Sequence record: SRR31156797_1175
Strand: one strand, 5' to 3'
Length of the DNA: 56,996 bases
Positions 1 through 56,996 of the stretch are shown here, one piece after another. Positions within the stretch are counted from its first letter, which is position 1, and each line of letters begins with the position of its first letter. The notes beneath the pieces were generated by a model that saw only the letters and a list, made by a program, of their open reading frames with translations, had not been told where the DNA came from and ran no database searches. A program made the translations under genes and the position numbers.

Positions 1-1269
1 AGTAATTTCCCACTCATTATGACACTCTTCACCATTCATGGTTACCATTGGGTACAAAGCAGCTCCATTGGTAAATCCAAGCTTTTCGGCATTCTCAATC
101 GCTTTTTGCAATTGCTTGTGACGATAAATCAATAAATTACGAGTAACCTCTGGCTTAGAGGTACTTAAGTAGAAAGGAACACAATATGCTTCAGTATCCC
201 AATAAGTTGATCCACCATATTTTTCACCAGTAAATCCTTTAGGACCTATATTCAATCTTTCATCTTCACCAGTATAAGTCTGGTTCATTTGGAAAATATT
301 GAATCGAATTGCTTGTTGCGCTGCAACATCACCTTCAATTACAATATCGCTATGATCCCACTTATCAGCCCAGGCGTTAACGTGTTCTTCCAATAAAGCA
401 CCGTAACCTTTAGCATAGGCAGCAGAAACAACAGTTTGTGCATCGGATGCAATATCAGATTTACTGTGATTTAATGAACTTAGCACACCTGCATATTTGT
501 AAATAGACAATTCTTGGTTTTGCTCTACTTCAAACTCTACAGTATTTGAAATGTATTTTTCTTCTTCATTCAACGAAGGATTTAGCTCAAGTTTCTGACC
601 ATCCTTATACACATCATATTTCATGCTCATACAAACATGAAAATCGAGTTTTTTTGTTTTTGCTGTCACAAATCCTTCTCCAGATAATGATTTTACCTGT
701 AGAACTTCCCAAAATTTCTCATCGTAATTAGAATCCTCATTCATTACATCAGCATCGATGTATGGAGTGAAGCTAATTTTACCATCAAAATTTAAAGGGG
801 TTACGGAATAACGAATTGCACCAACCTCCGATGTAACAATACTCAAAAATCTTTTGGCTTCAATCTTCACTTGATTGCCATTAGAGAGTTTTGCAACGAA
901 AGAACGTTCTAGAACGCCTTCTTTCATATTCAGAGTACGTACAAAATCACTTACCTCGCATTTTGCCAAATCTAGCATTTCACCATTGATTTTTACATCA
1001 ATTCCGATCCAGGTTGGAGCGTTTAATACTTTAGCAAAATATTCAGGGTATCCGTTTTTCCACCAACCTACACGAGTTTTATCAGGATAATAAACTCCTG
1101 CAACATAGGTTCCTTGTAATGTTTCTCCTGAGTAATGTTCCTCGAACATGGCACGCTGTCCCATATTTCCATTACCCAAACTAAATATGCTTTCAGATGC
1201 ACGGTGGTTTTCAGGATTAAATCCCTCTTCAATTATGCACCACTCATCATGCTTTAAATACTCGTTCAT
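1..1269 (-). CDS. GH65 glycoside phosphorylase, probably maltose phosphorylase (5' part; runs off the left edge)
   Basis: Not in the ORF track because it is open at the edge. From ATG at 1269 the - strand reads MNEYLKHDEWCIIEEGFNPENHRASESIFSLGNGNMGQRA...YYPDKTRVGWWKNGYPEYFAK...NIGPKGFTGEKYGGSTYWDTEAY, which are hallmark GH65 motifs. It lies next to beta-PGM. Confidence 0.93.
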   Translation of the reverse strand, partial: MNEYLKHDEWCIIEEGFNPENHRASESIFSLGNGNMGQRAMFEEHYSGETLQGTYVAGVYYPDKTRVGWWKNGYPEYFAKVLNAPTWIGIDVKINGEMLDLAKCEVSDFVRTLNMKEGVLERSFVAKLSNGNQVKIEAKRFLSIVTSEVGAIRYSVTPLNFDGKISFTPYIDADVMNEDSNYDEKFWEVLQVKSLSGEGFVTAKTKKLDFHVCMSMKYDVYKDGQKLELNPSLNEEEKYISNTVEFEVEQNQELSIYKYAGVLSSLNHSKSDIASDAQTVVSAAYAKGYGALLEEHVNAWADKWDHSDIVIEGDVAAQQAIRFNIFQMNQTYTGEDERLNIGPKGFTGEKYGGSTYWDTEAYCVPFYLSTSKPEVTRNLLIYRHKQLQKAIENAEKLGFTNGAALYPMVTMNGEECHNEWEIT

Positions 1270-1382
1270 GATTAATTTCTTTAAAAATGTAATCCTACCG
1301 CAATAACAGTATCAGTAAACAGCAATTATTTTATTCACCGTTAACTACTCACTGTTTGTTTTACACTATTTACTGATTCTTA

Positions 1383-2030
1383 TTAAAAATTTAATTGAGC
1401 CATGGTAAATCCTACGAATCCCGGAACAACAATATTTGCTTTTCCGAGTACTTCTGGTGAACCAATCCCAACACATCTCATATTACCATTAATGGCAGCT
1501 TCGACACCTGCTTCGGCATCTTCAAAAACGATACATTCCGATGGTGAAAATCCTAATAGCTCGGCTCCTTTCAGGAACACTTCAGGATCAGGCTTTGCAT
1601 TGCTAACATGAGTTCCGTCAACAACAGCATCGAAGTAATCAGTCAATTCCAACTGATTTAAAATAGTCATGGCATTTTTACTTGCCGAACCCAAAGCTAT
1701 TTTCACCCCTTCCGCTTTTAGTTCATTAAAGAAATCTTTTACACCTGGAAGAATCTCGTCCGGAGTCATTTTCAAAATAAACTCCACGTAGTTTTTGTTC
1801 TTTTTATCAGCTAATTCAAGCTTTGTCTTCTCGTCTAATTCAACTCCACCAATTTCCAATAAGATATCTAATGAAGTCATTCTACTAACTCCTTTTAATC
1901 TTTCATTATCTTCCTCGGTAAAGTCAAATCCCAATTCATTTGCTAAACTTTTCCATGCGATGTAATGATACTTTGCTGTATCAACAACCACTCCATCTAA
2001 ATCAAAGATGCATGCACTAATCTTTCCCAT
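1383..2030 (-). CDS. pgmB: Beta-phosphoglucomutase (HAD family)
   Basis: FDLDGVVVDT HAD motif I, LKGVSR, SASKNA, KPDPEVF, VFEDAEAG. Start moved to ATG 2030 (MGKISAC) to avoid overlap with the MFS gene. Confidence 0.93.
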   Translation of the reverse strand: MGKISACIFDLDGVVVDTAKYHYIAWKSLANELGFDFTEEDNERLKGVSRMTSLDILLEIGGVELDEKTKLELADKKNKNYVEFILKMTPDEILPGVKDFFNELKAEGVKIALGSASKNAMTILNQLELTDYFDAVVDGTHVSNAKPDPEVFLKGAELLGFSPSECIVFEDAEAGVEAAINGNMRCVGIGSPEVLGKANIVVPGFVGFTMAQLNF

Positions 2031-2049
2031 CGGTTTGTTTAAATAAATT

Positions 2050-3393
2050 TTAATTTTCTGATTGCTTAACAAAAAGCACAGATATGGACCCTAAAATCAT
2101 AATCACTCCGGCAAAAACAAGAATATAGATTCCTTGTCCACCGAAGAAAGTTCTAAGAATAGGACCTCCAAATACACCACTTAAAATCTGTGGCACAACA
2201 ACAGTTAAATTGAATAATCCCATGTAGATTCCCATACGCTTTGCAGGTAAAACTCCTGATAAAATCGTATAAGGCATTGCAAGAATTCCAGCCCATGCTA
2301 TTCCAACTCCAATCATCGAAATCAGAAGCATGTATTGATTTGTAAATAACATTGTAGAAATGAATCCTAATCCTCCTACTAATAAAGCTCCAGCATATAC
2401 AGTTTTACGACTGGTCAAACTGATTAGCTTAGGCATTATAATAGAGAATAAAGCTGCAACTAAACTGTACATAGCGAAACACATTCCAACCCAGTTACCT
2501 GCCTCATTAAAGGCACTTAAGATATTTGTATTCGTTTCTGTTTCGGCATTAAAATCAATTGGAACACCAAAATAATGTTGTGAAATTGCCGTAGTAGAAT
2601 AAACCCATAATAAGAAAAGCGGAAACCAAGAAAACAGCTGTACAATTGACAATTGCTTCATAGTTTTTGGCATATTCATCAATAAAGTCCAAAAGCTTTC
2701 TTTTACAGATTTATCTTCTTCAGTAATATTATTGTATGCTTCGAATTCTTCTGGTGGATATTCTTTTGTTTTAAATACAGTAACCAATACACTGATTAAA
2801 AGAAGAGATCCTCCTATATAAAACGACCATATAACTGAAGGAGCTACATTACCACCAATAGAATCATTTGAAATTCCTGCAGCTGTTAATATAAATGGCA
2901 AAGCCGATCCAATTACAGCTCCAACATTAATTAGGAAACTTTGAACAGAATAACCTACATTTCGTTGTTCCTCTGGTGTCATATCGGCAACCAAGGCTCT
3001 AAATGGCTGAAAAGTTACATTAAATGAACCATCCATTAATGCCAACATTACCACACCAAATATCAATGCACTTCCACCTTTAACTATCATAGGAGCGTTT
3101 GGCATAAAGAACATGGCTAGCATAGAAACAATAGCACCAAAAAGAATGTAAGGAGATCTTCGTCCAAGTTTATTCCAGGTCTTGTCACTAGCTGCTCCAA
3201 CTACTGGTTGAACCAGTAAACCCATAATAGGTGCTACCAACCAGAAAAATGATAATTCGTGTGGGTCGGCTCCCAAACTTGTTAAAATTCTACTTGCATT
3301 TGCATTTTGTAGTGCAAAACCGAATTGTACTCCAAGAAAACCGAAACTTAAATTCCAGATTTGCCAAAAGCTTAAACGAGGTTGTTTCTTCAT
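2050..3393 (-). CDS. MFS (SLC45/MalT-like) maltose/maltodextrin transporter
   Basis: LSFWQIWNLSFGFLGVQFGFALQNAN, SDKTWNKLGRRSPY, about 12 hydrophobic segments, and location in a GH65/pgmB operon. Confidence 0.9.
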   Translation of the reverse strand: MKKQPRLSFWQIWNLSFGFLGVQFGFALQNANASRILTSLGADPHELSFFWLVAPIMGLLVQPVVGAASDKTWNKLGRRSPYILFGAIVSMLAMFFMPNAPMIVKGGSALIFGVVMLALMDGSFNVTFQPFRALVADMTPEEQRNVGYSVQSFLINVGAVIGSALPFILTAAGISNDSIGGNVAPSVIWSFYIGGSLLLISVLVTVFKTKEYPPEEFEAYNNITEEDKSVKESFWTLLMNMPKTMKQLSIVQLFSWFPLFLLWVYSTTAISQHYFGVPIDFNAETETNTNILSAFNEAGNWVGMCFAMYSLVAALFSIIMPKLISLTSRKTVYAGALLVGGLGFISTMLFTNQYMLLISMIGVGIAWAGILAMPYTILSGVLPAKRMGIYMGLFNLTVVVPQILSGVFGGPILRTFFGGQGIYILVFAGVIMILGSISVLFVKQSEN

Positions 3394-3688
3394 TTGATCA
3401 ATTTTAATACTCTGTCTTAAATGTAGACGTTTGAATTTGCTTAATTTAGTATAACTCTAGCCTAATGAGCCTACAATATCGCAACAATTTATAAGGAAGA
3501 AGAAACAAAGAAAGGATCATGAATCAATGTGAAAAAACACACTACAAAGACCAACTAACCATTAAATATCACAACTAACATTTAATAGATTCAGATCGTT
3601 TACATTTCCTTCGTCTATCCGGAAATGAGATCATATTTTTGTAAGGAAGTATATTACTTAAGTCGGAAATGAGGTTTCCCTCTGTGAG

Positions 3689-3696
3689 CAAAATTA
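3689..3696 (-). promoter_or_regulatory. Putative Bacteroidota sigma-A -7 element for the MFS-pgmB-GH65 operon
   Basis: TAATTTTG on the - strand matches TAnnTTTG and implies a leader of about 290 nt. Confidence 0.45.
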
Positions 3697-3776
3697 AAGA
3701 AAATTAACGAATCCATCAAAATTTCTATAGCACTCAAAACTCTACAACCCACTAATTACGGGCTGAAACACCTATA

Positions 3777-3788
3777 TCAAACGTTTGC
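3777..3788. promoter_or_regulatory. Putative LacI-family operator upstream of the MFS operon
   Basis: TCAAACGTTTGC is a near-palindrome with a central CG, typical of LacI sites. Near-identical copies lie upstream of susC. Confidence 0.65.
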
Positions 3789-3860
3789 AACAATTTGTAA
3801 AAAAAATCATTTTTGTATCAGGAATTAACAATTTTCCTAGGCTTATTTCATTTTGCAAAC

Positions 3861-3885
3861 AAAAAAAGGCTGCAAAATGCAGCCT
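3861..3885 (-). terminator. Rho-independent terminator of the LacI gene
   Basis: AGGCTGCA-aaa-TGCAGCCT stem followed by a T7 run on the - strand. Confidence 0.8.
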
Positions 3886-3909
3886 GTATATTATTATATA
3901 AGTAAAAAT

Positions 3910-4929
3910 TTAAAGTTTCTTTGTTGACCCTCTAACAATCAAATTCGTTTTTACAACTTTGGTAACAGGCTCATAATCCATATCTCCTTCTTTAATACGC
4001 CCTACCAACAATTCACTGGCTCTTAAACCAACCTCATAACCATGCTGCTCCAGAGTTGTTAAGTTAGGATCAGTAGTCCTGGACACAAGTCCATCAGTAA
4101 AACCAACAATTGAAATATCCTCCGGCACTCTAAAACCAACTTTCTTTACTGCAGTTAATGCCCCTGCTGCTGTTAATTCATTAACTGCAAAAATCGCATC
4201 AGGCGGTGTGGATAACTTTAGTAATTCAGGAGTCAACTCAATGGATTCTTCATAACTATCGCACTTAATAATCAAATTTTCATCAATTGGCATTTTGTGC
4301 TTTAACAGAGCCTGGCGATATCCTTTTAGTCTGTTTTGTCCTAACAGCATATGCTGCGGTGCAGATAAATGTGCAATACGTTTACAACCTATATTAATTA
4401 AGTGCTCAACTGCCGCAAAAGCTCCAGCAAAATCGTCAACAATTACATTATCAGAAGAAAGTTCATTACAAACTCTATCGAAAAATACAATTGGGATACC
4501 ATTGTCTCTCAATTCTTTAAAATGACTAAAATCTTTAGTTTCCTTTGACATGGAAACCAAAACGCCATCAACTCGACTTGAAAGTAGAGCTTGAACATTG
4601 GCAATTTCCCTCTCAAATGATTCATTAGACTGAAACATCATTACATTATACCCAGCCTTATTAGCAATTTCCTCAATTCCACTTATAACCGACGAAAAAA
4701 AATGGTGTACAATTTCGGGTATAATAACACCAATTATATTGGTCTTACTATGTCGCAAACTTAAAGCAACAGCATTAGGCTTGTAATGCCACTCCTTAGC
4801 TAACTTATTTACAGCTTCTTTGGTTTTTGAACTGATATCAGGATGATCTTTTAAAGCTCTTGAAACCGTCGAAGCGGAAATTCCCAATTCTTTTGCGATA
4901 TCTTTTATAGTAACTTGACCGCTTCTCAT
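3910..4929 (-). CDS. LacI-family transcriptional regulator (MalR-like)
   Basis: VTIKDIAKELGISASTVSRAL helix-turn-helix plus a periplasmic-binding-like sugar domain, divergent from susC. Confidence 0.95.
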   Translation of the reverse strand: MRSGQVTIKDIAKELGISASTVSRALKDHPDISSKTKEAVNKLAKEWHYKPNAVALSLRHSKTNIIGVIIPEIVHHFFSSVISGIEEIANKAGYNVMMFQSNESFEREIANVQALLSSRVDGVLVSMSKETKDFSHFKELRDNGIPIVFFDRVCNELSSDNVIVDDFAGAFAAVEHLINIGCKRIAHLSAPQHMLLGQNRLKGYRQALLKHKMPIDENLIIKCDSYEESIELTPELLKLSTPPDAIFAVNELTAAGALTAVKKVGFRVPEDISIVGFTDGLVSRTTDPNLTTLEQHGYEVGLRASELLVGRIKEGDMDYEPVTKVVKTNLIVRGSTKKL

Positions 4930-5116
4930 AAAAATTTCATAAATTAATAAATCAGAGAATTGAATGCAACTTTAATGTTATCAAAGCATTAAAACACTTT
5001 AATGGCTGTGGTTTTTTTATAGCTGCAAGCTTCGTAAATATAGAAAAAATTAAACAATTTAATCCTTTTAAATACTATTTATTTGGATGATATTCAATTA
5101 TTTCAATATTTAAATA

Positions 5117-5140
5117 TCAAACGATTGCGGTAACGATTGC
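5117..5140. promoter_or_regulatory. Tandem putative LacI operators upstream of susC
   Basis: TCAAACGATTGC (5117-5128) directly followed by GGTAACGATTGC (5129-5140), matching the site at 3777. Confidence 0.65.
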
Positions 5141-5195
5141 GATGATTTATTCACACTTAACTATCAATCATTTATAAGATCATTACGACAATATT

Positions 5196-5203
5196 TATCT
5201 TTG
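5196..5203 (+). promoter_or_regulatory. Putative sigma-A -7 element for the susC operon
   Basis: TATCTTTG matches TAnnTTTG, about 160 bp before the susC start and downstream of the operators. Confidence 0.55.
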
Positions 5204-5360
5204 ATTACAGAAAAAACTAAGGCTAATTTAAGGTTTTGATAACTTTAACATGATTTTAATGTGGGAAGCTTAAAAGTCGGAAATTTGAGTTCATATTTGC
5301 ATCTTGTTTAAAGGATCTTAACCTATAACTAATTTCTAATTTATCTTAAATTTCTATTTT

Positions 5361-8327
5361 ATGGAACTTAACATTAGTATGCTAAGAAAACTGCTTCTTA
5401 TGCTTGTTATGGTATTTTCGTTTACCATTATACATGCACAAGAAAAAGTGGTTAGCGGTACAGTTACCGATGCAAACGATGGCATGGGTATTCCCGGTGT
5501 TTCCGTAGTTGTAAAGGGTACTACTATTGGTACAACAACTGATATCGACGGAAGATATACACTTAGTGTAGATGCTAATTCTACAATTGTATATTCATTT
5601 GTAGGTTACAGACCTCAGGAAATTTTGGTTGGAGATCAAACTCAAATCAATGTGGTTTTAAGTATTGAGACCGAAAACCTTTCCGAAGTTGTGGTAATCG
5701 GATATGGACAAGTTAAAAAGGAAGATAAAACTGGCTCGGTAACGAGTGTTTCTTCAAAAGACTTTAATAAAGGTAATATTACCTCTCCTCAAGATTTATT
5801 AGTAGGAAAAGCTTCAGGTGTAGTTATTACATCGTCTGGTGGTGCTCCTGGTGGTGGCGCTACAATTAGAATTCGTGGTGGTTCTTCACTAAATGCTTCT
5901 AATGATCCTTTAATTATCGTAGATGGTGTACCTATCGAGAGCGTTGGTAACAATGTAAGTGGTAGTTCAAATGCACTTTCGTTTATTAATCCAAACGATA
6001 TTGAAACATTTACCGTACTTAAAGATGCATCGTCAACTGCTATTTATGGTTCTCGTGCTTCCAATGGTGTTATTATTATTAACACTAAAAAAGGTGCAAA
6101 GGGAAAACCGATGCGAATATCTTATAGTGGTAATGTCTCAATTTCAACACCTGAAGATTATGTAGATGTATACTCTGGTGATCAATTAAGAAAAATTGCT
6201 TTCGAACGACCAGAACTATATGATCCTTTAAACTACGACAAATTAGGAACCGAAAACACAGACTGGCAAGACGAAATTTTCAGAACTGCCATTTCTCAGG
6301 ATCACAATGTTGCGGTATCTGGTTCATACAAAGATCTACCATATAGAGTTTCTTTGGGGTATACTGACCAAGAAGGTATCTTAAAAAACACTGACATGCA
6401 AAGATTTACAGCTGCTGTGAATTTAAATCCAAGTTTCCTTGATGACGCTTTAAAGGTAAGTGTAAACGCGAAACTGATGAGCACTAGTAATAACTTTGGT
6501 GATGATGGTGCTATTGGATCTGCCATTTCTATGGATCCAACTCAGCCAGTTTATGATGCTAATGCTCCTGAATTTGGAGGATATTATCAATGGCAAAAGT
6601 ATGGTGCTTCACTTGGAACTCCAAACCCGGTTGAACAAGCTCTAGCTGTAGATAATACATCTGACGTAACAAGATTTGTAGGTAATCTGAAATTAAACTA
6701 CAAACTGCCATTTATTCCTGAATTACAAGCTAATTTAAACCTAGCAACTGATTATACTGAGAGTGATGGAAAAAACAATCGTCCTATTACATCACCTTCA
6801 ACTTTAGTAACGGCTTGGGGTAAGTTAAGTGACTATTCTGCAGAGAATAAAAACAATCTTCTTGACTTTTACTTAAATTATGTGAAAGAATTAAATGAAG
6901 ATCATAGAATTGATGCGACTGCTGGTTATTCATGGCAACATTTTAAAAGAGAAAGTAAAAATTATACAAGATCGATTGTAGATGCAGATCATCCTCTAAT
7001 TGTTGATAATGATACAGAATCTGCAACTGAAAACTATTTGGTTTCTTTCTTTGGACGTTTAAACTATGCTTTCAAAAACAAATATCTTCTTACAGGTACA
7101 TTTAGATATGATGGTTCTTCTCGCTTCTCTGATGATAACAGATGGGGATTCTTCCCTTCTGCAGCAGTTGCTTGGAAAATTCATGAGGAAGATTTCATGA
7201 AAGATTTTGGTTTCCTTTCTGATTTAAAACTAAGATTAGGATGGGGTGTAACAGGTCAGCAAGATGTTGGAAATGATTATCCTTCTCAAGCAAGATATAC
7301 ATCTTCTCAACAAGGGTATTATTATCCAATCGATGGTGTATTTTCTCCAACCTTAAGACCAGATACATACGACCCAGATATTAAATGGGAAGAAACAACA
7401 ACTCAAAACATTGCATTAGATTTTGGATTCTTAAACAACCGAATCAACGGTTCGATTGAATACTATTTCCGTGAAACTAAAGATCTTTTAAACGAAGTAA
7501 CAATTCCTAGTGGAAGTAATTTTTCAAACAGATTGTTGACTAATGTTGGTAGTATGGAAAACAAAGGTATTGAGATTTCCATTAATGCAGTACCAATTTC
7601 AACACCTGATATGTCTTTAAATATTGGGGTAAATTTCACTCATAATAAACAAGAGGTTACCAAATTATTACTAACAGATGATCCTAATTATATTGGTTTA
7701 ACTTATGGTAGTGGTATGACAGGTGTTACCCAGATAACAAGAGTTGGTGAAGAAGCTTATTCATTCTTTGTAAACAAGCAAATCTACGATAACAGTGGTA
7801 ACCCAATTGAAGGTTTATACGAAGATATTGCTGGCAATGGTGGAGTTATTAATGGCGATAATGCTAACAAGTACATTTATCACAGTCCAACACCTGACTA
7901 TATCTTAGGATTTTCAGCAAGGTTTAATTACAAGAATTTTGATATGTCAACAGCTTTAAGAGCGAATATTGATAACTATGTATTGAATCAAGTGGCTTCC
8001 GGAGCATCATATGACCAGATGCAACAAATTGGTTACTGGAAAAATATGCCTACTCACCTAAGTAAAACAAACTTTGTTAAAAGACAGTTTACTTCAGACT
8101 ATTTTGTAGAGAATGCTTCATTCCTAAAGATGGATAATATTAGTGCTGGTTATACATTTGAAAAATTTGCAGGACAAGACATGAATGCAAGAGTAAGTTT
8201 TACAGTTCAAAATGTATTTACAATTACAAACTACAGTGGTCTAGATCCTGAAGTTGATGGAGGTATTGATAGTAATTTTTATCCAAGACCTCGCACATTC
8301 ACATTAGGAGTGAACTTAACATTCTAA
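5361..8327 (+). CDS. susC: SusC/RagA TonB-dependent outer-membrane transporter
   Basis: Signal peptide, CarboxypepD_reg-like N-terminus, plug motif IRIRGGSSLNASNDPLIIVDG, LKDASSTAIYGSRASNGVIII, and C-terminal YPRPRTFTLGVNLTF. Confidence 0.97.
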   Translation: MELNISMLRKLLLMLVMVFSFTIIHAQEKVVSGTVTDANDGMGIPGVSVVVKGTTIGTTTDIDGRYTLSVDANSTIVYSFVGYRPQEILVGDQTQINVVLSIETENLSEVVVIGYGQVKKEDKTGSVTSVSSKDFNKGNITSPQDLLVGKASGVVITSSGGAPGGGATIRIRGGSSLNASNDPLIIVDGVPIESVGNNVSGSSNALSFINPNDIETFTVLKDASSTAIYGSRASNGVIIINTKKGAKGKPMRISYSGNVSISTPEDYVDVYSGDQLRKIAFERPELYDPLNYDKLGTENTDWQDEIFRTAISQDHNVAVSGSYKDLPYRVSLGYTDQEGILKNTDMQRFTAAVNLNPSFLDDALKVSVNAKLMSTSNNFGDDGAIGSAISMDPTQPVYDANAPEFGGYYQWQKYGASLGTPNPVEQALAVDNTSDVTRFVGNLKLNYKLPFIPELQANLNLATDYTESDGKNNRPITSPSTLVTAWGKLSDYSAENKNNLLDFYLNYVKELNEDHRIDATAGYSWQHFKRESKNYTRSIVDADHPLIVDNDTESATENYLVSFFGRLNYAFKNKYLLTGTFRYDGSSRFSDDNRWGFFPSAAVAWKIHEEDFMKDFGFLSDLKLRLGWGVTGQQDVGNDYPSQARYTSSQQGYYYPIDGVFSPTLRPDTYDPDIKWEETTTQNIALDFGFLNNRINGSIEYYFRETKDLLNEVTIPSGSNFSNRLLTNVGSMENKGIEISINAVPISTPDMSLNIGVNFTHNKQEVTKLLLTDDPNYIGLTYGSGMTGVTQITRVGEEAYSFFVNKQIYDNSGNPIEGLYEDIAGNGGVINGDNANKYIYHSPTPDYILGFSARFNYKNFDMSTALRANIDNYVLNQVASGASYDQMQQIGYWKNMPTHLSKTNFVKRQFTSDYFVENASFLKMDNISAGYTFEKFAGQDMNARVSFTVQNVFTITNYSGLDPEVDGGIDSNFYPRPRTFTLGVNLTF

Positions 8328-8338
8328 AAAATCACAAA

Positions 8339-9952
8339 ATGAAGATAAAATATTTAATATTAGGAATTCTGGCATCTGCTATGGTATTTACCTCTTGTAC
8401 AGATGACCTGGATGTGAAACCAATTGACCCTAATCAAATATTAGCTGGTAATCTTGGTGACGATCCTGTATATATGGAACAAACTTTAGCAAAAATATAT
8501 GCAAGTTTCATAATTTCAGGACAAGGAGATGGAGATGCAGATATAACATCGGATGATGATGGTTTCTTTATCACAATGAGAGCATTATGGAATTTACAGA
8601 CAATTACCACCGATGAAGGTATAAATGCTTGGGGTGATGTAGGTATTGCGGATTTAAATACTCAAACATGGAGTCCACAAAATCCATTCCTTACAGCGGT
8701 ATATCAAAGATTAAGCTTAAGTATTACTTATGCTAACGATTTTTTAAATACTTCAGCAAGTAGTGAAAATCCAGATATTATTCAATTCAGAGCTGAAGCA
8801 AGATATTTAAGAGCATTAGCTTACTATTATTTAATGGATTTATTTGGAAATCCTCCATTTACAACTGAAGCTGATGGTGTAGGTAAATATTTCCCAGAAC
8901 AAATTCAGAGAGCACAATTATTTAATTTCATTGTAACTGAATTAAAAGAAATTGAATCTGACTTGGGTGAACCTGGATTCTCTTATCCACAAGCTGATAA
9001 AGCTTCTTGCTGGATGTTACTTGCACGTATCTATCTAAATGCAGAAGTTTATACCGGAACTCCACAATGGGGTGAGTGTAAAACCTATTGCGATTTGGTT
9101 ATTAACAGTGGAGCTTATTCACTTGCTACAGATTACAGACAAAACTTTAGTGCTGATAATGATAGAGGTCATGGTAATAATGAAATGATTTTTGCCTTTG
9201 CTGAAGATGGTCTTAATACTCAAGGTAATGGTGGTACTACTTTCCTTATACAGTCTTCAAGTGATGGAACTTATATCGATGCCGCAACTATGCATGACCT
9301 TCCTGATAATCCAAACTGGAATGGTAACAGAGCAAGAAAAGATTTTATGAATATCTTGGTAGATACTATTGTTACCTATGGTAATGTTCCTGTACCAGCA
9401 GATCCATATTTTGAAATGGCTGCTGACGGTAGAGTTTATTTAGCACAAAAAAGATCAATTAATATTCCTTCTCCTTCTTCAAGCGGAGATTTTGGAATCG
9501 GTGTTTATAAATTTACTGCTAGAAACCACGATGGTACACGAGCTGATAATTACAGTCCAACTTTTGCCTCAACAGATTTTCCTGTATTCCGTTTAGCAGA
9601 CGCTTATTTAATGAGAGCTGAAGCTTTGTTTAATACAGATGGTGCTGCTGCTGCTGTTGCTGATATTAATATTATCAGAGAAAGAGCATATGGTGACAAT
9701 AGTGGGAATGTTACAGCTGGAGATATTGATGCTAACTTCATCCTTGATGAGCGTGCTCGTGAATTCTACTACGAAGGACAAAGACGTACAGACTTAGTTC
9801 GATTCGGTCAATTTACTGATGGTGCTTACCACTGGCAGTGGAAAGGCGGTACTTTTGATGGTACTGGTACAAGTAGCCACAGAAATCTTTTCCCAATTCC
9901 AGGAGATGAAATTTCTGCTAATCCTAATATCAAGCAGAATAGTGGGTATTAA
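8339..9952 (+). CDS. susD: SusD-family glycan-binding lipoprotein
   Basis: Lipobox FTSC, FPVFRLADAYLMRAEA, ILDERAREFYYEGQRRTDLVRFG, C-terminal NPNIKQN; immediately follows susC. Confidence 0.96.
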   Translation: MKIKYLILGILASAMVFTSCTDDLDVKPIDPNQILAGNLGDDPVYMEQTLAKIYASFIISGQGDGDADITSDDDGFFITMRALWNLQTITTDEGINAWGDVGIADLNTQTWSPQNPFLTAVYQRLSLSITYANDFLNTSASSENPDIIQFRAEARYLRALAYYYLMDLFGNPPFTTEADGVGKYFPEQIQRAQLFNFIVTELKEIESDLGEPGFSYPQADKASCWMLLARIYLNAEVYTGTPQWGECKTYCDLVINSGAYSLATDYRQNFSADNDRGHGNNEMIFAFAEDGLNTQGNGGTTFLIQSSSDGTYIDAATMHDLPDNPNWNGNRARKDFMNILVDTIVTYGNVPVPADPYFEMAADGRVYLAQKRSINIPSPSSSGDFGIGVYKFTARNHDGTRADNYSPTFASTDFPVFRLADAYLMRAEALFNTDGAAAAVADINIIRERAYGDNSGNVTAGDIDANFILDERAREFYYEGQRRTDLVRFGQFTDGAYHWQWKGGTFDGTGTSSHRNLFPIPGDEISANPNIKQNSGY

Positions 9953-9971
9953 TAATTTAAATCCAATAAAA

Positions 9972-11009
9972 ATGAAAAAATACTATATATTTCTTTTTGC
10001 ATTAGTAAGTATGCTGGGCATTTTCACGAGTTGTGATGAAGATGGAGAGCAACTAGTAATGCGAGAAAACGTTATTGCTCCCTCAATAACATCAATGCCA
10101 GATTTGACATTGATTAGAGCAAATGGAGACAATGTGCTTACATTTGAATGTTCTCCTGTTGAAGTGGGATTTACAGCCTCGGCAACTTATTTTCTTGAAG
10201 CTGCTCCTACTGGAGATAACTTCCAAAATGTCACTCAAATTTATAGCGGATTTACATGTGACAATATTGAAATAACAGTAAGTGAATTAAATACTCTATT
10301 GTTAAACATTCTTCCTGCAGATCAAACATCATCTGCAGATTTTAGAATACGTTGTGTATTAGAGACGGATGCTGGTCTTGGAGTCGAAGAGTTTGAATAT
10401 TCCTCTGAGATCATCACGGCAGATGCTACTATTTTTGGTTTACTTCGTTTAGATGTAATTATTGCTGGAAAAGAAAATCAAAATATTAAATCTCCGGGAA
10501 GCAATGGAATTTATGAAGGTTTTGTAAAAATTGGTGCTGGTGAAGAATTTACTTTACTTGATCCAGATAACAATATTTCGTACGGTGCAGGTGGTTCTGG
10601 TCTTGCTGTTGATGGTTCTGCAATTACTGTAAATAACCCAGGTTGGCATATGGTCACAGCTGATGTTAATGCTTTAACATATACTGCAGAAGAATATTTC
10701 ATTGGACTTGTTGGTACTGCTACACCTAATAACTGGGATGCTCCTGATCAAAAAATGGACTATGATCCAGCAACTAAAACCTGGTCAATTACACTTGATT
10801 TAACCGATGGTGTCGTTAAATTTAGAAGAAATGACAGTTGGAGTTGGAATATGGGATTTGTAGAAGGAGAAACTACTGGATACACTGGAGCATTGCAACA
10901 AGGTGGAAATGGGAATGATATTCCTGTTCCTGGAGGTGCAGGTAACTACACAGTTATCTTTACAATCCTAAGTGACGAAGCTGGTACTTACGAATTTATT
11001 AAGAACTAA
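9972..11009 (+). CDS. SusE-like surface lipoprotein with C-terminal starch-binding module
   Basis: True start at ATG 9972 (MKKYYIF...FTSC lipobox). SusE-type N domain and SusE/F CBM motif GLVGTATPNNWD...VKFRRNDSWSWN. Confidence 0.82.
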   Translation: MKKYYIFLFALVSMLGIFTSCDEDGEQLVMRENVIAPSITSMPDLTLIRANGDNVLTFECSPVEVGFTASATYFLEAAPTGDNFQNVTQIYSGFTCDNIEITVSELNTLLLNILPADQTSSADFRIRCVLETDAGLGVEEFEYSSEIITADATIFGLLRLDVIIAGKENQNIKSPGSNGIYEGFVKIGAGEEFTLLDPDNNISYGAGGSGLAVDGSAITVNNPGWHMVTADVNALTYTAEEYFIGLVGTATPNNWDAPDQKMDYDPATKTWSITLDLTDGVVKFRRNDSWSWNMGFVEGETTGYTGALQQGGNGNDIPVPGGAGNYTVIFTILSDEAGTYEFIKN

Positions 11010-11029
11010 TTGTATTAGTTAAATAATAT

Positions 11030-11058
11030 AGTATTCTGCCTGCAAATGGCAGAATACT
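11030..11058. other. Intra-operon stem-loop between the susE-like and susF-like genes
   Basis: Perfect 11-bp stem AGTATTCTGCC-N7-GGCAGAATACT without a + strand U-tract. Confidence 0.7.
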
Positions 11059-11073
11059 TAAAAAAGATGAAGT

Positions 11074-12927
11074 ATGAAAAATAATATATTAATCAAATTA
11101 TTAGGACTAACCTTCGCTTCTTTATTATTAGTGTTTGTTGGTTGTGATAAAGATGATCTTCCAAGATTAGATGCCGAAATGGCTACTTGGAAATCGGATG
11201 GAATTACATCTACTTCCGTACTCTTAAGCGGTATTGTTGTTGCTGAAGGTGACGGTATTGCAGAATATGGAGTTGTTTGGGGATTAACTGAAAACCCTAC
11301 AATTGCAGATTCTAAAAAAGTAGCTGATAAAGTAGAAAAAGCTGTTTACTGGATAACTGTTGATGGCTTGGAACATTTAACTACATATCAATACCGAGCC
11401 TATGTAATAATGGAAGATGAAACTGTGGTGTATGGTGATAACGACACTTTTACAACATTAGCAAATATTGCAACTGTAACGGCCGGTGATGCAACAGGTA
11501 TTACTGATATTTTTGCACAAGTAGCTGTTGAGGTACCTTATGATGGAAAAGCAGAAGTAACTTCAAAAGGTGTATGCTGGAATACAGAAACTCTTCCTAC
11601 TATAGAGAACGATTCAACTCTAAACGGAAGTGATATTGGTGGATTCACAGCAGATTTAAAAGGTTTATTACCAGCAACAACTTATTATGCTCGTGCATAT
11701 GCTATTAACTCTGTAGGAACCGCCTATAGTAGCGAAATTACATTCACTACTAATATTGGAGTTGCTGTATTAACAACCGATAGTGTAAGAGATGTAACCA
11801 AAACAACAGCTAATGTTTATGCTAATGTAATCGTAAATGGTGGTGTTGATATAACAGAAAGAGGTTTTGTATACGCAATGGCCGAAAATCCAACTATTAC
11901 TGATACAAAAATTTCAGATGCTGAAAACACAACAGGAACTATGACTGCAGCTTTAACAGAGCTTGCTTCAGGAACAACCTACTTTGTTAGAGCATTTGCT
12001 ACCAATAGTGAAGGTACTGCTTATGGCGATAATATTCAGTTCTCAACAATAGCCGATATTACAACCTGGTATTTACCTGGAAATTATGTTGCTGCAAGTT
12101 ATCCTGGTTCTACATTTGGAGATTGGGATCCTGCAAATTCTCCTATTGTAATGAACACTGTTGACGATGCTACTGCATTAGAGGGATATGTATATATGGC
12201 TAACTCAAGTAATGGTTGGAAGTTTGCTTCTCAACCGAATTGGGATGGTCCAAATTATGGTGCTGGTGCAAACGCTGGAGAATTAGATGCTTCTGGTGAC
12301 AATATCAGTTCTCCAATGGGCTATTATAAAATGAATGTAGATCTTTCTACTACTCCAATTACCTACACTGCAGTAGCAACTGACTGGGGTGTTATTGGTA
12401 GTGGAACACCTGGAGGTTGGGATTCTGATACAGACCTAACTTACGATCCTGCTTCAAGAACATGGAGAGGAACAATCCATCTTACAGCTGCTGAAATCAA
12501 ATTTAGAGCAAATGACGATTGGGGCATTAATTATGGATTAAATTCAGGAGAAGAATTTTTAGGTGAAGGTGATTCTAATATCGCTATAGATCAAGAAGCT
12601 GATTACGATATTACTCTTGACTTAAGCACTCCTAATAAATATACCTATATGGCAAACAGATGGGGACTTATAGGTGATGCCACTCCTGGAGGATGGGATA
12701 CTGATACTGATATGACTTGGGATGCTGGAAACAATGTATTCTCTGTAACATTAGATCTTACTGTAGGTCAGTTTAAATTTAGAGCAAATGATGACTGGGC
12801 TGTTAACTATGGTGGCGATATTGCTGCATTAACTGCAGGTGGAGCTAACATTGACGTTGCGGAAGCTGGTAATTATACTATTACTTTTGATACAATGACA
12901 AATGTTGCAACTGTAACAAAGAACTAA
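11074..12927 (+). CDS. SusF-like lipoprotein: three Fn3-like domains followed by SusE/F-type starch-binding modules
   Basis: Lipobox FVGC; three repeats ending TTYQYRAY, TTYYARAYAINSVGTAY and TTYFVRAFATNSEGTAYG; CBM repeats WG(V/L)IGxxTPGGWDxD...KFRANDDW. Confidence 0.85.
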   Translation: MKNNILIKLLGLTFASLLLVFVGCDKDDLPRLDAEMATWKSDGITSTSVLLSGIVVAEGDGIAEYGVVWGLTENPTIADSKKVADKVEKAVYWITVDGLEHLTTYQYRAYVIMEDETVVYGDNDTFTTLANIATVTAGDATGITDIFAQVAVEVPYDGKAEVTSKGVCWNTETLPTIENDSTLNGSDIGGFTADLKGLLPATTYYARAYAINSVGTAYSSEITFTTNIGVAVLTTDSVRDVTKTTANVYANVIVNGGVDITERGFVYAMAENPTITDTKISDAENTTGTMTAALTELASGTTYFVRAFATNSEGTAYGDNIQFSTIADITTWYLPGNYVAASYPGSTFGDWDPANSPIVMNTVDDATALEGYVYMANSSNGWKFASQPNWDGPNYGAGANAGELDASGDNISSPMGYYKMNVDLSTTPITYTAVATDWGVIGSGTPGGWDSDTDLTYDPASRTWRGTIHLTAAEIKFRANDDWGINYGLNSGEEFLGEGDSNIAIDQEADYDITLDLSTPNKYTYMANRWGLIGDATPGGWDTDTDMTWDAGNNVFSVTLDLTVGQFKFRANDDWAVNYGGDIAALTAGGANIDVAEAGNYTITFDTMTNVATVTKN

Positions 12928-12939
12928 ATCATACAATTT

Positions 12940-12970
12940 AAAAGAGCATACTTCGGTATGCTCTTTTTTT
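12940..12970 (+). terminator. Rho-independent terminator after the susF-like gene
   Basis: AAAAGAGCATAC-TTCG-GTATGCTCTTTT stem with a cUUCGg loop and a T-tract. Confidence 0.88.
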
Positions 12971-13018
12971 ACATACAACAAGCCAATTTAAAAGGATTCG
13001 ATCAATACAAAGCTAACT

Positions 13019-16000
13019 ATGAAGAATTTTTACACATACATCCTTTCATTGTTATTACTAGTTCCTGTAATAACAAAGGCACAAATCACAACTGTACCCG
13101 AATTTCCTAATGCCAATTCTGAAATCACAATTACATTTGATTCCTCACAAGATTCAAGATTAGGAACATTTACCGGAGAATTATATGCTCATACAGGAGT
13201 AATGATTGAAGGAAATGCAGATTGGCAACATGTTATTGGTTCATGGGGAGATAATACTGCACAACCACAACTAACAAATAACAATGATGGAACTTACACT
13301 CTTGTTATTACACCAAATATTACCGATTTTTATTCTGTTACTACAGGAGAAGTCGTGACCCAAATTGCTGCTGTTTTCCGCTCGGCAGATGGCAGTCAAC
13401 AATCCAACGATCTATTTATTGATATCTACCAAGAAGGTTTAAACGTAAGTTTCTCCTCTCCTACTGATAATAAAATGATCGCAAAAAATGAAGAACTTCA
13501 AGTTGAAATTAAATCAAATATCAGTGAAAGCTTAAGTCTTTACCTTGATGGTGATTTAATAGAGAACACCACTACTGAACAAGAAATTAATACAAGCATA
13601 CAAAGCAATATTTCTGGAAATCATGAATTAATTGCTGTTGCCACATCGGGATCGGAAGAAGCCCGAGAAACAATTCATTTCTATGTTAGAGAAGATGTAA
13701 TTGTAGAAGATATGCCTACCGGAGTAATCGAAGGAATCAATTACATTGATGATAATACGGTAACTTTAGCGATGTATGCTCCTAAGAAAGATTTTGCTTT
13801 TGTAATTGGAGATTTTACCAATTGGGAAGTCGACAATGCATATCAAATGAAAAAAGATGAGGATTATTTTTGGATTACTATCGACAATCTTACTGCAGGG
13901 CAAGAATACGTCTTTCAGTATATTATCGACGGTGATGTTAAAATTGCAGATCCTTATGCCGACAAAGTTTTAGATCCTTGGAATGACCAGTATATTGATG
14001 ATTCTACTTATCCAGGTTTAATTGATTACCCTTCAGATAAAACTACAGAAATTGCAAGTGTTCTTCAGACCGGACAAACTGCCTTTAACTGGACCGATTC
14101 TCAATTTACAATGCCTGCCAGCGATGATCTTGTTATTTATGAACTTCATGTTCGTGATTTTGTTGCAACAGGTAATATAAAAACAGTAACCGATACTCTT
14201 GATTATTTAGATCGTCTTGGAGTAAACGTAATCGAACTGATGCCTTTTAACGAGTTTGAAGGCAATGATTCGTGGGGATACAATCCATCATTTTACTTTG
14301 CTCCCGATAAAGCATATGGAACTAAGGAAGATTACAAAACATTCATTAATGAATGTCATAAAAGAGGTATTGCTGTCTTTATGGATATGGTTTTAAACCA
14401 CACCTATGGTCAATCGCCATTTTTAAGAATGTACTTTGATGGTACAAATCCTACAGCAGATAATCCATGGTACAATGAAAATCATAACTTTGAAAACACT
14501 GATGCTCATTGGGGTTATGATATCAATCACGAAAGTGAAGCTACACAGAAATTGGTAGATCGTATCAATGCATATTGGATGAATGAGTACCACATTGATG
14601 GTTTCCGTTTTGATTTCACGAAAGGTTTCTCTAATAAGAATCATCCCAATAGTGGATCTGATGTCTGGGGAAGTGATTACGATGCGGATAGAATCAGATT
14701 GCTAAAAAGAATGGCTGATGAAATTTGGAAAGTGAATTCTGATGCTATTGTAAGTTTCGAGCATTTATCTGACAATACAGAAGAAACAGAACTTGCCAAT
14801 TATGGAATTCATTTGTGGGGAAATGCAAATGGAAACTATAATGAAGCCACAATGGGATACCATGAAAATAACAAATCCGATTTAAGCTGGACCTCCTGGA
14901 AACAAAGAGGTTGGAATGCTCCGAGAGTTGTGAACTACATGGAAAGTCACGATGAAGAGCGTTTAATGTATAAAAACCTACAGTACGGAAATTCATCTGG
15001 TGATTACGATGTTACGGATTTAAATACAGCTTTATCAAGAATTGAAACTGCCGCAGCCTTTTTCTTTACCATTCCTGGTCCTAAAATGATCTGGCAATTT
15101 GGCGAGTTGGGTTACGATTTTTCAATCGAGGAAAACGGAAGAGTTGGCAAAAAACCTATTCGTTGGGACTATCAGGATAATGCCAATCGCAAAAGACTGT
15201 ATGATGTATTTTCAGCCTTAATCAAACTTAAGAAAGAGGAAATTGCATTCGAATCAGATGATTTTGTTCTTGCTACAAGTCAGGCACTAAAAAGAATTGA
15301 GATTAATCATTCTGATATGAATGTTCGTATCATTGGAAATTTTGATGTTATTGCAGGAGAAATCAATCCTAATTTTAGCGAAACAGGAAGCTGGTATGAT
15401 TATTTCACAGGAAAGGAAATTACGGTTAGCAATCCAACTGAAAAAATAGCATTAGAGCCTGGTGAATATCACATTTATACAAACAAACAATTAACTACAC
15501 CTAATATTCCTGCTGCACCAATTGCAAATAATGTTGTAATTAATGGTACATTCAAAGAGTTAGAGACATTAACAGCTAGTTACGATTACTCCGATATAAA
15601 TAATGATTTAGAAGGAAGTTCAATTCTTCAATGGTATCGGGCTGATGATTCAAATGGAACAAATGAAGAATCAATTACCGGAGCGACGCAATTGACCTAC
15701 ACATTAGCTGCCGCTGATAGAAATAAATATATTCGTTTCTCGGTTACTCCTGTTGCTGCCACCGGAGAACCTGCTAGTGGTGAAATCGTATTTAGCAATT
15801 ATACCGATAAGATTGTATCAATTGTAAATCCTCCTGTTGCAAGTAATCTTGTCATAAGCGGAACAGAACGTGAAGATGAAATTTTAACAGCAAGCTACGA
15901 TTACTCTGATATTGATGGCGATTTGGAAGGAAATTCCACTTATCAATGGTATCGTGCAGATGATGCTTCCGGAACAAATGAAGAAACAATTGCCGGAGCA

Positions 16001-16708
16001 ACTGATTTAACTTACACTTTAACTGCTGACGATAGGAATAAGTTTATTCGTTTCTCAGTTGTTCCAGTTGCAGCAACTGGAGATCCTTCAAATGGCGAAA
16101 TTGTGTTTAGTATTTACACCGGTGAAATTGTGTCTTTGGTAAATAAACCACTTGCTAGCAATGTATCAATTAGTGGAATTTACCGTGAGGATGAAACCTT
16201 AACAGCAAACTACGATTATTCTGATATTGATGGCGATGTGGAAGGTAGCTCAATATATCAGTGGTATAGAGCTGATAATGCCAATGGTACCAACGAGGAA
16301 GCAATTACAGGAGCCACAGAATTGACTTATACCTTGGTTAGAGATGACAGAGGAAATTTTGTACGATTCTCAGTAATTCCTGTTGCTGCAAGCGGGGAAT
16401 TATTACAAGGAGATATTGCATATAGTTCTTACTCGGATGAAATTTCGTATTCCACAGGAATAGATGATGTTCTTAAGAAAGAACTAAGGCTTTATCCAAA
16501 CCCAGTGAGAGATATTCTTCATTTAGAGAATTTGAAAGATGTGAAAACTTTATACTTATTCAATACATCGGGCAAAGCAATTGTATCTGTAAATATGCCT
16601 AATGCGTCCACAGAATTAAATTTGGGGAATTTGGCTAGCGGCGTTTACCTATTGATTTTTGAATTGGAAGATGGTTCCAAATTGAGTAAAAAAATCATAA
16701 AACAGTAA
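13019..16708 (+). CDS. T9SS-secreted GH13 alpha-glucan hydrolase with CBM48-like domain, three Ig-like repeats and T9SS CTD
   Basis: YELHVRDF, SWGYNP, MDMVLNH, catalytic motifs DGFRFD / FEHL / ESHDEE; C-terminal LYPNPVRD...LASGVYLL...KKIIKQ type-A sorting signal. Confidence 0.92.
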   Translation: MKNFYTYILSLLLLVPVITKAQITTVPEFPNANSEITITFDSSQDSRLGTFTGELYAHTGVMIEGNADWQHVIGSWGDNTAQPQLTNNNDGTYTLVITPNITDFYSVTTGEVVTQIAAVFRSADGSQQSNDLFIDIYQEGLNVSFSSPTDNKMIAKNEELQVEIKSNISESLSLYLDGDLIENTTTEQEINTSIQSNISGNHELIAVATSGSEEARETIHFYVREDVIVEDMPTGVIEGINYIDDNTVTLAMYAPKKDFAFVIGDFTNWEVDNAYQMKKDEDYFWITIDNLTAGQEYVFQYIIDGDVKIADPYADKVLDPWNDQYIDDSTYPGLIDYPSDKTTEIASVLQTGQTAFNWTDSQFTMPASDDLVIYELHVRDFVATGNIKTVTDTLDYLDRLGVNVIELMPFNEFEGNDSWGYNPSFYFAPDKAYGTKEDYKTFINECHKRGIAVFMDMVLNHTYGQSPFLRMYFDGTNPTADNPWYNENHNFENTDAHWGYDINHESEATQKLVDRINAYWMNEYHIDGFRFDFTKGFSNKNHPNSGSDVWGSDYDADRIRLLKRMADEIWKVNSDAIVSFEHLSDNTEETELANYGIHLWGNANGNYNEATMGYHENNKSDLSWTSWKQRGWNAPRVVNYMESHDEERLMYKNLQYGNSSGDYDVTDLNTALSRIETAAAFFFTIPGPKMIWQFGELGYDFSIEENGRVGKKPIRWDYQDNANRKRLYDVFSALIKLKKEEIAFESDDFVLATSQALKRIEINHSDMNVRIIGNFDVIAGEINPNFSETGSWYDYFTGKEITVSNPTEKIALEPGEYHIYTNKQLTTPNIPAAPIANNVVINGTFKELETLTASYDYSDINNDLEGSSILQWYRADDSNGTNEESITGATQLTYTLAAADRNKYIRFSVTPVAATGEPASGEIVFSNYTDKIVSIVNPPVASNLVISGTEREDEILTASYDYSDIDGDLEGNSTYQWYRADDASGTNEETIAGATDLTYTLTADDRNKFIRFSVVPVAATGDPSNGEIVFSIYTGEIVSLVNKPLASNVSISGIYREDETLTANYDYSDIDGDVEGSSIYQWYRADNANGTNEEAITGATELTYTLVRDDRGNFVRFSVIPVAASGELLQGDIAYSSYSDEISYSTGIDDVLKKELRLYPNPVRDILHLENLKDVKTLYLFNTSGKAIVSVNMPNASTELNLGNLASGVYLLIFELEDGSKLSKKIIKQ
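15514..16450 (+). repeat. Three 315-bp (105-aa) intragenic repeats encoding Ig-like (AIR9-like) domains
   Basis: TACGATTA(C/T)TC(C/T)GAT recurs at 15581, 15896 and 16211 (period 315). Peptide consensus LTAxYDYSDIxxDxEGxSxxQWYRAD..GATxLTYTL...DRxxxxRFSVxPVA. Boundaries are approximate. Confidence 0.9.
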
Positions 16709-16738
16709 TCAAGTTTTCTTTATAGTTTATAAATCAGT

Positions 16739-16777
16739 AAAATCCCGCAAGTCATAACTGGCTTACGGGATTTTTTT
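16739..16777. terminator. Bidirectional terminator between convergent genes
   Basis: AAAATCCCGCAAGTCA / TGGCTTACGGGATTTT imperfect stem with a T-run. Confidence 0.75.
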
Positions 16778-18221
16778 ATTTTATTTCCAACTCCAATCTA
16801 TAACGTATTTCTGAATCACCTGGCTGCATTATCAACTGATAATTCCCAGGAATTAATGGATCATCAGGCATCGAAATCTTAAATACAAAAGGAGAATCTC
16901 CATAGCTTCCAATCTGTTCCCGAACCAAATTCTCCTTAGCATCGATTATCTTAAGATTAAGCTCCTTATTAAAAAACTGCATCAGATGAAATTGCACAAA
17001 TACATTTTCCGATTCTGAATAATAGTAGTCCTGATCTGCCCCCATAAACTCTTCTCTCTCCTGCTTATTGTTTTCGTTAAGGTCAATAAATCCGGTGAAA
17101 AAGAAAAATCCTTCTTGCCCTTTTTTAAAGTTTGGAGCCATATTATCTACATTTTCGCTTACCCCCATAGCCATTTTAGGAACTTCTGGTAAGGAATCTG
17201 TCACTACAACCAATTCTGGTTCCGAATCAGCACTATCTTCCATTTCCGGGTCAGAAATTAAATTTTTAATAGTATCATTTACCTGAACCAACAATCGGTA
17301 TTGCTTAGGAGTTTCCTGCCCTAAGGATGCTGTTATCATATATTCACCTGCTGGTGCTTCTTTCAATATCCTTAAAAATTCATTTCCCTTACTCAAAGTA
17401 TCTCTATTCATTGTATAATGCTGCAAACTATCCATTTTCGAAATGTTCATAGCAATGAGATCATATTTTGAATTCCATATCTGATAAACAACTTCCTGAT
17501 TGCTCATAGGTAAATTTAATCCTATCTGAAAGTTTACATTTCCCAAATCAAATTGATACTGATTTAACCCTAAAACTTCAGTACTATCCATTTTCATATC
17601 TCCATCTTCATCTATCCATTCTTCAAACAGATGAAAACTCTCTGGCAGAAGTTTCTTTCTTATTTTTAAGAAAGCTTTTCCATTGGGTTCTTTTAATGAA
17701 AAGTTTATTTGGTAAGTTTCGGCATTATTTTCAGGATTTATAGTTAATATGTAATCGCCTACTGGTAGAAACGAATCGAAATTTGAATAAGAAAACATAG
17801 GATTGCTTGTATAAATCTTTCTAATGGTTCTAATAAGATTACCACCAGTATCCCAAATTCTCAATTTTAAACTTGTTCCTTCTTTTATTTTAGGATCGTA
17901 TAAAGTTGCGCTAATGGATTCTCCTTTAGAGAATGACTCTTTGCCTAAACCAAAAAATTCATTTCGCTCTACAATTTCATTTTCATTCAAATCAACCCAT
18001 TTATTATAGGCAAACAATCCTATGGGAATATCATTCTTTTTTTGAATAATTTCAGATTCCACATTAAACACTTGTTGATCTTCTATCTTTTCTTTTTTCT
18101 CTGTTATTGGAGGATCATTTGTAGCCTGTTCCTGACTATACGAAATTATAACACTGAAGAAAAAAATGGCAAGTGCCAACAAACACCTGCCAAAAATACT
18201 TTTGAATATTCTTTGTATCAT
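16776..18221 (-). CDS. Secreted hypothetical protein with three repeated domains, each containing an EF-hand-like loop
   Basis: N-terminal signal peptide and loops DLNENEIVERNE, DEDGDMKMDSTE, DLNENNKQEREE; each repeat ends in an Ig-like PxGxYxL strand. Confidence 0.75.
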   Translation of the reverse strand: MIQRIFKSIFGRCLLALAIFFFSVIISYSQEQATNDPPITEKKEKIEDQQVFNVESEIIQKKNDIPIGLFAYNKWVDLNENEIVERNEFFGLGKESFSKGESISATLYDPKIKEGTSLKLRIWDTGGNLIRTIRKIYTSNPMFSYSNFDSFLPVGDYILTINPENNAETYQINFSLKEPNGKAFLKIRKKLLPESFHLFEEWIDEDGDMKMDSTEVLGLNQYQFDLGNVNFQIGLNLPMSNQEVVYQIWNSKYDLIAMNISKMDSLQHYTMNRDTLSKGNEFLRILKEAPAGEYMITASLGQETPKQYRLLVQVNDTIKNLISDPEMEDSADSEPELVVVTDSLPEVPKMAMGVSENVDNMAPNFKKGQEGFFFFTGFIDLNENNKQEREEFMGADQDYYYSESENVFVQFHLMQFFNKELNLKIIDAKENLVREQIGSYGDSPFVFKISMPDDPLIPGNYQLIMQPGDSEIRYRLELEIK

Positions 18222-18402
18222 GGCTAAAGGTTTAAAGCTGAAAAAAGGTTGCTATTAATTTAAATACGTTCTTAATAGCCTATATGTTTTAGCTTTACAC
18301 CATTAGTTTGATGAATTGCAGGTGAAAAATGGTTAAAAATCCTTAAGAATTGTTACACCGAAACTAATGGTGATATAATGCCAGTAAATTTCGATTATAT
18401 AA

Positions 18403-20844
18403 CTAGTAAGGATGTGTAAAATAAAATGTTGTTCCTACACCTACTTGAGATTCAACACTAATTTCCCCTCCTAATAATCCGACTAAACTTTTGGTAATAG
18501 ACAAACCAATACCAACCCCGTCGTGTTGTCTATTTGCTTCAGCATATACCTGTCTAAATTTATTAAAAATGGTATCTTGCTGATCTTCTGGTATACCTAT
18601 TCCAGAATCCTTCACAAAAAAATACAATTGATTATCTCTACTTTCTTTAGCAATCAAACCGTATTCAACACTTCCTGTATCCGTAAATTTCAATGCATTT
18701 TTCAGCAAGTTCAAAAAGATCTGTTTTATACGACTAGAGTCAGTTAAGATATTTTTACCAATAAATTTTTCAGGGATATTTAATATAAGATCGATATTTT
18801 CTTTACCTAATAGTTTTTGTTCAATTTTAATTACTTCATCAATATCTTCAAACAGTTCAGTGAGTAGGCATGTCTTCTTATTTATTTGCATAACTCCCGA
18901 TTCAATAAGAGATATATCAAATAAATCTTCAACAATACTAAGTAAATGATTCCCACTTTGATTTATCATTTTACAATAATCTATTGCGGTATCCATTGTG
19001 GTATACTCATCCACTAAATCAGAAAAACCAATTATTGCATTCAAAGGAGTTCTTAATTCATGCGACATAGTGGCTAGAAATACCGATTTTAACCGATCCG
19101 ATTCTTTAGCTTTTTGCAGTGCCACTCTCAAATCATCTTCTATTCTTTTCTTTTCAATAGATATACTAATTTGATGAGAAACCAACTCTAACACTTCCTT
19201 ATCTTCTTTGGTAACCGCTGTTTCATCATCATAACTTTGAATAACCAAAACCCCAATTATTTTTCCGTTTCCTTTCAAAGGCATTCCCAGCCAAATTTTA
19301 GAAGGGACTCCCTCAAGAGCTAAATCCCCTTTCTCTGCCATTTTCTTCAAGGTTTCAGCTGTGGCTAAAAGTGGTTTCCCATTATCTATAATCCATCCTG
19401 AAATTGTCTTCCCCTTAGGAAATTTATCAATCGAATCGAATTCATCGTCATGATAGGGCATGTGAAAATGCTCACTTTCCTCATCATATAATGCAACGAA
19501 AAAATTAGTCGTATCAATTATTTTACTTAACTCTTCCCGAATAAATTGAATGAATTCAACCAATGTATAGTCCGACAGTACGGCATTTGATATATTAAGT
19601 ATAATTTCCTGTATCTCATCCTGTCTCTTTTGCTCGGTGATATCTTCCTTAACCGCCAAAAAATTTATAATGTTACCATCATCACCTTTTATTGGTGAAA
19701 TACTCGCTCGCTCCCAAAACAATCTACCATTCTTCTTTTTGTTATGAAACTCTCCTCTCCATTCTTTACCAGAATTTATAGATTCCCACAAAGACTCATA
19801 TACCTTTTTAGAATTTAATCCCGAACTTAAAATTTTAGGATTTTCCCCAACGATTTCTTCAAAGGAATAACCAGTTAACTCAATAAACTTTGGATTAACA
19901 TATTCTATAGTTCCTTCTTTGTTTGTAATAATAATTGATACAGGACTTTGAATTACCGATTGTGAAAGTTTAAGAACTTCTGCTCTGGCATTTTTGTAAT
20001 TGGTAACATCACGTACAGAAAGTAGACAAACATCATTACACTTAAATGTGGAATTTTTAATCTTAACTACAACATCTATTCTATTGTCACTTTTACTAAT
20101 TGCGATTCCTTGAATTTTATGCCTAAAATTTCTTGATTTCTCAGTAAGAGTATTTACCCAATATTCTTCCTTAATCAAATTAAAAATTGACTTTCCAGAT
20201 AATTCTTCTTCAGAATACCCAAACATCTCTTCTGATTTCTTATTTACCTCTATTATCTTATCTTCTTCAAGAATAAATACCGCCTCATTGCTAGCATTTG
20301 CTAATGTTTTAAATTTATTCTCACTTTCTTTTAGTTGATTAATAATTCGATGTCGATCCAATACAATTGCAGTTATTTCTGCCAATTCTAAAATCAATTC
20401 GTAATCTTGATCATTTGGAGTATGCGGCGAACGATGATATATTGCAAAAGTACCTACAACTTTACCCGAAGGATCTTTTATTGGTTCAGACCAGCAAGAT
20501 GCCAAATTTGCTTTATTAGCTAATTCCTTATAATCCGCCCAATAAGGATGTGTGTTAATATTTTCAACAATAACTCTCTCTCCTCTATAAGCTGCCGTTC
20601 CGCATGATCCCTTGCAATCCCCAATTGGAAATCCATTTATAGCCCGATTGTAAAAATCCGGTAAACCTGGAGCAGCTTTCGACAATAAATATTTTCCATG
20701 ATCATCAACCGTTAATATTGAGCATATTGAATTCTTTCCTGTTTTTTCAGCATTTTCAATAATTTCTAATAATATCGCATCTTCCGAATACCCATTATAC
20801 AACATCTCTAAAATTCTCGATCGTAATGCTTTTTGCTCTCCCAT
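18403..20844 (-). CDS. Cytoplasmic GAF-PAS-PAS-GAF sensor histidine kinase
   Basis: GSCGTAAY...CWSEPI GAF, two PAS domains (YVNPKFIELTGY, WRGEFHNKKKNG), a second GAF, H-box FLATMSHELRTPLNAI and N/G boxes; no TM segments. Confidence 0.93.
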   Translation of the reverse strand: MGEQKALRSRILEMLYNGYSEDAILLEIIENAEKTGKNSICSILTVDDHGKYLLSKAAPGLPDFYNRAINGFPIGDCKGSCGTAAYRGERVIVENINTHPYWADYKELANKANLASCWSEPIKDPSGKVVGTFAIYHRSPHTPNDQDYELILELAEITAIVLDRHRIINQLKESENKFKTLANASNEAVFILEEDKIIEVNKKSEEMFGYSEEELSGKSIFNLIKEEYWVNTLTEKSRNFRHKIQGIAISKSDNRIDVVVKIKNSTFKCNDVCLLSVRDVTNYKNARAEVLKLSQSVIQSPVSIIITNKEGTIEYVNPKFIELTGYSFEEIVGENPKILSSGLNSKKVYESLWESINSGKEWRGEFHNKKKNGRLFWERASISPIKGDDGNIINFLAVKEDITEQKRQDEIQEIILNISNAVLSDYTLVEFIQFIREELSKIIDTTNFFVALYDEESEHFHMPYHDDEFDSIDKFPKGKTISGWIIDNGKPLLATAETLKKMAEKGDLALEGVPSKIWLGMPLKGNGKIIGVLVIQSYDDETAVTKEDKEVLELVSHQISISIEKKRIEDDLRVALQKAKESDRLKSVFLATMSHELRTPLNAIIGFSDLVDEYTTMDTAIDYCKMINQSGNHLLSIVEDLFDISLIESGVMQINKKTCLLTELFEDIDEVIKIEQKLLGKENIDLILNIPEKFIGKNILTDSSRIKQIFLNLLKNALKFTDTGSVEYGLIAKESRDNQLYFFVKDSGIGIPEDQQDTIFNKFRQVYAEANRQHDGVGIGLSITKSLVGLLGGEISVESQVGVGTTFYFTHPY

Positions 20845-20989
20845 TTTCCTAAAATATCATTTTTTTCGCTTCACAAACACTTTCTAATTCCCGAAAAGAG
20901 CTATTTTCATTTGTTATAAATAAGATTGGAATTAAGGTTTCTAAAAATATATTAACAAAACAAACAATAATTATATTCATTTTTTTGAT

Positions 20990-22339
20990 TCATATCTGTT
21001 TTGATTTTAACAAAAGAGATACTGTAGTACCTTGTTGCTCATCTGATTTTAGACTGATATTCCCCTTATGCAAACGAATTATTTGTCGAGCAACACTCAA
21101 CCCAATTCCCGAACCCTCCTCTTTTGTAGTATAAAAGGGTACAAATACATTTTTAAGGTCCTTTACAGTTATTCCGCAGCCAGTGTCTGCAATACTAATC
21201 TTTACAACATGATCTTCTTCAAATTCTGCATTAATCTTTATCTCACCCTCATTATGAATTGCTTGCTGCGCATTTTTAATTAGGTTAATAAGCACTTGTT
21301 TAAGTAATGTTTCATCGGCATAAACATTCAAATTTTCGGGATATATATTAAAATAAAACTGTATTTTCTCATTTGATTCTAAATTAAGTAACTCCTTAAG
21401 ATGTAAAAATAGTTTGGCAACCGAAACACTTTTTAGCAATGGTTTTGAGATGCGAGTCAATTCACGGTAAGCCTCAACAAAATACATTAAACCTTGTCCC
21501 TGTTCTTTAATAACCTGCAGACCATCGCGAGTTTTGTTGAGAACTGATTCGGTAAGAATTGTTCCAGCTTCTATTTTTTGATAATTATTTTCTAATTTTT
21601 CAGACAAACAAGTTAGTGGTGAAACAGAATTCATAATTTCATGAGTAAGAACATTAATTAATTTCTGCCAAGACTCCAGTTCATTGGCATCAATTTCATT
21701 TTTAATATCTGCAATTGATAGCAATTTAAACTCTTCATCAGTTAATTTTATACTCGTACAAGAAATCAGTAAATATCTATTAATTTGATTTTTTTGAAAA
21801 TTATGAACTTGTGTTTCTCCAGGTTTAATCCTCATCATTAATTTCACCAATTCCTCATCAATCTTTAGCAAAGCTTTAATGTTTATCAAGTTATGAACCT
21901 CCAATAATTCCCTCCCTTTTCGATTTACACATCCAACAATTCCATCTTTATTAAAAGAAAGCAAACCAACTGATGCATGCTCTATTATGGCTTCACTATG
22001 CATTTCTTTACGTTGAAATTGTAAACGCAAATCTCTTATGGTTTGATTAATCTCAGACATACTTTTATGCAATTCATCAAACGACTTTCCTTTTACCTTA
22101 CCAGGAAGCTTTATACTTATATCATCATTTTTAACAGAGAGAAAAAACTGAGTCAATAATCGATTGGTTGCATTTAAATAATGAATTAGCCGATAACTAA
22201 ACCATATCAAAACAAGTAAAAGCAGATAAGCTATTAATGGATATTTTGTTTCCCAATAAATAAAACTTGCAACAAAACTTACTAAAAGAATCCCTATTAA
22301 GCGAATCACAATTTGAACAAGTAGACTTTTATAAATCAT
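20990..22339 (-). CDS. NtrY-like membrane sensor histidine kinase
   Basis: Two N-terminal TMs, LTHEIMNSVSP H-box, NLIKNA, DTGCG, PFYTTKEEGSGIGLS. Confidence 0.92.
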   Translation of the reverse strand: MIYKSLLVQIVIRLIGILLVSFVASFIYWETKYPLIAYLLLLVLIWFSYRLIHYLNATNRLLTQFFLSVKNDDISIKLPGKVKGKSFDELHKSMSEINQTIRDLRLQFQRKEMHSEAIIEHASVGLLSFNKDGIVGCVNRKGRELLEVHNLINIKALLKIDEELVKLMMRIKPGETQVHNFQKNQINRYLLISCTSIKLTDEEFKLLSIADIKNEIDANELESWQKLINVLTHEIMNSVSPLTCLSEKLENNYQKIEAGTILTESVLNKTRDGLQVIKEQGQGLMYFVEAYRELTRISKPLLKSVSVAKLFLHLKELLNLESNEKIQFYFNIYPENLNVYADETLLKQVLINLIKNAQQAIHNEGEIKINAEFEEDHVVKISIADTGCGITVKDLKNVFVPFYTTKEEGSGIGLSVARQIIRLHKGNISLKSDEQQGTTVSLLLKSKQI

Positions 22340-23693
22340 ATTTCTTTATTTTGTGATAGAGTGTTGGGCGAGTAACGCCTAATTCCTTTGCCATATGTGT
22401 AAGATTGCCTTTGTATCGATCCATTGCCATTATTATCATTTGCTTTTCCATCTCTTCAAAACTTTTTGGCAATGCCTTTGCAGCTTGTTCATTGGTATGT
22501 TTAAATAAAAAATCATCACTCGTAATCTTATTTTGTTCTGAAAGAATTACTGCTTTCTCAACTGCGTGCTGTAATTCTCTAACATTCCCAGTCCATGAAT
22601 AATTTCGAAGTTTATCATGTACTTCTACTGTAAAATAAAGTTTTCCTTTATTGTATTTTCTTGCATATTTCAGTAGGAAATATTCAGCTAGTAAAACAAT
22701 ATCAGCACAACGATCACGTAAAGCTGGCACATCAAGCTGAATCGTATTAATTCTATAAAGTAAATCTTCCCGAAAACTTCCTTCTTCCACCATTTTTTCA
22801 AGATTTTTATTGGTAGCACAAATCAGTCGGATATCAATATTTCTTGCTTTATAATCACCTACACGAGTCACTTGTCTGCATTGCAATACTGATAGAAGTT
22901 TCGCTTGCATTTCCAGACTTAAATTCCCTATTTCATCCAAAAAAATAGTTCCTCCTGATGCCAACTCAAAGCGTCCCACCTTCGCTTCTTTTGCATCGGT
23001 AAATGCACCCTTTTCATGCCCAAACAATTCGCTTTCAAATAGCGATTCACTAATTGCTCCCATATCAACCGAAATAAGTACATTCCGACTTCTATTTGAC
23101 AATCGATGCATTTCTCTTGCAACAACCTCTTTTCCCGAACCATGTTCGCCTAATATCAAGACATTAGCATCGGTTTTCGCCACCTTCGATATTACATTCT
23201 TCAAATCCATCATAACTTTCGATCGTCCAATAATCTCAGCCTGATTATGATTTAACTCTTTTGTCAGTTCCCTTTTGTCAGATTCTAATTTTTGAATCTT
23301 CAATTTAGAATTGCGCAATTTCAATGCTGTTTTTAGAGTAATAATCAATTTATTATTGTCCCAAGGTTTCAACACAAAATCACTTGCTCCATTTTTTATG
23401 GCATTAACTGCCAATTCAACATCGCCATAAGCTGTCAATAAAACTACAGCTATATCAGCATTCTGTTTTTTTATTTCCTGCATCCAAAACAATCCTTCGT
23501 TACCGGTGTTTATACCTGCCGAAAAGTTCATATCTAAAAGGACAATATCATATTGACAAGAATGAAGTTCACTAAGCAAACTTTTAGGGTTCGAAAGTGT
23601 ATTTACGAGCTCAAATTCATCCTGCAATAACATTTGTAAGGAAACACGAACTCGTTTGTGATCGTCGACAATTAAAATTTTTCCTGATGACAT
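22329..23693 (-). CDS. NtrC-family sigma-54-dependent response regulator
   Basis: Receiver (ILIVDD, LLDMNF), AAA+ domain (GEHGSGKE, ESELFGHEKGAFTDA, FLDEIG, WTGNVRELQH) and Fis-type HTH. Confidence 0.95.
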   Translation of the reverse strand: MSSGKILIVDDHKRVRVSLQMLLQDEFELVNTLSNPKSLLSELHSCQYDIVLLDMNFSAGINTGNEGLFWMQEIKKQNADIAVVLLTAYGDVELAVNAIKNGASDFVLKPWDNNKLIITLKTALKLRNSKLKIQKLESDKRELTKELNHNQAEIIGRSKVMMDLKNVISKVAKTDANVLILGEHGSGKEVVAREMHRLSNRSRNVLISVDMGAISESLFESELFGHEKGAFTDAKEAKVGRFELASGGTIFLDEIGNLSLEMQAKLLSVLQCRQVTRVGDYKARNIDIRLICATNKNLEKMVEEGSFREDLLYRINTIQLDVPALRDRCADIVLLAEYFLLKYARKYNKGKLYFTVEVHDKLRNYSWTGNVRELQHAVEKAVILSEQNKITSDDFLFKHTNEQAAKALPKSFEEMEKQMIIMAMDRYKGNLTHMAKELGVTRPTLYHKIKKYDL

Positions 23694-23750
23694 ATTTTAT
23701 TGATTTAAGGCAACCAAATGTAAAAAAATGCAAGTAACAACTCAACAAAA

Positions 23751-23789
23751 TGTAAAGAAACTATACAGTTAAAATAAAAGAATTTTACA
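23751..23789. promoter_or_regulatory. Putative enhancer (UAS) pair for the NtrC-family regulator
   Basis: TGTAAAGAAACTATACA (TGT-N11-ACA, 23751-23767) and a degenerate copy AATAAAAGAATTTTACA 22 bp later, upstream of the -24/-12 element. Confidence 0.55.
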
Positions 23790-23855
23790 GTTGCTTTATC
23801 ACTTAAAATCCTTCTTTATACTCTAATCACCTATTACCAGAACAATTAACAGATA

Positions 23856-23871
23856 TGGCACATCAATTGGT
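23856..23871 (+). promoter_or_regulatory. Putative sigma-54 -24/-12 promoter for the ABC operon
   Basis: TGGCACATCAATTGGT matches TGGCAC-N5-TTGC except G at the last position, and is divergent from a sigma-54 activator. Confidence 0.7.
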
Positions 23872-23955
23872 TATTATCTGATAGAATTGAAATCATAAAA
23901 TAATTTGTGATTGTAGTGTTTAACATTTAGAATTGTAATTCAAAACCCAATACCA

Positions 23956-24654
23956 ATGATTAAAATTGAAAATCTGACAAAAGTTTTTAAAACCGAAGAC
24001 ATAGAAACAACTGCCTTAAACAGTATAAACTTAAATATAAAAGAAGGGGAGTTTGTTGCCATAATGGGACCTTCAGGATGTGGAAAATCAACACTTTTAA
24101 ACATCTTAGGAATGCTCGATAGTCCATCTGATGGAAGATATTTCTTTTGCAAAAATGAAGTTGGAATGCAAAAGGAAAATCAAAGAAATAAGCTTCGAAA
24201 AGGAAACATCAACTTTGTGTTTCAATCCTTCAATTTAATTGATGAATTAAATGTTTACAAAAACGTTGAACTTCCACTTAAATATCTACGTTATCCTTCG
24301 AATCAAAAAAGAGAGAGAGTTTTAGAAGTGCTGGATAGAATGAAAATTGGTCACAGAAGAAATCATTATCCGCAACAATTGTCGGGCGGACAGCAACAAA
24401 GAGTTGCCATTGCCAGAGCTGTTGCAGCAAATCCAAAACTTTTACTTGCCGATGAACCAACAGGTAATCTGGATTCTAAAACAGGATTGGAGGTTATGAA
24501 TTTATTAAGCGAATTGAATAATGAGGGGACAACAATCATAATGGTTACCCACTCGGAAAGAGATGCAGAATTTGCCCACCGAGTTATTCGATTGTTCGAT
24601 GGCGAAATTGCGCTTGAAAATACTAAAAAGGAAATTGCACAAGTTGAATATTAA
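23956..24654 (+). CDS. LolD/MacB-type ABC transporter ATP-binding protein
   Basis: GPSGCGKST Walker A, LSGGQQQRVAIARA, LLADEPTGNLD. Confidence 0.95.
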   Translation: MIKIENLTKVFKTEDIETTALNSINLNIKEGEFVAIMGPSGCGKSTLLNILGMLDSPSDGRYFFCKNEVGMQKENQRNKLRKGNINFVFQSFNLIDELNVYKNVELPLKYLRYPSNQKRERVLEVLDRMKIGHRRNHYPQQLSGGQQQRVAIARAVAANPKLLLADEPTGNLDSKTGLEVMNLLSELNNEGTTIIMVTHSERDAEFAHRVIRLFDGEIALENTKKEIAQVEY

Positions 24655-24666
24655 TCAATAAAAGCT

Positions 24667-27099
24667 ATGAAAATACTATCTCAAAAAAACAAGTGGGCTA
24701 CGATTAATATTATTGGTATAGCTATTGCGTTTGCTGCTATTTTATTGGTAAGCACCTACACCATACACGAATCGTCTTTTGACAAATTTCATACGAAGGC
24801 AGATAACATCTACCGATTAAACATAGATAAACCGGGAAGAGTAGGATTTATGGAAACTGCGGATAATCTTCAAACAGCTTCCTTGAATGGTTATTACATA
24901 TCGAGTTTATACGATCGATTCCCCGAAATAAAAGATGTAACCTTACTAACAAAAACATACAATTTAAGCTTAAAAGTAGGAGCTGAAACATATAATATTG
25001 AAAAATCGTTTTACACAGATCATTCCTTTTTTAACCTTTTCGATTTTGATCTTCTGCAGGGAAATAAAAATGACCTTTTTAAAAATACAAATGAAATTGT
25101 TTTAAGTAAAAAAGCCGCGTTTAAATATTTTGGCGATACTAATATTGTTGGCAAGGAAGTAAAAATAAAATCGGAATATGATAATAATGATGGAACAAGC
25201 TATACCGTAAAAGCTGTTTTTGATGATTTCCCGTCCAATTCTCATATGACCTTCAATTTACTTATTTCAGAGAAAACAGAAAACCTGCAAAGTCCATATG
25301 GAGCTGCTTTTACTTATTTACTTCTGCAAAAAGAAAGTAATCCAATTCAACTAGCAGATGCTTTAAATCTGTATTGGGAAAAAAATGTAAAAGAGAGTGA
25401 ATTAGCGCCAACATTCAAATTAATGAATCTAAAAGATATTCATTTAAAAAGCCACATGAGAGATGAACTGGGATCAAATGGAAATTTGAATTCCATTATA
25501 GTTCTGGTTATTGGAGCATTAATAGTATTTCTAATCGCCATTGTAAATTATTCAAATTTAAATTTTGTACAGTTTACTACCAATCTAAAGGATTCAAAAA
25601 TCAAAATTATTAATGGAGCTTCGCTTCTGAATTTGTCAACAAATCAATTTGTTGTATCTCTTTTTCATACTTGCATCGCTATTGTCGTTGGAACTTTAAT
25701 TGCTATAAATTTTGATAATATTTCTAATTTTAATCTGCAATTTATTTTTTCTGTAAAACTCTTTTTATGTGTATCAATTTTTTTCGCAATTCTTTTTGGT
25801 TTCATTGCTCTGCTGCCTCTTTACACAAAAAATATATCAAATAATTTAAGTAAAACTCCTGATCAGGGATCCAAAAAATTTATCATTTCACTTGTGTTCC
25901 AATTTGTATTGTCAATATCAGCAATAATACTTACCATAGTATTACACAAGCAAATTGATTACATCCAAAAAACACATCCAGGAGAAGATAAAGAATCCAT
26001 ATTAACCATTAGCAATTTTCCATATGAGGCTATAGCTAAATTTGATTTGTTAAAAGAAAAAGTGCAACAACACTCCGAAATTGAATATTTAAGTGCCACA
26101 TTCATGCCACCTGGAATCTTTCCTGATTTCGAGCACTCGTTCGAAATGGAAGGAATTGAAAATAGCAAGGAGAATAGAATCATGATTAATTCAGTAGAAA
26201 AAGATTTCTTCAAGCTATTCAATATTCAAGCCTTAGCAGGAAATTTAGAATTACAGAATGGATCAGATTATACCTGGGAATGCAAGGCAATAACACCTAA
26301 TGGCGCGATTGCCCTTAAGAATTTAGAAAAACTCGATCCAATCCACAAAAATTTTAAGGAGCAATACATCTTAAATGAATCAGCAGTTAAAAAACTAGGA
26401 TTTAATAATCCCGAAGATGTTATTGGAAGACAATTTCAATATCATTTTCGCGCTCCTCAATATTTTAAAAAGGGTGAAATTGTAGCTGTAATTAAGGATT
26501 TACACTATGCTGATCTTTTTTCAAAAGAATTACCAATGGTGATTGGTCTTAAACGAATTTTTAATGGAACTTTTCTGGTGAAAATTGATAAAAACAAAAA
26601 GGCTCAGGCAATCGAGAAACTAAATAAAGAATGGAATCAGCTACTTCCTGATTCGCCAATGAAATATAAATTTCTTGATGATATTTATGCCGAAATATAC
26701 AAAAACCAATATAAGGAAATGAGAGCACTTACACTATTCGCTATTCTTTCCATATTATTATCAATTTTGGGAATGTTTGCATTATCATCCTACAGCATCC
26801 AGCACAAAACCAAAGAAATTGGAATTAGAAAAGCAAATGGAGCTAGTTCGTTGGAAATTATGATACAATTAATTAGCGAATATGCAATTTGGGTTGCGCT
26901 GGCATTTATTATCGCATGTCCGCTAGCCTATTATGCTGCGGAAGATTGGTTACAACACTTTGCTTACAAAACAGAATTGTCATGGTGGATATTTGCACTT
27001 GCCGGTATAATTGCCTTGATCATTGCAATTATTGCGGTAAGCTGGCAAACCTGGAATGCGGCAAGAAAGGATCCGATTTATGCTCTTAAGTACGAATAA
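24667..27099 (+). CDS. FtsX/MacB-like ABC permease (duplicated Bacteroidota type)
   Basis: SFDKFH, two large periplasmic domains, KTKEIGIRKANGAS, WLQHFAYK, AARKDPIYALKYE. Confidence 0.9.
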   Translation: MKILSQKNKWATINIIGIAIAFAAILLVSTYTIHESSFDKFHTKADNIYRLNIDKPGRVGFMETADNLQTASLNGYYISSLYDRFPEIKDVTLLTKTYNLSLKVGAETYNIEKSFYTDHSFFNLFDFDLLQGNKNDLFKNTNEIVLSKKAAFKYFGDTNIVGKEVKIKSEYDNNDGTSYTVKAVFDDFPSNSHMTFNLLISEKTENLQSPYGAAFTYLLLQKESNPIQLADALNLYWEKNVKESELAPTFKLMNLKDIHLKSHMRDELGSNGNLNSIIVLVIGALIVFLIAIVNYSNLNFVQFTTNLKDSKIKIINGASLLNLSTNQFVVSLFHTCIAIVVGTLIAINFDNISNFNLQFIFSVKLFLCVSIFFAILFGFIALLPLYTKNISNNLSKTPDQGSKKFIISLVFQFVLSISAIILTIVLHKQIDYIQKTHPGEDKESILTISNFPYEAIAKFDLLKEKVQQHSEIEYLSATFMPPGIFPDFEHSFEMEGIENSKENRIMINSVEKDFFKLFNIQALAGNLELQNGSDYTWECKAITPNGAIALKNLEKLDPIHKNFKEQYILNESAVKKLGFNNPEDVIGRQFQYHFRAPQYFKKGEIVAVIKDLHYADLFSKELPMVIGLKRIFNGTFLVKIDKNKKAQAIEKLNKEWNQLLPDSPMKYKFLDDIYAEIYKNQYKEMRALTLFAILSILLSILGMFALSSYSIQHKTKEIGIRKANGASSLEIMIQLISEYAIWVALAFIIACPLAYYAAEDWLQHFAYKTELSWWIFALAGIIALIIAIIAVSWQTWNAARKDPIYALKYE

Positions 27100-27160
27100 T
27101 AAATACACAGACTTGAATCGTGGGAACTTGTTTCCTGAAAAACCGTAATTCGGTTTAATT

Positions 27161-27201
27161 AAAGTCCGGACTACCTTAAAAAATTGTCCGGATTTTTTTT
27201 T
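27161..27201 (+). terminator. Terminator of the ABC operon
   Basis: AAAGTCCGGAC...GTCCGGATTTTTTTTT stem plus T-tract. Confidence 0.7.
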
Positions 27202-27234
27202 CTCAGATCAAGAGTTTTGCGCTAAATTTTATTC

Positions 27235-27267
27235 AAAAAAAGTGCCACTCCGAGGAGCAGCACTTTT
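27235..27267 (-). terminator. Terminator of the tandem carboxyltransferase gene
   Basis: AAAAGTGC..CTCC-ga-GGAG..GCACTTTT stem preceded by an A-run (U-tract on the - strand). Confidence 0.7.
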
Positions 27268-27297
27268 AGATTGCGTGTAAAATATATAGAGAAAACT

Positions 27298-30200
27298 TTA
27301 CCCTACTAATCTGCTTTTAGGCTTTTGAGCCGCAAGCATTTCTTTTGTTTTGATGTCAAGCTTTGATTCTTTTTCCTCTGGCTGATTAATTTCTCCTGTT
27401 GCCTGAGTAGAATCTCCTCCCATACTATACAATCCCTTAAGCATCATAGCTTCTTTCTCTTCTGCAGGAATTGCTTTGTAAGCAGCTTTCTTTTCGTCAA
27501 TTATTCTTTGTTTTTCAGCTTCTTCAGCATTAACTTTTTCGTAGTAAGCATCGGCTTTTCTGTTTTTCAAGAATGGACCTGCAACGGTTGGGAACAATTC
27601 CAACAATAACATTTCTTTCTCGTTTTCAGCTAATTTAACCCCACCAAATTCATCTAACACAGGATTCTCTGGTGATTGATATTTGCTTACATCAAAATCA
27701 GTTGCTTCACTTTGTCCACAAATTTTATGACGGTATTCAGGATCGATATCAATTGGCGTTTCGCCGTACTCCCCTTTTACAAGGTTAAAAAACTGGTTAT
27801 TTACGTTGGTATATGGAACCTTACCGCTGTTCACATCCAATACATAGTTTACTGCCTGAACACCTACAATTTGAGATGATGGAGTTACCAATGGAGGACA
27901 ACCTGCAGCAACACGTACTTCAGGTACTTTTTCCAATACAGTTGGCAATAAATCTTCCAATCCCAGAGCTTTCAACTGAGCCAACATATTAGTGTACATT
28001 CCACCTGGAATCTCGGCAGCTTTTACCTCTTCGTTTGGTGCCGGGAAGTTGAAGAACTTATCAATAGCGTTACAAACGTCTAATAATTCTTCTTCCTTAT
28101 CAGCTTTAGCTAATTCAATAGCTTTATCGAATAATGCATCAATCTCTTTTGGAAGATAATCAGCAGTAATATCAAATTCTAATGGGAACATTTTGTAAGA
28201 ATCGAATTCTGCAATTCTCTGACGAATTCCCTTTAACTCTTTGTTGATTTCAACAACAGCCTCCAGATTCACACCTGTATCCAAACCTAACTTATCAGCA
28301 AAAATCTGAATGATTTCAAATGCCGGAGCAGCTGGACCACCTGCAAAATTTAAAATGTTGGTATCAACAATATCAACTCCGTTTACTATTGCCATTAAAA
28401 CAGCACCTAAACCATAACCTGGAGTACAGTGAGTATGAAAATCAATAGGAAGATCAATCTCTTTCTTCAAGCGACTAATAATCTTACCAGATAATGACGG
28501 AGGAATCAATCCAGCCATATCCTTTACGGTAATCATATCAGCTCCCATAGTTTCCATTTGTTTCGCTTTATTCACAAAATAGTCAACATCAAAGATCTTC
28601 TTAGGCAGTTTCTTACCTCCTAAAAGAGCTTTCCATCTTTGCTTTCTTGTGAACTTAGGATCTACGGTATAACAAACAGCACAGTCAGCAATACCACCTG
28701 CCTCTTTCATATATTTAATGGTAGTTTCCATGTTCTTCACATCGTTCAGACAGTCGAAGATACGCATGATACCCAAACCAGATTTCACAGCATTTTTATT
28801 GAATCCTTCAATTACCGTCTCTGGATATGGAGAGTATCCAAACAAGTTCCTTCCACGAGACAGAGCTGTTAGATGAGAAACATCACCAATCACTTCTTTA
28901 ATAGACTCTAAACGGTGCCATGGATCCTCGTTTAAGTAACGCATTACAGAATCAGGAATTGCTCCACCCCAAACTTCCATTGCATAGAAATTAGCATCCT
29001 TATATAAAGGAAGTACCTTTTCAATCTCAGCCTGTGGAACACGAGTAGCAAATAATGATTGCTGCCCATCACGAAGGGTGAGGTCACGAATCTTTAATTT
29101 ACCCGTACGTCTGATTGCAGCTCTTTCAGCAGCAATTTTCTTACGATTAACTTCTCTTTGCGCTTCGAATTCTACTTTACGTTTTCCTTCTAAGTAGCCT
29201 TTAGCTACCAATGGAAAAAGCTCTAACAACATGAATTCTTTATCATCCTTAGCCAATTTTACATTTCCGAACTGTGGCAATGTTGGATTCTCAGGAGATA
29301 CATAAGCATTTACATCATACTCTACTTTTTCAGCTTTACCTGTAATTTTCTCACGGAATTCAGGAGCAATCTCAATTGGAGTTGTTCCATATTCCCCTTT
29401 TACAAGGTTAAAGAACTGGTTAGATACGTTAGTATAGAACGGACGACCAGAGTTCTCATCGATTACACAGTTTACAGCCTGTACACCTACAATTTGAGAA
29501 GAAGGGGTTACCAATGGCGGACAACCTGCGTCCAAACGAACCACTGGTACCACTTCTAACACTCTCTCAAGCAGGGTTTCCAAACCTAAAGCTTTCAACT
29601 GGTTTAGCATGTTAGTGTACATACCTCCAGGGATTTCCGCATTCTTAACCATTTCGTTAGGAGCTGGGAAATTAAAATATTCCTCAATAGCATGACAAGC
29701 TTTCAACAATTCTTCCTCGTTGTCTACTTTTGCATGCTTGATTGCCACATCGAATAACTCATCGATATCTGCTGGCAATTTATCTTTTGTAATATCAAAT
29801 TCTATTGGGAATTGCTTGTAGCTATCTACATCAGCTAAAGCATTCGTACGAATCTCTTTTAGAATTTTATTTATCTCTACAACAGTCTTAGCATCACCAT
29901 CTAATTCGATTCCTAATTTCTGGCAGAACAGATAAACCAATTCATATGCCGGAGCTGCTGAGCCACCTGCGAAGTTCATGATATTTGTATCGATAATATC
30001 AACACCATTAACAATTGCAGAAAGAGCCGAAGCCAAACCATATCCAGGTGTAGAATGTGAATGGAAATCTACAGGAATATTTAATTCTTCTTTAAATTTA
30101 CGGATGATTTTACCGGCTAGCGAAGGTGAAGCCAATCCAGCCATATCTTTTAGTGAAATCATATCAGCACCCAAAGCTTCAAGCTTTTTCGCCATGTTCA

Positions 30201-30738
30201 CAAAATAATCAAGATCAAAAATCTGATCAGGAAGATCTTTAATTGTTAATCTTTCAAGATCTTCTTTTTTAGTAGGAAATTTAGAATCTACAGTAAAACA
30301 GACAGCACAATCAGCTAAACCTCCAGCTTCTTTAACGTACTTAATGGTAGATTTCATATTTTCGATATCATTCAAACAGTCGAAAATACGCATGATACCC
30401 AAACCCGATTTAACCGCCTGAGTATTGAAATTTTTAATTACTGTTTCAGGATAAGGACTGTAACCAAATAGATTTCGTCCACGAGATAAGGCGGTAAGTT
30501 TGGAAACATCGCCAATCACCTCTTTAATGGACTCTAAACGATACCAAGGATCCTCGTTCAAATAACGCATAACAGAATCAGGTACTGCTCCACCCCACAC
30601 TTCCATAGCATAAAAGTTTGCTTTCTTATACAAGTACAATACTTTCTCGATCTCTGCCTGCGGCATTCTGGTTGCAAAAAGAGATTGCTGTCCATCTCTT
30701 AATGTTAGATCCCTTACTAATAGTTTCCTTTTTTTCAT
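27298..30738 (-). CDS. Tandem-duplicated pyruvate/oxaloacetate carboxyltransferase (2x OadA/PycB/5S-type CT domain) lacking a biotinyl domain
   Basis: RDLTLRDGQQSLFATR, EVWGGA, KDMAG, DFHxHxT, IPGGMYTNM and PPLVTPSSQIVG each occur twice; the junction is near 29097. No (A)MKM motif. Start taken as ATG 30738 (MKKRK). Confidence 0.9.
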   Translation of the reverse strand: MKKRKLLVRDLTLRDGQQSLFATRMPQAEIEKVLYLYKKANFYAMEVWGGAVPDSVMRYLNEDPWYRLESIKEVIGDVSKLTALSRGRNLFGYSPYPETVIKNFNTQAVKSGLGIMRIFDCLNDIENMKSTIKYVKEAGGLADCAVCFTVDSKFPTKKEDLERLTIKDLPDQIFDLDYFVNMAKKLEALGADMISLKDMAGLASPSLAGKIIRKFKEELNIPVDFHSHSTPGYGLASALSAIVNGVDIIDTNIMNFAGGSAAPAYELVYLFCQKLGIELDGDAKTVVEINKILKEIRTNALADVDSYKQFPIEFDITKDKLPADIDELFDVAIKHAKVDNEEELLKACHAIEEYFNFPAPNEMVKNAEIPGGMYTNMLNQLKALGLETLLERVLEVVPVVRLDAGCPPLVTPSSQIVGVQAVNCVIDENSGRPFYTNVSNQFFNLVKGEYGTTPIEIAPEFREKITGKAEKVEYDVNAYVSPENPTLPQFGNVKLAKDDKEFMLLELFPLVAKGYLEGKRKVEFEAQREVNRKKIAAERAAIRRTGKLKIRDLTLRDGQQSLFATRVPQAEIEKVLPLYKDANFYAMEVWGGAIPDSVMRYLNEDPWHRLESIKEVIGDVSHLTALSRGRNLFGYSPYPETVIEGFNKNAVKSGLGIMRIFDCLNDVKNMETTIKYMKEAGGIADCAVCYTVDPKFTRKQRWKALLGGKKLPKKIFDVDYFVNKAKQMETMGADMITVKDMAGLIPPSLSGKIISRLKKEIDLPIDFHTHCTPGYGLGAVLMAIVNGVDIVDTNILNFAGGPAAPAFEIIQIFADKLGLDTGVNLEAVVEINKELKGIRQRIAEFDSYKMFPLEFDITADYLPKEIDALFDKAIELAKADKEEELLDVCNAIDKFFNFPAPNEEVKAAEIPGGMYTNMLAQLKALGLEDLLPTVLEKVPEVRVAAGCPPLVTPSSQIVGVQAVNYVLDVNSGKVPYTNVNNQFFNLVKGEYGETPIDIDPEYRHKICGQSEATDFDVSKYQSPENPVLDEFGGVKLAENEKEMLLLELFPTVAGPFLKNRKADAYYEKVNAEEAEKQRIIDEKKAAYKAIPAEEKEAMMLKGLYSMGGDSTQATGEINQPEEKESKLDIKTKEMLAAQKPKSRLVG

Positions 30739-31368
30739 ACCCTGACTTATTAAATATTTTAAATCGATATCACTCGAGAGAGTTCTTTTTTTGGAATCAA
30801 ATCTGGTTGATGATTGTTTCCGGATCAAAAATAAAAACTATTTTTCATTAAGGAAATATTTCTTCATTATAAGCTTCGAATTCCACAATATCCAAGATAA
30901 TGAGTATAAACACCCACTTAAATTAATGATTTTATTCTTTAATAATATCGTTTTCATTTCGCAATCGATAGCAAAAAATACAATCTAAAGATTGCAAAAT
31001 GTAAAAATCTCACTGAATTCGGGACAATGGTGAGATCCTTATAGGTTTATACCATAATTAACCGATAAGACCTACTGTTAACTTAAAATAGGGGTAAAAC
31101 ACCCATTCTTATTTTTTTCAATTTCAAAAACTGCTAAACAACATATCTATCTTCCACTTTTGTAGCAAGAGAATTTCATTTAAAGCTATTTTTATATGGG
31201 AAATTTTAATCTCAAATCCACTAAATTAAATCTAAAGTTCAGTTTTGCTCAATCTCCTATTCATTTCCTAAAAAGATGCTTACTTTTGCCCTGTTAGATA
31301 TTGAATCAATAAAAACCGCATTTGCTCTTATTTCTACAAAATGAGTTCAAAGCACTAAATAGCAGGTC

Positions 31369-32205
31369 GTGAGTATAATCGGACAATACGCAGAATTAAA
31401 AGTTGCCAAACTAGTTGATTTCGGAGTTTTTCTGGAAGGTGAAGATGAAGCATTAATATTGCTTCCAAATCAATATGTTCCAGCCAAAACACAAATTGAT
31501 GACACTATTAAAGTCTTTATTTATCGTGATTCTGAAGATAGAATTATTGCAACAACACTGACTCCAAAAGCTATTGCTGGAGAATTTGCGGTTATGAAAG
31601 TAAAATCAGTAACCAATATTGGTGCCTTTTTGGATTGGGGTTTAGCCAAAGATCTTTTGGTACCTTTTAGTGAGCAAAGAGATAAATTGCAAGAAGGACT
31701 ATCCTACCTGGTTTTCGTTTACATTGATGAATCAACGGGAAGAATTGTTGCAACAGCTAAAATTGAAAAAATCCTTAAAGATGTTGAGTTATCATATAGT
31801 GAAGGTGATGAAGTAGATATTTTAGTTGGGAAGAAAGGGGATTTAGGTTTTCAGGTATTGATTAATGATGATGCACTAGGAATTATCTACAAAAATGAAA
31901 TTTTCGGTCACTTAAAAACCGGAGATAAAAGAAAAGCTTACATTAAAAAACTGAGACCTGACGGAAAAATTGATATTAGTCTTCAACAACAAGGATATCA
32001 GAATGAAGTACCAAAATCAGGACAACAGATCTTAGATATGCTTAAGGAAGAAGAAGGTTTTCTTCCCTTGAATGATAAAAGTTCCCCTGAAGATATTCAC
32101 TATTTGCTTAAAATGAGCAAAAAGAATTTTAAGAAAGCCATTGGTCTTTTATACAAGCAAAAACTAATTACAATTGAAGATGCCGGAATTTATCTGGTTC
32201 AATAA
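31369..32205 (+). CDS. cvfB: CvfB/YitL-family S1 RNA-binding protein
   Basis: VFIYRDSEDR, GAFLDWGLAKDLLVPFSEQ, C-terminal DKSSPE...MSKKNFKKAIGLLYK; GTG start. Confidence 0.9.
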   Translation: MSIIGQYAELKVAKLVDFGVFLEGEDEALILLPNQYVPAKTQIDDTIKVFIYRDSEDRIIATTLTPKAIAGEFAVMKVKSVTNIGAFLDWGLAKDLLVPFSEQRDKLQEGLSYLVFVYIDESTGRIVATAKIEKILKDVELSYSEGDEVDILVGKKGDLGFQVLINDDALGIIYKNEIFGHLKTGDKRKAYIKKLRPDGKIDISLQQQGYQNEVPKSGQQILDMLKEEEGFLPLNDKSSPEDIHYLLKMSKKNFKKAIGLLYKQKLITIEDAGIYLVQ

Positions 32206-32229
32206 TACTAAACCACAACTAACTTAAAC

Positions 32230-33816
32230 ATGAACAATTACCTTAAAACATTATCTCTAGCCATTTTGTTGCTGTTTTCAGCAAGTACAATGGCACAAGA
32301 CAAATCAGATTGGAAAGCTGGTGTTCCTGAAGGCTGTACTACCATTACAGTTGGAAAAATGGCAACAGTTGACGGATCTGTTATTACATCACATACTGAT
32401 GACAGTCACCGAACTCGCGCATGGATGGATGTAATGCCTGCAAAAAAGCATGAAAAAGGAAGTAAGTTTAATCTATACGAGAGATCGGCATACGATAGTT
32501 TAGCTATGCCAACTTATCAACATAAAAAAATTGGAGAAATTGATCAGGTTGAAAAAACTTACCAATATTTGAATACTGCTTATCCTTGTATTAATGAAAA
32601 GCAATTAGCAATTGGTGAGTCTACTTTTGGTGGACGTGAAGAACTATTCTCGAAAGAATGTTTGATTGATTGCCAGCGCTTGCAGCAGCTGATGTTAGAA
32701 AGATGTACAACAGCACGAGAAGCTATCAATCTTGCTGGTGAATTATTAGCTAAATACGGTTGGAGAGATTACGGAGAATGTTTGACGATAGCCGATAAAA
32801 AAGAGGTTTGGCATTTTGAGGTTGTTGGTCCTGGTAAAGGAAAAATTGGTGCAATTTGGGTAGCACAACGCGTACCGGATAATCACATCTCCGTTAATGC
32901 CAATGCGAGTACAATAAAAGAAATTAATCTTAAAGATAAGGAGCACTTCATGGCTTCTAAAAACATCTATGCATTAGCAAAAGAAAAAGGATGGTGGAAA
33001 GAAGGAGAAACATTCAAGTGGAATGCTGTTTATGCCCCTAAAAGTAGACTATCATTAGCTTCAAGAAGAAGAGAGTGGAGAGTGCTTTCAATGGTGGCTC
33101 CTTCTTTAAATTTAGATGCGAATGATAAAAATTATCCTTTTTCGGTAAAACCTGATGAAAAAGTTAGCATGGATAAATTGGTAGAAATTTTTAAGGACTA
33201 CTATGAAGGAACTCCATACAACTTTGTAAAAAACATCAAACAAGCCGATGAAGATGGTAAGGAAGTATTGTCTCCATTTGCCAATCCATTTATGCCTTAT
33301 GGTATGAATCGTCTTTTCCGTGTAAACGGAGGTTGGGGTGAACTTGGAGAAAGAACCATTGCTCGTTGGTACACTATGTATGCGACCATTATTCAGTGTC
33401 GTGACTGGTTGCCTGATGATATAGGAGGAATTGTTTGGTTGGCTCAAGATAATGTGGCCACATCAATTTATATTCCGGTTTATGCAGGAACAACTGATTT
33501 AGCGGAAAGTTATAAAGTTAAAGCAAGAAGAATTGGTTATACTCGCACATCTGCATGGTGGGCATTCAACCGTTTAGGAACACTTACAGCTCAACGTTGG
33601 GGAGATATGAGACATGATGTAGATAACGTTTTTGTTCCTCTTCAGAAAAAATATTTTGAAGAGCAAGCTAAAATTGATGATGAATATCTAAGTTTGAGCA
33701 AAAAGAAACGTAAAAGTTTCCTTACCAATAGAAGTATACAATTAGGTAACGAAGTTGTAGAGAAAGCCTGGGAAATTGGCGATGGACTTTGGACCAAATA
33801 CGACGAGAAATTTTAA
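32230..33816 (+). CDS. Peptidase C69 family dipeptidase, secreted
   Basis: Signal peptide followed by nucleophile CTTITVGKMATVDGS; INEKQLAIGEST, ERCTTAREAI, WVAQRVPD. Confidence 0.9.
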   Translation: MNNYLKTLSLAILLLFSASTMAQDKSDWKAGVPEGCTTITVGKMATVDGSVITSHTDDSHRTRAWMDVMPAKKHEKGSKFNLYERSAYDSLAMPTYQHKKIGEIDQVEKTYQYLNTAYPCINEKQLAIGESTFGGREELFSKECLIDCQRLQQLMLERCTTAREAINLAGELLAKYGWRDYGECLTIADKKEVWHFEVVGPGKGKIGAIWVAQRVPDNHISVNANASTIKEINLKDKEHFMASKNIYALAKEKGWWKEGETFKWNAVYAPKSRLSLASRRREWRVLSMVAPSLNLDANDKNYPFSVKPDEKVSMDKLVEIFKDYYEGTPYNFVKNIKQADEDGKEVLSPFANPFMPYGMNRLFRVNGGWGELGERTIARWYTMYATIIQCRDWLPDDIGGIVWLAQDNVATSIYIPVYAGTTDLAESYKVKARRIGYTRTSAWWAFNRLGTLTAQRWGDMRHDVDNVFVPLQKKYFEEQAKIDDEYLSLSKKKRKSFLTNRSIQLGNEVVEKAWEIGDGLWTKYDEKF

Positions 33817-33840
33817 GAAATTTAAAGATTAAAATATTTT

Positions 33841-33870
33841 AAGAGTAGCTTTTTTAGCTACTCTTTTTTT
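33841..33870 (+). terminator. Rho-independent terminator
   Basis: AAGAGTAGCT...AGCTACTCTT followed by a T-run. Confidence 0.85.
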
Positions 33871-33982
33871 ATGCAAAAAAAATCGAAACCTTCAATAAAC
33901 AACTCTTTAATAGACGCTTATTGCTTACAACACTTTAATATCTATCTTTGTAAAAGATATTAAACTCTTTTTATCTGCATAA

Positions 33983-34237
33983 ATGAAGAAAGGTATTATT
34001 ATTGGCGGTGGAATTGCCGGGTTAACAGCTGCTATAACAATGGAACAAGCCGGTTTAGATTTTACTGTATACGAAGCAGCACCTGAACTAAAACCTTATG
34101 GAGCTGGTATTTGGATGGCACCTAATGCCATGCAGGTATTCGATAGAATTGGTGTTAAGAATGCCGTTTTAAATGCTGGTATTGAATTGGAAAGAGTAGA
34201 TATGGAGAACTGTTTAAAGTTATTTCTCCAAGGGTAA
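33983..34237 (+). pseudogene. Truncated FAD-dependent monooxygenase (N-terminal ~70 aa only)
   Basis: IIGGGIAGL Rossmann motif, VYEAAPELKPYGAGIWMAPNAMQV. Such enzymes are normally about 380 aa; similarity stops near 34200. Confidence 0.85.
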
Positions 34238-34278
34238 ATCCGATGTCAGAAGAAATAACATCCTGGTTAGAAAATTAA
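34201..34278 (+). pseudogene. Probable 3' remnant of a glutathione peroxidase gene
   Basis: An alternate frame reads YGELFKVISPRVNPMSEEITSWLEN*, resembling the C-terminus of Bacteroidota glutathione peroxidases (recognised from memory). A terminator follows. Confidence 0.55.
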
Positions 34279-34296
34279 TTTTCATTTCTAATTAAG

Positions 34297-34333
34297 AACA
34301 AAAGGCTTTAGTGTGATTCTAAAGCCTTTTGTT
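34297..34333 (+). terminator. Rho-independent terminator
   Basis: AACAAAAGGCTTTAG-N7-CTAAAGCCTTTTGTT perfect stem. Confidence 0.85.
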
Positions 34334-34427
34334 GTTTCATAAAAATTTATTATTAACTTATCAGATACTTTTATTATATTTATTTAACTATTGATGATTT
34401 ACTGAAGACCAGCAATTAGCAAAAAAA

Positions 34428-36458
34428 ATGACATCTAAACTTAAAAATACTTTAAATAAAAGCATTGCCCCAAAAGATATCTCTAACCGATTCTTTTTTT
34501 CATTGCTTCTTATCATTTTGATATTTACAACCGTCTTTGTTTACACGTATAAAAAAAATACAGACAAATTAAATCAAGATCATTTACAACAAAGTAAGGA
34601 ACAAATTATTCAGGCTAAAAAAGATTACCTAAAAGCAGTTGTTGACAGAACCATTTCTGAAATTGAGTTAATTGAAAAAATGCATCTTCAGCTGAACAAC
34701 AATCCCGATGAATCCACTTATAAGCTAATTAAAGAACAAGCCAAGGCATTTATTCGAAACACCATACTACAAGATTCTGGCTACATTTGGGTGGATGAAG
34801 TCATCAATTACAATGAAGGAGACAAATTTGCCATAAGAATGGTTCACCCTAATCTTCCAGAAACCGAAGGCGACACTATATCTACCTCTACCAAAGACAT
34901 CAAGGGAAATACTTTTTATCTAACTGAATTAGAAGGTGTAAAACGATACGGAGAATTATACTTTTCATATTGGTTTAAACATTTTGGCAGTAATAAAATT
35001 TCCAAAAAACTCTCTTATGCCAAATTGTATAAAAAATACAACTGGATTATAGCTTCAGGTGTTTATTTAGATGATGTTGATGAATTTATAGCCAGCGAAA
35101 CAAGTAAAAGTGTACTAATAACCAGCGAACACAATAAGCTAGCCGTTATAATTGCACTAACAACTATTTTGCTATCAATAATTAGCGCTCTGTTTTATCG
35201 CAAAAGAATCACCAACATATTAAGGTTCTATATGAATCAAGTACATGAGCGAGAAAATGCCTTGAAAGAAATAAATTTGTCTTTGGAAAATATCGTGGAA
35301 GAAAGGTCTAGGCAACTTTCCGAAAGCGAAAAGAGATATCAGGTAATTTTTAGAAACAATCAATCAATTATGATGTTACTAAATCCATCAAACGGTGACA
35401 TTTTAGATGCAAATGATGCGGCCTTAAATTTTTATGGCTATTCTTTGGATGAAATTACCTCAATAAATATAAGTAAAATTAACACTTTAAGTAAAAAGGA
35501 AGTTGAACTGGCAATACACGAAACCAATAAATCCGGGTCCAAGTATTTTTTATTTAAACATCGCCTTTCGAACGGAGAAATAAAAGATGTAGAAGTATAC
35601 ACAGAGAGAATGACAATAAATAGTAAAGAGGTATTTTTCTCAATCATTCATGATATTTCTAAATTGCGCAAAACCCAGCAGGAATTAATAATTGCAAAGA
35701 AAAAAGCTGAAGAAAGTGACCAATTAAAAACCGCTTTTTTAGCCAATATGAGTCATGAAATTCGTTCCCCTTTAAATTCTATTTTAGGATTTACTGATTT
35801 ACTGTCCGGATCAAATATTAGCATCGATCAAAAATCACGATTCACACAAATTATAAATAACTCAGGAGAACAACTCATGAGAATTATTGATGATATTATT
35901 GATATTTCGCACATTGAATCAAATCAGCTCACCTTATCAATTTCTTCAATTTCCATTAACAATAGCTTAGAAGAAATAGTCACCGGATTTAAAAACTCCA
36001 GGATGACATCAAAGAATAAAAACATTGATTTAAATTTGCAAATACCTAATAACAAAATTGATTATAAAATTAAAACAGATGAAGTAAGATTTACTCAAAT
36101 TTGTAATAACTTATTGAACAATGCATACAAATTTACCGAAAAGGGATCTATTGAAATTGGATATACTCTTGGTGATTCATCACAAAATAAATATCTAAAT
36201 TTCTATGTTAAAGATACCGGACTTGGTATCCCTAAAAATAAATTCAATTTAATTTTCGATCGTTTTTCTCAAGTTTCGCATAATGATTATCGAGAAGGAA
36301 ATGGTCTCGGACTAAGTATTACAAAAGGCTTGGTACAGCTGTTAGGTGGTGAAATAAATGTAGAATCGACCTTAGGTAAAGGCACAACTTTTTATTTCAC
36401 CATTCCAATAACCTACAAAAGCCAAAAACAAGAAAAAGTTGATTCTGATTATGTCTAG
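34428..36458 (+). CDS. Cache-PAS membrane sensor histidine kinase
   Basis: TM, single Cache domain (GYIW...MVHPN...KKLSYAKLY..NWIIASGVYLDD), TM, PAS, FLANMSHEIRSPLN and G boxes. Confidence 0.92.
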   Translation: MTSKLKNTLNKSIAPKDISNRFFFSLLLIILIFTTVFVYTYKKNTDKLNQDHLQQSKEQIIQAKKDYLKAVVDRTISEIELIEKMHLQLNNNPDESTYKLIKEQAKAFIRNTILQDSGYIWVDEVINYNEGDKFAIRMVHPNLPETEGDTISTSTKDIKGNTFYLTELEGVKRYGELYFSYWFKHFGSNKISKKLSYAKLYKKYNWIIASGVYLDDVDEFIASETSKSVLITSEHNKLAVIIALTTILLSIISALFYRKRITNILRFYMNQVHERENALKEINLSLENIVEERSRQLSESEKRYQVIFRNNQSIMMLLNPSNGDILDANDAALNFYGYSLDEITSINISKINTLSKKEVELAIHETNKSGSKYFLFKHRLSNGEIKDVEVYTERMTINSKEVFFSIIHDISKLRKTQQELIIAKKKAEESDQLKTAFLANMSHEIRSPLNSILGFTDLLSGSNISIDQKSRFTQIINNSGEQLMRIIDDIIDISHIESNQLTLSISSISINNSLEEIVTGFKNSRMTSKNKNIDLNLQIPNNKIDYKIKTDEVRFTQICNNLLNNAYKFTEKGSIEIGYTLGDSSQNKYLNFYVKDTGLGIPKNKFNLIFDRFSQVSHNDYREGNGLGLSITKGLVQLLGGEINVESTLGKGTTFYFTIPITYKSQKQEKVDSDYV

Positions 36459-38092
36459 TTCTTGCGTTCAAGCTCCTTTAAGTTTTCCATCTTTTTAATT
36501 GATAGATATGAATTAATATCACCAAGGTGCTCTTTCACTTTTTTGTTACCAAACTCATATACCTTTTCAACCAAACCATCAAGAAAATCTCTATCATGAG
36601 AAACGACTATTATTGTTCCATCAAAATCTTTTAAAGCTGATTTTAAGATATCTTTGGTTTTCATATCCAAGTGATTCGTAGGCTCATCCAGAATCAATAA
36701 ATTAACTGGTTCCAAAAGAAGTTTAATCATTGCCAATCTGGTTTTCTCTCCTCCAGATAAAACTTTCACTTTTTTAGTTGAGTTATCACCTCCAAACATA
36801 AAAGCACCTAGTAAATCCTTAATTTTAGTTCGGATATCTCCTATTGCCACATGATCAATGGTTTGAAAAACAGTTAAATCTTCATCCATTAATGATGCTT
36901 GATTTTGAGCGAAATAACCAATCATACTATTGTGACCCAAAGTAAGTGTTCCACCATGATCAATTTCCTGCATGATGGCTTTAACTAAAGTCGATTTTCC
37001 TTCACCATTTCTTCCAACAAAGGCAATTTTCTCTCCTCTTTCAAGCGTTAAGTTCACATTCTCGAAAACAAGATGATCTCCATAATTTTTAGAGACATCA
37101 TCCATTACAACCGGATAATTACCTGAACGAGGCGATGGTGGAAATTTTAATCGAAGTGCTGATGTATCTTCTTCATCAACCTCAATTATATCAAGTTTAT
37201 CTAACATTTTAACTCTAGACTGTACTTGTAAAGTTTTAGAATATGTTCCTTTAAACCGTTCAATAAACGCTCTATTCTCAGCAATCATCTTTTGTTGCTC
37301 ATCGTAAGCTTTTTGCTGGTGAACTCTTCTATCTTTTCTCAACTCCAAATATTCAGAATAAGATGCTTTATAGTCGTAAATTCGCCCCATTGTAATTTCA
37401 ACAGTACGAGAGGTAATATTATCAACAAATGCACGGTCGTGAGAAATTACCATCACAGCTTTTCCTGAATTGATCAGAAAATCCTCTAACCACTGAATGG
37501 ATTCAATATCCAAGTGATTTGTTGGCTCATCCAATAAAATTAAATCAGGTTTTTGTAACAGAATTTTAGCCAATTCAATTCTCATTCTCCATCCACCACT
37601 AAACTCATTGGTTGGTCGAGTAAAATCTTCACGCATAAAACCCAAACCAAAAAGGGCTTTTTCCACTTCAGCATCATAATTAATCTCCTCAATAGAGTAA
37701 AAATTTTCACTCAAAGCAGAAACATCTTCAATCAACTTGTAGTAACTTTCCGATTCAAAATCAGTTCGAGATGCCAATTGTGCATTCAACTCCTCAATTT
37801 GCTTTTCCATATCAAAAATATGGGCAAAAGCCTGAGCTGTCTCCTCAAATACTGTTCTTGTATTTGAAGTTATCAGATGTTGTGGCAAATAAGCAATGGT
37901 TTTATCTTTAGGAACTGAAACTCTACCTCTTGACGGAGTATCAACACCAGCTATTATTTTTAACAAGGTTGATTTACCAGCACCATTCTTACCCATTAGG
38001 GCAATACGGTCCTTTTCATTAATAACAAAGGAAATATCTTTAAATAGAGTTGTTCCACCAAACTCAACAGCTAATGCATCTACGCTAATCAT
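36455..38092 (-). CDS. ABC-F family ATPase (ribosome-associated)
   Basis: Two NBDs (GKNGAGKST, GRNGEGKST), FSGGWRMR, LDEPTNHLD twice, no TM. Start moved to ATG 38092; a TATCTTTG -7 element lies at 38114-38121 on the - strand. Confidence 0.94.
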   Translation of the reverse strand: MISVDALAVEFGGTTLFKDISFVINEKDRIALMGKNGAGKSTLLKIIAGVDTPSRGRVSVPKDKTIAYLPQHLITSNTRTVFEETAQAFAHIFDMEKQIEELNAQLASRTDFESESYYKLIEDVSALSENFYSIEEINYDAEVEKALFGLGFMREDFTRPTNEFSGGWRMRIELAKILLQKPDLILLDEPTNHLDIESIQWLEDFLINSGKAVMVISHDRAFVDNITSRTVEITMGRIYDYKASYSEYLELRKDRRVHQQKAYDEQQKMIAENRAFIERFKGTYSKTLQVQSRVKMLDKLDIIEVDEEDTSALRLKFPPSPRSGNYPVVMDDVSKNYGDHLVFENVNLTLERGEKIAFVGRNGEGKSTLVKAIMQEIDHGGTLTLGHNSMIGYFAQNQASLMDEDLTVFQTIDHVAIGDIRTKIKDLLGAFMFGGDNSTKKVKVLSGGEKTRLAMIKLLLEPVNLLILDEPTNHLDMKTKDILKSALKDFDGTIIVVSHDRDFLDGLVEKVYEFGNKKVKEHLGDINSYLSIKKMENLKELERKN

Positions 38093-38200
38093 CTTTTCAA
38101 TTTTATTAAGCCGCAAAGATAATTACTTTATACAATTCCTAAAGAACGAAAGTCGTTTACGTAAATTTTTAATTGTTTTCTATTTAAGATCCTCAAGAAT

Positions 38201-39499
38201 TTAAGCATTAATTTTATTGTTTTTGAGATGTTCAACCACCCATTTGTTGGTAACACTTTTAGGTCTAATAATAGGCTGACCTAATCCCTGTGCAAGAATA
38301 TTTTGTGCACAAAATCCTAATACTCGTGAAACACCAAATAGAACAGTGTAATAATCAAACTGATCTATTCCAAACTTATAGAGGAGTGATCCAGAAGCGG
38401 CATCAACATTTGGATATGGATTTGCAACTTTTCCACCATTATAAGTTTTAAGAATATCAGGTGAAACCGCAAAGAGCATTTTTGCAATTTTAAAACAATA
38501 GTTCTCCTGACAATATTCGTCACCAAATTTCATAAATGCTGTAAAACGTGGATCCGTAACTCTTAAAACAGCATGTCCATATCCTGGAATCACTTTTCCA
38601 GAATCAAGAGTTTTCAAGACAAAATTCTTCACATTATCCAATGTAACCGCAACACCATACCTCTCATGAATTTTCAAAATAAACTTTAAACACTCCTGAT
38701 TGGCCAAACCATGCAGCGGACCAGCCAAACCATTCAATCCTGCAGAAATTGCATAATACAAATCCGATAAGGCGGAATTTACCACACGTGAAGTAAAAGC
38801 ACTTACATTCCCTCCCTCATGATCACAGTGAAGAACCAGGTACAATCGAATTAGTTTAGCAAATTTTTCATCCGTACCGGAGATTCCCAACATATTTGCA
38901 AGATTTCCTGCCCAATCTAAATTAGGGTTGTGTGGAATTAACTCGCCATCTCCAAATCGGATTCTATATATTCCAGCAGCCAGTTCAGGTAATTTAGCGA
39001 CTACATTCAATGCATCTTCCAATGTATATTCCCAATATTTAGTCTTTGCTATTCCTTTCTGATATTCGCGTTTAAAAATCGATTCATTCTCCATTGACAA
39101 GATTCCTAAACTTAACATCGTCATAGGATGTGTGTCTTTAGGAAGAGTCCTAAGAACATCCCAAGTATACTCAGGTACTCCTGTTCGTTTATTAAGTTCA
39201 ATCCTAAACTCATCTAAAAAATCGCTTTCGGGAAATTTCCCCGTACATAATAGGAAAAAGATCTCTTCGGGGTAACGAGATGAAAAATCTTCTGTTGTGT
39301 ATTCTCCAATATGCAAACCTGAATATGGATCAACATAGGAAGTATTACAGACTAAAGCTGTTAACCCTCTCATTCCACCATAAACCTGACCTACTGTCAC
39401 TTCAGATAAAACCGCACTTTTGCCCTGTGCAAAAATGGAATCTATTTCGTTTTGTAAATTATTTAGATTTAATCGTATTTCTTCTTTTAAAATGGACAT
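38201..39499 (-). CDS. gltA: Citrate (Si)-synthase, eukaryotic/mitochondrial type
   Basis: YGGMRG, HCDHEGGNVSA, GLNGLAGPLHGLANQE, PGYGHAVLRVTDPR, NPYPNVDAASG, YYTVLFGVSR. Confidence 0.92.
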   Translation of the reverse strand: MSILKEEIRLNLNNLQNEIDSIFAQGKSAVLSEVTVGQVYGGMRGLTALVCNTSYVDPYSGLHIGEYTTEDFSSRYPEEIFFLLCTGKFPESDFLDEFRIELNKRTGVPEYTWDVLRTLPKDTHPMTMLSLGILSMENESIFKREYQKGIAKTKYWEYTLEDALNVVAKLPELAAGIYRIRFGDGELIPHNPNLDWAGNLANMLGISGTDEKFAKLIRLYLVLHCDHEGGNVSAFTSRVVNSALSDLYYAISAGLNGLAGPLHGLANQECLKFILKIHERYGVAVTLDNVKNFVLKTLDSGKVIPGYGHAVLRVTDPRFTAFMKFGDEYCQENYCFKIAKMLFAVSPDILKTYNGGKVANPYPNVDAASGSLLYKFGIDQFDYYTVLFGVSRVLGFCAQNILAQGLGQPIIRPKSVTNKWVVEHLKNNKINA

Positions 39500-39789
39500 A
39501 TCCTACCGTTTTAATCATTACACCAACTATCCAAAAAAAAGTACGTTATACACGTCATTAAGAGACTTATGAAGTCTTAATAAGTTACGAAAAAAAGATC
39601 AGAATATCAGTTAAATAGAAGTCGAACATATGGCTTATAAAACACAATAAGGAAGTTCTGTAATAGAATTGTCTTCTTAATTACATTTCAGGCTTTTTTT
39701 ATCAAACTTTACTGATACTTCATTGAATTTACCTAACTTCTGAGAAGTTAATAATCAACGAATCTAAAATCAATATTAATTTGGATCAA

Positions 39790-40149
39790 ATGGAAAAGAA
39801 AAATAAAATTATCTACTGGATAGCAACAGGATTACTTACGGCGCTCATGCTTATGTCGGCAAGCATGTATTTTTTTAATTACGAAATGGTAAGCCAAACT
39901 TTTAACAATTTGGGCTTTCCAACTTTTGTTATCTATCCATTAGCTATTGCTAAAATTCTAGGTTTAATTGCAATTTTAAGTCGTAAATCTCAACTTTTAA
40001 AGGAATGGGCTTACGCCGGATTTTTCTTTGATTTCCTTTTAGCCTTTGGAGGACATTGGGTTGCTCAAGATGGGGAATATCTTATGGCACTAGTTGCTAT
40101 GATTCTACTGGTTGTATCGAGAATTTACGACGGGAAAGTATTTAAATAA
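39790..40149 (+). CDS. DoxX-family membrane protein
   Basis: KIIYWIATG, LGFPTF, AKILG, KEWAYAGFFF. ATG at 39790 preferred over TTG at 39781. Confidence 0.88.
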   Translation: MEKKNKIIYWIATGLLTALMLMSASMYFFNYEMVSQTFNNLGFPTFVIYPLAIAKILGLIAILSRKSQLLKEWAYAGFFFDFLLAFGGHWVAQDGEYLMALVAMILLVVSRIYDGKVFK

Positions 40150-40169
40150 ACAGAACGATTAATAATATG

Positions 40170-40235
40170 AAAGCACTGGAAATAGAAATGACCAGTGCTT
40201 TTTAATGCAAAAAAAGCATCCCAAAATGGGATGCT
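40170..40235. terminator. Two back-to-back terminators between convergent genes
   Basis: AAAGCACTGG...CCAGTGCTTTTT (+) and A-run followed by AGCATCCCA-aaa-TGGGATGCT (-). Confidence 0.8.
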
Positions 40236-40261
40236 CTTATAACAAGCTCTGTTTGTATATA

Positions 40262-41131
40262 TTATTTCACTGCAACTACTAAGTATTTAGAAGCTTTCCA
40301 GAATTCTTCAGGATTTAAGATTGTAATTGCTTCAATCTCTTTTTCTGTTCCTTCAATTCTGTATGAATCACTTGGGTGTGAAGTTACCAAGCTAACTTTC
40401 TTACCAGAAACCGGAATGCTTGTAGTTTGTGTAATATCAATTTCGTTGAAGTTCTCTGGGTTAATCTTTTGGTTCAACTTGTTAGTTGCTCCAATTCCTA
40501 ATAAACCACCTTCGCTAGTAACAACTTGCTTCATCTTTAACTCCTTGATATCGCCAATTACGTAATGTGCTGTATTCAAGTCTGTAGTTTGCTCTTCAAT
40601 CACTTTTGCTTTGTTGTCATTTTCAGTGTTTAATGCTACAACTGTACCATTCAACTCAGTCACCTGACCATTCAAATTCTCTACTTCAACATTTAACTGT
40701 GCAACTTGATCAGTTAAAGCCACTAATGATGCATCTTTCTCTTCGATTTGAGTTTTTAATCCAGCAACTAATTTCTTCAATTTCGAATTTTGATACCAAC
40801 TATTCTTTAGTTTCTTATCTAAACTCTCAACCTTAGCTCTGTTTTCTTCTAAAAGATCACGAACCAAATTCAAATCGTTAACAATTTGCTCTTTCTGTCC
40901 AACTGAAGGATTTTCATTTGCGTTAACTGCAATAATTTGTTCCTTCTCTTTAATAATGTCCAAATTTGCTGCGATCACATCAAATGATTCAACAAAATCA
41001 TCAATTGTAGAATCCTTTTCTTGAGCCATTTGTGTAAGCTGTACATTTTGTTCACGTAATTGTTTTAATTCTTTCTGGTTACAAGCTGTAAAAAACGGTA
41101 ACACTAATAATGCAAATACTAACTTTCTCAT
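40262..41131 (-). CDS. Coiled-coil lipoprotein (conserved Bacteroidota hypothetical)
   Basis: Lipobox FTAC, long heptad region, C-terminal beta domain with LVTSHPSDSY and NPEEFWKASKYLVV. Confidence 0.8.
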   Translation of the reverse strand: MRKLVFALLVLPFFTACNQKELKQLREQNVQLTQMAQEKDSTIDDFVESFDVIAANLDIIKEKEQIIAVNANENPSVGQKEQIVNDLNLVRDLLEENRAKVESLDKKLKNSWYQNSKLKKLVAGLKTQIEEKDASLVALTDQVAQLNVEVENLNGQVTELNGTVVALNTENDNKAKVIEEQTTDLNTAHYVIGDIKELKMKQVVTSEGGLLGIGATNKLNQKINPENFNEIDITQTTSIPVSGKKVSLVTSHPSDSYRIEGTEKEIEAITILNPEEFWKASKYLVVAVK

Positions 41132-41356
41132 AATTCTTAATTTTTAAACAGGTTTACATCAATTCAAATTCACGATTACATATGAGAATACTGTGCCGAA
41201 AATATTTTCAATGCCAGTTTTACACACCTATAATATTTAATCATCTAGTTTTCAGCCTATCAATAAAAAATATTTATTTGGCACATACAATTATTGGTTG
41301 TTCGTGTATTAAAAATGTGTGGGAAAGATTCCACACTTTGTAGAAATTCACTCTAC

Positions 41357-41381
41357 AAAAAAAGCCTGCACAGGGCAGGCT
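41357..41381 (-). terminator. Terminator of the GluP-ROK operon
   Basis: A-run followed by AGCCTGC...GCAGGCT stem. Confidence 0.75.
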
Positions 41382-41426
41382 CTTGGGAGGGGACTTTTGG
41401 TTTTACCCAAAAGCTATCGATTTTCG

Positions 41427-42389
41427 TTAATTATTTTCATCCTTCTTGTTCCAAATTAAAGCTGCTGCTCCTAAAACTGCAGCGTTATCTTTAATTCCTG
41501 AAGGCAATACTTTTATTTTATCCTTATAAATAGGTAAAAGATGTTTTTCCAGTGTTTCTCGAACCGGATCAAAAAGGATATCTCCTGCTTTTGTTAGACC
41601 ACCAAATAAAAAGATGGCTCCCGGACTGGTAACAGCTACTACATTCGCCAAAACTTCACCAAGCATTTGTGCTGTATAAGCAAAGGTTTCATTTGCAACC
41701 AAATCTCCTCTATCTGCAGCTTCGGCAACCATTTTTGCGGTAAGCTGACTAAAAGGAACATCTCTTAGTTCACTATTACCAAGATGGCGAGCTAATAATT
41801 TATAAACAGTTCTTTTCACTCCCGTAGCGGAAACGTAAGTTTCTAAGCATCCTTTGCGTCCACAACCACATTCGCGTCCACTTTTACGAACGATCATATG
41901 TCCAACTTCTCCAGCAAAACCATCATGCCCATATAGCAAATCACCATTTACCACAATACCACTACCCAATCCTGTACCCAGAGTAATTACCATGAAATTG
42001 TTCATTCCTTTAGCGGCACCAAATACTTTCTCTCCCATTGCCGCAGCATTGGCATCATTGGTAATAATTACCGGGACATCTAATCTTTCCTTCACTAAAG
42101 AAACTAAAGGCACACTACCCTTCCACCTTAAATTAGCAGCTTGTTCAATTGTTCCTGTATAATAGCTTGCATTTGGTGCTCCAATACCAATTCCAATTAT
42201 TTCTAATTCCTCCTTCGATTCTTTAAGTTTTACCTTAACACACTCGAATAACTCATCTAAATAATCATTAATATCTGCATGCTTTTGAGTTGGAATACTT
42301 CCTGTCTCCAAACATTTTCCCTCTATATCTATGCATCCAAACACAGTATTGGTTCCACCAATATCAATACCTAAAGCGACTTTTTTCAT
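41427..42389 (-). CDS. ROK-family sugar kinase (glucokinase-like)
   Basis: GIDIGGT, NDANAAAMGE, LGTGLGSG, GEVGH, CGCGRKGCLE. ATG at 42389 preferred. Confidence 0.93.
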   Translation of the reverse strand: MKKVALGIDIGGTNTVFGCIDIEGKCLETGSIPTQKHADINDYLDELFECVKVKLKESKEELEIIGIGIGAPNASYYTGTIEQAANLRWKGSVPLVSLVKERLDVPVIITNDANAAAMGEKVFGAAKGMNNFMVITLGTGLGSGIVVNGDLLYGHDGFAGEVGHMIVRKSGRECGCGRKGCLETYVSATGVKRTVYKLLARHLGNSELRDVPFSQLTAKMVAEAADRGDLVANETFAYTAQMLGEVLANVVAVTSPGAIFLFGGLTKAGDILFDPVRETLEKHLLPIYKDKIKVLPSGIKDNAAVLGAAALIWNKKDENN

Positions 42390-42413
42390 TTCTACTTTTT
42401 TCAATATTTTATT

Positions 42414-43640
42414 CTAGTGCTTATGCCCTTTAAATGCATAATACAATATATAAGCATAACATAAAATGGCAACTACAAAGGAATTGGCTAATCCAAAACT
42501 ATCTGCTAACATTCCCATAATCATAGGAACTACAGCACCACCAACAATTGCTAAACAAAGAATTCCCGATCCCTGGCTAGTATGCTTACCTAATCCATCA
42601 ATAGCCAATGTAAATATTGTAGGGAACATAATTGAATTGAATAAGCCAACCAAAACAATACTCCAAAGTGCAACATATCCTGTGGTAAGCATGCTAATAA
42701 CAATTAGAACAACTACCATTACAGAATTAAAAGCTAAAACTTTTGCTGCAGATATTTTTTGCATGATTGCAGAACCAACAAATCGTCCTACCATAGCTCC
42801 ACCCCAAAAAATAGATACATATCTTGCTGCATCGGCTTCACCAAACAAGTGCAAGCCCTCATCTCCAAAATACATCACTAATGCACTACCGATCGATACT
42901 TCGGCTCCCACATAAGTAAAAATCCCAACGGCTCCTAAAACAAGGTGACGAAATTTCCAGGCAGAACCTTCTGCTTTTGCCTCCTCAGTATCCTGTATTT
43001 TAGGCAATTTTACAAAGGCAAAAACAAGAGCAATTAATACCAAAGTTAAAGCCAAACCTACATATGGCAATTGAACTGCTGCAGCTTTACTTGCCAAATC
43101 CTGATTTGCATTATCCAAAATTAACCATGCTCCAAACATAGGAGCTACCGTTGTACCCAAAGCATTAAACCCTTGAGTTAAATTCAATCGACTCGATGCC
43201 GTTTCAGGAGTTCCCAGTTCTGCAACATACGGATTTGCAGCTACCTGTAAAACAACAATTCCAGATGCTAATACAAACAAAGCAAACAAGAAAAATGGAT
43301 AAGAATGAAATGCTGCTGCCGGATAAAACATTGCTGCCCCAATTCCTGCAACTCCCAATCCTGTAACAATTCCCATTTTATAACCAATCTTTCCAATAAT
43401 CCATCCTGATGGAAGTGATATTAGAAAATAAGCACCGAAAAATGAAAACTGAACCATCATTGCCTGAGTGATAGTTAAATCGAACAGACCTTTTAAATGA
43501 GGTATTAAAATATCATTCATACAGGTTAAAAATCCCCACATGAAAAACAGAGATGTAAGAAGCCATAGTGCTCCTTTATAATTCATTCCTTCTTTTGCTC
43601 CTGATGTATTCGAAGCAACATTTGTGTTAATAGAGACCAT
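42414..43640 (-). CDS. GluP/FucP-family glucose/galactose MFS transporter
   Basis: SLFFMWGF, LQVAANPY, SSRLNLTQGFN, YVGAEV, NSIMFPTIF. Confidence 0.92.
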   Translation of the reverse strand: MVSINTNVASNTSGAKEGMNYKGALWLLTSLFFMWGFLTCMNDILIPHLKGLFDLTITQAMMVQFSFFGAYFLISLPSGWIIGKIGYKMGIVTGLGVAGIGAAMFYPAAAFHSYPFFLFALFVLASGIVVLQVAANPYVAELGTPETASSRLNLTQGFNALGTTVAPMFGAWLILDNANQDLASKAAAVQLPYVGLALTLVLIALVFAFVKLPKIQDTEEAKAEGSAWKFRHLVLGAVGIFTYVGAEVSIGSALVMYFGDEGLHLFGEADAARYVSIFWGGAMVGRFVGSAIMQKISAAKVLAFNSVMVVVLIVISMLTTGYVALWSIVLVGLFNSIMFPTIFTLAIDGLGKHTSQGSGILCLAIVGGAVVPMIMGMLADSFGLANSFVVAILCYAYILYYAFKGHKH

Positions 43641-43897
43641 ATTGTAATATTTTCAATCGTTTGAGTAAGTGTTGACAAATCTCTACTATTTTCTACAAAC
43701 AACATTTTACTATTTTACCATTTAATTGTACTATATTTGCACTCGATACATACAATGATATATATCGTGGTAATTTAATACATCTACTAGCTTTCAAGCT
43801 AGCTTTGATCCTCTTTTTAATTGTACTGTGATTGGATAGTATTATATTAGCAAGAAATAAGCTAACCATAACACAAATAAGATAAAATAATACAAGT

Positions 43898-44776
43898 ATG
43901 TCTTTAATTCTGGAAGAAATATCTGTTAAAAATGAACATTCTTTTCGCTCAAAAGTTGATGTATTGCCACATATTGAAGTACCCTGGCATCATCATCCGG
44001 AATTTGAATTGATTTACATTGAAAAAAGTAAAGGAACTTTGGTTGTTGGTGATTGTATTGACCACTTTAAAGATGGTGATATGGTTTTTATTGGTCCTAA
44101 CACTCCGCATGTAATGAAAAATGATGATCCGTACTATCAAAATAATCCAGAATTAAGAGCTATCGCTTGGGTGGTTCATTTTAAGGAAGATACTTTTGGT
44201 AAAGAGTTTTTCCTTCTTCCCGAAATGCAAAGAATTAGAAAATTCTTAGTAAAATCATTCCAAGGAGTAAGAATTGAAGGCAGCACCAAATACAAAATCA
44301 TACAACATTTAAAAACTCTTCATTCATCAGATTATTCACAAAGAATTATCGTCCTGCTTCAAATACTTCAAATCATAGCGCAATCAGAAGATTTAGAGTA
44401 TTTAGCTTCTGACAATTTTGTGGAATCATTCAGTCAAACAAGCAATCAAAAGTTGTACAAAATATACGAATACGTAAGTAAGAATTTCCAGCAAAAAATA
44501 GAATTAGACGAAGCTGCAAAAGTGGCTAATATGAGTAAGACAGCTTTTTGTCGATTTTTCAAAAGCAAAACAAAGAAAACCTTTTCAGAGTTTTTGAATG
44601 AAATGCGTATCAACTATGCAAAGAAATTATTAGCCGAGGGGAAATTAACCGTTTCTCAAATTGCCTACGAATGTGGTTTTAATAGTCCTTCGTATTTTAA
44701 CAAGCAATTTAAAGCCAGTACGGGAAAGGCTCCGTTACAATTGCGCGGTCAAAATTTCGATGAAACTATTCATTAA
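43898..44776 (+). CDS. AraC-family transcriptional regulator
   Basis: Cupin WHHHPEFEL plus C-terminal double HTH (AFCRFFK, IAYECGFNSPSYFNKQF); divergent from GluP. Confidence 0.94.
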   Translation: MSLILEEISVKNEHSFRSKVDVLPHIEVPWHHHPEFELIYIEKSKGTLVVGDCIDHFKDGDMVFIGPNTPHVMKNDDPYYQNNPELRAIAWVVHFKEDTFGKEFFLLPEMQRIRKFLVKSFQGVRIEGSTKYKIIQHLKTLHSSDYSQRIIVLLQILQIIAQSEDLEYLASDNFVESFSQTSNQKLYKIYEYVSKNFQQKIELDEAAKVANMSKTAFCRFFKSKTKKTFSEFLNEMRINYAKKLLAEGKLTVSQIAYECGFNSPSYFNKQFKASTGKAPLQLRGQNFDETIH

Positions 44777-44787
44777 AAGATGTAAGT

Positions 44788-45660
44788 TTAAAATAAGTCT
44801 CGACAATATTCGATTAGTTCCGAAGAATCCTGATACCTTTTTAAGGCATCAATCAATAAAAACTTCTTTTCCAAATCTCGTAAACAACCTGCACTGGTAC
44901 AAATTCTCAATTGATTGTCTCCAACCATTTCAGCACCATAATCAGCTGCAATATGCCCGCAAACTATATTGTTCATTGGTGTCTCCAATCTGTCCTCACT
45001 TGTCACGCTTAGCAAATCTTCAACATAGTTCAAGTATTCATCATTAAATTGCTTCTCATTCCCATTCATTAAAATATCCCACAAAAAATCTCCCTTGTCA
45101 GTATTCATAAAATCTGAACCTATTTGTGGATCAAACTTTTTTATATTTTCTATATGCCTGGTAAATTCATCCTGATGATTGAAATTCTTTAGATATTGCA
45201 GATTAAATTTCTCATCATCTTTATATCTGTTCGATGCACCAGTGTGATTTATTAATGTTCCTCCATCAGTTCGAAGCATTAAAGGCATATTCATAAAAAA
45301 CTGAATCACCTCTTCCCTACACTTTTGGATTCTGTATTCGAACCATGAAGTAAATTCTAAAGGACCTTTAGCCAAAGGAATATGGTAAATGTGTACAAAC
45401 TCATGATTCCCCAAGAGACAAATTACATCACTATCAGGATCGTTGGCTTTCAGGTCCATCAATTCTTCAATCATCTCAAGCGATTCATCCTTCTGCTTGC
45501 CAGGATATGCATGAATTAAATCGCCCAAAAACACCAGGTAATCGGCTTTTCCTTTTGATTTTAGCTCTTCGTATGTTTTCAAAACTTTCCTAAAATCAAA
45601 TCCATTTCCATGTAAATCGGAAACAATCATTAATTTTCCAGAGGAGATATCTCTAATCAT
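44788..45660 (-). CDS. Calcineurin-like metallophosphoesterase
   Basis: SDLHG, GDLIH, GNHE, NHTG and CGH motifs in order. Confidence 0.85.
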   Translation of the reverse strand: MIRDISSGKLMIVSDLHGNGFDFRKVLKTYEELKSKGKADYLVFLGDLIHAYPGKQKDESLEMIEELMDLKANDPDSDVICLLGNHEFVHIYHIPLAKGPLEFTSWFEYRIQKCREEVIQFFMNMPLMLRTDGGTLINHTGASNRYKDDEKFNLQYLKNFNHQDEFTRHIENIKKFDPQIGSDFMNTDKGDFLWDILMNGNEKQFNDEYLNYVEDLLSVTSEDRLETPMNNIVCGHIAADYGAEMVGDNQLRICTSAGCLRDLEKKFLLIDALKRYQDSSELIEYCRDLF

Positions 45661-45744
45661 TTTAAAAATAATTTATGATGATGACCCAAATGATCTGCAA
45701 AAGTTCTAAATTTTTAATAAATTAAAAAAGTCTGAGGTATTTTT

Positions 45745-46101
45745 ATGTGGAACTTTAAAATGATTACAATTATGCTGGAAGAATTAATAAAAAATACACA
45801 CAAATATTACTGGCGAATTAATAAGGATGGTGATTTAATACTTGGCAGTTCAGATATAGAACCAAAAGCCAAAGTCATTTTCACACGCACTAAAAAATGG
45901 GTAAACCTGGCTCCAATTGTGGAAGAATCTCCTGGAGTTTACCTTGGGAAACCTCATAACTATTTAAAAAAAAGTGAGGAGTATGAACAAATCACTGAAT
46001 TATTTAAGCTGGTTAATGCATTTTTGAAAGATGATCCTAAAATAGACCACGATAAAGCTTTCAAAAATACAATGAGATTACTTCAAGAGTATTATCACTA
46101 A
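45745..46101 (+). CDS. Hypothetical protein
   Basis: 118-aa ORF filling the intergenic space, 11 bp upstream of the next gene. Start is uncertain (several ATGs); no recognised motif. Confidence 0.65.
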   Translation: MWNFKMITIMLEELIKNTHKYYWRINKDGDLILGSSDIEPKAKVIFTRTKKWVNLAPIVEESPGVYLGKPHNYLKKSEEYEQITELFKLVNAFLKDDPKIDHDKAFKNTMRLLQEYYH

Positions 46102-46112
46102 AATTATACTTC

Positions 46113-46661
46113 ATGTGTAAATCCATCCTGATATTTATTTTATGCAGTTTACTTTTTATTCCGAATGGCAATGGTCAAACTGTTGATAAGTTAGAACTTG
46201 GAGATACATTTCCTAATTTGAGTGGGGAGCTTCTGTCTTCAAAAAAAATAAGTCTACCTGATCATTGCAAAGGAAAAGTTTCCATTTTGATCGTAGCCTT
46301 TAAAAGAGGAACCCAAACTCAGATTGATACATGGGCAAAACCTTTACTTCATGAATTTAGCATGATGGAAGATTTTCGTTTCATAGAGATACCTATGATC
46401 AGTAATTTTTATTCATGGATATCGAGTTACATTGACAATGGCATGAGAAAAGGCATAGTACCTTCTATGCACAAAAATGTGATGACCTATTATGGTCCCT
46501 TATCTGATTATTACAAATACTTTGATGTTGCAGATAAGAAACTTTGTTACCTGTTTCTGATAGATCGAACTGGTAAGATTCAATTTCTTGAGAAAGGAGA
46601 AGCAAAAGAGGAGAAACTACAATCACTAATCGAAATAATAAAAGATCTGATCAATTCATAA
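46113..46661 (+). CDS. Exported thioredoxin-like protein, ATP10-like, without CxxC
   Basis: Signal peptide, FPNLSGELL...ISLP, QIDTW, EIPMI...IDNGMRKGI, YLFLIDRTGKI...GEA. Confidence 0.65.
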   Translation: MCKSILIFILCSLLFIPNGNGQTVDKLELGDTFPNLSGELLSSKKISLPDHCKGKVSILIVAFKRGTQTQIDTWAKPLLHEFSMMEDFRFIEIPMISNFYSWISSYIDNGMRKGIVPSMHKNVMTYYGPLSDYYKYFDVADKKLCYLFLIDRTGKIQFLEKGEAKEEKLQSLIEIIKDLINS

Positions 46662-46756
46662 AATCATTACATATACAGCCTCACCTTTTATATGATTTTT
46701 TTCTGAAGTTTAGCTAATAAAATATAAATTTACGCTTTCAATTAAACTCAGACAAA

Positions 46757-47797
46757 ATGAACAAAAGAGGATTTGCAAGCGATAATTTTTCTGGAGTTTT
46801 GCCAGAAGTAATGGAAGCAATTAACCAAGCCAATAACGGACATGTTATGGCATACGGAGGTGATCCATATACCACATCGGCAATAGAGAAATTTAAAAAC
46901 TTATTTGGTGATAACATAGATGTTTACTTTGCTTTTAACGGAACAGGAGCTAATGTTATCGGATTATCGACACTAACACAATCCTATCATTCAATCATTT
47001 GTCCATCAACAGCACATATTCAGGTTGATGAATGTGGTGCACCTGATAAATTTACCGGCTGTAAGGTAATTCCTATTGATACACCAAATGGAAAATTGTC
47101 TCCTGAATTAATCAAACCACAATTACATGGTTTTGGTTTCGAACATCACTCTCAACCTAAAGTAATTTCTATTACTCAATGTACCGAATTGGGAACCGTT
47201 TATACTCCCGAAGAAGTTAAAGCGATTTGCGATCTGGCTCATGAACATGACATGTACGTTCACATGGACGGAGCTCGTTTGGCAAATGCTGTTGTTAGTT
47301 TAGATGTTGATGTAAAAGAATTTACAACAAATGCAGGTATCGATGTTCTAAGTTTTGGGGGAACCAAAAATGGAATGATGCTAGGCGAAGCTGTAATTTT
47401 CTTTAATCCAGAACTGTCGAAAGATGCCAAATACATTCGCAAACAGAGCATGCAACTATGTTCTAAAATGCGATACATTGGTGCTCAGTTCGATGCCATG
47501 TTAAGCAACGATCTTTGGTTAAAAACGGCAAAACATGCCAATGCAATGGCAAAATTACTAAAGACAGAAGTTGAAAAAATTCCACAAATCAAAATCACTC
47601 AGGAAGTGCAAGCCAATGGAATTTGGGCTCTTATCCCTAAAGATAAAATCGAAAAACTTCAAGAAGAATATTTCTTTTGGATTTGGGATGAGCATGCAGG
47701 AGAAGTTCGATGGTTGTGTTCTTTCGATACCACCAAAGAAGATATTCTTGGCTTTGTTGATTTATTAAAAGAAGAACTGTCTGTAGTTACTGAATAA
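46757..47797 (+). CDS. ltaE: Low-specificity L-threonine aldolase
   Basis: FASDN, GTGAN, HIQVDECGAP, HMDGARLANA, SFGGTKNG (PLP lysine). Confidence 0.92.
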   Translation: MNKRGFASDNFSGVLPEVMEAINQANNGHVMAYGGDPYTTSAIEKFKNLFGDNIDVYFAFNGTGANVIGLSTLTQSYHSIICPSTAHIQVDECGAPDKFTGCKVIPIDTPNGKLSPELIKPQLHGFGFEHHSQPKVISITQCTELGTVYTPEEVKAICDLAHEHDMYVHMDGARLANAVVSLDVDVKEFTTNAGIDVLSFGGTKNGMMLGEAVIFFNPELSKDAKYIRKQSMQLCSKMRYIGAQFDAMLSNDLWLKTAKHANAMAKLLKTEVEKIPQIKITQEVQANGIWALIPKDKIEKLQEEYFFWIWDEHAGEVRWLCSFDTTKEDILGFVDLLKEELSVVTE

Positions 47798-47839
47798 CAT
47801 CAATTTAATTATTACTGAAATAAGCTTTTAGCTATACAT

Positions 47840-48853
47840 ATGGCGGAATTATTAGAGAATTATTCTCTTAAAAAACACAATACCTTTGGAATAGAGGCGA
47901 AAGCCAGATATTTCTTTCGTTTTTCTTCAACCGAAGAATTGAGCACTTTCATGCAAAACAATGAAATTGCTAACACCAGTTACTTAATTTTAGGCGGTGG
48001 TAGCAACATGTTGTTCACCGAAGATTTTGATGGATTGATATTGCATCCCGATATAAAAGGAATCGAACTCCTTGATGAAGATGAAGACAGTGTATTACTG
48101 CGCGTTGGTTGCAACGAAGAGTGGGATGAATTTGTTGGATGGGCTGTTGACAACAACCTTTATGGAATCGAAAATCTTTCTTTAATTCCGGGTGTTGTAG
48201 GTGCAGCTCCTGTGCAAAACATTGGTGCTTATGGTGTTGAAGCAAAGGAAGTAATTGAAAATGTTGAAGCCATTTCTATTGAAAGCAAACAACCGGTAGT
48301 TTTTAGCAATATGCATTGCGAATTCGATTACCGAAATTCAGTTTTCAAGAAAGAATACAAAAATCTCTTTGTCATTACTCACGTTCAGTTTCGCTTGAAA
48401 AAGAAAGCCGAATTAAAAATTCATTATGGTGCCATAAGTAAAGAACTGGAGGCTTATGACGAAGTAAACTTGAAAAACATTCGTGAGGTAATTATCAAAA
48501 TTCGCGAAAGTAAATTACCTGATCCAGAAGAATTGGGTAATGCTGGTAGTTTTTTCAAAAACCCTGTTGTGGATAAAGAAAAAGCTGATGCCTTAAAAGA
48601 AAAGTACGAAAACATGCCTGTTTATAAGGTGAACGATTCGGAAACAAAAATTGCAGCCGGATGGTTAATTGAGCAATGCGACTGGAAAGGCAAACGATTT
48701 GGTGATGCAGGTGTCCATAAAGATCAGGCATTGGTTTTGGTGAATCATGGCAATGCGAAAGGCTACGAAATTTTGAAATTAGCCAACGATATTCGAAAAT
48801 CTGTTCTCTTTAAATTCGGCATTAAGCTGGAAATGGAAGTCAACGCGATATAA
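47840..48853 (+). CDS. murB: UDP-N-acetylmuramate dehydrogenase
   Basis: HNTFGI, LGGGSN, ENLSLIPG..GAAPVQNIGAYG, GNAGSFFKNP, QALVLVN. Confidence 0.97.
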   Translation: MAELLENYSLKKHNTFGIEAKARYFFRFSSTEELSTFMQNNEIANTSYLILGGGSNMLFTEDFDGLILHPDIKGIELLDEDEDSVLLRVGCNEEWDEFVGWAVDNNLYGIENLSLIPGVVGAAPVQNIGAYGVEAKEVIENVEAISIESKQPVVFSNMHCEFDYRNSVFKKEYKNLFVITHVQFRLKKKAELKIHYGAISKELEAYDEVNLKNIREVIIKIRESKLPDPEELGNAGSFFKNPVVDKEKADALKEKYENMPVYKVNDSETKIAAGWLIEQCDWKGKRFGDAGVHKDQALVLVNHGNAKGYEILKLANDIRKSVLFKFGIKLEMEVNAI

Positions 48854-48870
48854 TTAAAATATCTTGATAT

Positions 48871-48912
48871 AAAAAGACCTGACAGGTGTTGAAAACCTGT
48901 CAGGTCTTTTTT
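48871..48912. terminator. Bidirectional terminator / REP-like palindrome between murB and mltG
   Basis: AAAAAGACCTGACAGGT-gttgaaa-ACCTGTCAGGTCTTTTT, a 17-bp perfect stem. Confidence 0.85.
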
Positions 48913-48956
48913 ATTTATTAGTAAAGGCAATACCTTGGCTTTACATGTTTTATATC

Positions 48957-50027
48957 TTATTTCATAATTCCACGCTTATTTAAAGCATTCTGATAGTTTC
49001 TAGCATTTCTATTGTGCTGTCGAAGTGTACGTGCGAAGATGTGATATCCAGAAAAATCGGGATTGGCACAGAAATAAATGTACTTGTGTTTTTCGTAATT
49101 CAAGACTGCATTCAGTCCCGAAACCGAAGCTTGTCGTATTGGTCCCGGAGGTAAACCTCTGTATTTATACGTATTGTAAGGGGAGTCTATTCTCTTGTGT
49201 TTGTTTAAAACTCGTTTAATGCTAAAATCGCCTAAAGCAAATTTAAGAGTTGGATCTGCATCTAACTTTATTCTTCGATTCAAGCGATTCATATACACGC
49301 CCGCTACTCGGGATTTTTCATCGCTCTTAATGGTTTCTTCATCAACAATAGATGCCAAAATACTTACCTCTGCAGGTGACAATCCAATTTTCTCCGCCTT
49401 TCTCATTCTATCGGCATTCCAAAATCGGGAATACTCTTTATACATTCTATCCATAAAGGATTTCGAATCTGTATTCCAATACAATTGATAGGTGTTCGGA
49501 ATAAACATCCCGATTACTGTTTCTGGCTTGAATCCATATTTAGCGATCAATTGCTTATCGCGTAAACTGGTTAATATGCTTATAGAATCTGCCTCAATTT
49601 GCGCGGCAATCTTCCCCGCAAAATCCTCCAAGGTTCTGGTATTGTTAAAGGTCAGTTGAATAGGAACCTGCGAGCCTGATCTTAGCAAGTCAACCAAATC
49701 ATTATTACACATTCCATTTTTAATCAGAAAGCGACCAGAATGTATGTGACGAGCGTAATTCTTCTTATTCATCACCCACTCCAATGAATTGATATTCTTA
49801 ATGCATTCCTCTTTTTCTAAAATGGCAAGTAAATCCTCTTGACTCGCACCTGTTGGAATGTATACGAATGTACTTTGTTTGTCCCCTAAATCAATATTTG
49901 TGGAAAATATTTTCATGTAAAAATTGAACAGGATAGCTCCTGTTACAATCAAAATCAACATGATTACTGCAATTAAAACTTTCCATTTTCCTGAACGAAT
50001 ATCGCGTAGACGCAAAAGATTTATCAT
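48957..50027 (-). CDS. mltG: Endolytic transglycosylase MltG (YceG family)
   Basis: N-terminal TM, ILASIVDEE, VAGVYMNRL, ADPT, SPYNTYKYRGLPPGPI. Confidence 0.95.
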   Translation of the reverse strand: MINLLRLRDIRSGKWKVLIAVIMLILIVTGAILFNFYMKIFSTNIDLGDKQSTFVYIPTGASQEDLLAILEKEECIKNINSLEWVMNKKNYARHIHSGRFLIKNGMCNNDLVDLLRSGSQVPIQLTFNNTRTLEDFAGKIAAQIEADSISILTSLRDKQLIAKYGFKPETVIGMFIPNTYQLYWNTDSKSFMDRMYKEYSRFWNADRMRKAEKIGLSPAEVSILASIVDEETIKSDEKSRVAGVYMNRLNRRIKLDADPTLKFALGDFSIKRVLNKHKRIDSPYNTYKYRGLPPGPIRQASVSGLNAVLNYEKHKYIYFCANPDFSGYHIFARTLRQHNRNARNYQNALNKRGIMK

Positions 50028-50295
50028 TTGTTTAGTGTTGAATGAGAATACTAAGTTCGCAAAAATAAAAGAAATAATCAGATCATATTGTTCTTAGAAA
50101 AGATTCTGATAAAAACATATTTATAAATAATCATACCTCTGCCTAGCGGCATCTCCCTTAAAAGGGAGAAAACCATCTCTATACACTCATAAAATAATAC
50201 AAATTCATCATTTAACTGATAAGTGTTAACCCATAATTGTTCCCTGATAACTGAGAATTATTATCTTTGGGATGCACACAATTAAAACAACGCAC

Positions 50296-51423
50296 ATGAA
50301 CATTTCAGCCAATTTTGATAGTGGTAAGATTAAAGTAATCGATGCTACTGATCCTCAAAATATTCAACTTGTAATTCCTAATGATACCAATTCGGAACAT
50401 TTCCAGTGGTTTCATTATCGCCTAAGCGGAATGCAAGGTCAAGCCGTAAAAATGACCATTACCAATGCACACGAAGCATCTTATCCTGAGGGATACGAAG
50501 CATATTATACCGTTGCATCCTACGACAGAGAACATTGGTTTAGAGTACCTACTTTTTACAATGGCAAAGAACTAACCATTGAGCACACTCCAGAGTTCAA
50601 CTCGGTATATTACGCTTATTTTGCGCCTTACACCTACGAGCAACATTTAGATTTGGTTCACAATGCACAACTATCACAAGAGTGTGAATTGATTTCTATC
50701 GGTCAAACTATAGAAGGGAAAAATATCGACATGTTAATTGTTGGTGAAGCGGATGAAGCGAAGAAAAAGGTTTGGGTGATTGCTCGTCAGCATCCGGGAG
50801 AAAGTATGGCTGAATGGTTCATGCAAGGCTTAATTAGTAAATTATTAGATGAAGATGATCCTGTATCGAGAACCTTGTTGAACAAAGCTGTTTTTTACAT
50901 TGTTCCTAACATGAATATCGACGGAAGTATTGCTGGAAATCTACGTGTTAACACCAAAGGATTTAACTACAACAGAGAATGGGCAGAACCAAGTATTGAG
51001 AATAGTCCTGAAGTTTTCCATGTTCGCAATCTAATGGACGAATACGGATGCGATTTGAACCTGGACATTCATGGTGACGAAGCTTTACCATATAATTTCA
51101 TTTCGGGTATAGAAGGCATCCCTTCTTTCAATGAAAAATTGAAAAATTTAACAGAAAATTTCATTGGTACATGGATAGATACTTGCCCTGATTTTCAGGA
51201 CACTCACGGCTATCCAAAGAACGAACCTGGCAAAGGAAACTTAGCAATTTGTTCAAAACACATTGGAGAACGATTTAAATGTTTATCTTTGACCATCGAA
51301 ATGCCATTCAAGGACAATAATGATTTACCAGAACCTGAATGTGGTTGGTCTCCAGACCGAAGCATTTTACTGGGAGAATCGGTTCTTCAACCAATTCTTA
51401 AAGTGGTAGATCACCTAAGATAA
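50296..51423 (+). CDS. M14 cytosolic-type zinc carboxypeptidase (CCP/Nna1-like)
   Basis: ISANFDSG, QWFHY, YFAPY, ARQHPGE, NREW, DIHGDE. TATCTTTG at 50262-50269 favours ATG 50296. Confidence 0.9.
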   Translation: MNISANFDSGKIKVIDATDPQNIQLVIPNDTNSEHFQWFHYRLSGMQGQAVKMTITNAHEASYPEGYEAYYTVASYDREHWFRVPTFYNGKELTIEHTPEFNSVYYAYFAPYTYEQHLDLVHNAQLSQECELISIGQTIEGKNIDMLIVGEADEAKKKVWVIARQHPGESMAEWFMQGLISKLLDEDDPVSRTLLNKAVFYIVPNMNIDGSIAGNLRVNTKGFNYNREWAEPSIENSPEVFHVRNLMDEYGCDLNLDIHGDEALPYNFISGIEGIPSFNEKLKNLTENFIGTWIDTCPDFQDTHGYPKNEPGKGNLAICSKHIGERFKCLSLTIEMPFKDNNDLPEPECGWSPDRSILLGESVLQPILKVVDHLR

Positions 51424-51459
51424 TAAACGATTATACTTTACTAATAAGTATATTACTCG

Positions 51460-51499
51460 AAAGGCCCATACTCAAGCTTCCGTGAGCGTGGGCTTTTTT
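51460..51499 (+). terminator. Rho-independent terminator
   Basis: AAAGGCCCATACTCA...TGAGCGTGGGCTTTTTT stem with G-U pairs. Confidence 0.75.
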
Positions 51500-51568
51500 A
51501 TTTCTCCATTTCACACAATATTCAGGCTCGATTCTTGTTATCATTTTTTATATTTTTAGAATCGAATC

Positions 51569-52549
51569 ATGAATACAAATATGAAATACAAGATAAAAAC
51601 ACTCCTCACCTTCCTATTCGCTATTTTAATTTTTCAGGTACAAGCACAAGTAGATAAAATTGTTGCTCAATATCCGAATCATTTTGCTTCAACCAATGAG
51701 TTGGTCAGTAAAATTGAGAATGATTTTAAAACCGATAAAGACAAAGCCAATGCAGCTTTTAGCTGGATTGCCATGCATGTGGCTTACGACACCAAACAAG
51801 TTAACCGTCCGCAACGAGTTCGCTTTTCGTACCGAACAGAAGAAGAGTTGGCTGCAAAAAAAAGACAATTTCGAATCGATCTGGCTGAACGTAGCCTGAA
51901 AAAGAAAAAAGCATTGTGCGAAGGTTATTCGACCCTTTATCAGGAATTGTGCAATCAGATGAACATTGAATGTGAAATTGTTCCCGGTACTGCCCGCAGG
52001 TATGTTTCGGAAATTGGTAATGAAAACCTTCCTTCGAATCATGCCTGGAATGCTGTAAAAATTAATGGTAAGTGGCTATTGCTTGACGTTACCTGGGCTG
52101 CCGGATGGGTCGATTATTCCAAGATGAAATTCAACAAGGAATATTCTCCTGCATACTTCGCATCGTCGCCAGAAGAGTTTGCCATGAAACATTATCCCGA
52201 TGATCAAAAATGGTTGCTTACACAAAAAATTCAGAACACTTCCGATTTTGCACTTCAGCCCATTGCATTTAAAGCTTTTTTAGGTAATGATATTCAGTTG
52301 ATCTCCCCACAAAAAGGCATTCAAAATATTAAAAAAGGTACTGCTCTTGAGTTTCAATTTTTAAATGTAGCCGAAGGAACCGAAGTTGCTTATCATTTTA
52401 AAAGAGACAAGTTTGGACAAAAAGTAAAAGCCATCCGGAAGAATGATTCCTTAATTTTTAAAATCTATCCTGAATTTAAAGGCTCTGATGAGTTGGTGAT
52501 CTATTTCAACAATGAACCAGCCTTAGGCTATAAAGTTAAAGTAAAGTAG
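51569..52549 (+). CDS. Secreted transglutaminase-like (Cyk3/KY-type) protein
   Basis: Signal peptide and catalytic triad motifs ALCEGYS, NHAWNAV, LDVTW. Confidence 0.88.
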   Translation: MNTNMKYKIKTLLTFLFAILIFQVQAQVDKIVAQYPNHFASTNELVSKIENDFKTDKDKANAAFSWIAMHVAYDTKQVNRPQRVRFSYRTEEELAAKKRQFRIDLAERSLKKKKALCEGYSTLYQELCNQMNIECEIVPGTARRYVSEIGNENLPSNHAWNAVKINGKWLLLDVTWAAGWVDYSKMKFNKEYSPAYFASSPEEFAMKHYPDDQKWLLTQKIQNTSDFALQPIAFKAFLGNDIQLISPQKGIQNIKKGTALEFQFLNVAEGTEVAYHFKRDKFGQKVKAIRKNDSLIFKIYPEFKGSDELVIYFNNEPALGYKVKVK

Positions 52550-52619
52550 TTCGGCTTTAAGGTGCAATCTTATTTGTTGTAAGACTTTGTTTATCACTAA
52601 TAAATCAACTTCTTTACTT

Positions 52620-52995
52620 AAAACTTACACATCTTCGATAAAATGCTACTGCTCTGTAATGTGTTGGTTCATCTTTAAGTATTGTCGACACTTCCCTTAG
52701 ACTTGTTGTTACAAGCCAAAGCTTTGTTCTTGCTACTTTATCTTTTGCAGACAAAAGCCAATGCCATTCCGAAAGAAGCCAAACTCTTGTCGTTACATCC
52801 CAATGCCTTGTCGCTACACCTCTATGTCTTGTCGTCGCTTCCCTAAGGCTTGTCGGCACTCCTTTAACAATCCGCGTCGTCGACAACACTTAAATGTATA
52901 CCTACAATGCTTAAAGTAGCCTCGACCATTTATAAATGCAGGCTTACCATCTTCAGATTAGCAACCAACAATCTTAAACTTCTAAGCAAAAACAA
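52620..52995. repeat. Degenerate 21-bp-period tandem array (decayed heptad-repeat ORF)
   Basis: (C/T/A)TTG(T/C) units start at 52681, 52702, 52723, 52744, 52786, 52807, 52828 and 52849. TAAA units start at 52891, 52912, 52933 and 52975. Confidence 0.75.
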
Positions 52996-53065
52996 AAGAA
53001 GCCTTCCCACGATTGAGAAAGCTTCAACTTTATACGATAAACTTGTTCCCTCGAGCGAATAAAAA

Positions 53066-54112
53066 TTAATTCTCCTCTCTAAAGAACAGTTTGTAATAAC
53101 TTAAATCGCGAGCTGCATCGTATCCTTTTTCGATAAACTTACGCTGTCCGTGAATATATACATGGAAATTCTTATCCAATTTTAGGATGTGCTTAAAGTA
53201 TCGCTGCTCACCTTTAACTGCATCATTACTGATGTCGAATTCCGGCTCAATAGCAGTATTGTGCTCATTCTGATAGTAATCTTTGTATTCTTCGAAGGCA
53301 GAAGCTACCTCAGGTTCCTCAATCACTTCCTGCTTGAACAAATCCTCGTTAAATTCTTTCTTATCCTTAAAAAAGTTGATCGACTTGTTCATTAAATCAA
53401 TCTGATCTGCCTTTGCAACTTCATTTTCGTCGTTGTAAACATCACCAATAAATCCCTTACACATGTCCAAATAGTTTTGGGTGTGATAGAAATTATCTTC
53501 TCTCAGTTTCAAATCCAAAAATTCGTCTTTCCAATACACAGCATCCTTGTTAGGATTGGTTTTATCAACGATACAAACCTTAAAACCTTTGTCTTTTTCG
53601 GTATTGAATATCAAACAACCTTTATCCAATTTCTTGATGTTGATACCATGTTCGCATCCCAACTCAAAATTCTCCTGCTTTTGATACACTTTCAGGAAGG
53701 TATCCTTATTCTCCGATTTAAAAATACCAAGAGCGTCGCACACCTCTCCATCGACCACACAGCCTGAGAAAGCCACCAAGTAAAACTCTCCCCCTTTAAT
53801 ATTCGGGTGATTCGACTTCTCGAACAAATGAACAGCAATACTGGTAGATTGATCGTAAAAACTCTCATTATTCTCAAAATATTCCGAAGCATAACAATAC
53901 ACTTCGTTCATGCTTAAACCAGCTTCATTCTGGAAATGATAAAACTCCTCCTTGTTAAAAGCAGTCAAAAAATACTTTAACAGGATATCTCTAACATCTT
54001 CATCTTCAATCTGAATTTCTGATTTTGAAAGTTTCAGATCTTCTTCTAAATGCTTGTTACCAACATTATGAACCACAATACGGTCCAGATTTATATCATC
54101 AAAATTAAACAT
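53066..54112 (-). CDS. Nucleoid-associated protein (NdpA/YejK-like, Bacteroidota type)
   Basis: IVVHNVGNK, SNHPNIKGGEFY, GIFKSENKD, KLDKGCLIFN, YWKDEFL, KLDKNFHVYIHG. Confidence 0.85.
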   Translation of the reverse strand: MFNFDDINLDRIVVHNVGNKHLEEDLKLSKSEIQIEDEDVRDILLKYFLTAFNKEEFYHFQNEAGLSMNEVYCYASEYFENNESFYDQSTSIAVHLFEKSNHPNIKGGEFYLVAFSGCVVDGEVCDALGIFKSENKDTFLKVYQKQENFELGCEHGINIKKLDKGCLIFNTEKDKGFKVCIVDKTNPNKDAVYWKDEFLDLKLREDNFYHTQNYLDMCKGFIGDVYNDENEVAKADQIDLMNKSINFFKDKKEFNEDLFKQEVIEEPEVASAFEEYKDYYQNEHNTAIEPEFDISNDAVKGEQRYFKHILKLDKNFHVYIHGQRKFIEKGYDAARDLSYYKLFFREEN

Positions 54113-54214
54113 GTACTATATATTTAAGAACGCCACAAAGATACTCACTTTCGTTAAATAATAAATTTACTTTTTCACATATCAATATCTATTGCTAGAT
54201 TTAGCTAAACTAAA

Positions 54215-54910
54215 ATGCTCAACATGTCTAAATTTTATCTTCTAAGCATTGTCTTATCAGTCTTATTCATTGGAAAAATGCAAGCACAACAAACAGAACA
54301 AGTCTCGAAATTAGGTGTTAAATATCTTGAATACTTTCCCGAAATTAACGAAGATGATGAGAACTTGCCTTTATTAATATTCCTACATGGAATGGGTGAA
54401 AGAGGCGATGATTTGACTAAATTAAAACTTCATGGACCGCCATCATTTTTAGATGAGAAGAAAGATTTTCCATTCATCACTATTTCTCCACAATGTCCGG
54501 ATACAACCGTATGGAATGAGGAAATTTTACTACCATTTTACGAAGAAATAATCGAAAAATATCCTGTAGATAAAAAGAGGATTTACCTTAGCGGATTAAG
54601 CATGGGAGGATTCGGGACCTGGGAATCGATTGTTGCCAAACCTGATTTATTCGCAGCCGCTGCACCCATTTGTGGTGGTGGAGATCCAAGTAAACTTGAG
54701 GCTGTAAAATCTATGCCTATATGGGTATTTCACGGTGCGAAAGATCAAGTTGTGCCTCTTTTAAGATCAGAAGAGATGGTGAATAAACTTAAAGAAGTAG
54801 GCAGCAAAGTAAAATTTACGATATATCCAGAGGCTACTCACGACTCATGGACGGAGACCTATTCTAATCCTAAACTGTACGAATGGCTTTTATCCCACCA
54901 AAAGAAATAA
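54215..54910 (+). CDS. Secreted alpha/beta-hydrolase (esterase/peptidase-like)
   Basis: PLLIFLHGMGERG, GLSMGG nucleophile elbow, FHGAKDQVV, HDSW. Confidence 0.88.
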   Translation: MLNMSKFYLLSIVLSVLFIGKMQAQQTEQVSKLGVKYLEYFPEINEDDENLPLLIFLHGMGERGDDLTKLKLHGPPSFLDEKKDFPFITISPQCPDTTVWNEEILLPFYEEIIEKYPVDKKRIYLSGLSMGGFGTWESIVAKPDLFAAAAPICGGGDPSKLEAVKSMPIWVFHGAKDQVVPLLRSEEMVNKLKEVGSKVKFTIYPEATHDSWTETYSNPKLYEWLLSHQKK

Positions 54911-54924
54911 GAAGAATCTATATT

Positions 54925-54957
54925 AGTTGCTCAGAATCCAGGAGATTCTAAGCAACT
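54925..54957. terminator. Bidirectional hairpin between convergent genes
   Basis: AGTTGCTCAGAATC...GATTCTAAGCAACT stem with one mismatch. Confidence 0.7.
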
Positions 54958-54967
54958 TCTTTGTAAA

Positions 54968-56485
54968 TCACGCTCTTCTTTTTCTCTGTTTTCTATACAG
55001 CAAATAGCCAACTATTAAAATCCATAAAATGGATAATCCTGCAATAGGAATAAACAGAATATAAAATTTGCCAAAAATGTATTGGTAAATTCTTCCGGTA
55101 TGGATCTCTAAACAAAGATTCCATAAAGACATCCTACTTCTTTCAATTTCCTGAGGCATTTGAGGAAAACCATTATTGTCGGAAAGATTGCCCGCTCCAA
55201 GATTGTAATCAAATAATATTTCCTTCCCCTCGGCATCTTTTAAATATCCCGCAATGGGATGAGCGGCAATAGGTGGTCCCATTCTTTTTACCGGAACATG
55301 TGGTTTTTTGGTAATGTAATCGAATACCAGATTTCGTTCGGGCATCCAGTAAAATATTCCACTGAATGAACCAATTAGATATTGTCCTTTACCAGCTTTT
55401 TCAAGAACATTAACGCCCATAACCGATATTGGTGGTTGAGCTAAGTATTTTTGTGGAGGTGATGTAAAGAAATTATCACTGTAATAAATTCCTTCGTTGG
55501 TAGCCAGAACAATGCGGTTTAATTCCTCATCGTAAATTGCTCGTCGCAACTGATCGTACCATGGGTTGGGATGATCGAGGTGAGTAAATGGAATTTTATC
55601 AACACGTCCACTTGCAATGGCAATCAACAATGGTGGACGTAAGAACATTCCGGTAAGAGTGCTTAAAATTAAAAAGATGATTAACCAGTTTCCCAAATGA
55701 TTGTGCCATTTTAAATTGAATTTTAAGAAACGAACTTTTCTTTTAGCTCCACCTCCCCGTTTCTTAATTCTTTTAATCCATTTGGGAAAGAGAAAATAAA
55801 CCAGTCCGCTAAAACTCAAAAATAGAAATACAAGTCCAAGAAAATCAACAAATAGTTTTCCTAATATTCCAAATGCTTCACCACTGTGAATCTCCCAAAG
55901 GGTTCTAAACACACTTGTTTTCCCGTCATAATCGTCACTTGCCTGAATTTCAATAAGCTGAAATCCTGATTCGCTTTGTTTTAACAAATTGCTTCTGGTT
56001 AGGACATACAAATTCGTATCAACTTCCATTAAATCAACAACCCGCATTTCATCTACTGGCAATTCAATCTTATTCCATTTCTGATTCACTAATTGATACA
56101 GACCAAACAAGGTACCTGCATAAATTTCACCTGAGGAAGTCCGAATCATTTTCTCAATCTTTCTATTATCTACCCCCTTTGGAAATCCACTATTATAATC
56201 AGAATAAGTTCGAAAATTATCCGATGTTTTCCAAACACCAATATTCCCATAAATTAATGCAGTATCTCCATTCAATTGAATAGCTGATTTTACAGCAGCT
56301 TTGTTCCAATTCTTATACTGATACTCGTTTCCCAAATACTTTCTATTCACATCAATAGACGAAAACAGACCACGATGATTCATAATGATTCCAGAAATGG
56401 AAAAAAAGATAATGAATAAGGTAAAAACAAGAGAAGGATACTTGTGATACTTTTTTAGAAAAGAGATAGTTTTATTGGCAGCCAT
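54968..56485 (-). CDS. PepSY-associated TM helix domain membrane protein
   Basis: KKYHKY...SGIIMNH, LWEIHSG, KWHNHLG...TGMFL, LEIHTG, a duplicated His-bearing TM pattern. Confidence 0.8.
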   Translation of the reverse strand: MAANKTISFLKKYHKYPSLVFTLFIIFFSISGIIMNHRGLFSSIDVNRKYLGNEYQYKNWNKAAVKSAIQLNGDTALIYGNIGVWKTSDNFRTYSDYNSGFPKGVDNRKIEKMIRTSSGEIYAGTLFGLYQLVNQKWNKIELPVDEMRVVDLMEVDTNLYVLTRSNLLKQSESGFQLIEIQASDDYDGKTSVFRTLWEIHSGEAFGILGKLFVDFLGLVFLFLSFSGLVYFLFPKWIKRIKKRGGGAKRKVRFLKFNLKWHNHLGNWLIIFLILSTLTGMFLRPPLLIAIASGRVDKIPFTHLDHPNPWYDQLRRAIYDEELNRIVLATNEGIYYSDNFFTSPPQKYLAQPPISVMGVNVLEKAGKGQYLIGSFSGIFYWMPERNLVFDYITKKPHVPVKRMGPPIAAHPIAGYLKDAEGKEILFDYNLGAGNLSDNNGFPQMPQEIERSRMSLWNLCLEIHTGRIYQYIFGKFYILFIPIAGLSILWILIVGYLLYRKQRKRRA

Positions 56486-56689
56486 TTAATCTGTTTAATT
56501 TGTACAAGATAGTAAAACAAAAAACTACCTGAAAAGAACTTCTACAAGTACTAATCAGGCAGTATTCTTCTAACCCTAAAATCTTTCTAATTCAATAAAA
56601 ATTAGATCAAAGTAAAAAGCATTCCGGAAACAAAAACTCCTCGTTCCTCACCCAAATCCAGAATGCTTTTTATATAGTTTGAAACTCTA

Positions 56690-56996
56690 CTAGTTCAAGA
56701 ACATTTTCATGTCTTCGTCTACAGTACCGATTCCGCCAATTCCGAATGTATCAATTAATACTTTAGCTACGTTTGGAGAAAGGAAAGCTGGCAATGTAGG
56801 TCCCAGGTGAATGTTCTTAACACCTAAAGAAAGAAGCGCTAACAATACAATAACCGCTTTTTGCTCGTACCAAGCAATGTTGTATGCAATTGGCAACTCA
56901 TTGATATCGTTCAATTCAAATACTTCCTTCAATTTCAATGCGATAACTGCTAATGAATATGAGTCGTTACACTGACCTGCATCTAATACTCTTGGA
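56690..56996 (-). CDS. hcp: Hydroxylamine reductase / hybrid-cluster protein (3' end; starts beyond the window)
   Basis: The frame extends to the edge: [15 protein letters not shown]...[10 protein letters not shown]...[14 protein letters not shown]. Confidence 0.95.

Follow-up and report, generated by a model that had tools for sequence, protein, structure and literature searches.

A doubled, carrier-less carboxyltransferase chain as a plausible covalent pseudo-dimer in Bacteroidota

The gene, its product and its surroundings

A double carboxyltransferase (CT) gene encoding a protein of 1146 aa, defined by the open reading frame (ORF) list and translation, occupies positions 27298..30738 on the minus strand of the window (the whole 56,996-nt stretch of DNA that was analysed), with its stop codon at 27298-27300. 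Read from the first TTG, the ORF spans 27298..30828 (-); we start the protein at the ATG at 30738, with an N-terminus (MKKRKLLVRDLTLRDGQQS) that agrees with the homologues. The product contains two HMGL-like domains (PF00682, 102.8 bits against a cut-off of 29, in two stretches) and two PYC_OADA domains (PF02436, 225.4 bits against a cut-off of 27, in two stretches), in the right order and above the Pfam gathering scores. Copy A (residues 1-519; 29182..30738, minus strand), a TIM-barrel CT with PYC_OADA, and copy B (residues 546-1061; 27556..29103, minus strand), a second CT with PYC_OADA, were delimited by Pfam and alignments. Between them lies a linker (residues 520-545, RKVEFEAQREVNRKKIAAERAAIRRT; 29104..29181, minus strand), placed by aligning the halves with each other and with relatives, and copy B is followed by a C-terminal tail (residues 1062-1146; 27301..27555, minus strand) that carries the conserved motif YKAIPAEEKEAMMLKGLY at 27427-27480.

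The initial annotation described two intact CT units without a carrier domain, joined by a charged linker, and this description holds: Pfam finds no Biotin_lipoyl domain (PF00364) in the 1146-aa protein, the whole of which also lacks an MKM motif, and the quoted linker peptide is present at residues 520-545. The catalytic motifs it claimed for both copies could all be located by coordinate on the minus strand. In copy A these are RDGQQS at residue 14 (30682-30699), KDMAG at 197 (30136-30150), HSH at 226 (30055-30063) and LVTP at 409, with Thr411 at 29506-29508; in copy B they are RDGQQS at 556 (29056-29073), KDMAG at 739 (28510-28524), HTH at 768 (28429-28437) and LVTP at 950, with Thr952 at 27883-27885.

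Partner genes had been reported as lacking nearby, and indeed none was found at the seven double loci or in the window, where a scan of 38 of the 44 ORFs of at least 100 aa (the other six overlap longer ORFs) returned no Biotin_lipoyl, biotin carboxylase, OAD_beta, OAD_gamma or Carboxyl_trans. A gene for citrate synthase, an enzyme that consumes oxaloacetate, lies 8 kb from the CT gene. In agreement with the earlier claim that the gene has its own terminator, a hairpin at 27238-27267 (arms 27238-27251 and 27254-27267), about 30 nt past the stop codon and followed by a T-run, forms a probable intrinsic terminator (27231..27267, minus strand); it is missing from the list of the consensus scanner, whose sigma-70 and terminator calls were no better than those on shuffles. 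The octamer TATTTTTG at 30826..30833 (-), 95 nt upstream of the ATG, matches TAnnTTTG, which we take to be the consensus of the Bacteroidetes-type -7 promoter element, and is weak evidence for a promoter. Between 26900 and 31500, a range that takes in the 630-nt intergenic region upstream, Rfam gave no family at or above its gathering score, and the sole match there was to an sRNA at chance level (E 0.27).

Divergence and constraint of the two halves

Copies A and B are identical at 372 of 540 amino acids (69%), and their aligned codons show 68.5% nucleotide identity, with differing codons at 173 of 373 identical residues. DNA repeats shared by the two halves, spaced 1623-1626 nt apart, reach at best 74-79% identity over 111-300 nt and are therefore no assembly echo. 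A recent duplication or an assembly echo is thus excluded by the codon differences and the low repeat identity, and the view of the duplication as old, already taken in the initial annotation, is upheld by both of these and by the trees. In every lineage the halves of the doubled proteins are only 57-72% identical.

We take the Arg-Asp of RDxxQS, the KDMAG Lys, HxH and the VTPxSQ Thr to be the metal and substrate site. Across 47 full-length proteins, the Asp, carbamyl-Lys, HxH and Thr sites are invariant or at least 90% conserved in both halves, and the Thr of LVTP (T411, T952) is invariant in both. The motifs of both halves align with those of the solved PycB (5ks8) and OadA (2nx9), with Gln in place of His where RDGQQS in both halves corresponds to RDGHQS or RDAHQS in the solved enzymes. 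Of 222 columns that are at least 90% conserved in 43 single-domain relatives, copy A keeps 218 and copy B 221, and six pairwise comparisons gave dN/dS values of 0.027-0.059 for copy A and 0.023-0.055 for copy B. On the strength of the kept conserved columns and the low dN/dS, we reject a degenerate pseudo-enzyme half. At the level of sequence, these results show that both halves are complete and, under purifying selection, constrained like active single-domain orthologues. Fixed differences between A and B are confined to six columns, no known metal or substrate ligand being among them; copy B retains the ancestral state in five of the six, and by this measure copy A is slightly more derived.

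Spread of the fusion and origin of the duplication

A survey of the doubled architecture, as first suggested with the annotation, recovered the fused gene, uninterrupted, in seven independent genome loci, isolates included (Labilibaculum, Ancylomarina, Perlabentimonas), and the doubled protein in 49 protein clusters; full-length homologues are 64-96% identical to the 1146-aa protein. Among 1.84 billion representatives at 50% identity, the full double form occurs in P0032 only, for which the Atlas entries are generic CT clusters only, with no structure.

The phylogeny of copies A and B against single-domain homologues, another analysis proposed at the outset, unites every A and B copy in a single clade (SH-aLRT 93, then 96), which branches among Bacteroidales single CTs without a carrier. 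The A copies are a clade of their own, their sub-tree parallels that of the B copies, and the trees put the separation of the two lineages before the split between Marinifilaceae and Tenuifilaceae. These patterns point to a single, old duplication within a large and uncharacterised subfamily of single CTs from Bacteroidota and Ignavibacteriota. Several independent duplications were also considered and rejected, as all 21 A copies of the 66-row tree group in a single clade. Two of the A copies, P0028 and P0035, lie inside the B clade in the 55-row tree; both move between the two trees, and their placement is therefore unstable. P0028 and P0030 are odd doubles. Single proteins 83-85% identical to copy B (P0391-P0397) are nested in the Marinifilaceae B clade, which means that copy A can be lost or else that there is an additional B-type paralogue.

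Carrier-less relatives and the C-terminal tail

The nearest relatives are carrier-less single CTs of 561-590 aa from Bacteroidales and Ignavibacteria (for example L065, L016, L008 and P0391), 61-85% identical, which share with the double CT its inserts, RDGQQS, the tail motif and the absence of a biotin carboxyl carrier (BCCP) domain; the double CT differs from them in having two diverged, fused copies and just one tail. The initial annotation overstated the absence of carrier and partners as a special trait, because a biotinyl domain is absent in 49 of the 58 single loci of the subfamily and the classical 5S subunit is carrier-less as well.

Five carrier-less single loci of Ignavibacteria type (L031, L033, L034, L064, L065) have a Carboxyl_trans (12S/MmdA-like) gene directly downstream of the CT gene. 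In L033, L064 and L065, the three of these contigs that reach far enough for a carrier, the 12S-like gene is followed by a 79-aa ORF and a 146-aa Biotin_lipoyl protein, and OAD_beta is absent from the three loci. A 12S-like CT with a free carrier and without a pump subunit makes this a transcarboxylase-like operon, and copy B is 62% identical to the operon-linked Ignavibacteria CT over 561 aa, colinear through the tail. Such linkage to 12S is seen at only 5 of the 49 carrier-less single loci, three of these with BCCP. An aldehyde:ferredoxin oxidoreductase gene instead adjoins nine of the 49. None of the seven double loci holds a 12S-like, BCCP, beta or biotin carboxylase gene, and none of the 65 subfamily loci with inspected neighbours has a biotin carboxylase. 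Distant relatives in Lachnospiraceae occur in operons with an MmdA-like CT, BCCP, OAD_beta and a carrier-less OadA-like CT, and therefore provide a precedent for a shared carrier.

In a sister lineage the subfamily CT carries one or two fused BCCP domains. In the CTs of Alistipes and other Rikenellaceae (702-711 aa; L041, L044, L045, L048-L052, L059), which belong to the same subfamily and are 59-61% identical, a Pro/Ala linker and two Biotin_lipoyl domains, with MKM in each, replace the tail motif. In the doubled proteins the tail is kept on copy B only, and it is conserved in the carrier-less singles, operon-linked ones included. The charged linker at 520-545 aligns with the stretch that opens the tail in copy B and in single relatives, and lacks the tail motif itself. 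Of the carrier-less singles 133 of 150 match the motif pattern, as do 38 of 55 doubles, but none of the 49 BCCP-bearing relatives examined; most of the listed misses that were viewed by eye are pattern failures. In these sequences, tail motif and fused BCCP are mutually exclusive. The tail has no sequence relative in the PDB; given its distribution, we infer that it is a putative docking element for a carrier-bearing partner.

Proposed function and alternatives

In our estimation the gene probably, though by no means surely, encodes a covalent pseudo-dimer of a 5S-like CT, produced by tandem fusion and using a carrier in trans in succinate/propionate fermentation. CT domains of this type normally form homodimers, and the two halves would pack as an intramolecular version of such a dimer; the covalent pseudo-heterodimer of the initial annotation is in this respect plausible. 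The enzyme would shuttle CO2 between the oxaloacetate/pyruvate pair and biotin on a free carrier (MmdC or 1.3S-like) encoded elsewhere, with the single tail on copy B recruiting the carrier-bearing partner. Carboxybiotin could then be shared with a 12S/MmdA-like methylmalonyl-CoA carboxyltransferase in the fermentation of the Marinifilaceae bacterium that carries the gene, giving a transcarboxylase-like reaction (methylmalonyl-CoA + pyruvate <-> propionyl-CoA + oxaloacetate), or, alternatively, could pass to a Na+-pumping beta subunit, which would amount to oxaloacetate decarboxylase activity. That the carrier acts in trans had been suggested before, and the relatives support this reading through the five loci with a 12S-like CT, three of them with a free BCCP. 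Labilibaculum is described as fermenting sugars, pyruvate and lactate to formate, acetate, succinate and propionate, 'likely via the methylmalonyl-CoA pathway' (PMC5760507), and mmdAC and pccB are reported from most Marinifilaceae genomes and as highly expressed in situ (PMC9765461). With a Prolixibacteraceae BCCP as query, none of the 120 matches listed was named Marinifilaceae. Several findings weigh against this reading: the window and the seven double loci contain no partner gene, few carrier-less single loci are linked to 12S, both halves score far under the 5S, OadA and PycB equivalog cut-offs and have Gln for His in RDGQQS, and B-like singles occur inside the Marinifilaceae B clade.

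An unlikely alternative is that the product is a PycB-like CT of a two-part, ATP-dependent pyruvate carboxylase, working with a separate biotin carboxylase and carrier to supply anaplerotic oxaloacetate. PycB is indeed the best match in the PDB, one PycB model scores near its cut-off (both detailed below), and citrate synthase, encoded 8 kb away, consumes oxaloacetate. However, biotin carboxylase is absent from the window and from the 65 inspected subfamily loci, the known PycB has its own BCCP where the double CT has none, the scores fall under the PycB equivalog cut-offs, and the operon-linked relatives are paired with a 12S-like CT rather than with biotin carboxylase.

It is quite improbable that the carrier has been abandoned altogether, leaving a soluble oxaloacetate decarboxylase that works without biotin, or some other 2-oxoacid lyase or decarboxylase of the divalent-metal kind. 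The lack of a carrier domain and of an adjacent carrier gene and the monocistronic layout would suit such an enzyme, and isolated CT domains of pyruvate carboxylase slowly decarboxylate oxaloacetate without biotin, but we found no positive evidence for biotin-free decarboxylation, which the initial annotation had raised. In pyruvate carboxylase the Thr of LVTP shuttles a proton between the pyruvate enolate and biotin. The invariance of this Thr in both halves, the BCCP co-encoded with close relatives and the BCCP domains fused to the same CT in the sister lineage point to biotin-dependent chemistry throughout the subfamily.

We give still less credence to the earlier idea of a pseudo-heterodimer with two sites of different substrate specificity, carrying out keto-acid to keto-acid transcarboxylation. 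Halves only 57-72% identical in every lineage, A and B lineages kept distinct since before the Marinifilaceae/Tenuifilaceae split and a slightly more derived copy A speak for it, but the idea is unsupported because only six columns differ fixedly between the halves, none a known metal or substrate ligand, and because both keep nearly all of the columns conserved in singles (4 departures in A and 1 in B of 222). Finally, the RefSeq-type annotation of Ancylomarina, in which just the last 644 aa are called, as 'carboxylase' (P0051-P0053), might suggest a misassembled tandem repeat or a read-through of two genes, but the probability of an artefact is negligible, since P0051 matches residues 504-1147 of its own species' full-length 1147-aa call with 100% identity and is therefore just a shorter gene call, the junction frame is open and stop-free in eight independent assemblies, 47 proteins share the conserved junction and linker, the A/B repeats are only 74-79% identical, and purifying selection acts on both halves.

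Implications

The fold and chemistry of the double CT are textbook, and the chain itself is rare and undescribed in the literature searched: among open-access papers and bioRxiv preprints we found no description of a doubled CT chain of the pyruvate carboxylase/OadA/5S type. If the tandem fusion is a covalent pseudo-dimer, it represents a natural experiment in which an obligate homodimer has been turned into a single chain, with sites that can be mutated separately, as is impossible in symmetric homodimers. The carrier-less CT subfamily is very common in Bacteroidales, gut and rumen lineages included, and is not named by curated models; its role decides whether, in propionate and succinate formation, the carboxyl group is recycled through transcarboxylation or spent on a Na+ gradient.

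More tentatively, a Bacteroidota-type transcarboxylase may possibly find its missing '5S' in this subfamily, single or doubled, with the tail docking the CT onto the MmdA/MmdC module. One biotin carrier would then serve three partners, namely a methylmalonyl-CoA CT, a pyruvate/oxaloacetate CT and a Na+ pump, and doubling would create an obligately asymmetric covalent dimer whose two active sites share a single docking tail. The usual statement, as worded in PMC11575231, is that Bacteroidota use the decarboxylase only and not transcarboxylase, and on this reading that statement would need revising.

Comparison with characterised carboxyltransferases

The best match among solved structures is PycB of the two-subunit pyruvate carboxylase of Methylobacillus flagellatus (5ks8 chain C, E 2e-76), with which the CT and PYC_OADA parts of the double CT are colinear. 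PycB ends in a BCCP domain and has a biotin carboxylase subunit as partner; the double CT, unlike PycB, has no BCCP, and there is no biotin carboxylase in the window. The halves score 344-357 with the PycB equivalog NF010644, against a cut-off of 734; of the NCBIfam models, only NF006761, a PycB 'domain' model, comes close, with 388 and 403 against 402.

OadA, the alpha subunit of the Na+-pumping oxaloacetate decarboxylase of Vibrio cholerae (PDB 2nx9), has the same CT fold and motifs (E 1e-72). It also has an association domain and its own BCCP, and its gene sits with oadB/oadG, all of which are absent from the double CT and the window. Each half scores 340-361 with the OadA equivalog TIGR01108 and 351-366 with NF008985, against cut-offs of 756.5 and 718. 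Metabolic models of Bacteroidia, as given in PMC11238397, list oadA/oadB.

The 5S subunit of Propionibacterium transcarboxylase (PDB 1rqb) matches with E 7e-66 and has RD..QS, KDMAG, HxH and VTPxSQ in common with the double CT. It is a classical carrier-less CT, a TIM barrel with a C-terminal domain that acts on pyruvate/oxaloacetate together with a separate small biotinyl subunit. The 5S equivalog NF008984, with a cut-off of 827, gives 283.1 for copy A, 296.6 for copy B and 570.9 for the whole protein, and in double-CT genomes the 12S and 1.3S genes are not linked to the CT gene. Relative to 5S, each CT unit has two inserts, one of about 20 aa within the barrel and one of about 50 aa ahead of PYC_OADA, and the double CT is set apart by two CT units per chain, by its C-terminal tail motif and by Gln instead of His in RDGQQS.

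Architecture of the double carboxyltransferase gene

The gene lies on the minus strand in an open frame spanning 27298..30828 when counted from the first TTG; from the ATG at 30738 it encodes a protein of 1146 amino acids, whose N-terminus, MKKRKLLVRDLTLRDGQQS, is common to all full-length homologues. Two stretches of PF00682 (HMGL-like) and two of PF02436 (PYC_OADA), with no biotinyl domain, were identified in this protein using Pfam, in agreement with the initial annotation of a single gene with two full carboxyltransferase (CT) units and no carrier. Each half contains all the motifs named there, at their expected positions, and the MKM motif is absent. We regard this architecture as very nearly certain.

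The two halves (copy A, residues 1-547, and copy B, residues 548-1146) are identical at 372 of 540 positions (69%) in the protein alignment. Their DNA is 68.5% identical, different codons are used at 173 of 373 identical residues, and the best direct DNA repeats between the halves are just 74-79% identical over 111-300 nt, which upholds the earlier view that the halves represent neither a recent duplication nor an assembly echo. A hairpin and T-run 3' of the stop codon probably provide the gene with its own terminator, as had been proposed. On the other side, an intergenic region of 630 nt (30739-31368) separates the CT gene from a divergent CvfB-like gene; it contains one TAnnTTTG element, 95 nt 5' of the ATG, and no Rfam match.

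Distribution and constraint of the fused form

The double CT is real and conserved. When 5.8 billion clustered proteins were searched, 49 clusters (1005-1160 aa, 64-96% identical) were listed with the same carrier-less two-unit make-up, under the names Ancylomarina, Marinifilaceae, Tenuifilaceae and Bacteroidales MAGs. The genome scan yielded at least 75 loci, and the fused gene is present in at least seven of them (Labilibaculum sp. K2S, two Ancylomarina, two Marinifilaceae MAGs, Perlabentimonas gracilis and Bacteroidales UBA2295). Because the gene of Labilibaculum sp. K2S is 92% identical to that of the window, the window most likely derives from Labilibaculum. The junction is open in all eight fused genes, that is, the seven loci and the window's own.

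Public annotation of the gene varies: in some Ancylomarina entries (P0051-P0053) it starts at an internal Met and covers just the last 644-646 aa, labelled "carboxylase", while other Ancylomarina records (P0007) give the full 1147 aa as "hypothetical protein". P0051 is identical to residues 504-1147 of P0007; hence, the 644-646-aa entries are shorter calls of the double gene. In a HMMER search of 1.84 billion cluster representatives (clustering at 50% identity), the only full double form among the matches listed was P0032, a 1115-aa protein whose match spans residues 4-1104, indicating that the double architecture is confined to one narrow clade. The other matches longer than 985 aa among the best 150 contain one CT unit each, in most cases lying about 435-880 residues into the chain, the arrangement of full-length pyruvate carboxylases.

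When 47 full-length proteins were aligned (the window's and 46 of the 49 clusters, without P0009, P0022 and P0050), both halves proved to be invariant or at least 90% conserved at the Asp, Lys, HxH and Thr positions. Six pairwise comparisons gave dN/dS of 0.027-0.059 for copy A and 0.023-0.055 for copy B, with dS partly saturated. Across the 222 columns that are at least 90% conserved in 43 carrier-less single CTs, copy A is fixed for another residue in four and copy B in one. In the alignment of the copies themselves, A and B differ fixedly from each other in just six columns (three B-like A copies left out of this count), with B retaining the state of the singles in five. These results indicate that neither half is a decayed pseudo-enzyme, and nothing in the conserved motifs and columns points to different substrates for A and B; the suggestion of two specificities was thus too strong. 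Each chain contains two complete, constrained CT units, one tail and no carrier.

Single-unit relatives and the origin of the doubling

The remaining 58 subfamily loci (L008-L065) encode single CTs. These share with the window protein the RDGQQS motif, the sequence patterns used in the genome scan and, relative to solved structures, two inserts, one of some 20 aa within the barrel and one of some 50 aa ahead of PYC_OADA. A biotinyl domain is absent in 49 of the 58, the complete ones being 541-619 aa long and several being cut by contig ends; the other nine, from Alistipes/Rikenellaceae, have two biotinyl domains at the C-terminus. In these nine (L041, L044, L045, L048-L052 and L059; e.g. L045:9989-12106) the domains are in tandem, each with MKM, and replace the tail motif described below.

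Phylogenetic reconstruction (FastTree with 239 rows; quick IQ-TREE with 55 and with 66 rows) placed all A and B copies in one clade amid carrier-less Bacteroidales singles (SH-aLRT 93, then 96). The A copies fall into one clade (15 of 17 in the 55-row tree, 21 of 21 in the 66-row tree), and the A and B parts repeat the same sub-groups, namely Marinifilaceae, a Tenuifilaceae-like group and P0030/31. This pattern, with which the A-B identities of 57-72% within every lineage agree, fits a single duplication-fusion that would predate the split of these three sub-groups. The A copies of P0028/P0035 shifted position from tree to tree. Five complete singles of 567-580 aa (P0391, P0392, P0394, P0396 and P0397) sit with starred support within the Marinifilaceae B clade, being closer to copy B (83-85% identical) than to copy A (71-72%); they may reflect either the renewed loss of copy A in one lineage or a B-type paralogue.

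Gene neighbourhoods and the C-terminal tail

The window gene is flanked by a convergent ABC exporter pair and, divergently, by the CvfB-like S1-domain gene and a C69 dipeptidase gene. That no partner genes are adjacent was borne out: none was detected in the 38 of 44 window ORFs of at least 100 aa that were scanned (the other six overlap longer ORFs), and no biotin-related gene lies near the seven double loci, whose neighbourhoods are unlike between genera.

The transcarboxylase gene set consists of 5S, 12S and 1.3S. In five Ignavibacteria-type loci (L031, L033, L034, L064, L065), a gene for a 519-aa Carboxyl_trans protein (12S/MmdA-like) lies directly downstream of the single CT, and in the three where the contig continues (L033, L064, L065) it is followed by a 79-aa ORF and a 146-aa Biotin_lipoyl protein, with OAD_beta absent. 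The content of these three loci is the transcarboxylase set, in which a carrier-less single orthologue shares its locus with a 12S-like CT and a free-standing biotin carrier (BCCP). Copy B is 62% identical to the operon-linked CT, colinear and with the tail included. At L014 and L016 a full mmdA-small-BCCP-OAD_beta cluster lies 5-9 kb from the single CT. At nine loci (L010, L011, L012, L017, L018, L019, L027, L053, L061), a gene for a 719-aa aldehyde:ferredoxin oxidoreductase (AFOR_N and AFOR_C) adjoins the carrier-less single CT at 0-285 bp, downstream where checked (e.g. L012:11937-14096).

More distant Lachnospiraceae relatives are 33-36% identical, and one scores above the OadA equivalog cut-off. 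Their operons (L066-L071, L073, L075; e.g. L067:6284-11410) encode an MmdA-like Carboxyl_trans protein, a small BCCP, OAD_beta and a carrier-less OadA-like CT, a content in which one carrier and one pump would serve two different CTs.

The carrier-less singles and copy B extend past the last CT-fold helix (LLELFP.VA) into a segment made up of a charged helix and a conserved motif, roughly Y..LS.EEK..RL..GLYN (YKAIPAEEKEAMMLKGLY in the window protein, residues 1087-1104). Copy A has kept just the beginning of this segment, now a 26-residue linker, and BCCP-bearing relatives have a Pro/Ala linker and biotinyl domain(s) in place of the motif. None of the 49 BCCP-bearing proteins matched the pattern, against 133 of 150 carrier-less singles and 38 of 55 doubles. 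Of the listed misses inspected by eye, most are anchor or pattern failures, and 51 further sequences are unscored. No sequence relative of the tail was found in the PDB. Since the tail motif and a fused BCCP are mutually exclusive, we infer that the tail may do non-covalently the covalent job of a fused BCCP, bringing the carrier to the active sites.

A possible mechanism

CT homodimers are known from 5S, OadA and pyruvate carboxylase, and the two units of the double CT could pack as an intramolecular counterpart of such a dimer. The tail would recruit a free MmdC/1.3S-like carrier, with whose biotin CO2 would be exchanged from or to oxaloacetate/pyruvate, and the carboxybiotin would then pass to an MmdA-like CT (transcarboxylation) or a Na+ pump (oxaloacetate decarboxylation). 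A carrier borrowed in trans, one of the options raised initially, is favoured by the single orthologues co-encoded with a free BCCP and 12S-like CT. For the chain as a whole, from intramolecular dimer to carboxybiotin acceptor, we put the chances slightly above even.

Forming oxaloacetate from pyruvate by this route would be well matched to a cell that grows on pyruvate or lactate and produces succinate and propionate. According to PMC5760507, Labilibaculum strains can ferment sugars, pyruvate, lactate and glycerol; formate, acetate and succinate are the products, and some propionate is also made, "likely via the methylmalonyl-CoA pathway". PMC9765461 reports mmdAC and pccB in most Marinifilaceae genomes, with high expression in situ. 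For Xylanibacter, PMC11575231 describes two mmd loci (mmdA-small ORF-mmdC and oadG-mmdC-mmdB) and the textbook view of a decarboxylase "rather than transcarboxylase"; oadA/oadB are listed in a Bacteroidia model (PMC11238397).

Other features of the window

A starch/maltose utilisation locus occupies 1-16708, comprising genes for a GH65 phosphorylase, a HAD-family hydrolase, an MFS transporter, a LacI regulator, SusC/SusD/SusE/SusF-like proteins and an alpha-amylase of 1229 aa that carries a T9SS sorting tail. As called, the SusD and SusE-like ORFs have 134 nt in common. A 481-aa ORF (16776-18221, minus strand) could be assigned to no family of NCBIfam or Pfam at the thresholds applied. An 84-aa ORF at 33983-34237 (plus strand) matches just the N-terminal FAD-binding part of flavin monooxygenases and, with ORFs down to 25 aa considered in every frame, has no continuation; it is therefore probably a gene remnant. 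The minus strand also encodes an ABC-F protein (36455-38116; 452 against a cut-off of 380 for the "ribosomal protection-like ABC-F" model) and a citrate (Si)-synthase of the eukaryote-like type (38201-39499; NF007128, 488 against 344), an oxaloacetate-consuming enzyme about 8 kb from the CT gene.

Comparison with known systems

The NCBIfam models nearest to the 1146-aa protein are PycB, OadA, 5S and pyruvate carboxylase, and it falls under every equivalog cut-off. Each half scores 283-297 against the 5S cut-off of 827, 340-366 against the OadA cut-offs of 718 and 756.5, and 344-357 against the PycB cut-off of 734, and is thus a member of none of these curated families. Searches of open-access papers and bioRxiv brought up no account of such a doubled CT. 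To call it the best candidate for an undescribed system overstates the case; what we see is a real and conserved variant of the PC/OadA/5S-type CTs. The double CT belongs to an unnamed FCB-group subfamily of these enzymes, and would work in a manner similar to a 5S subunit.
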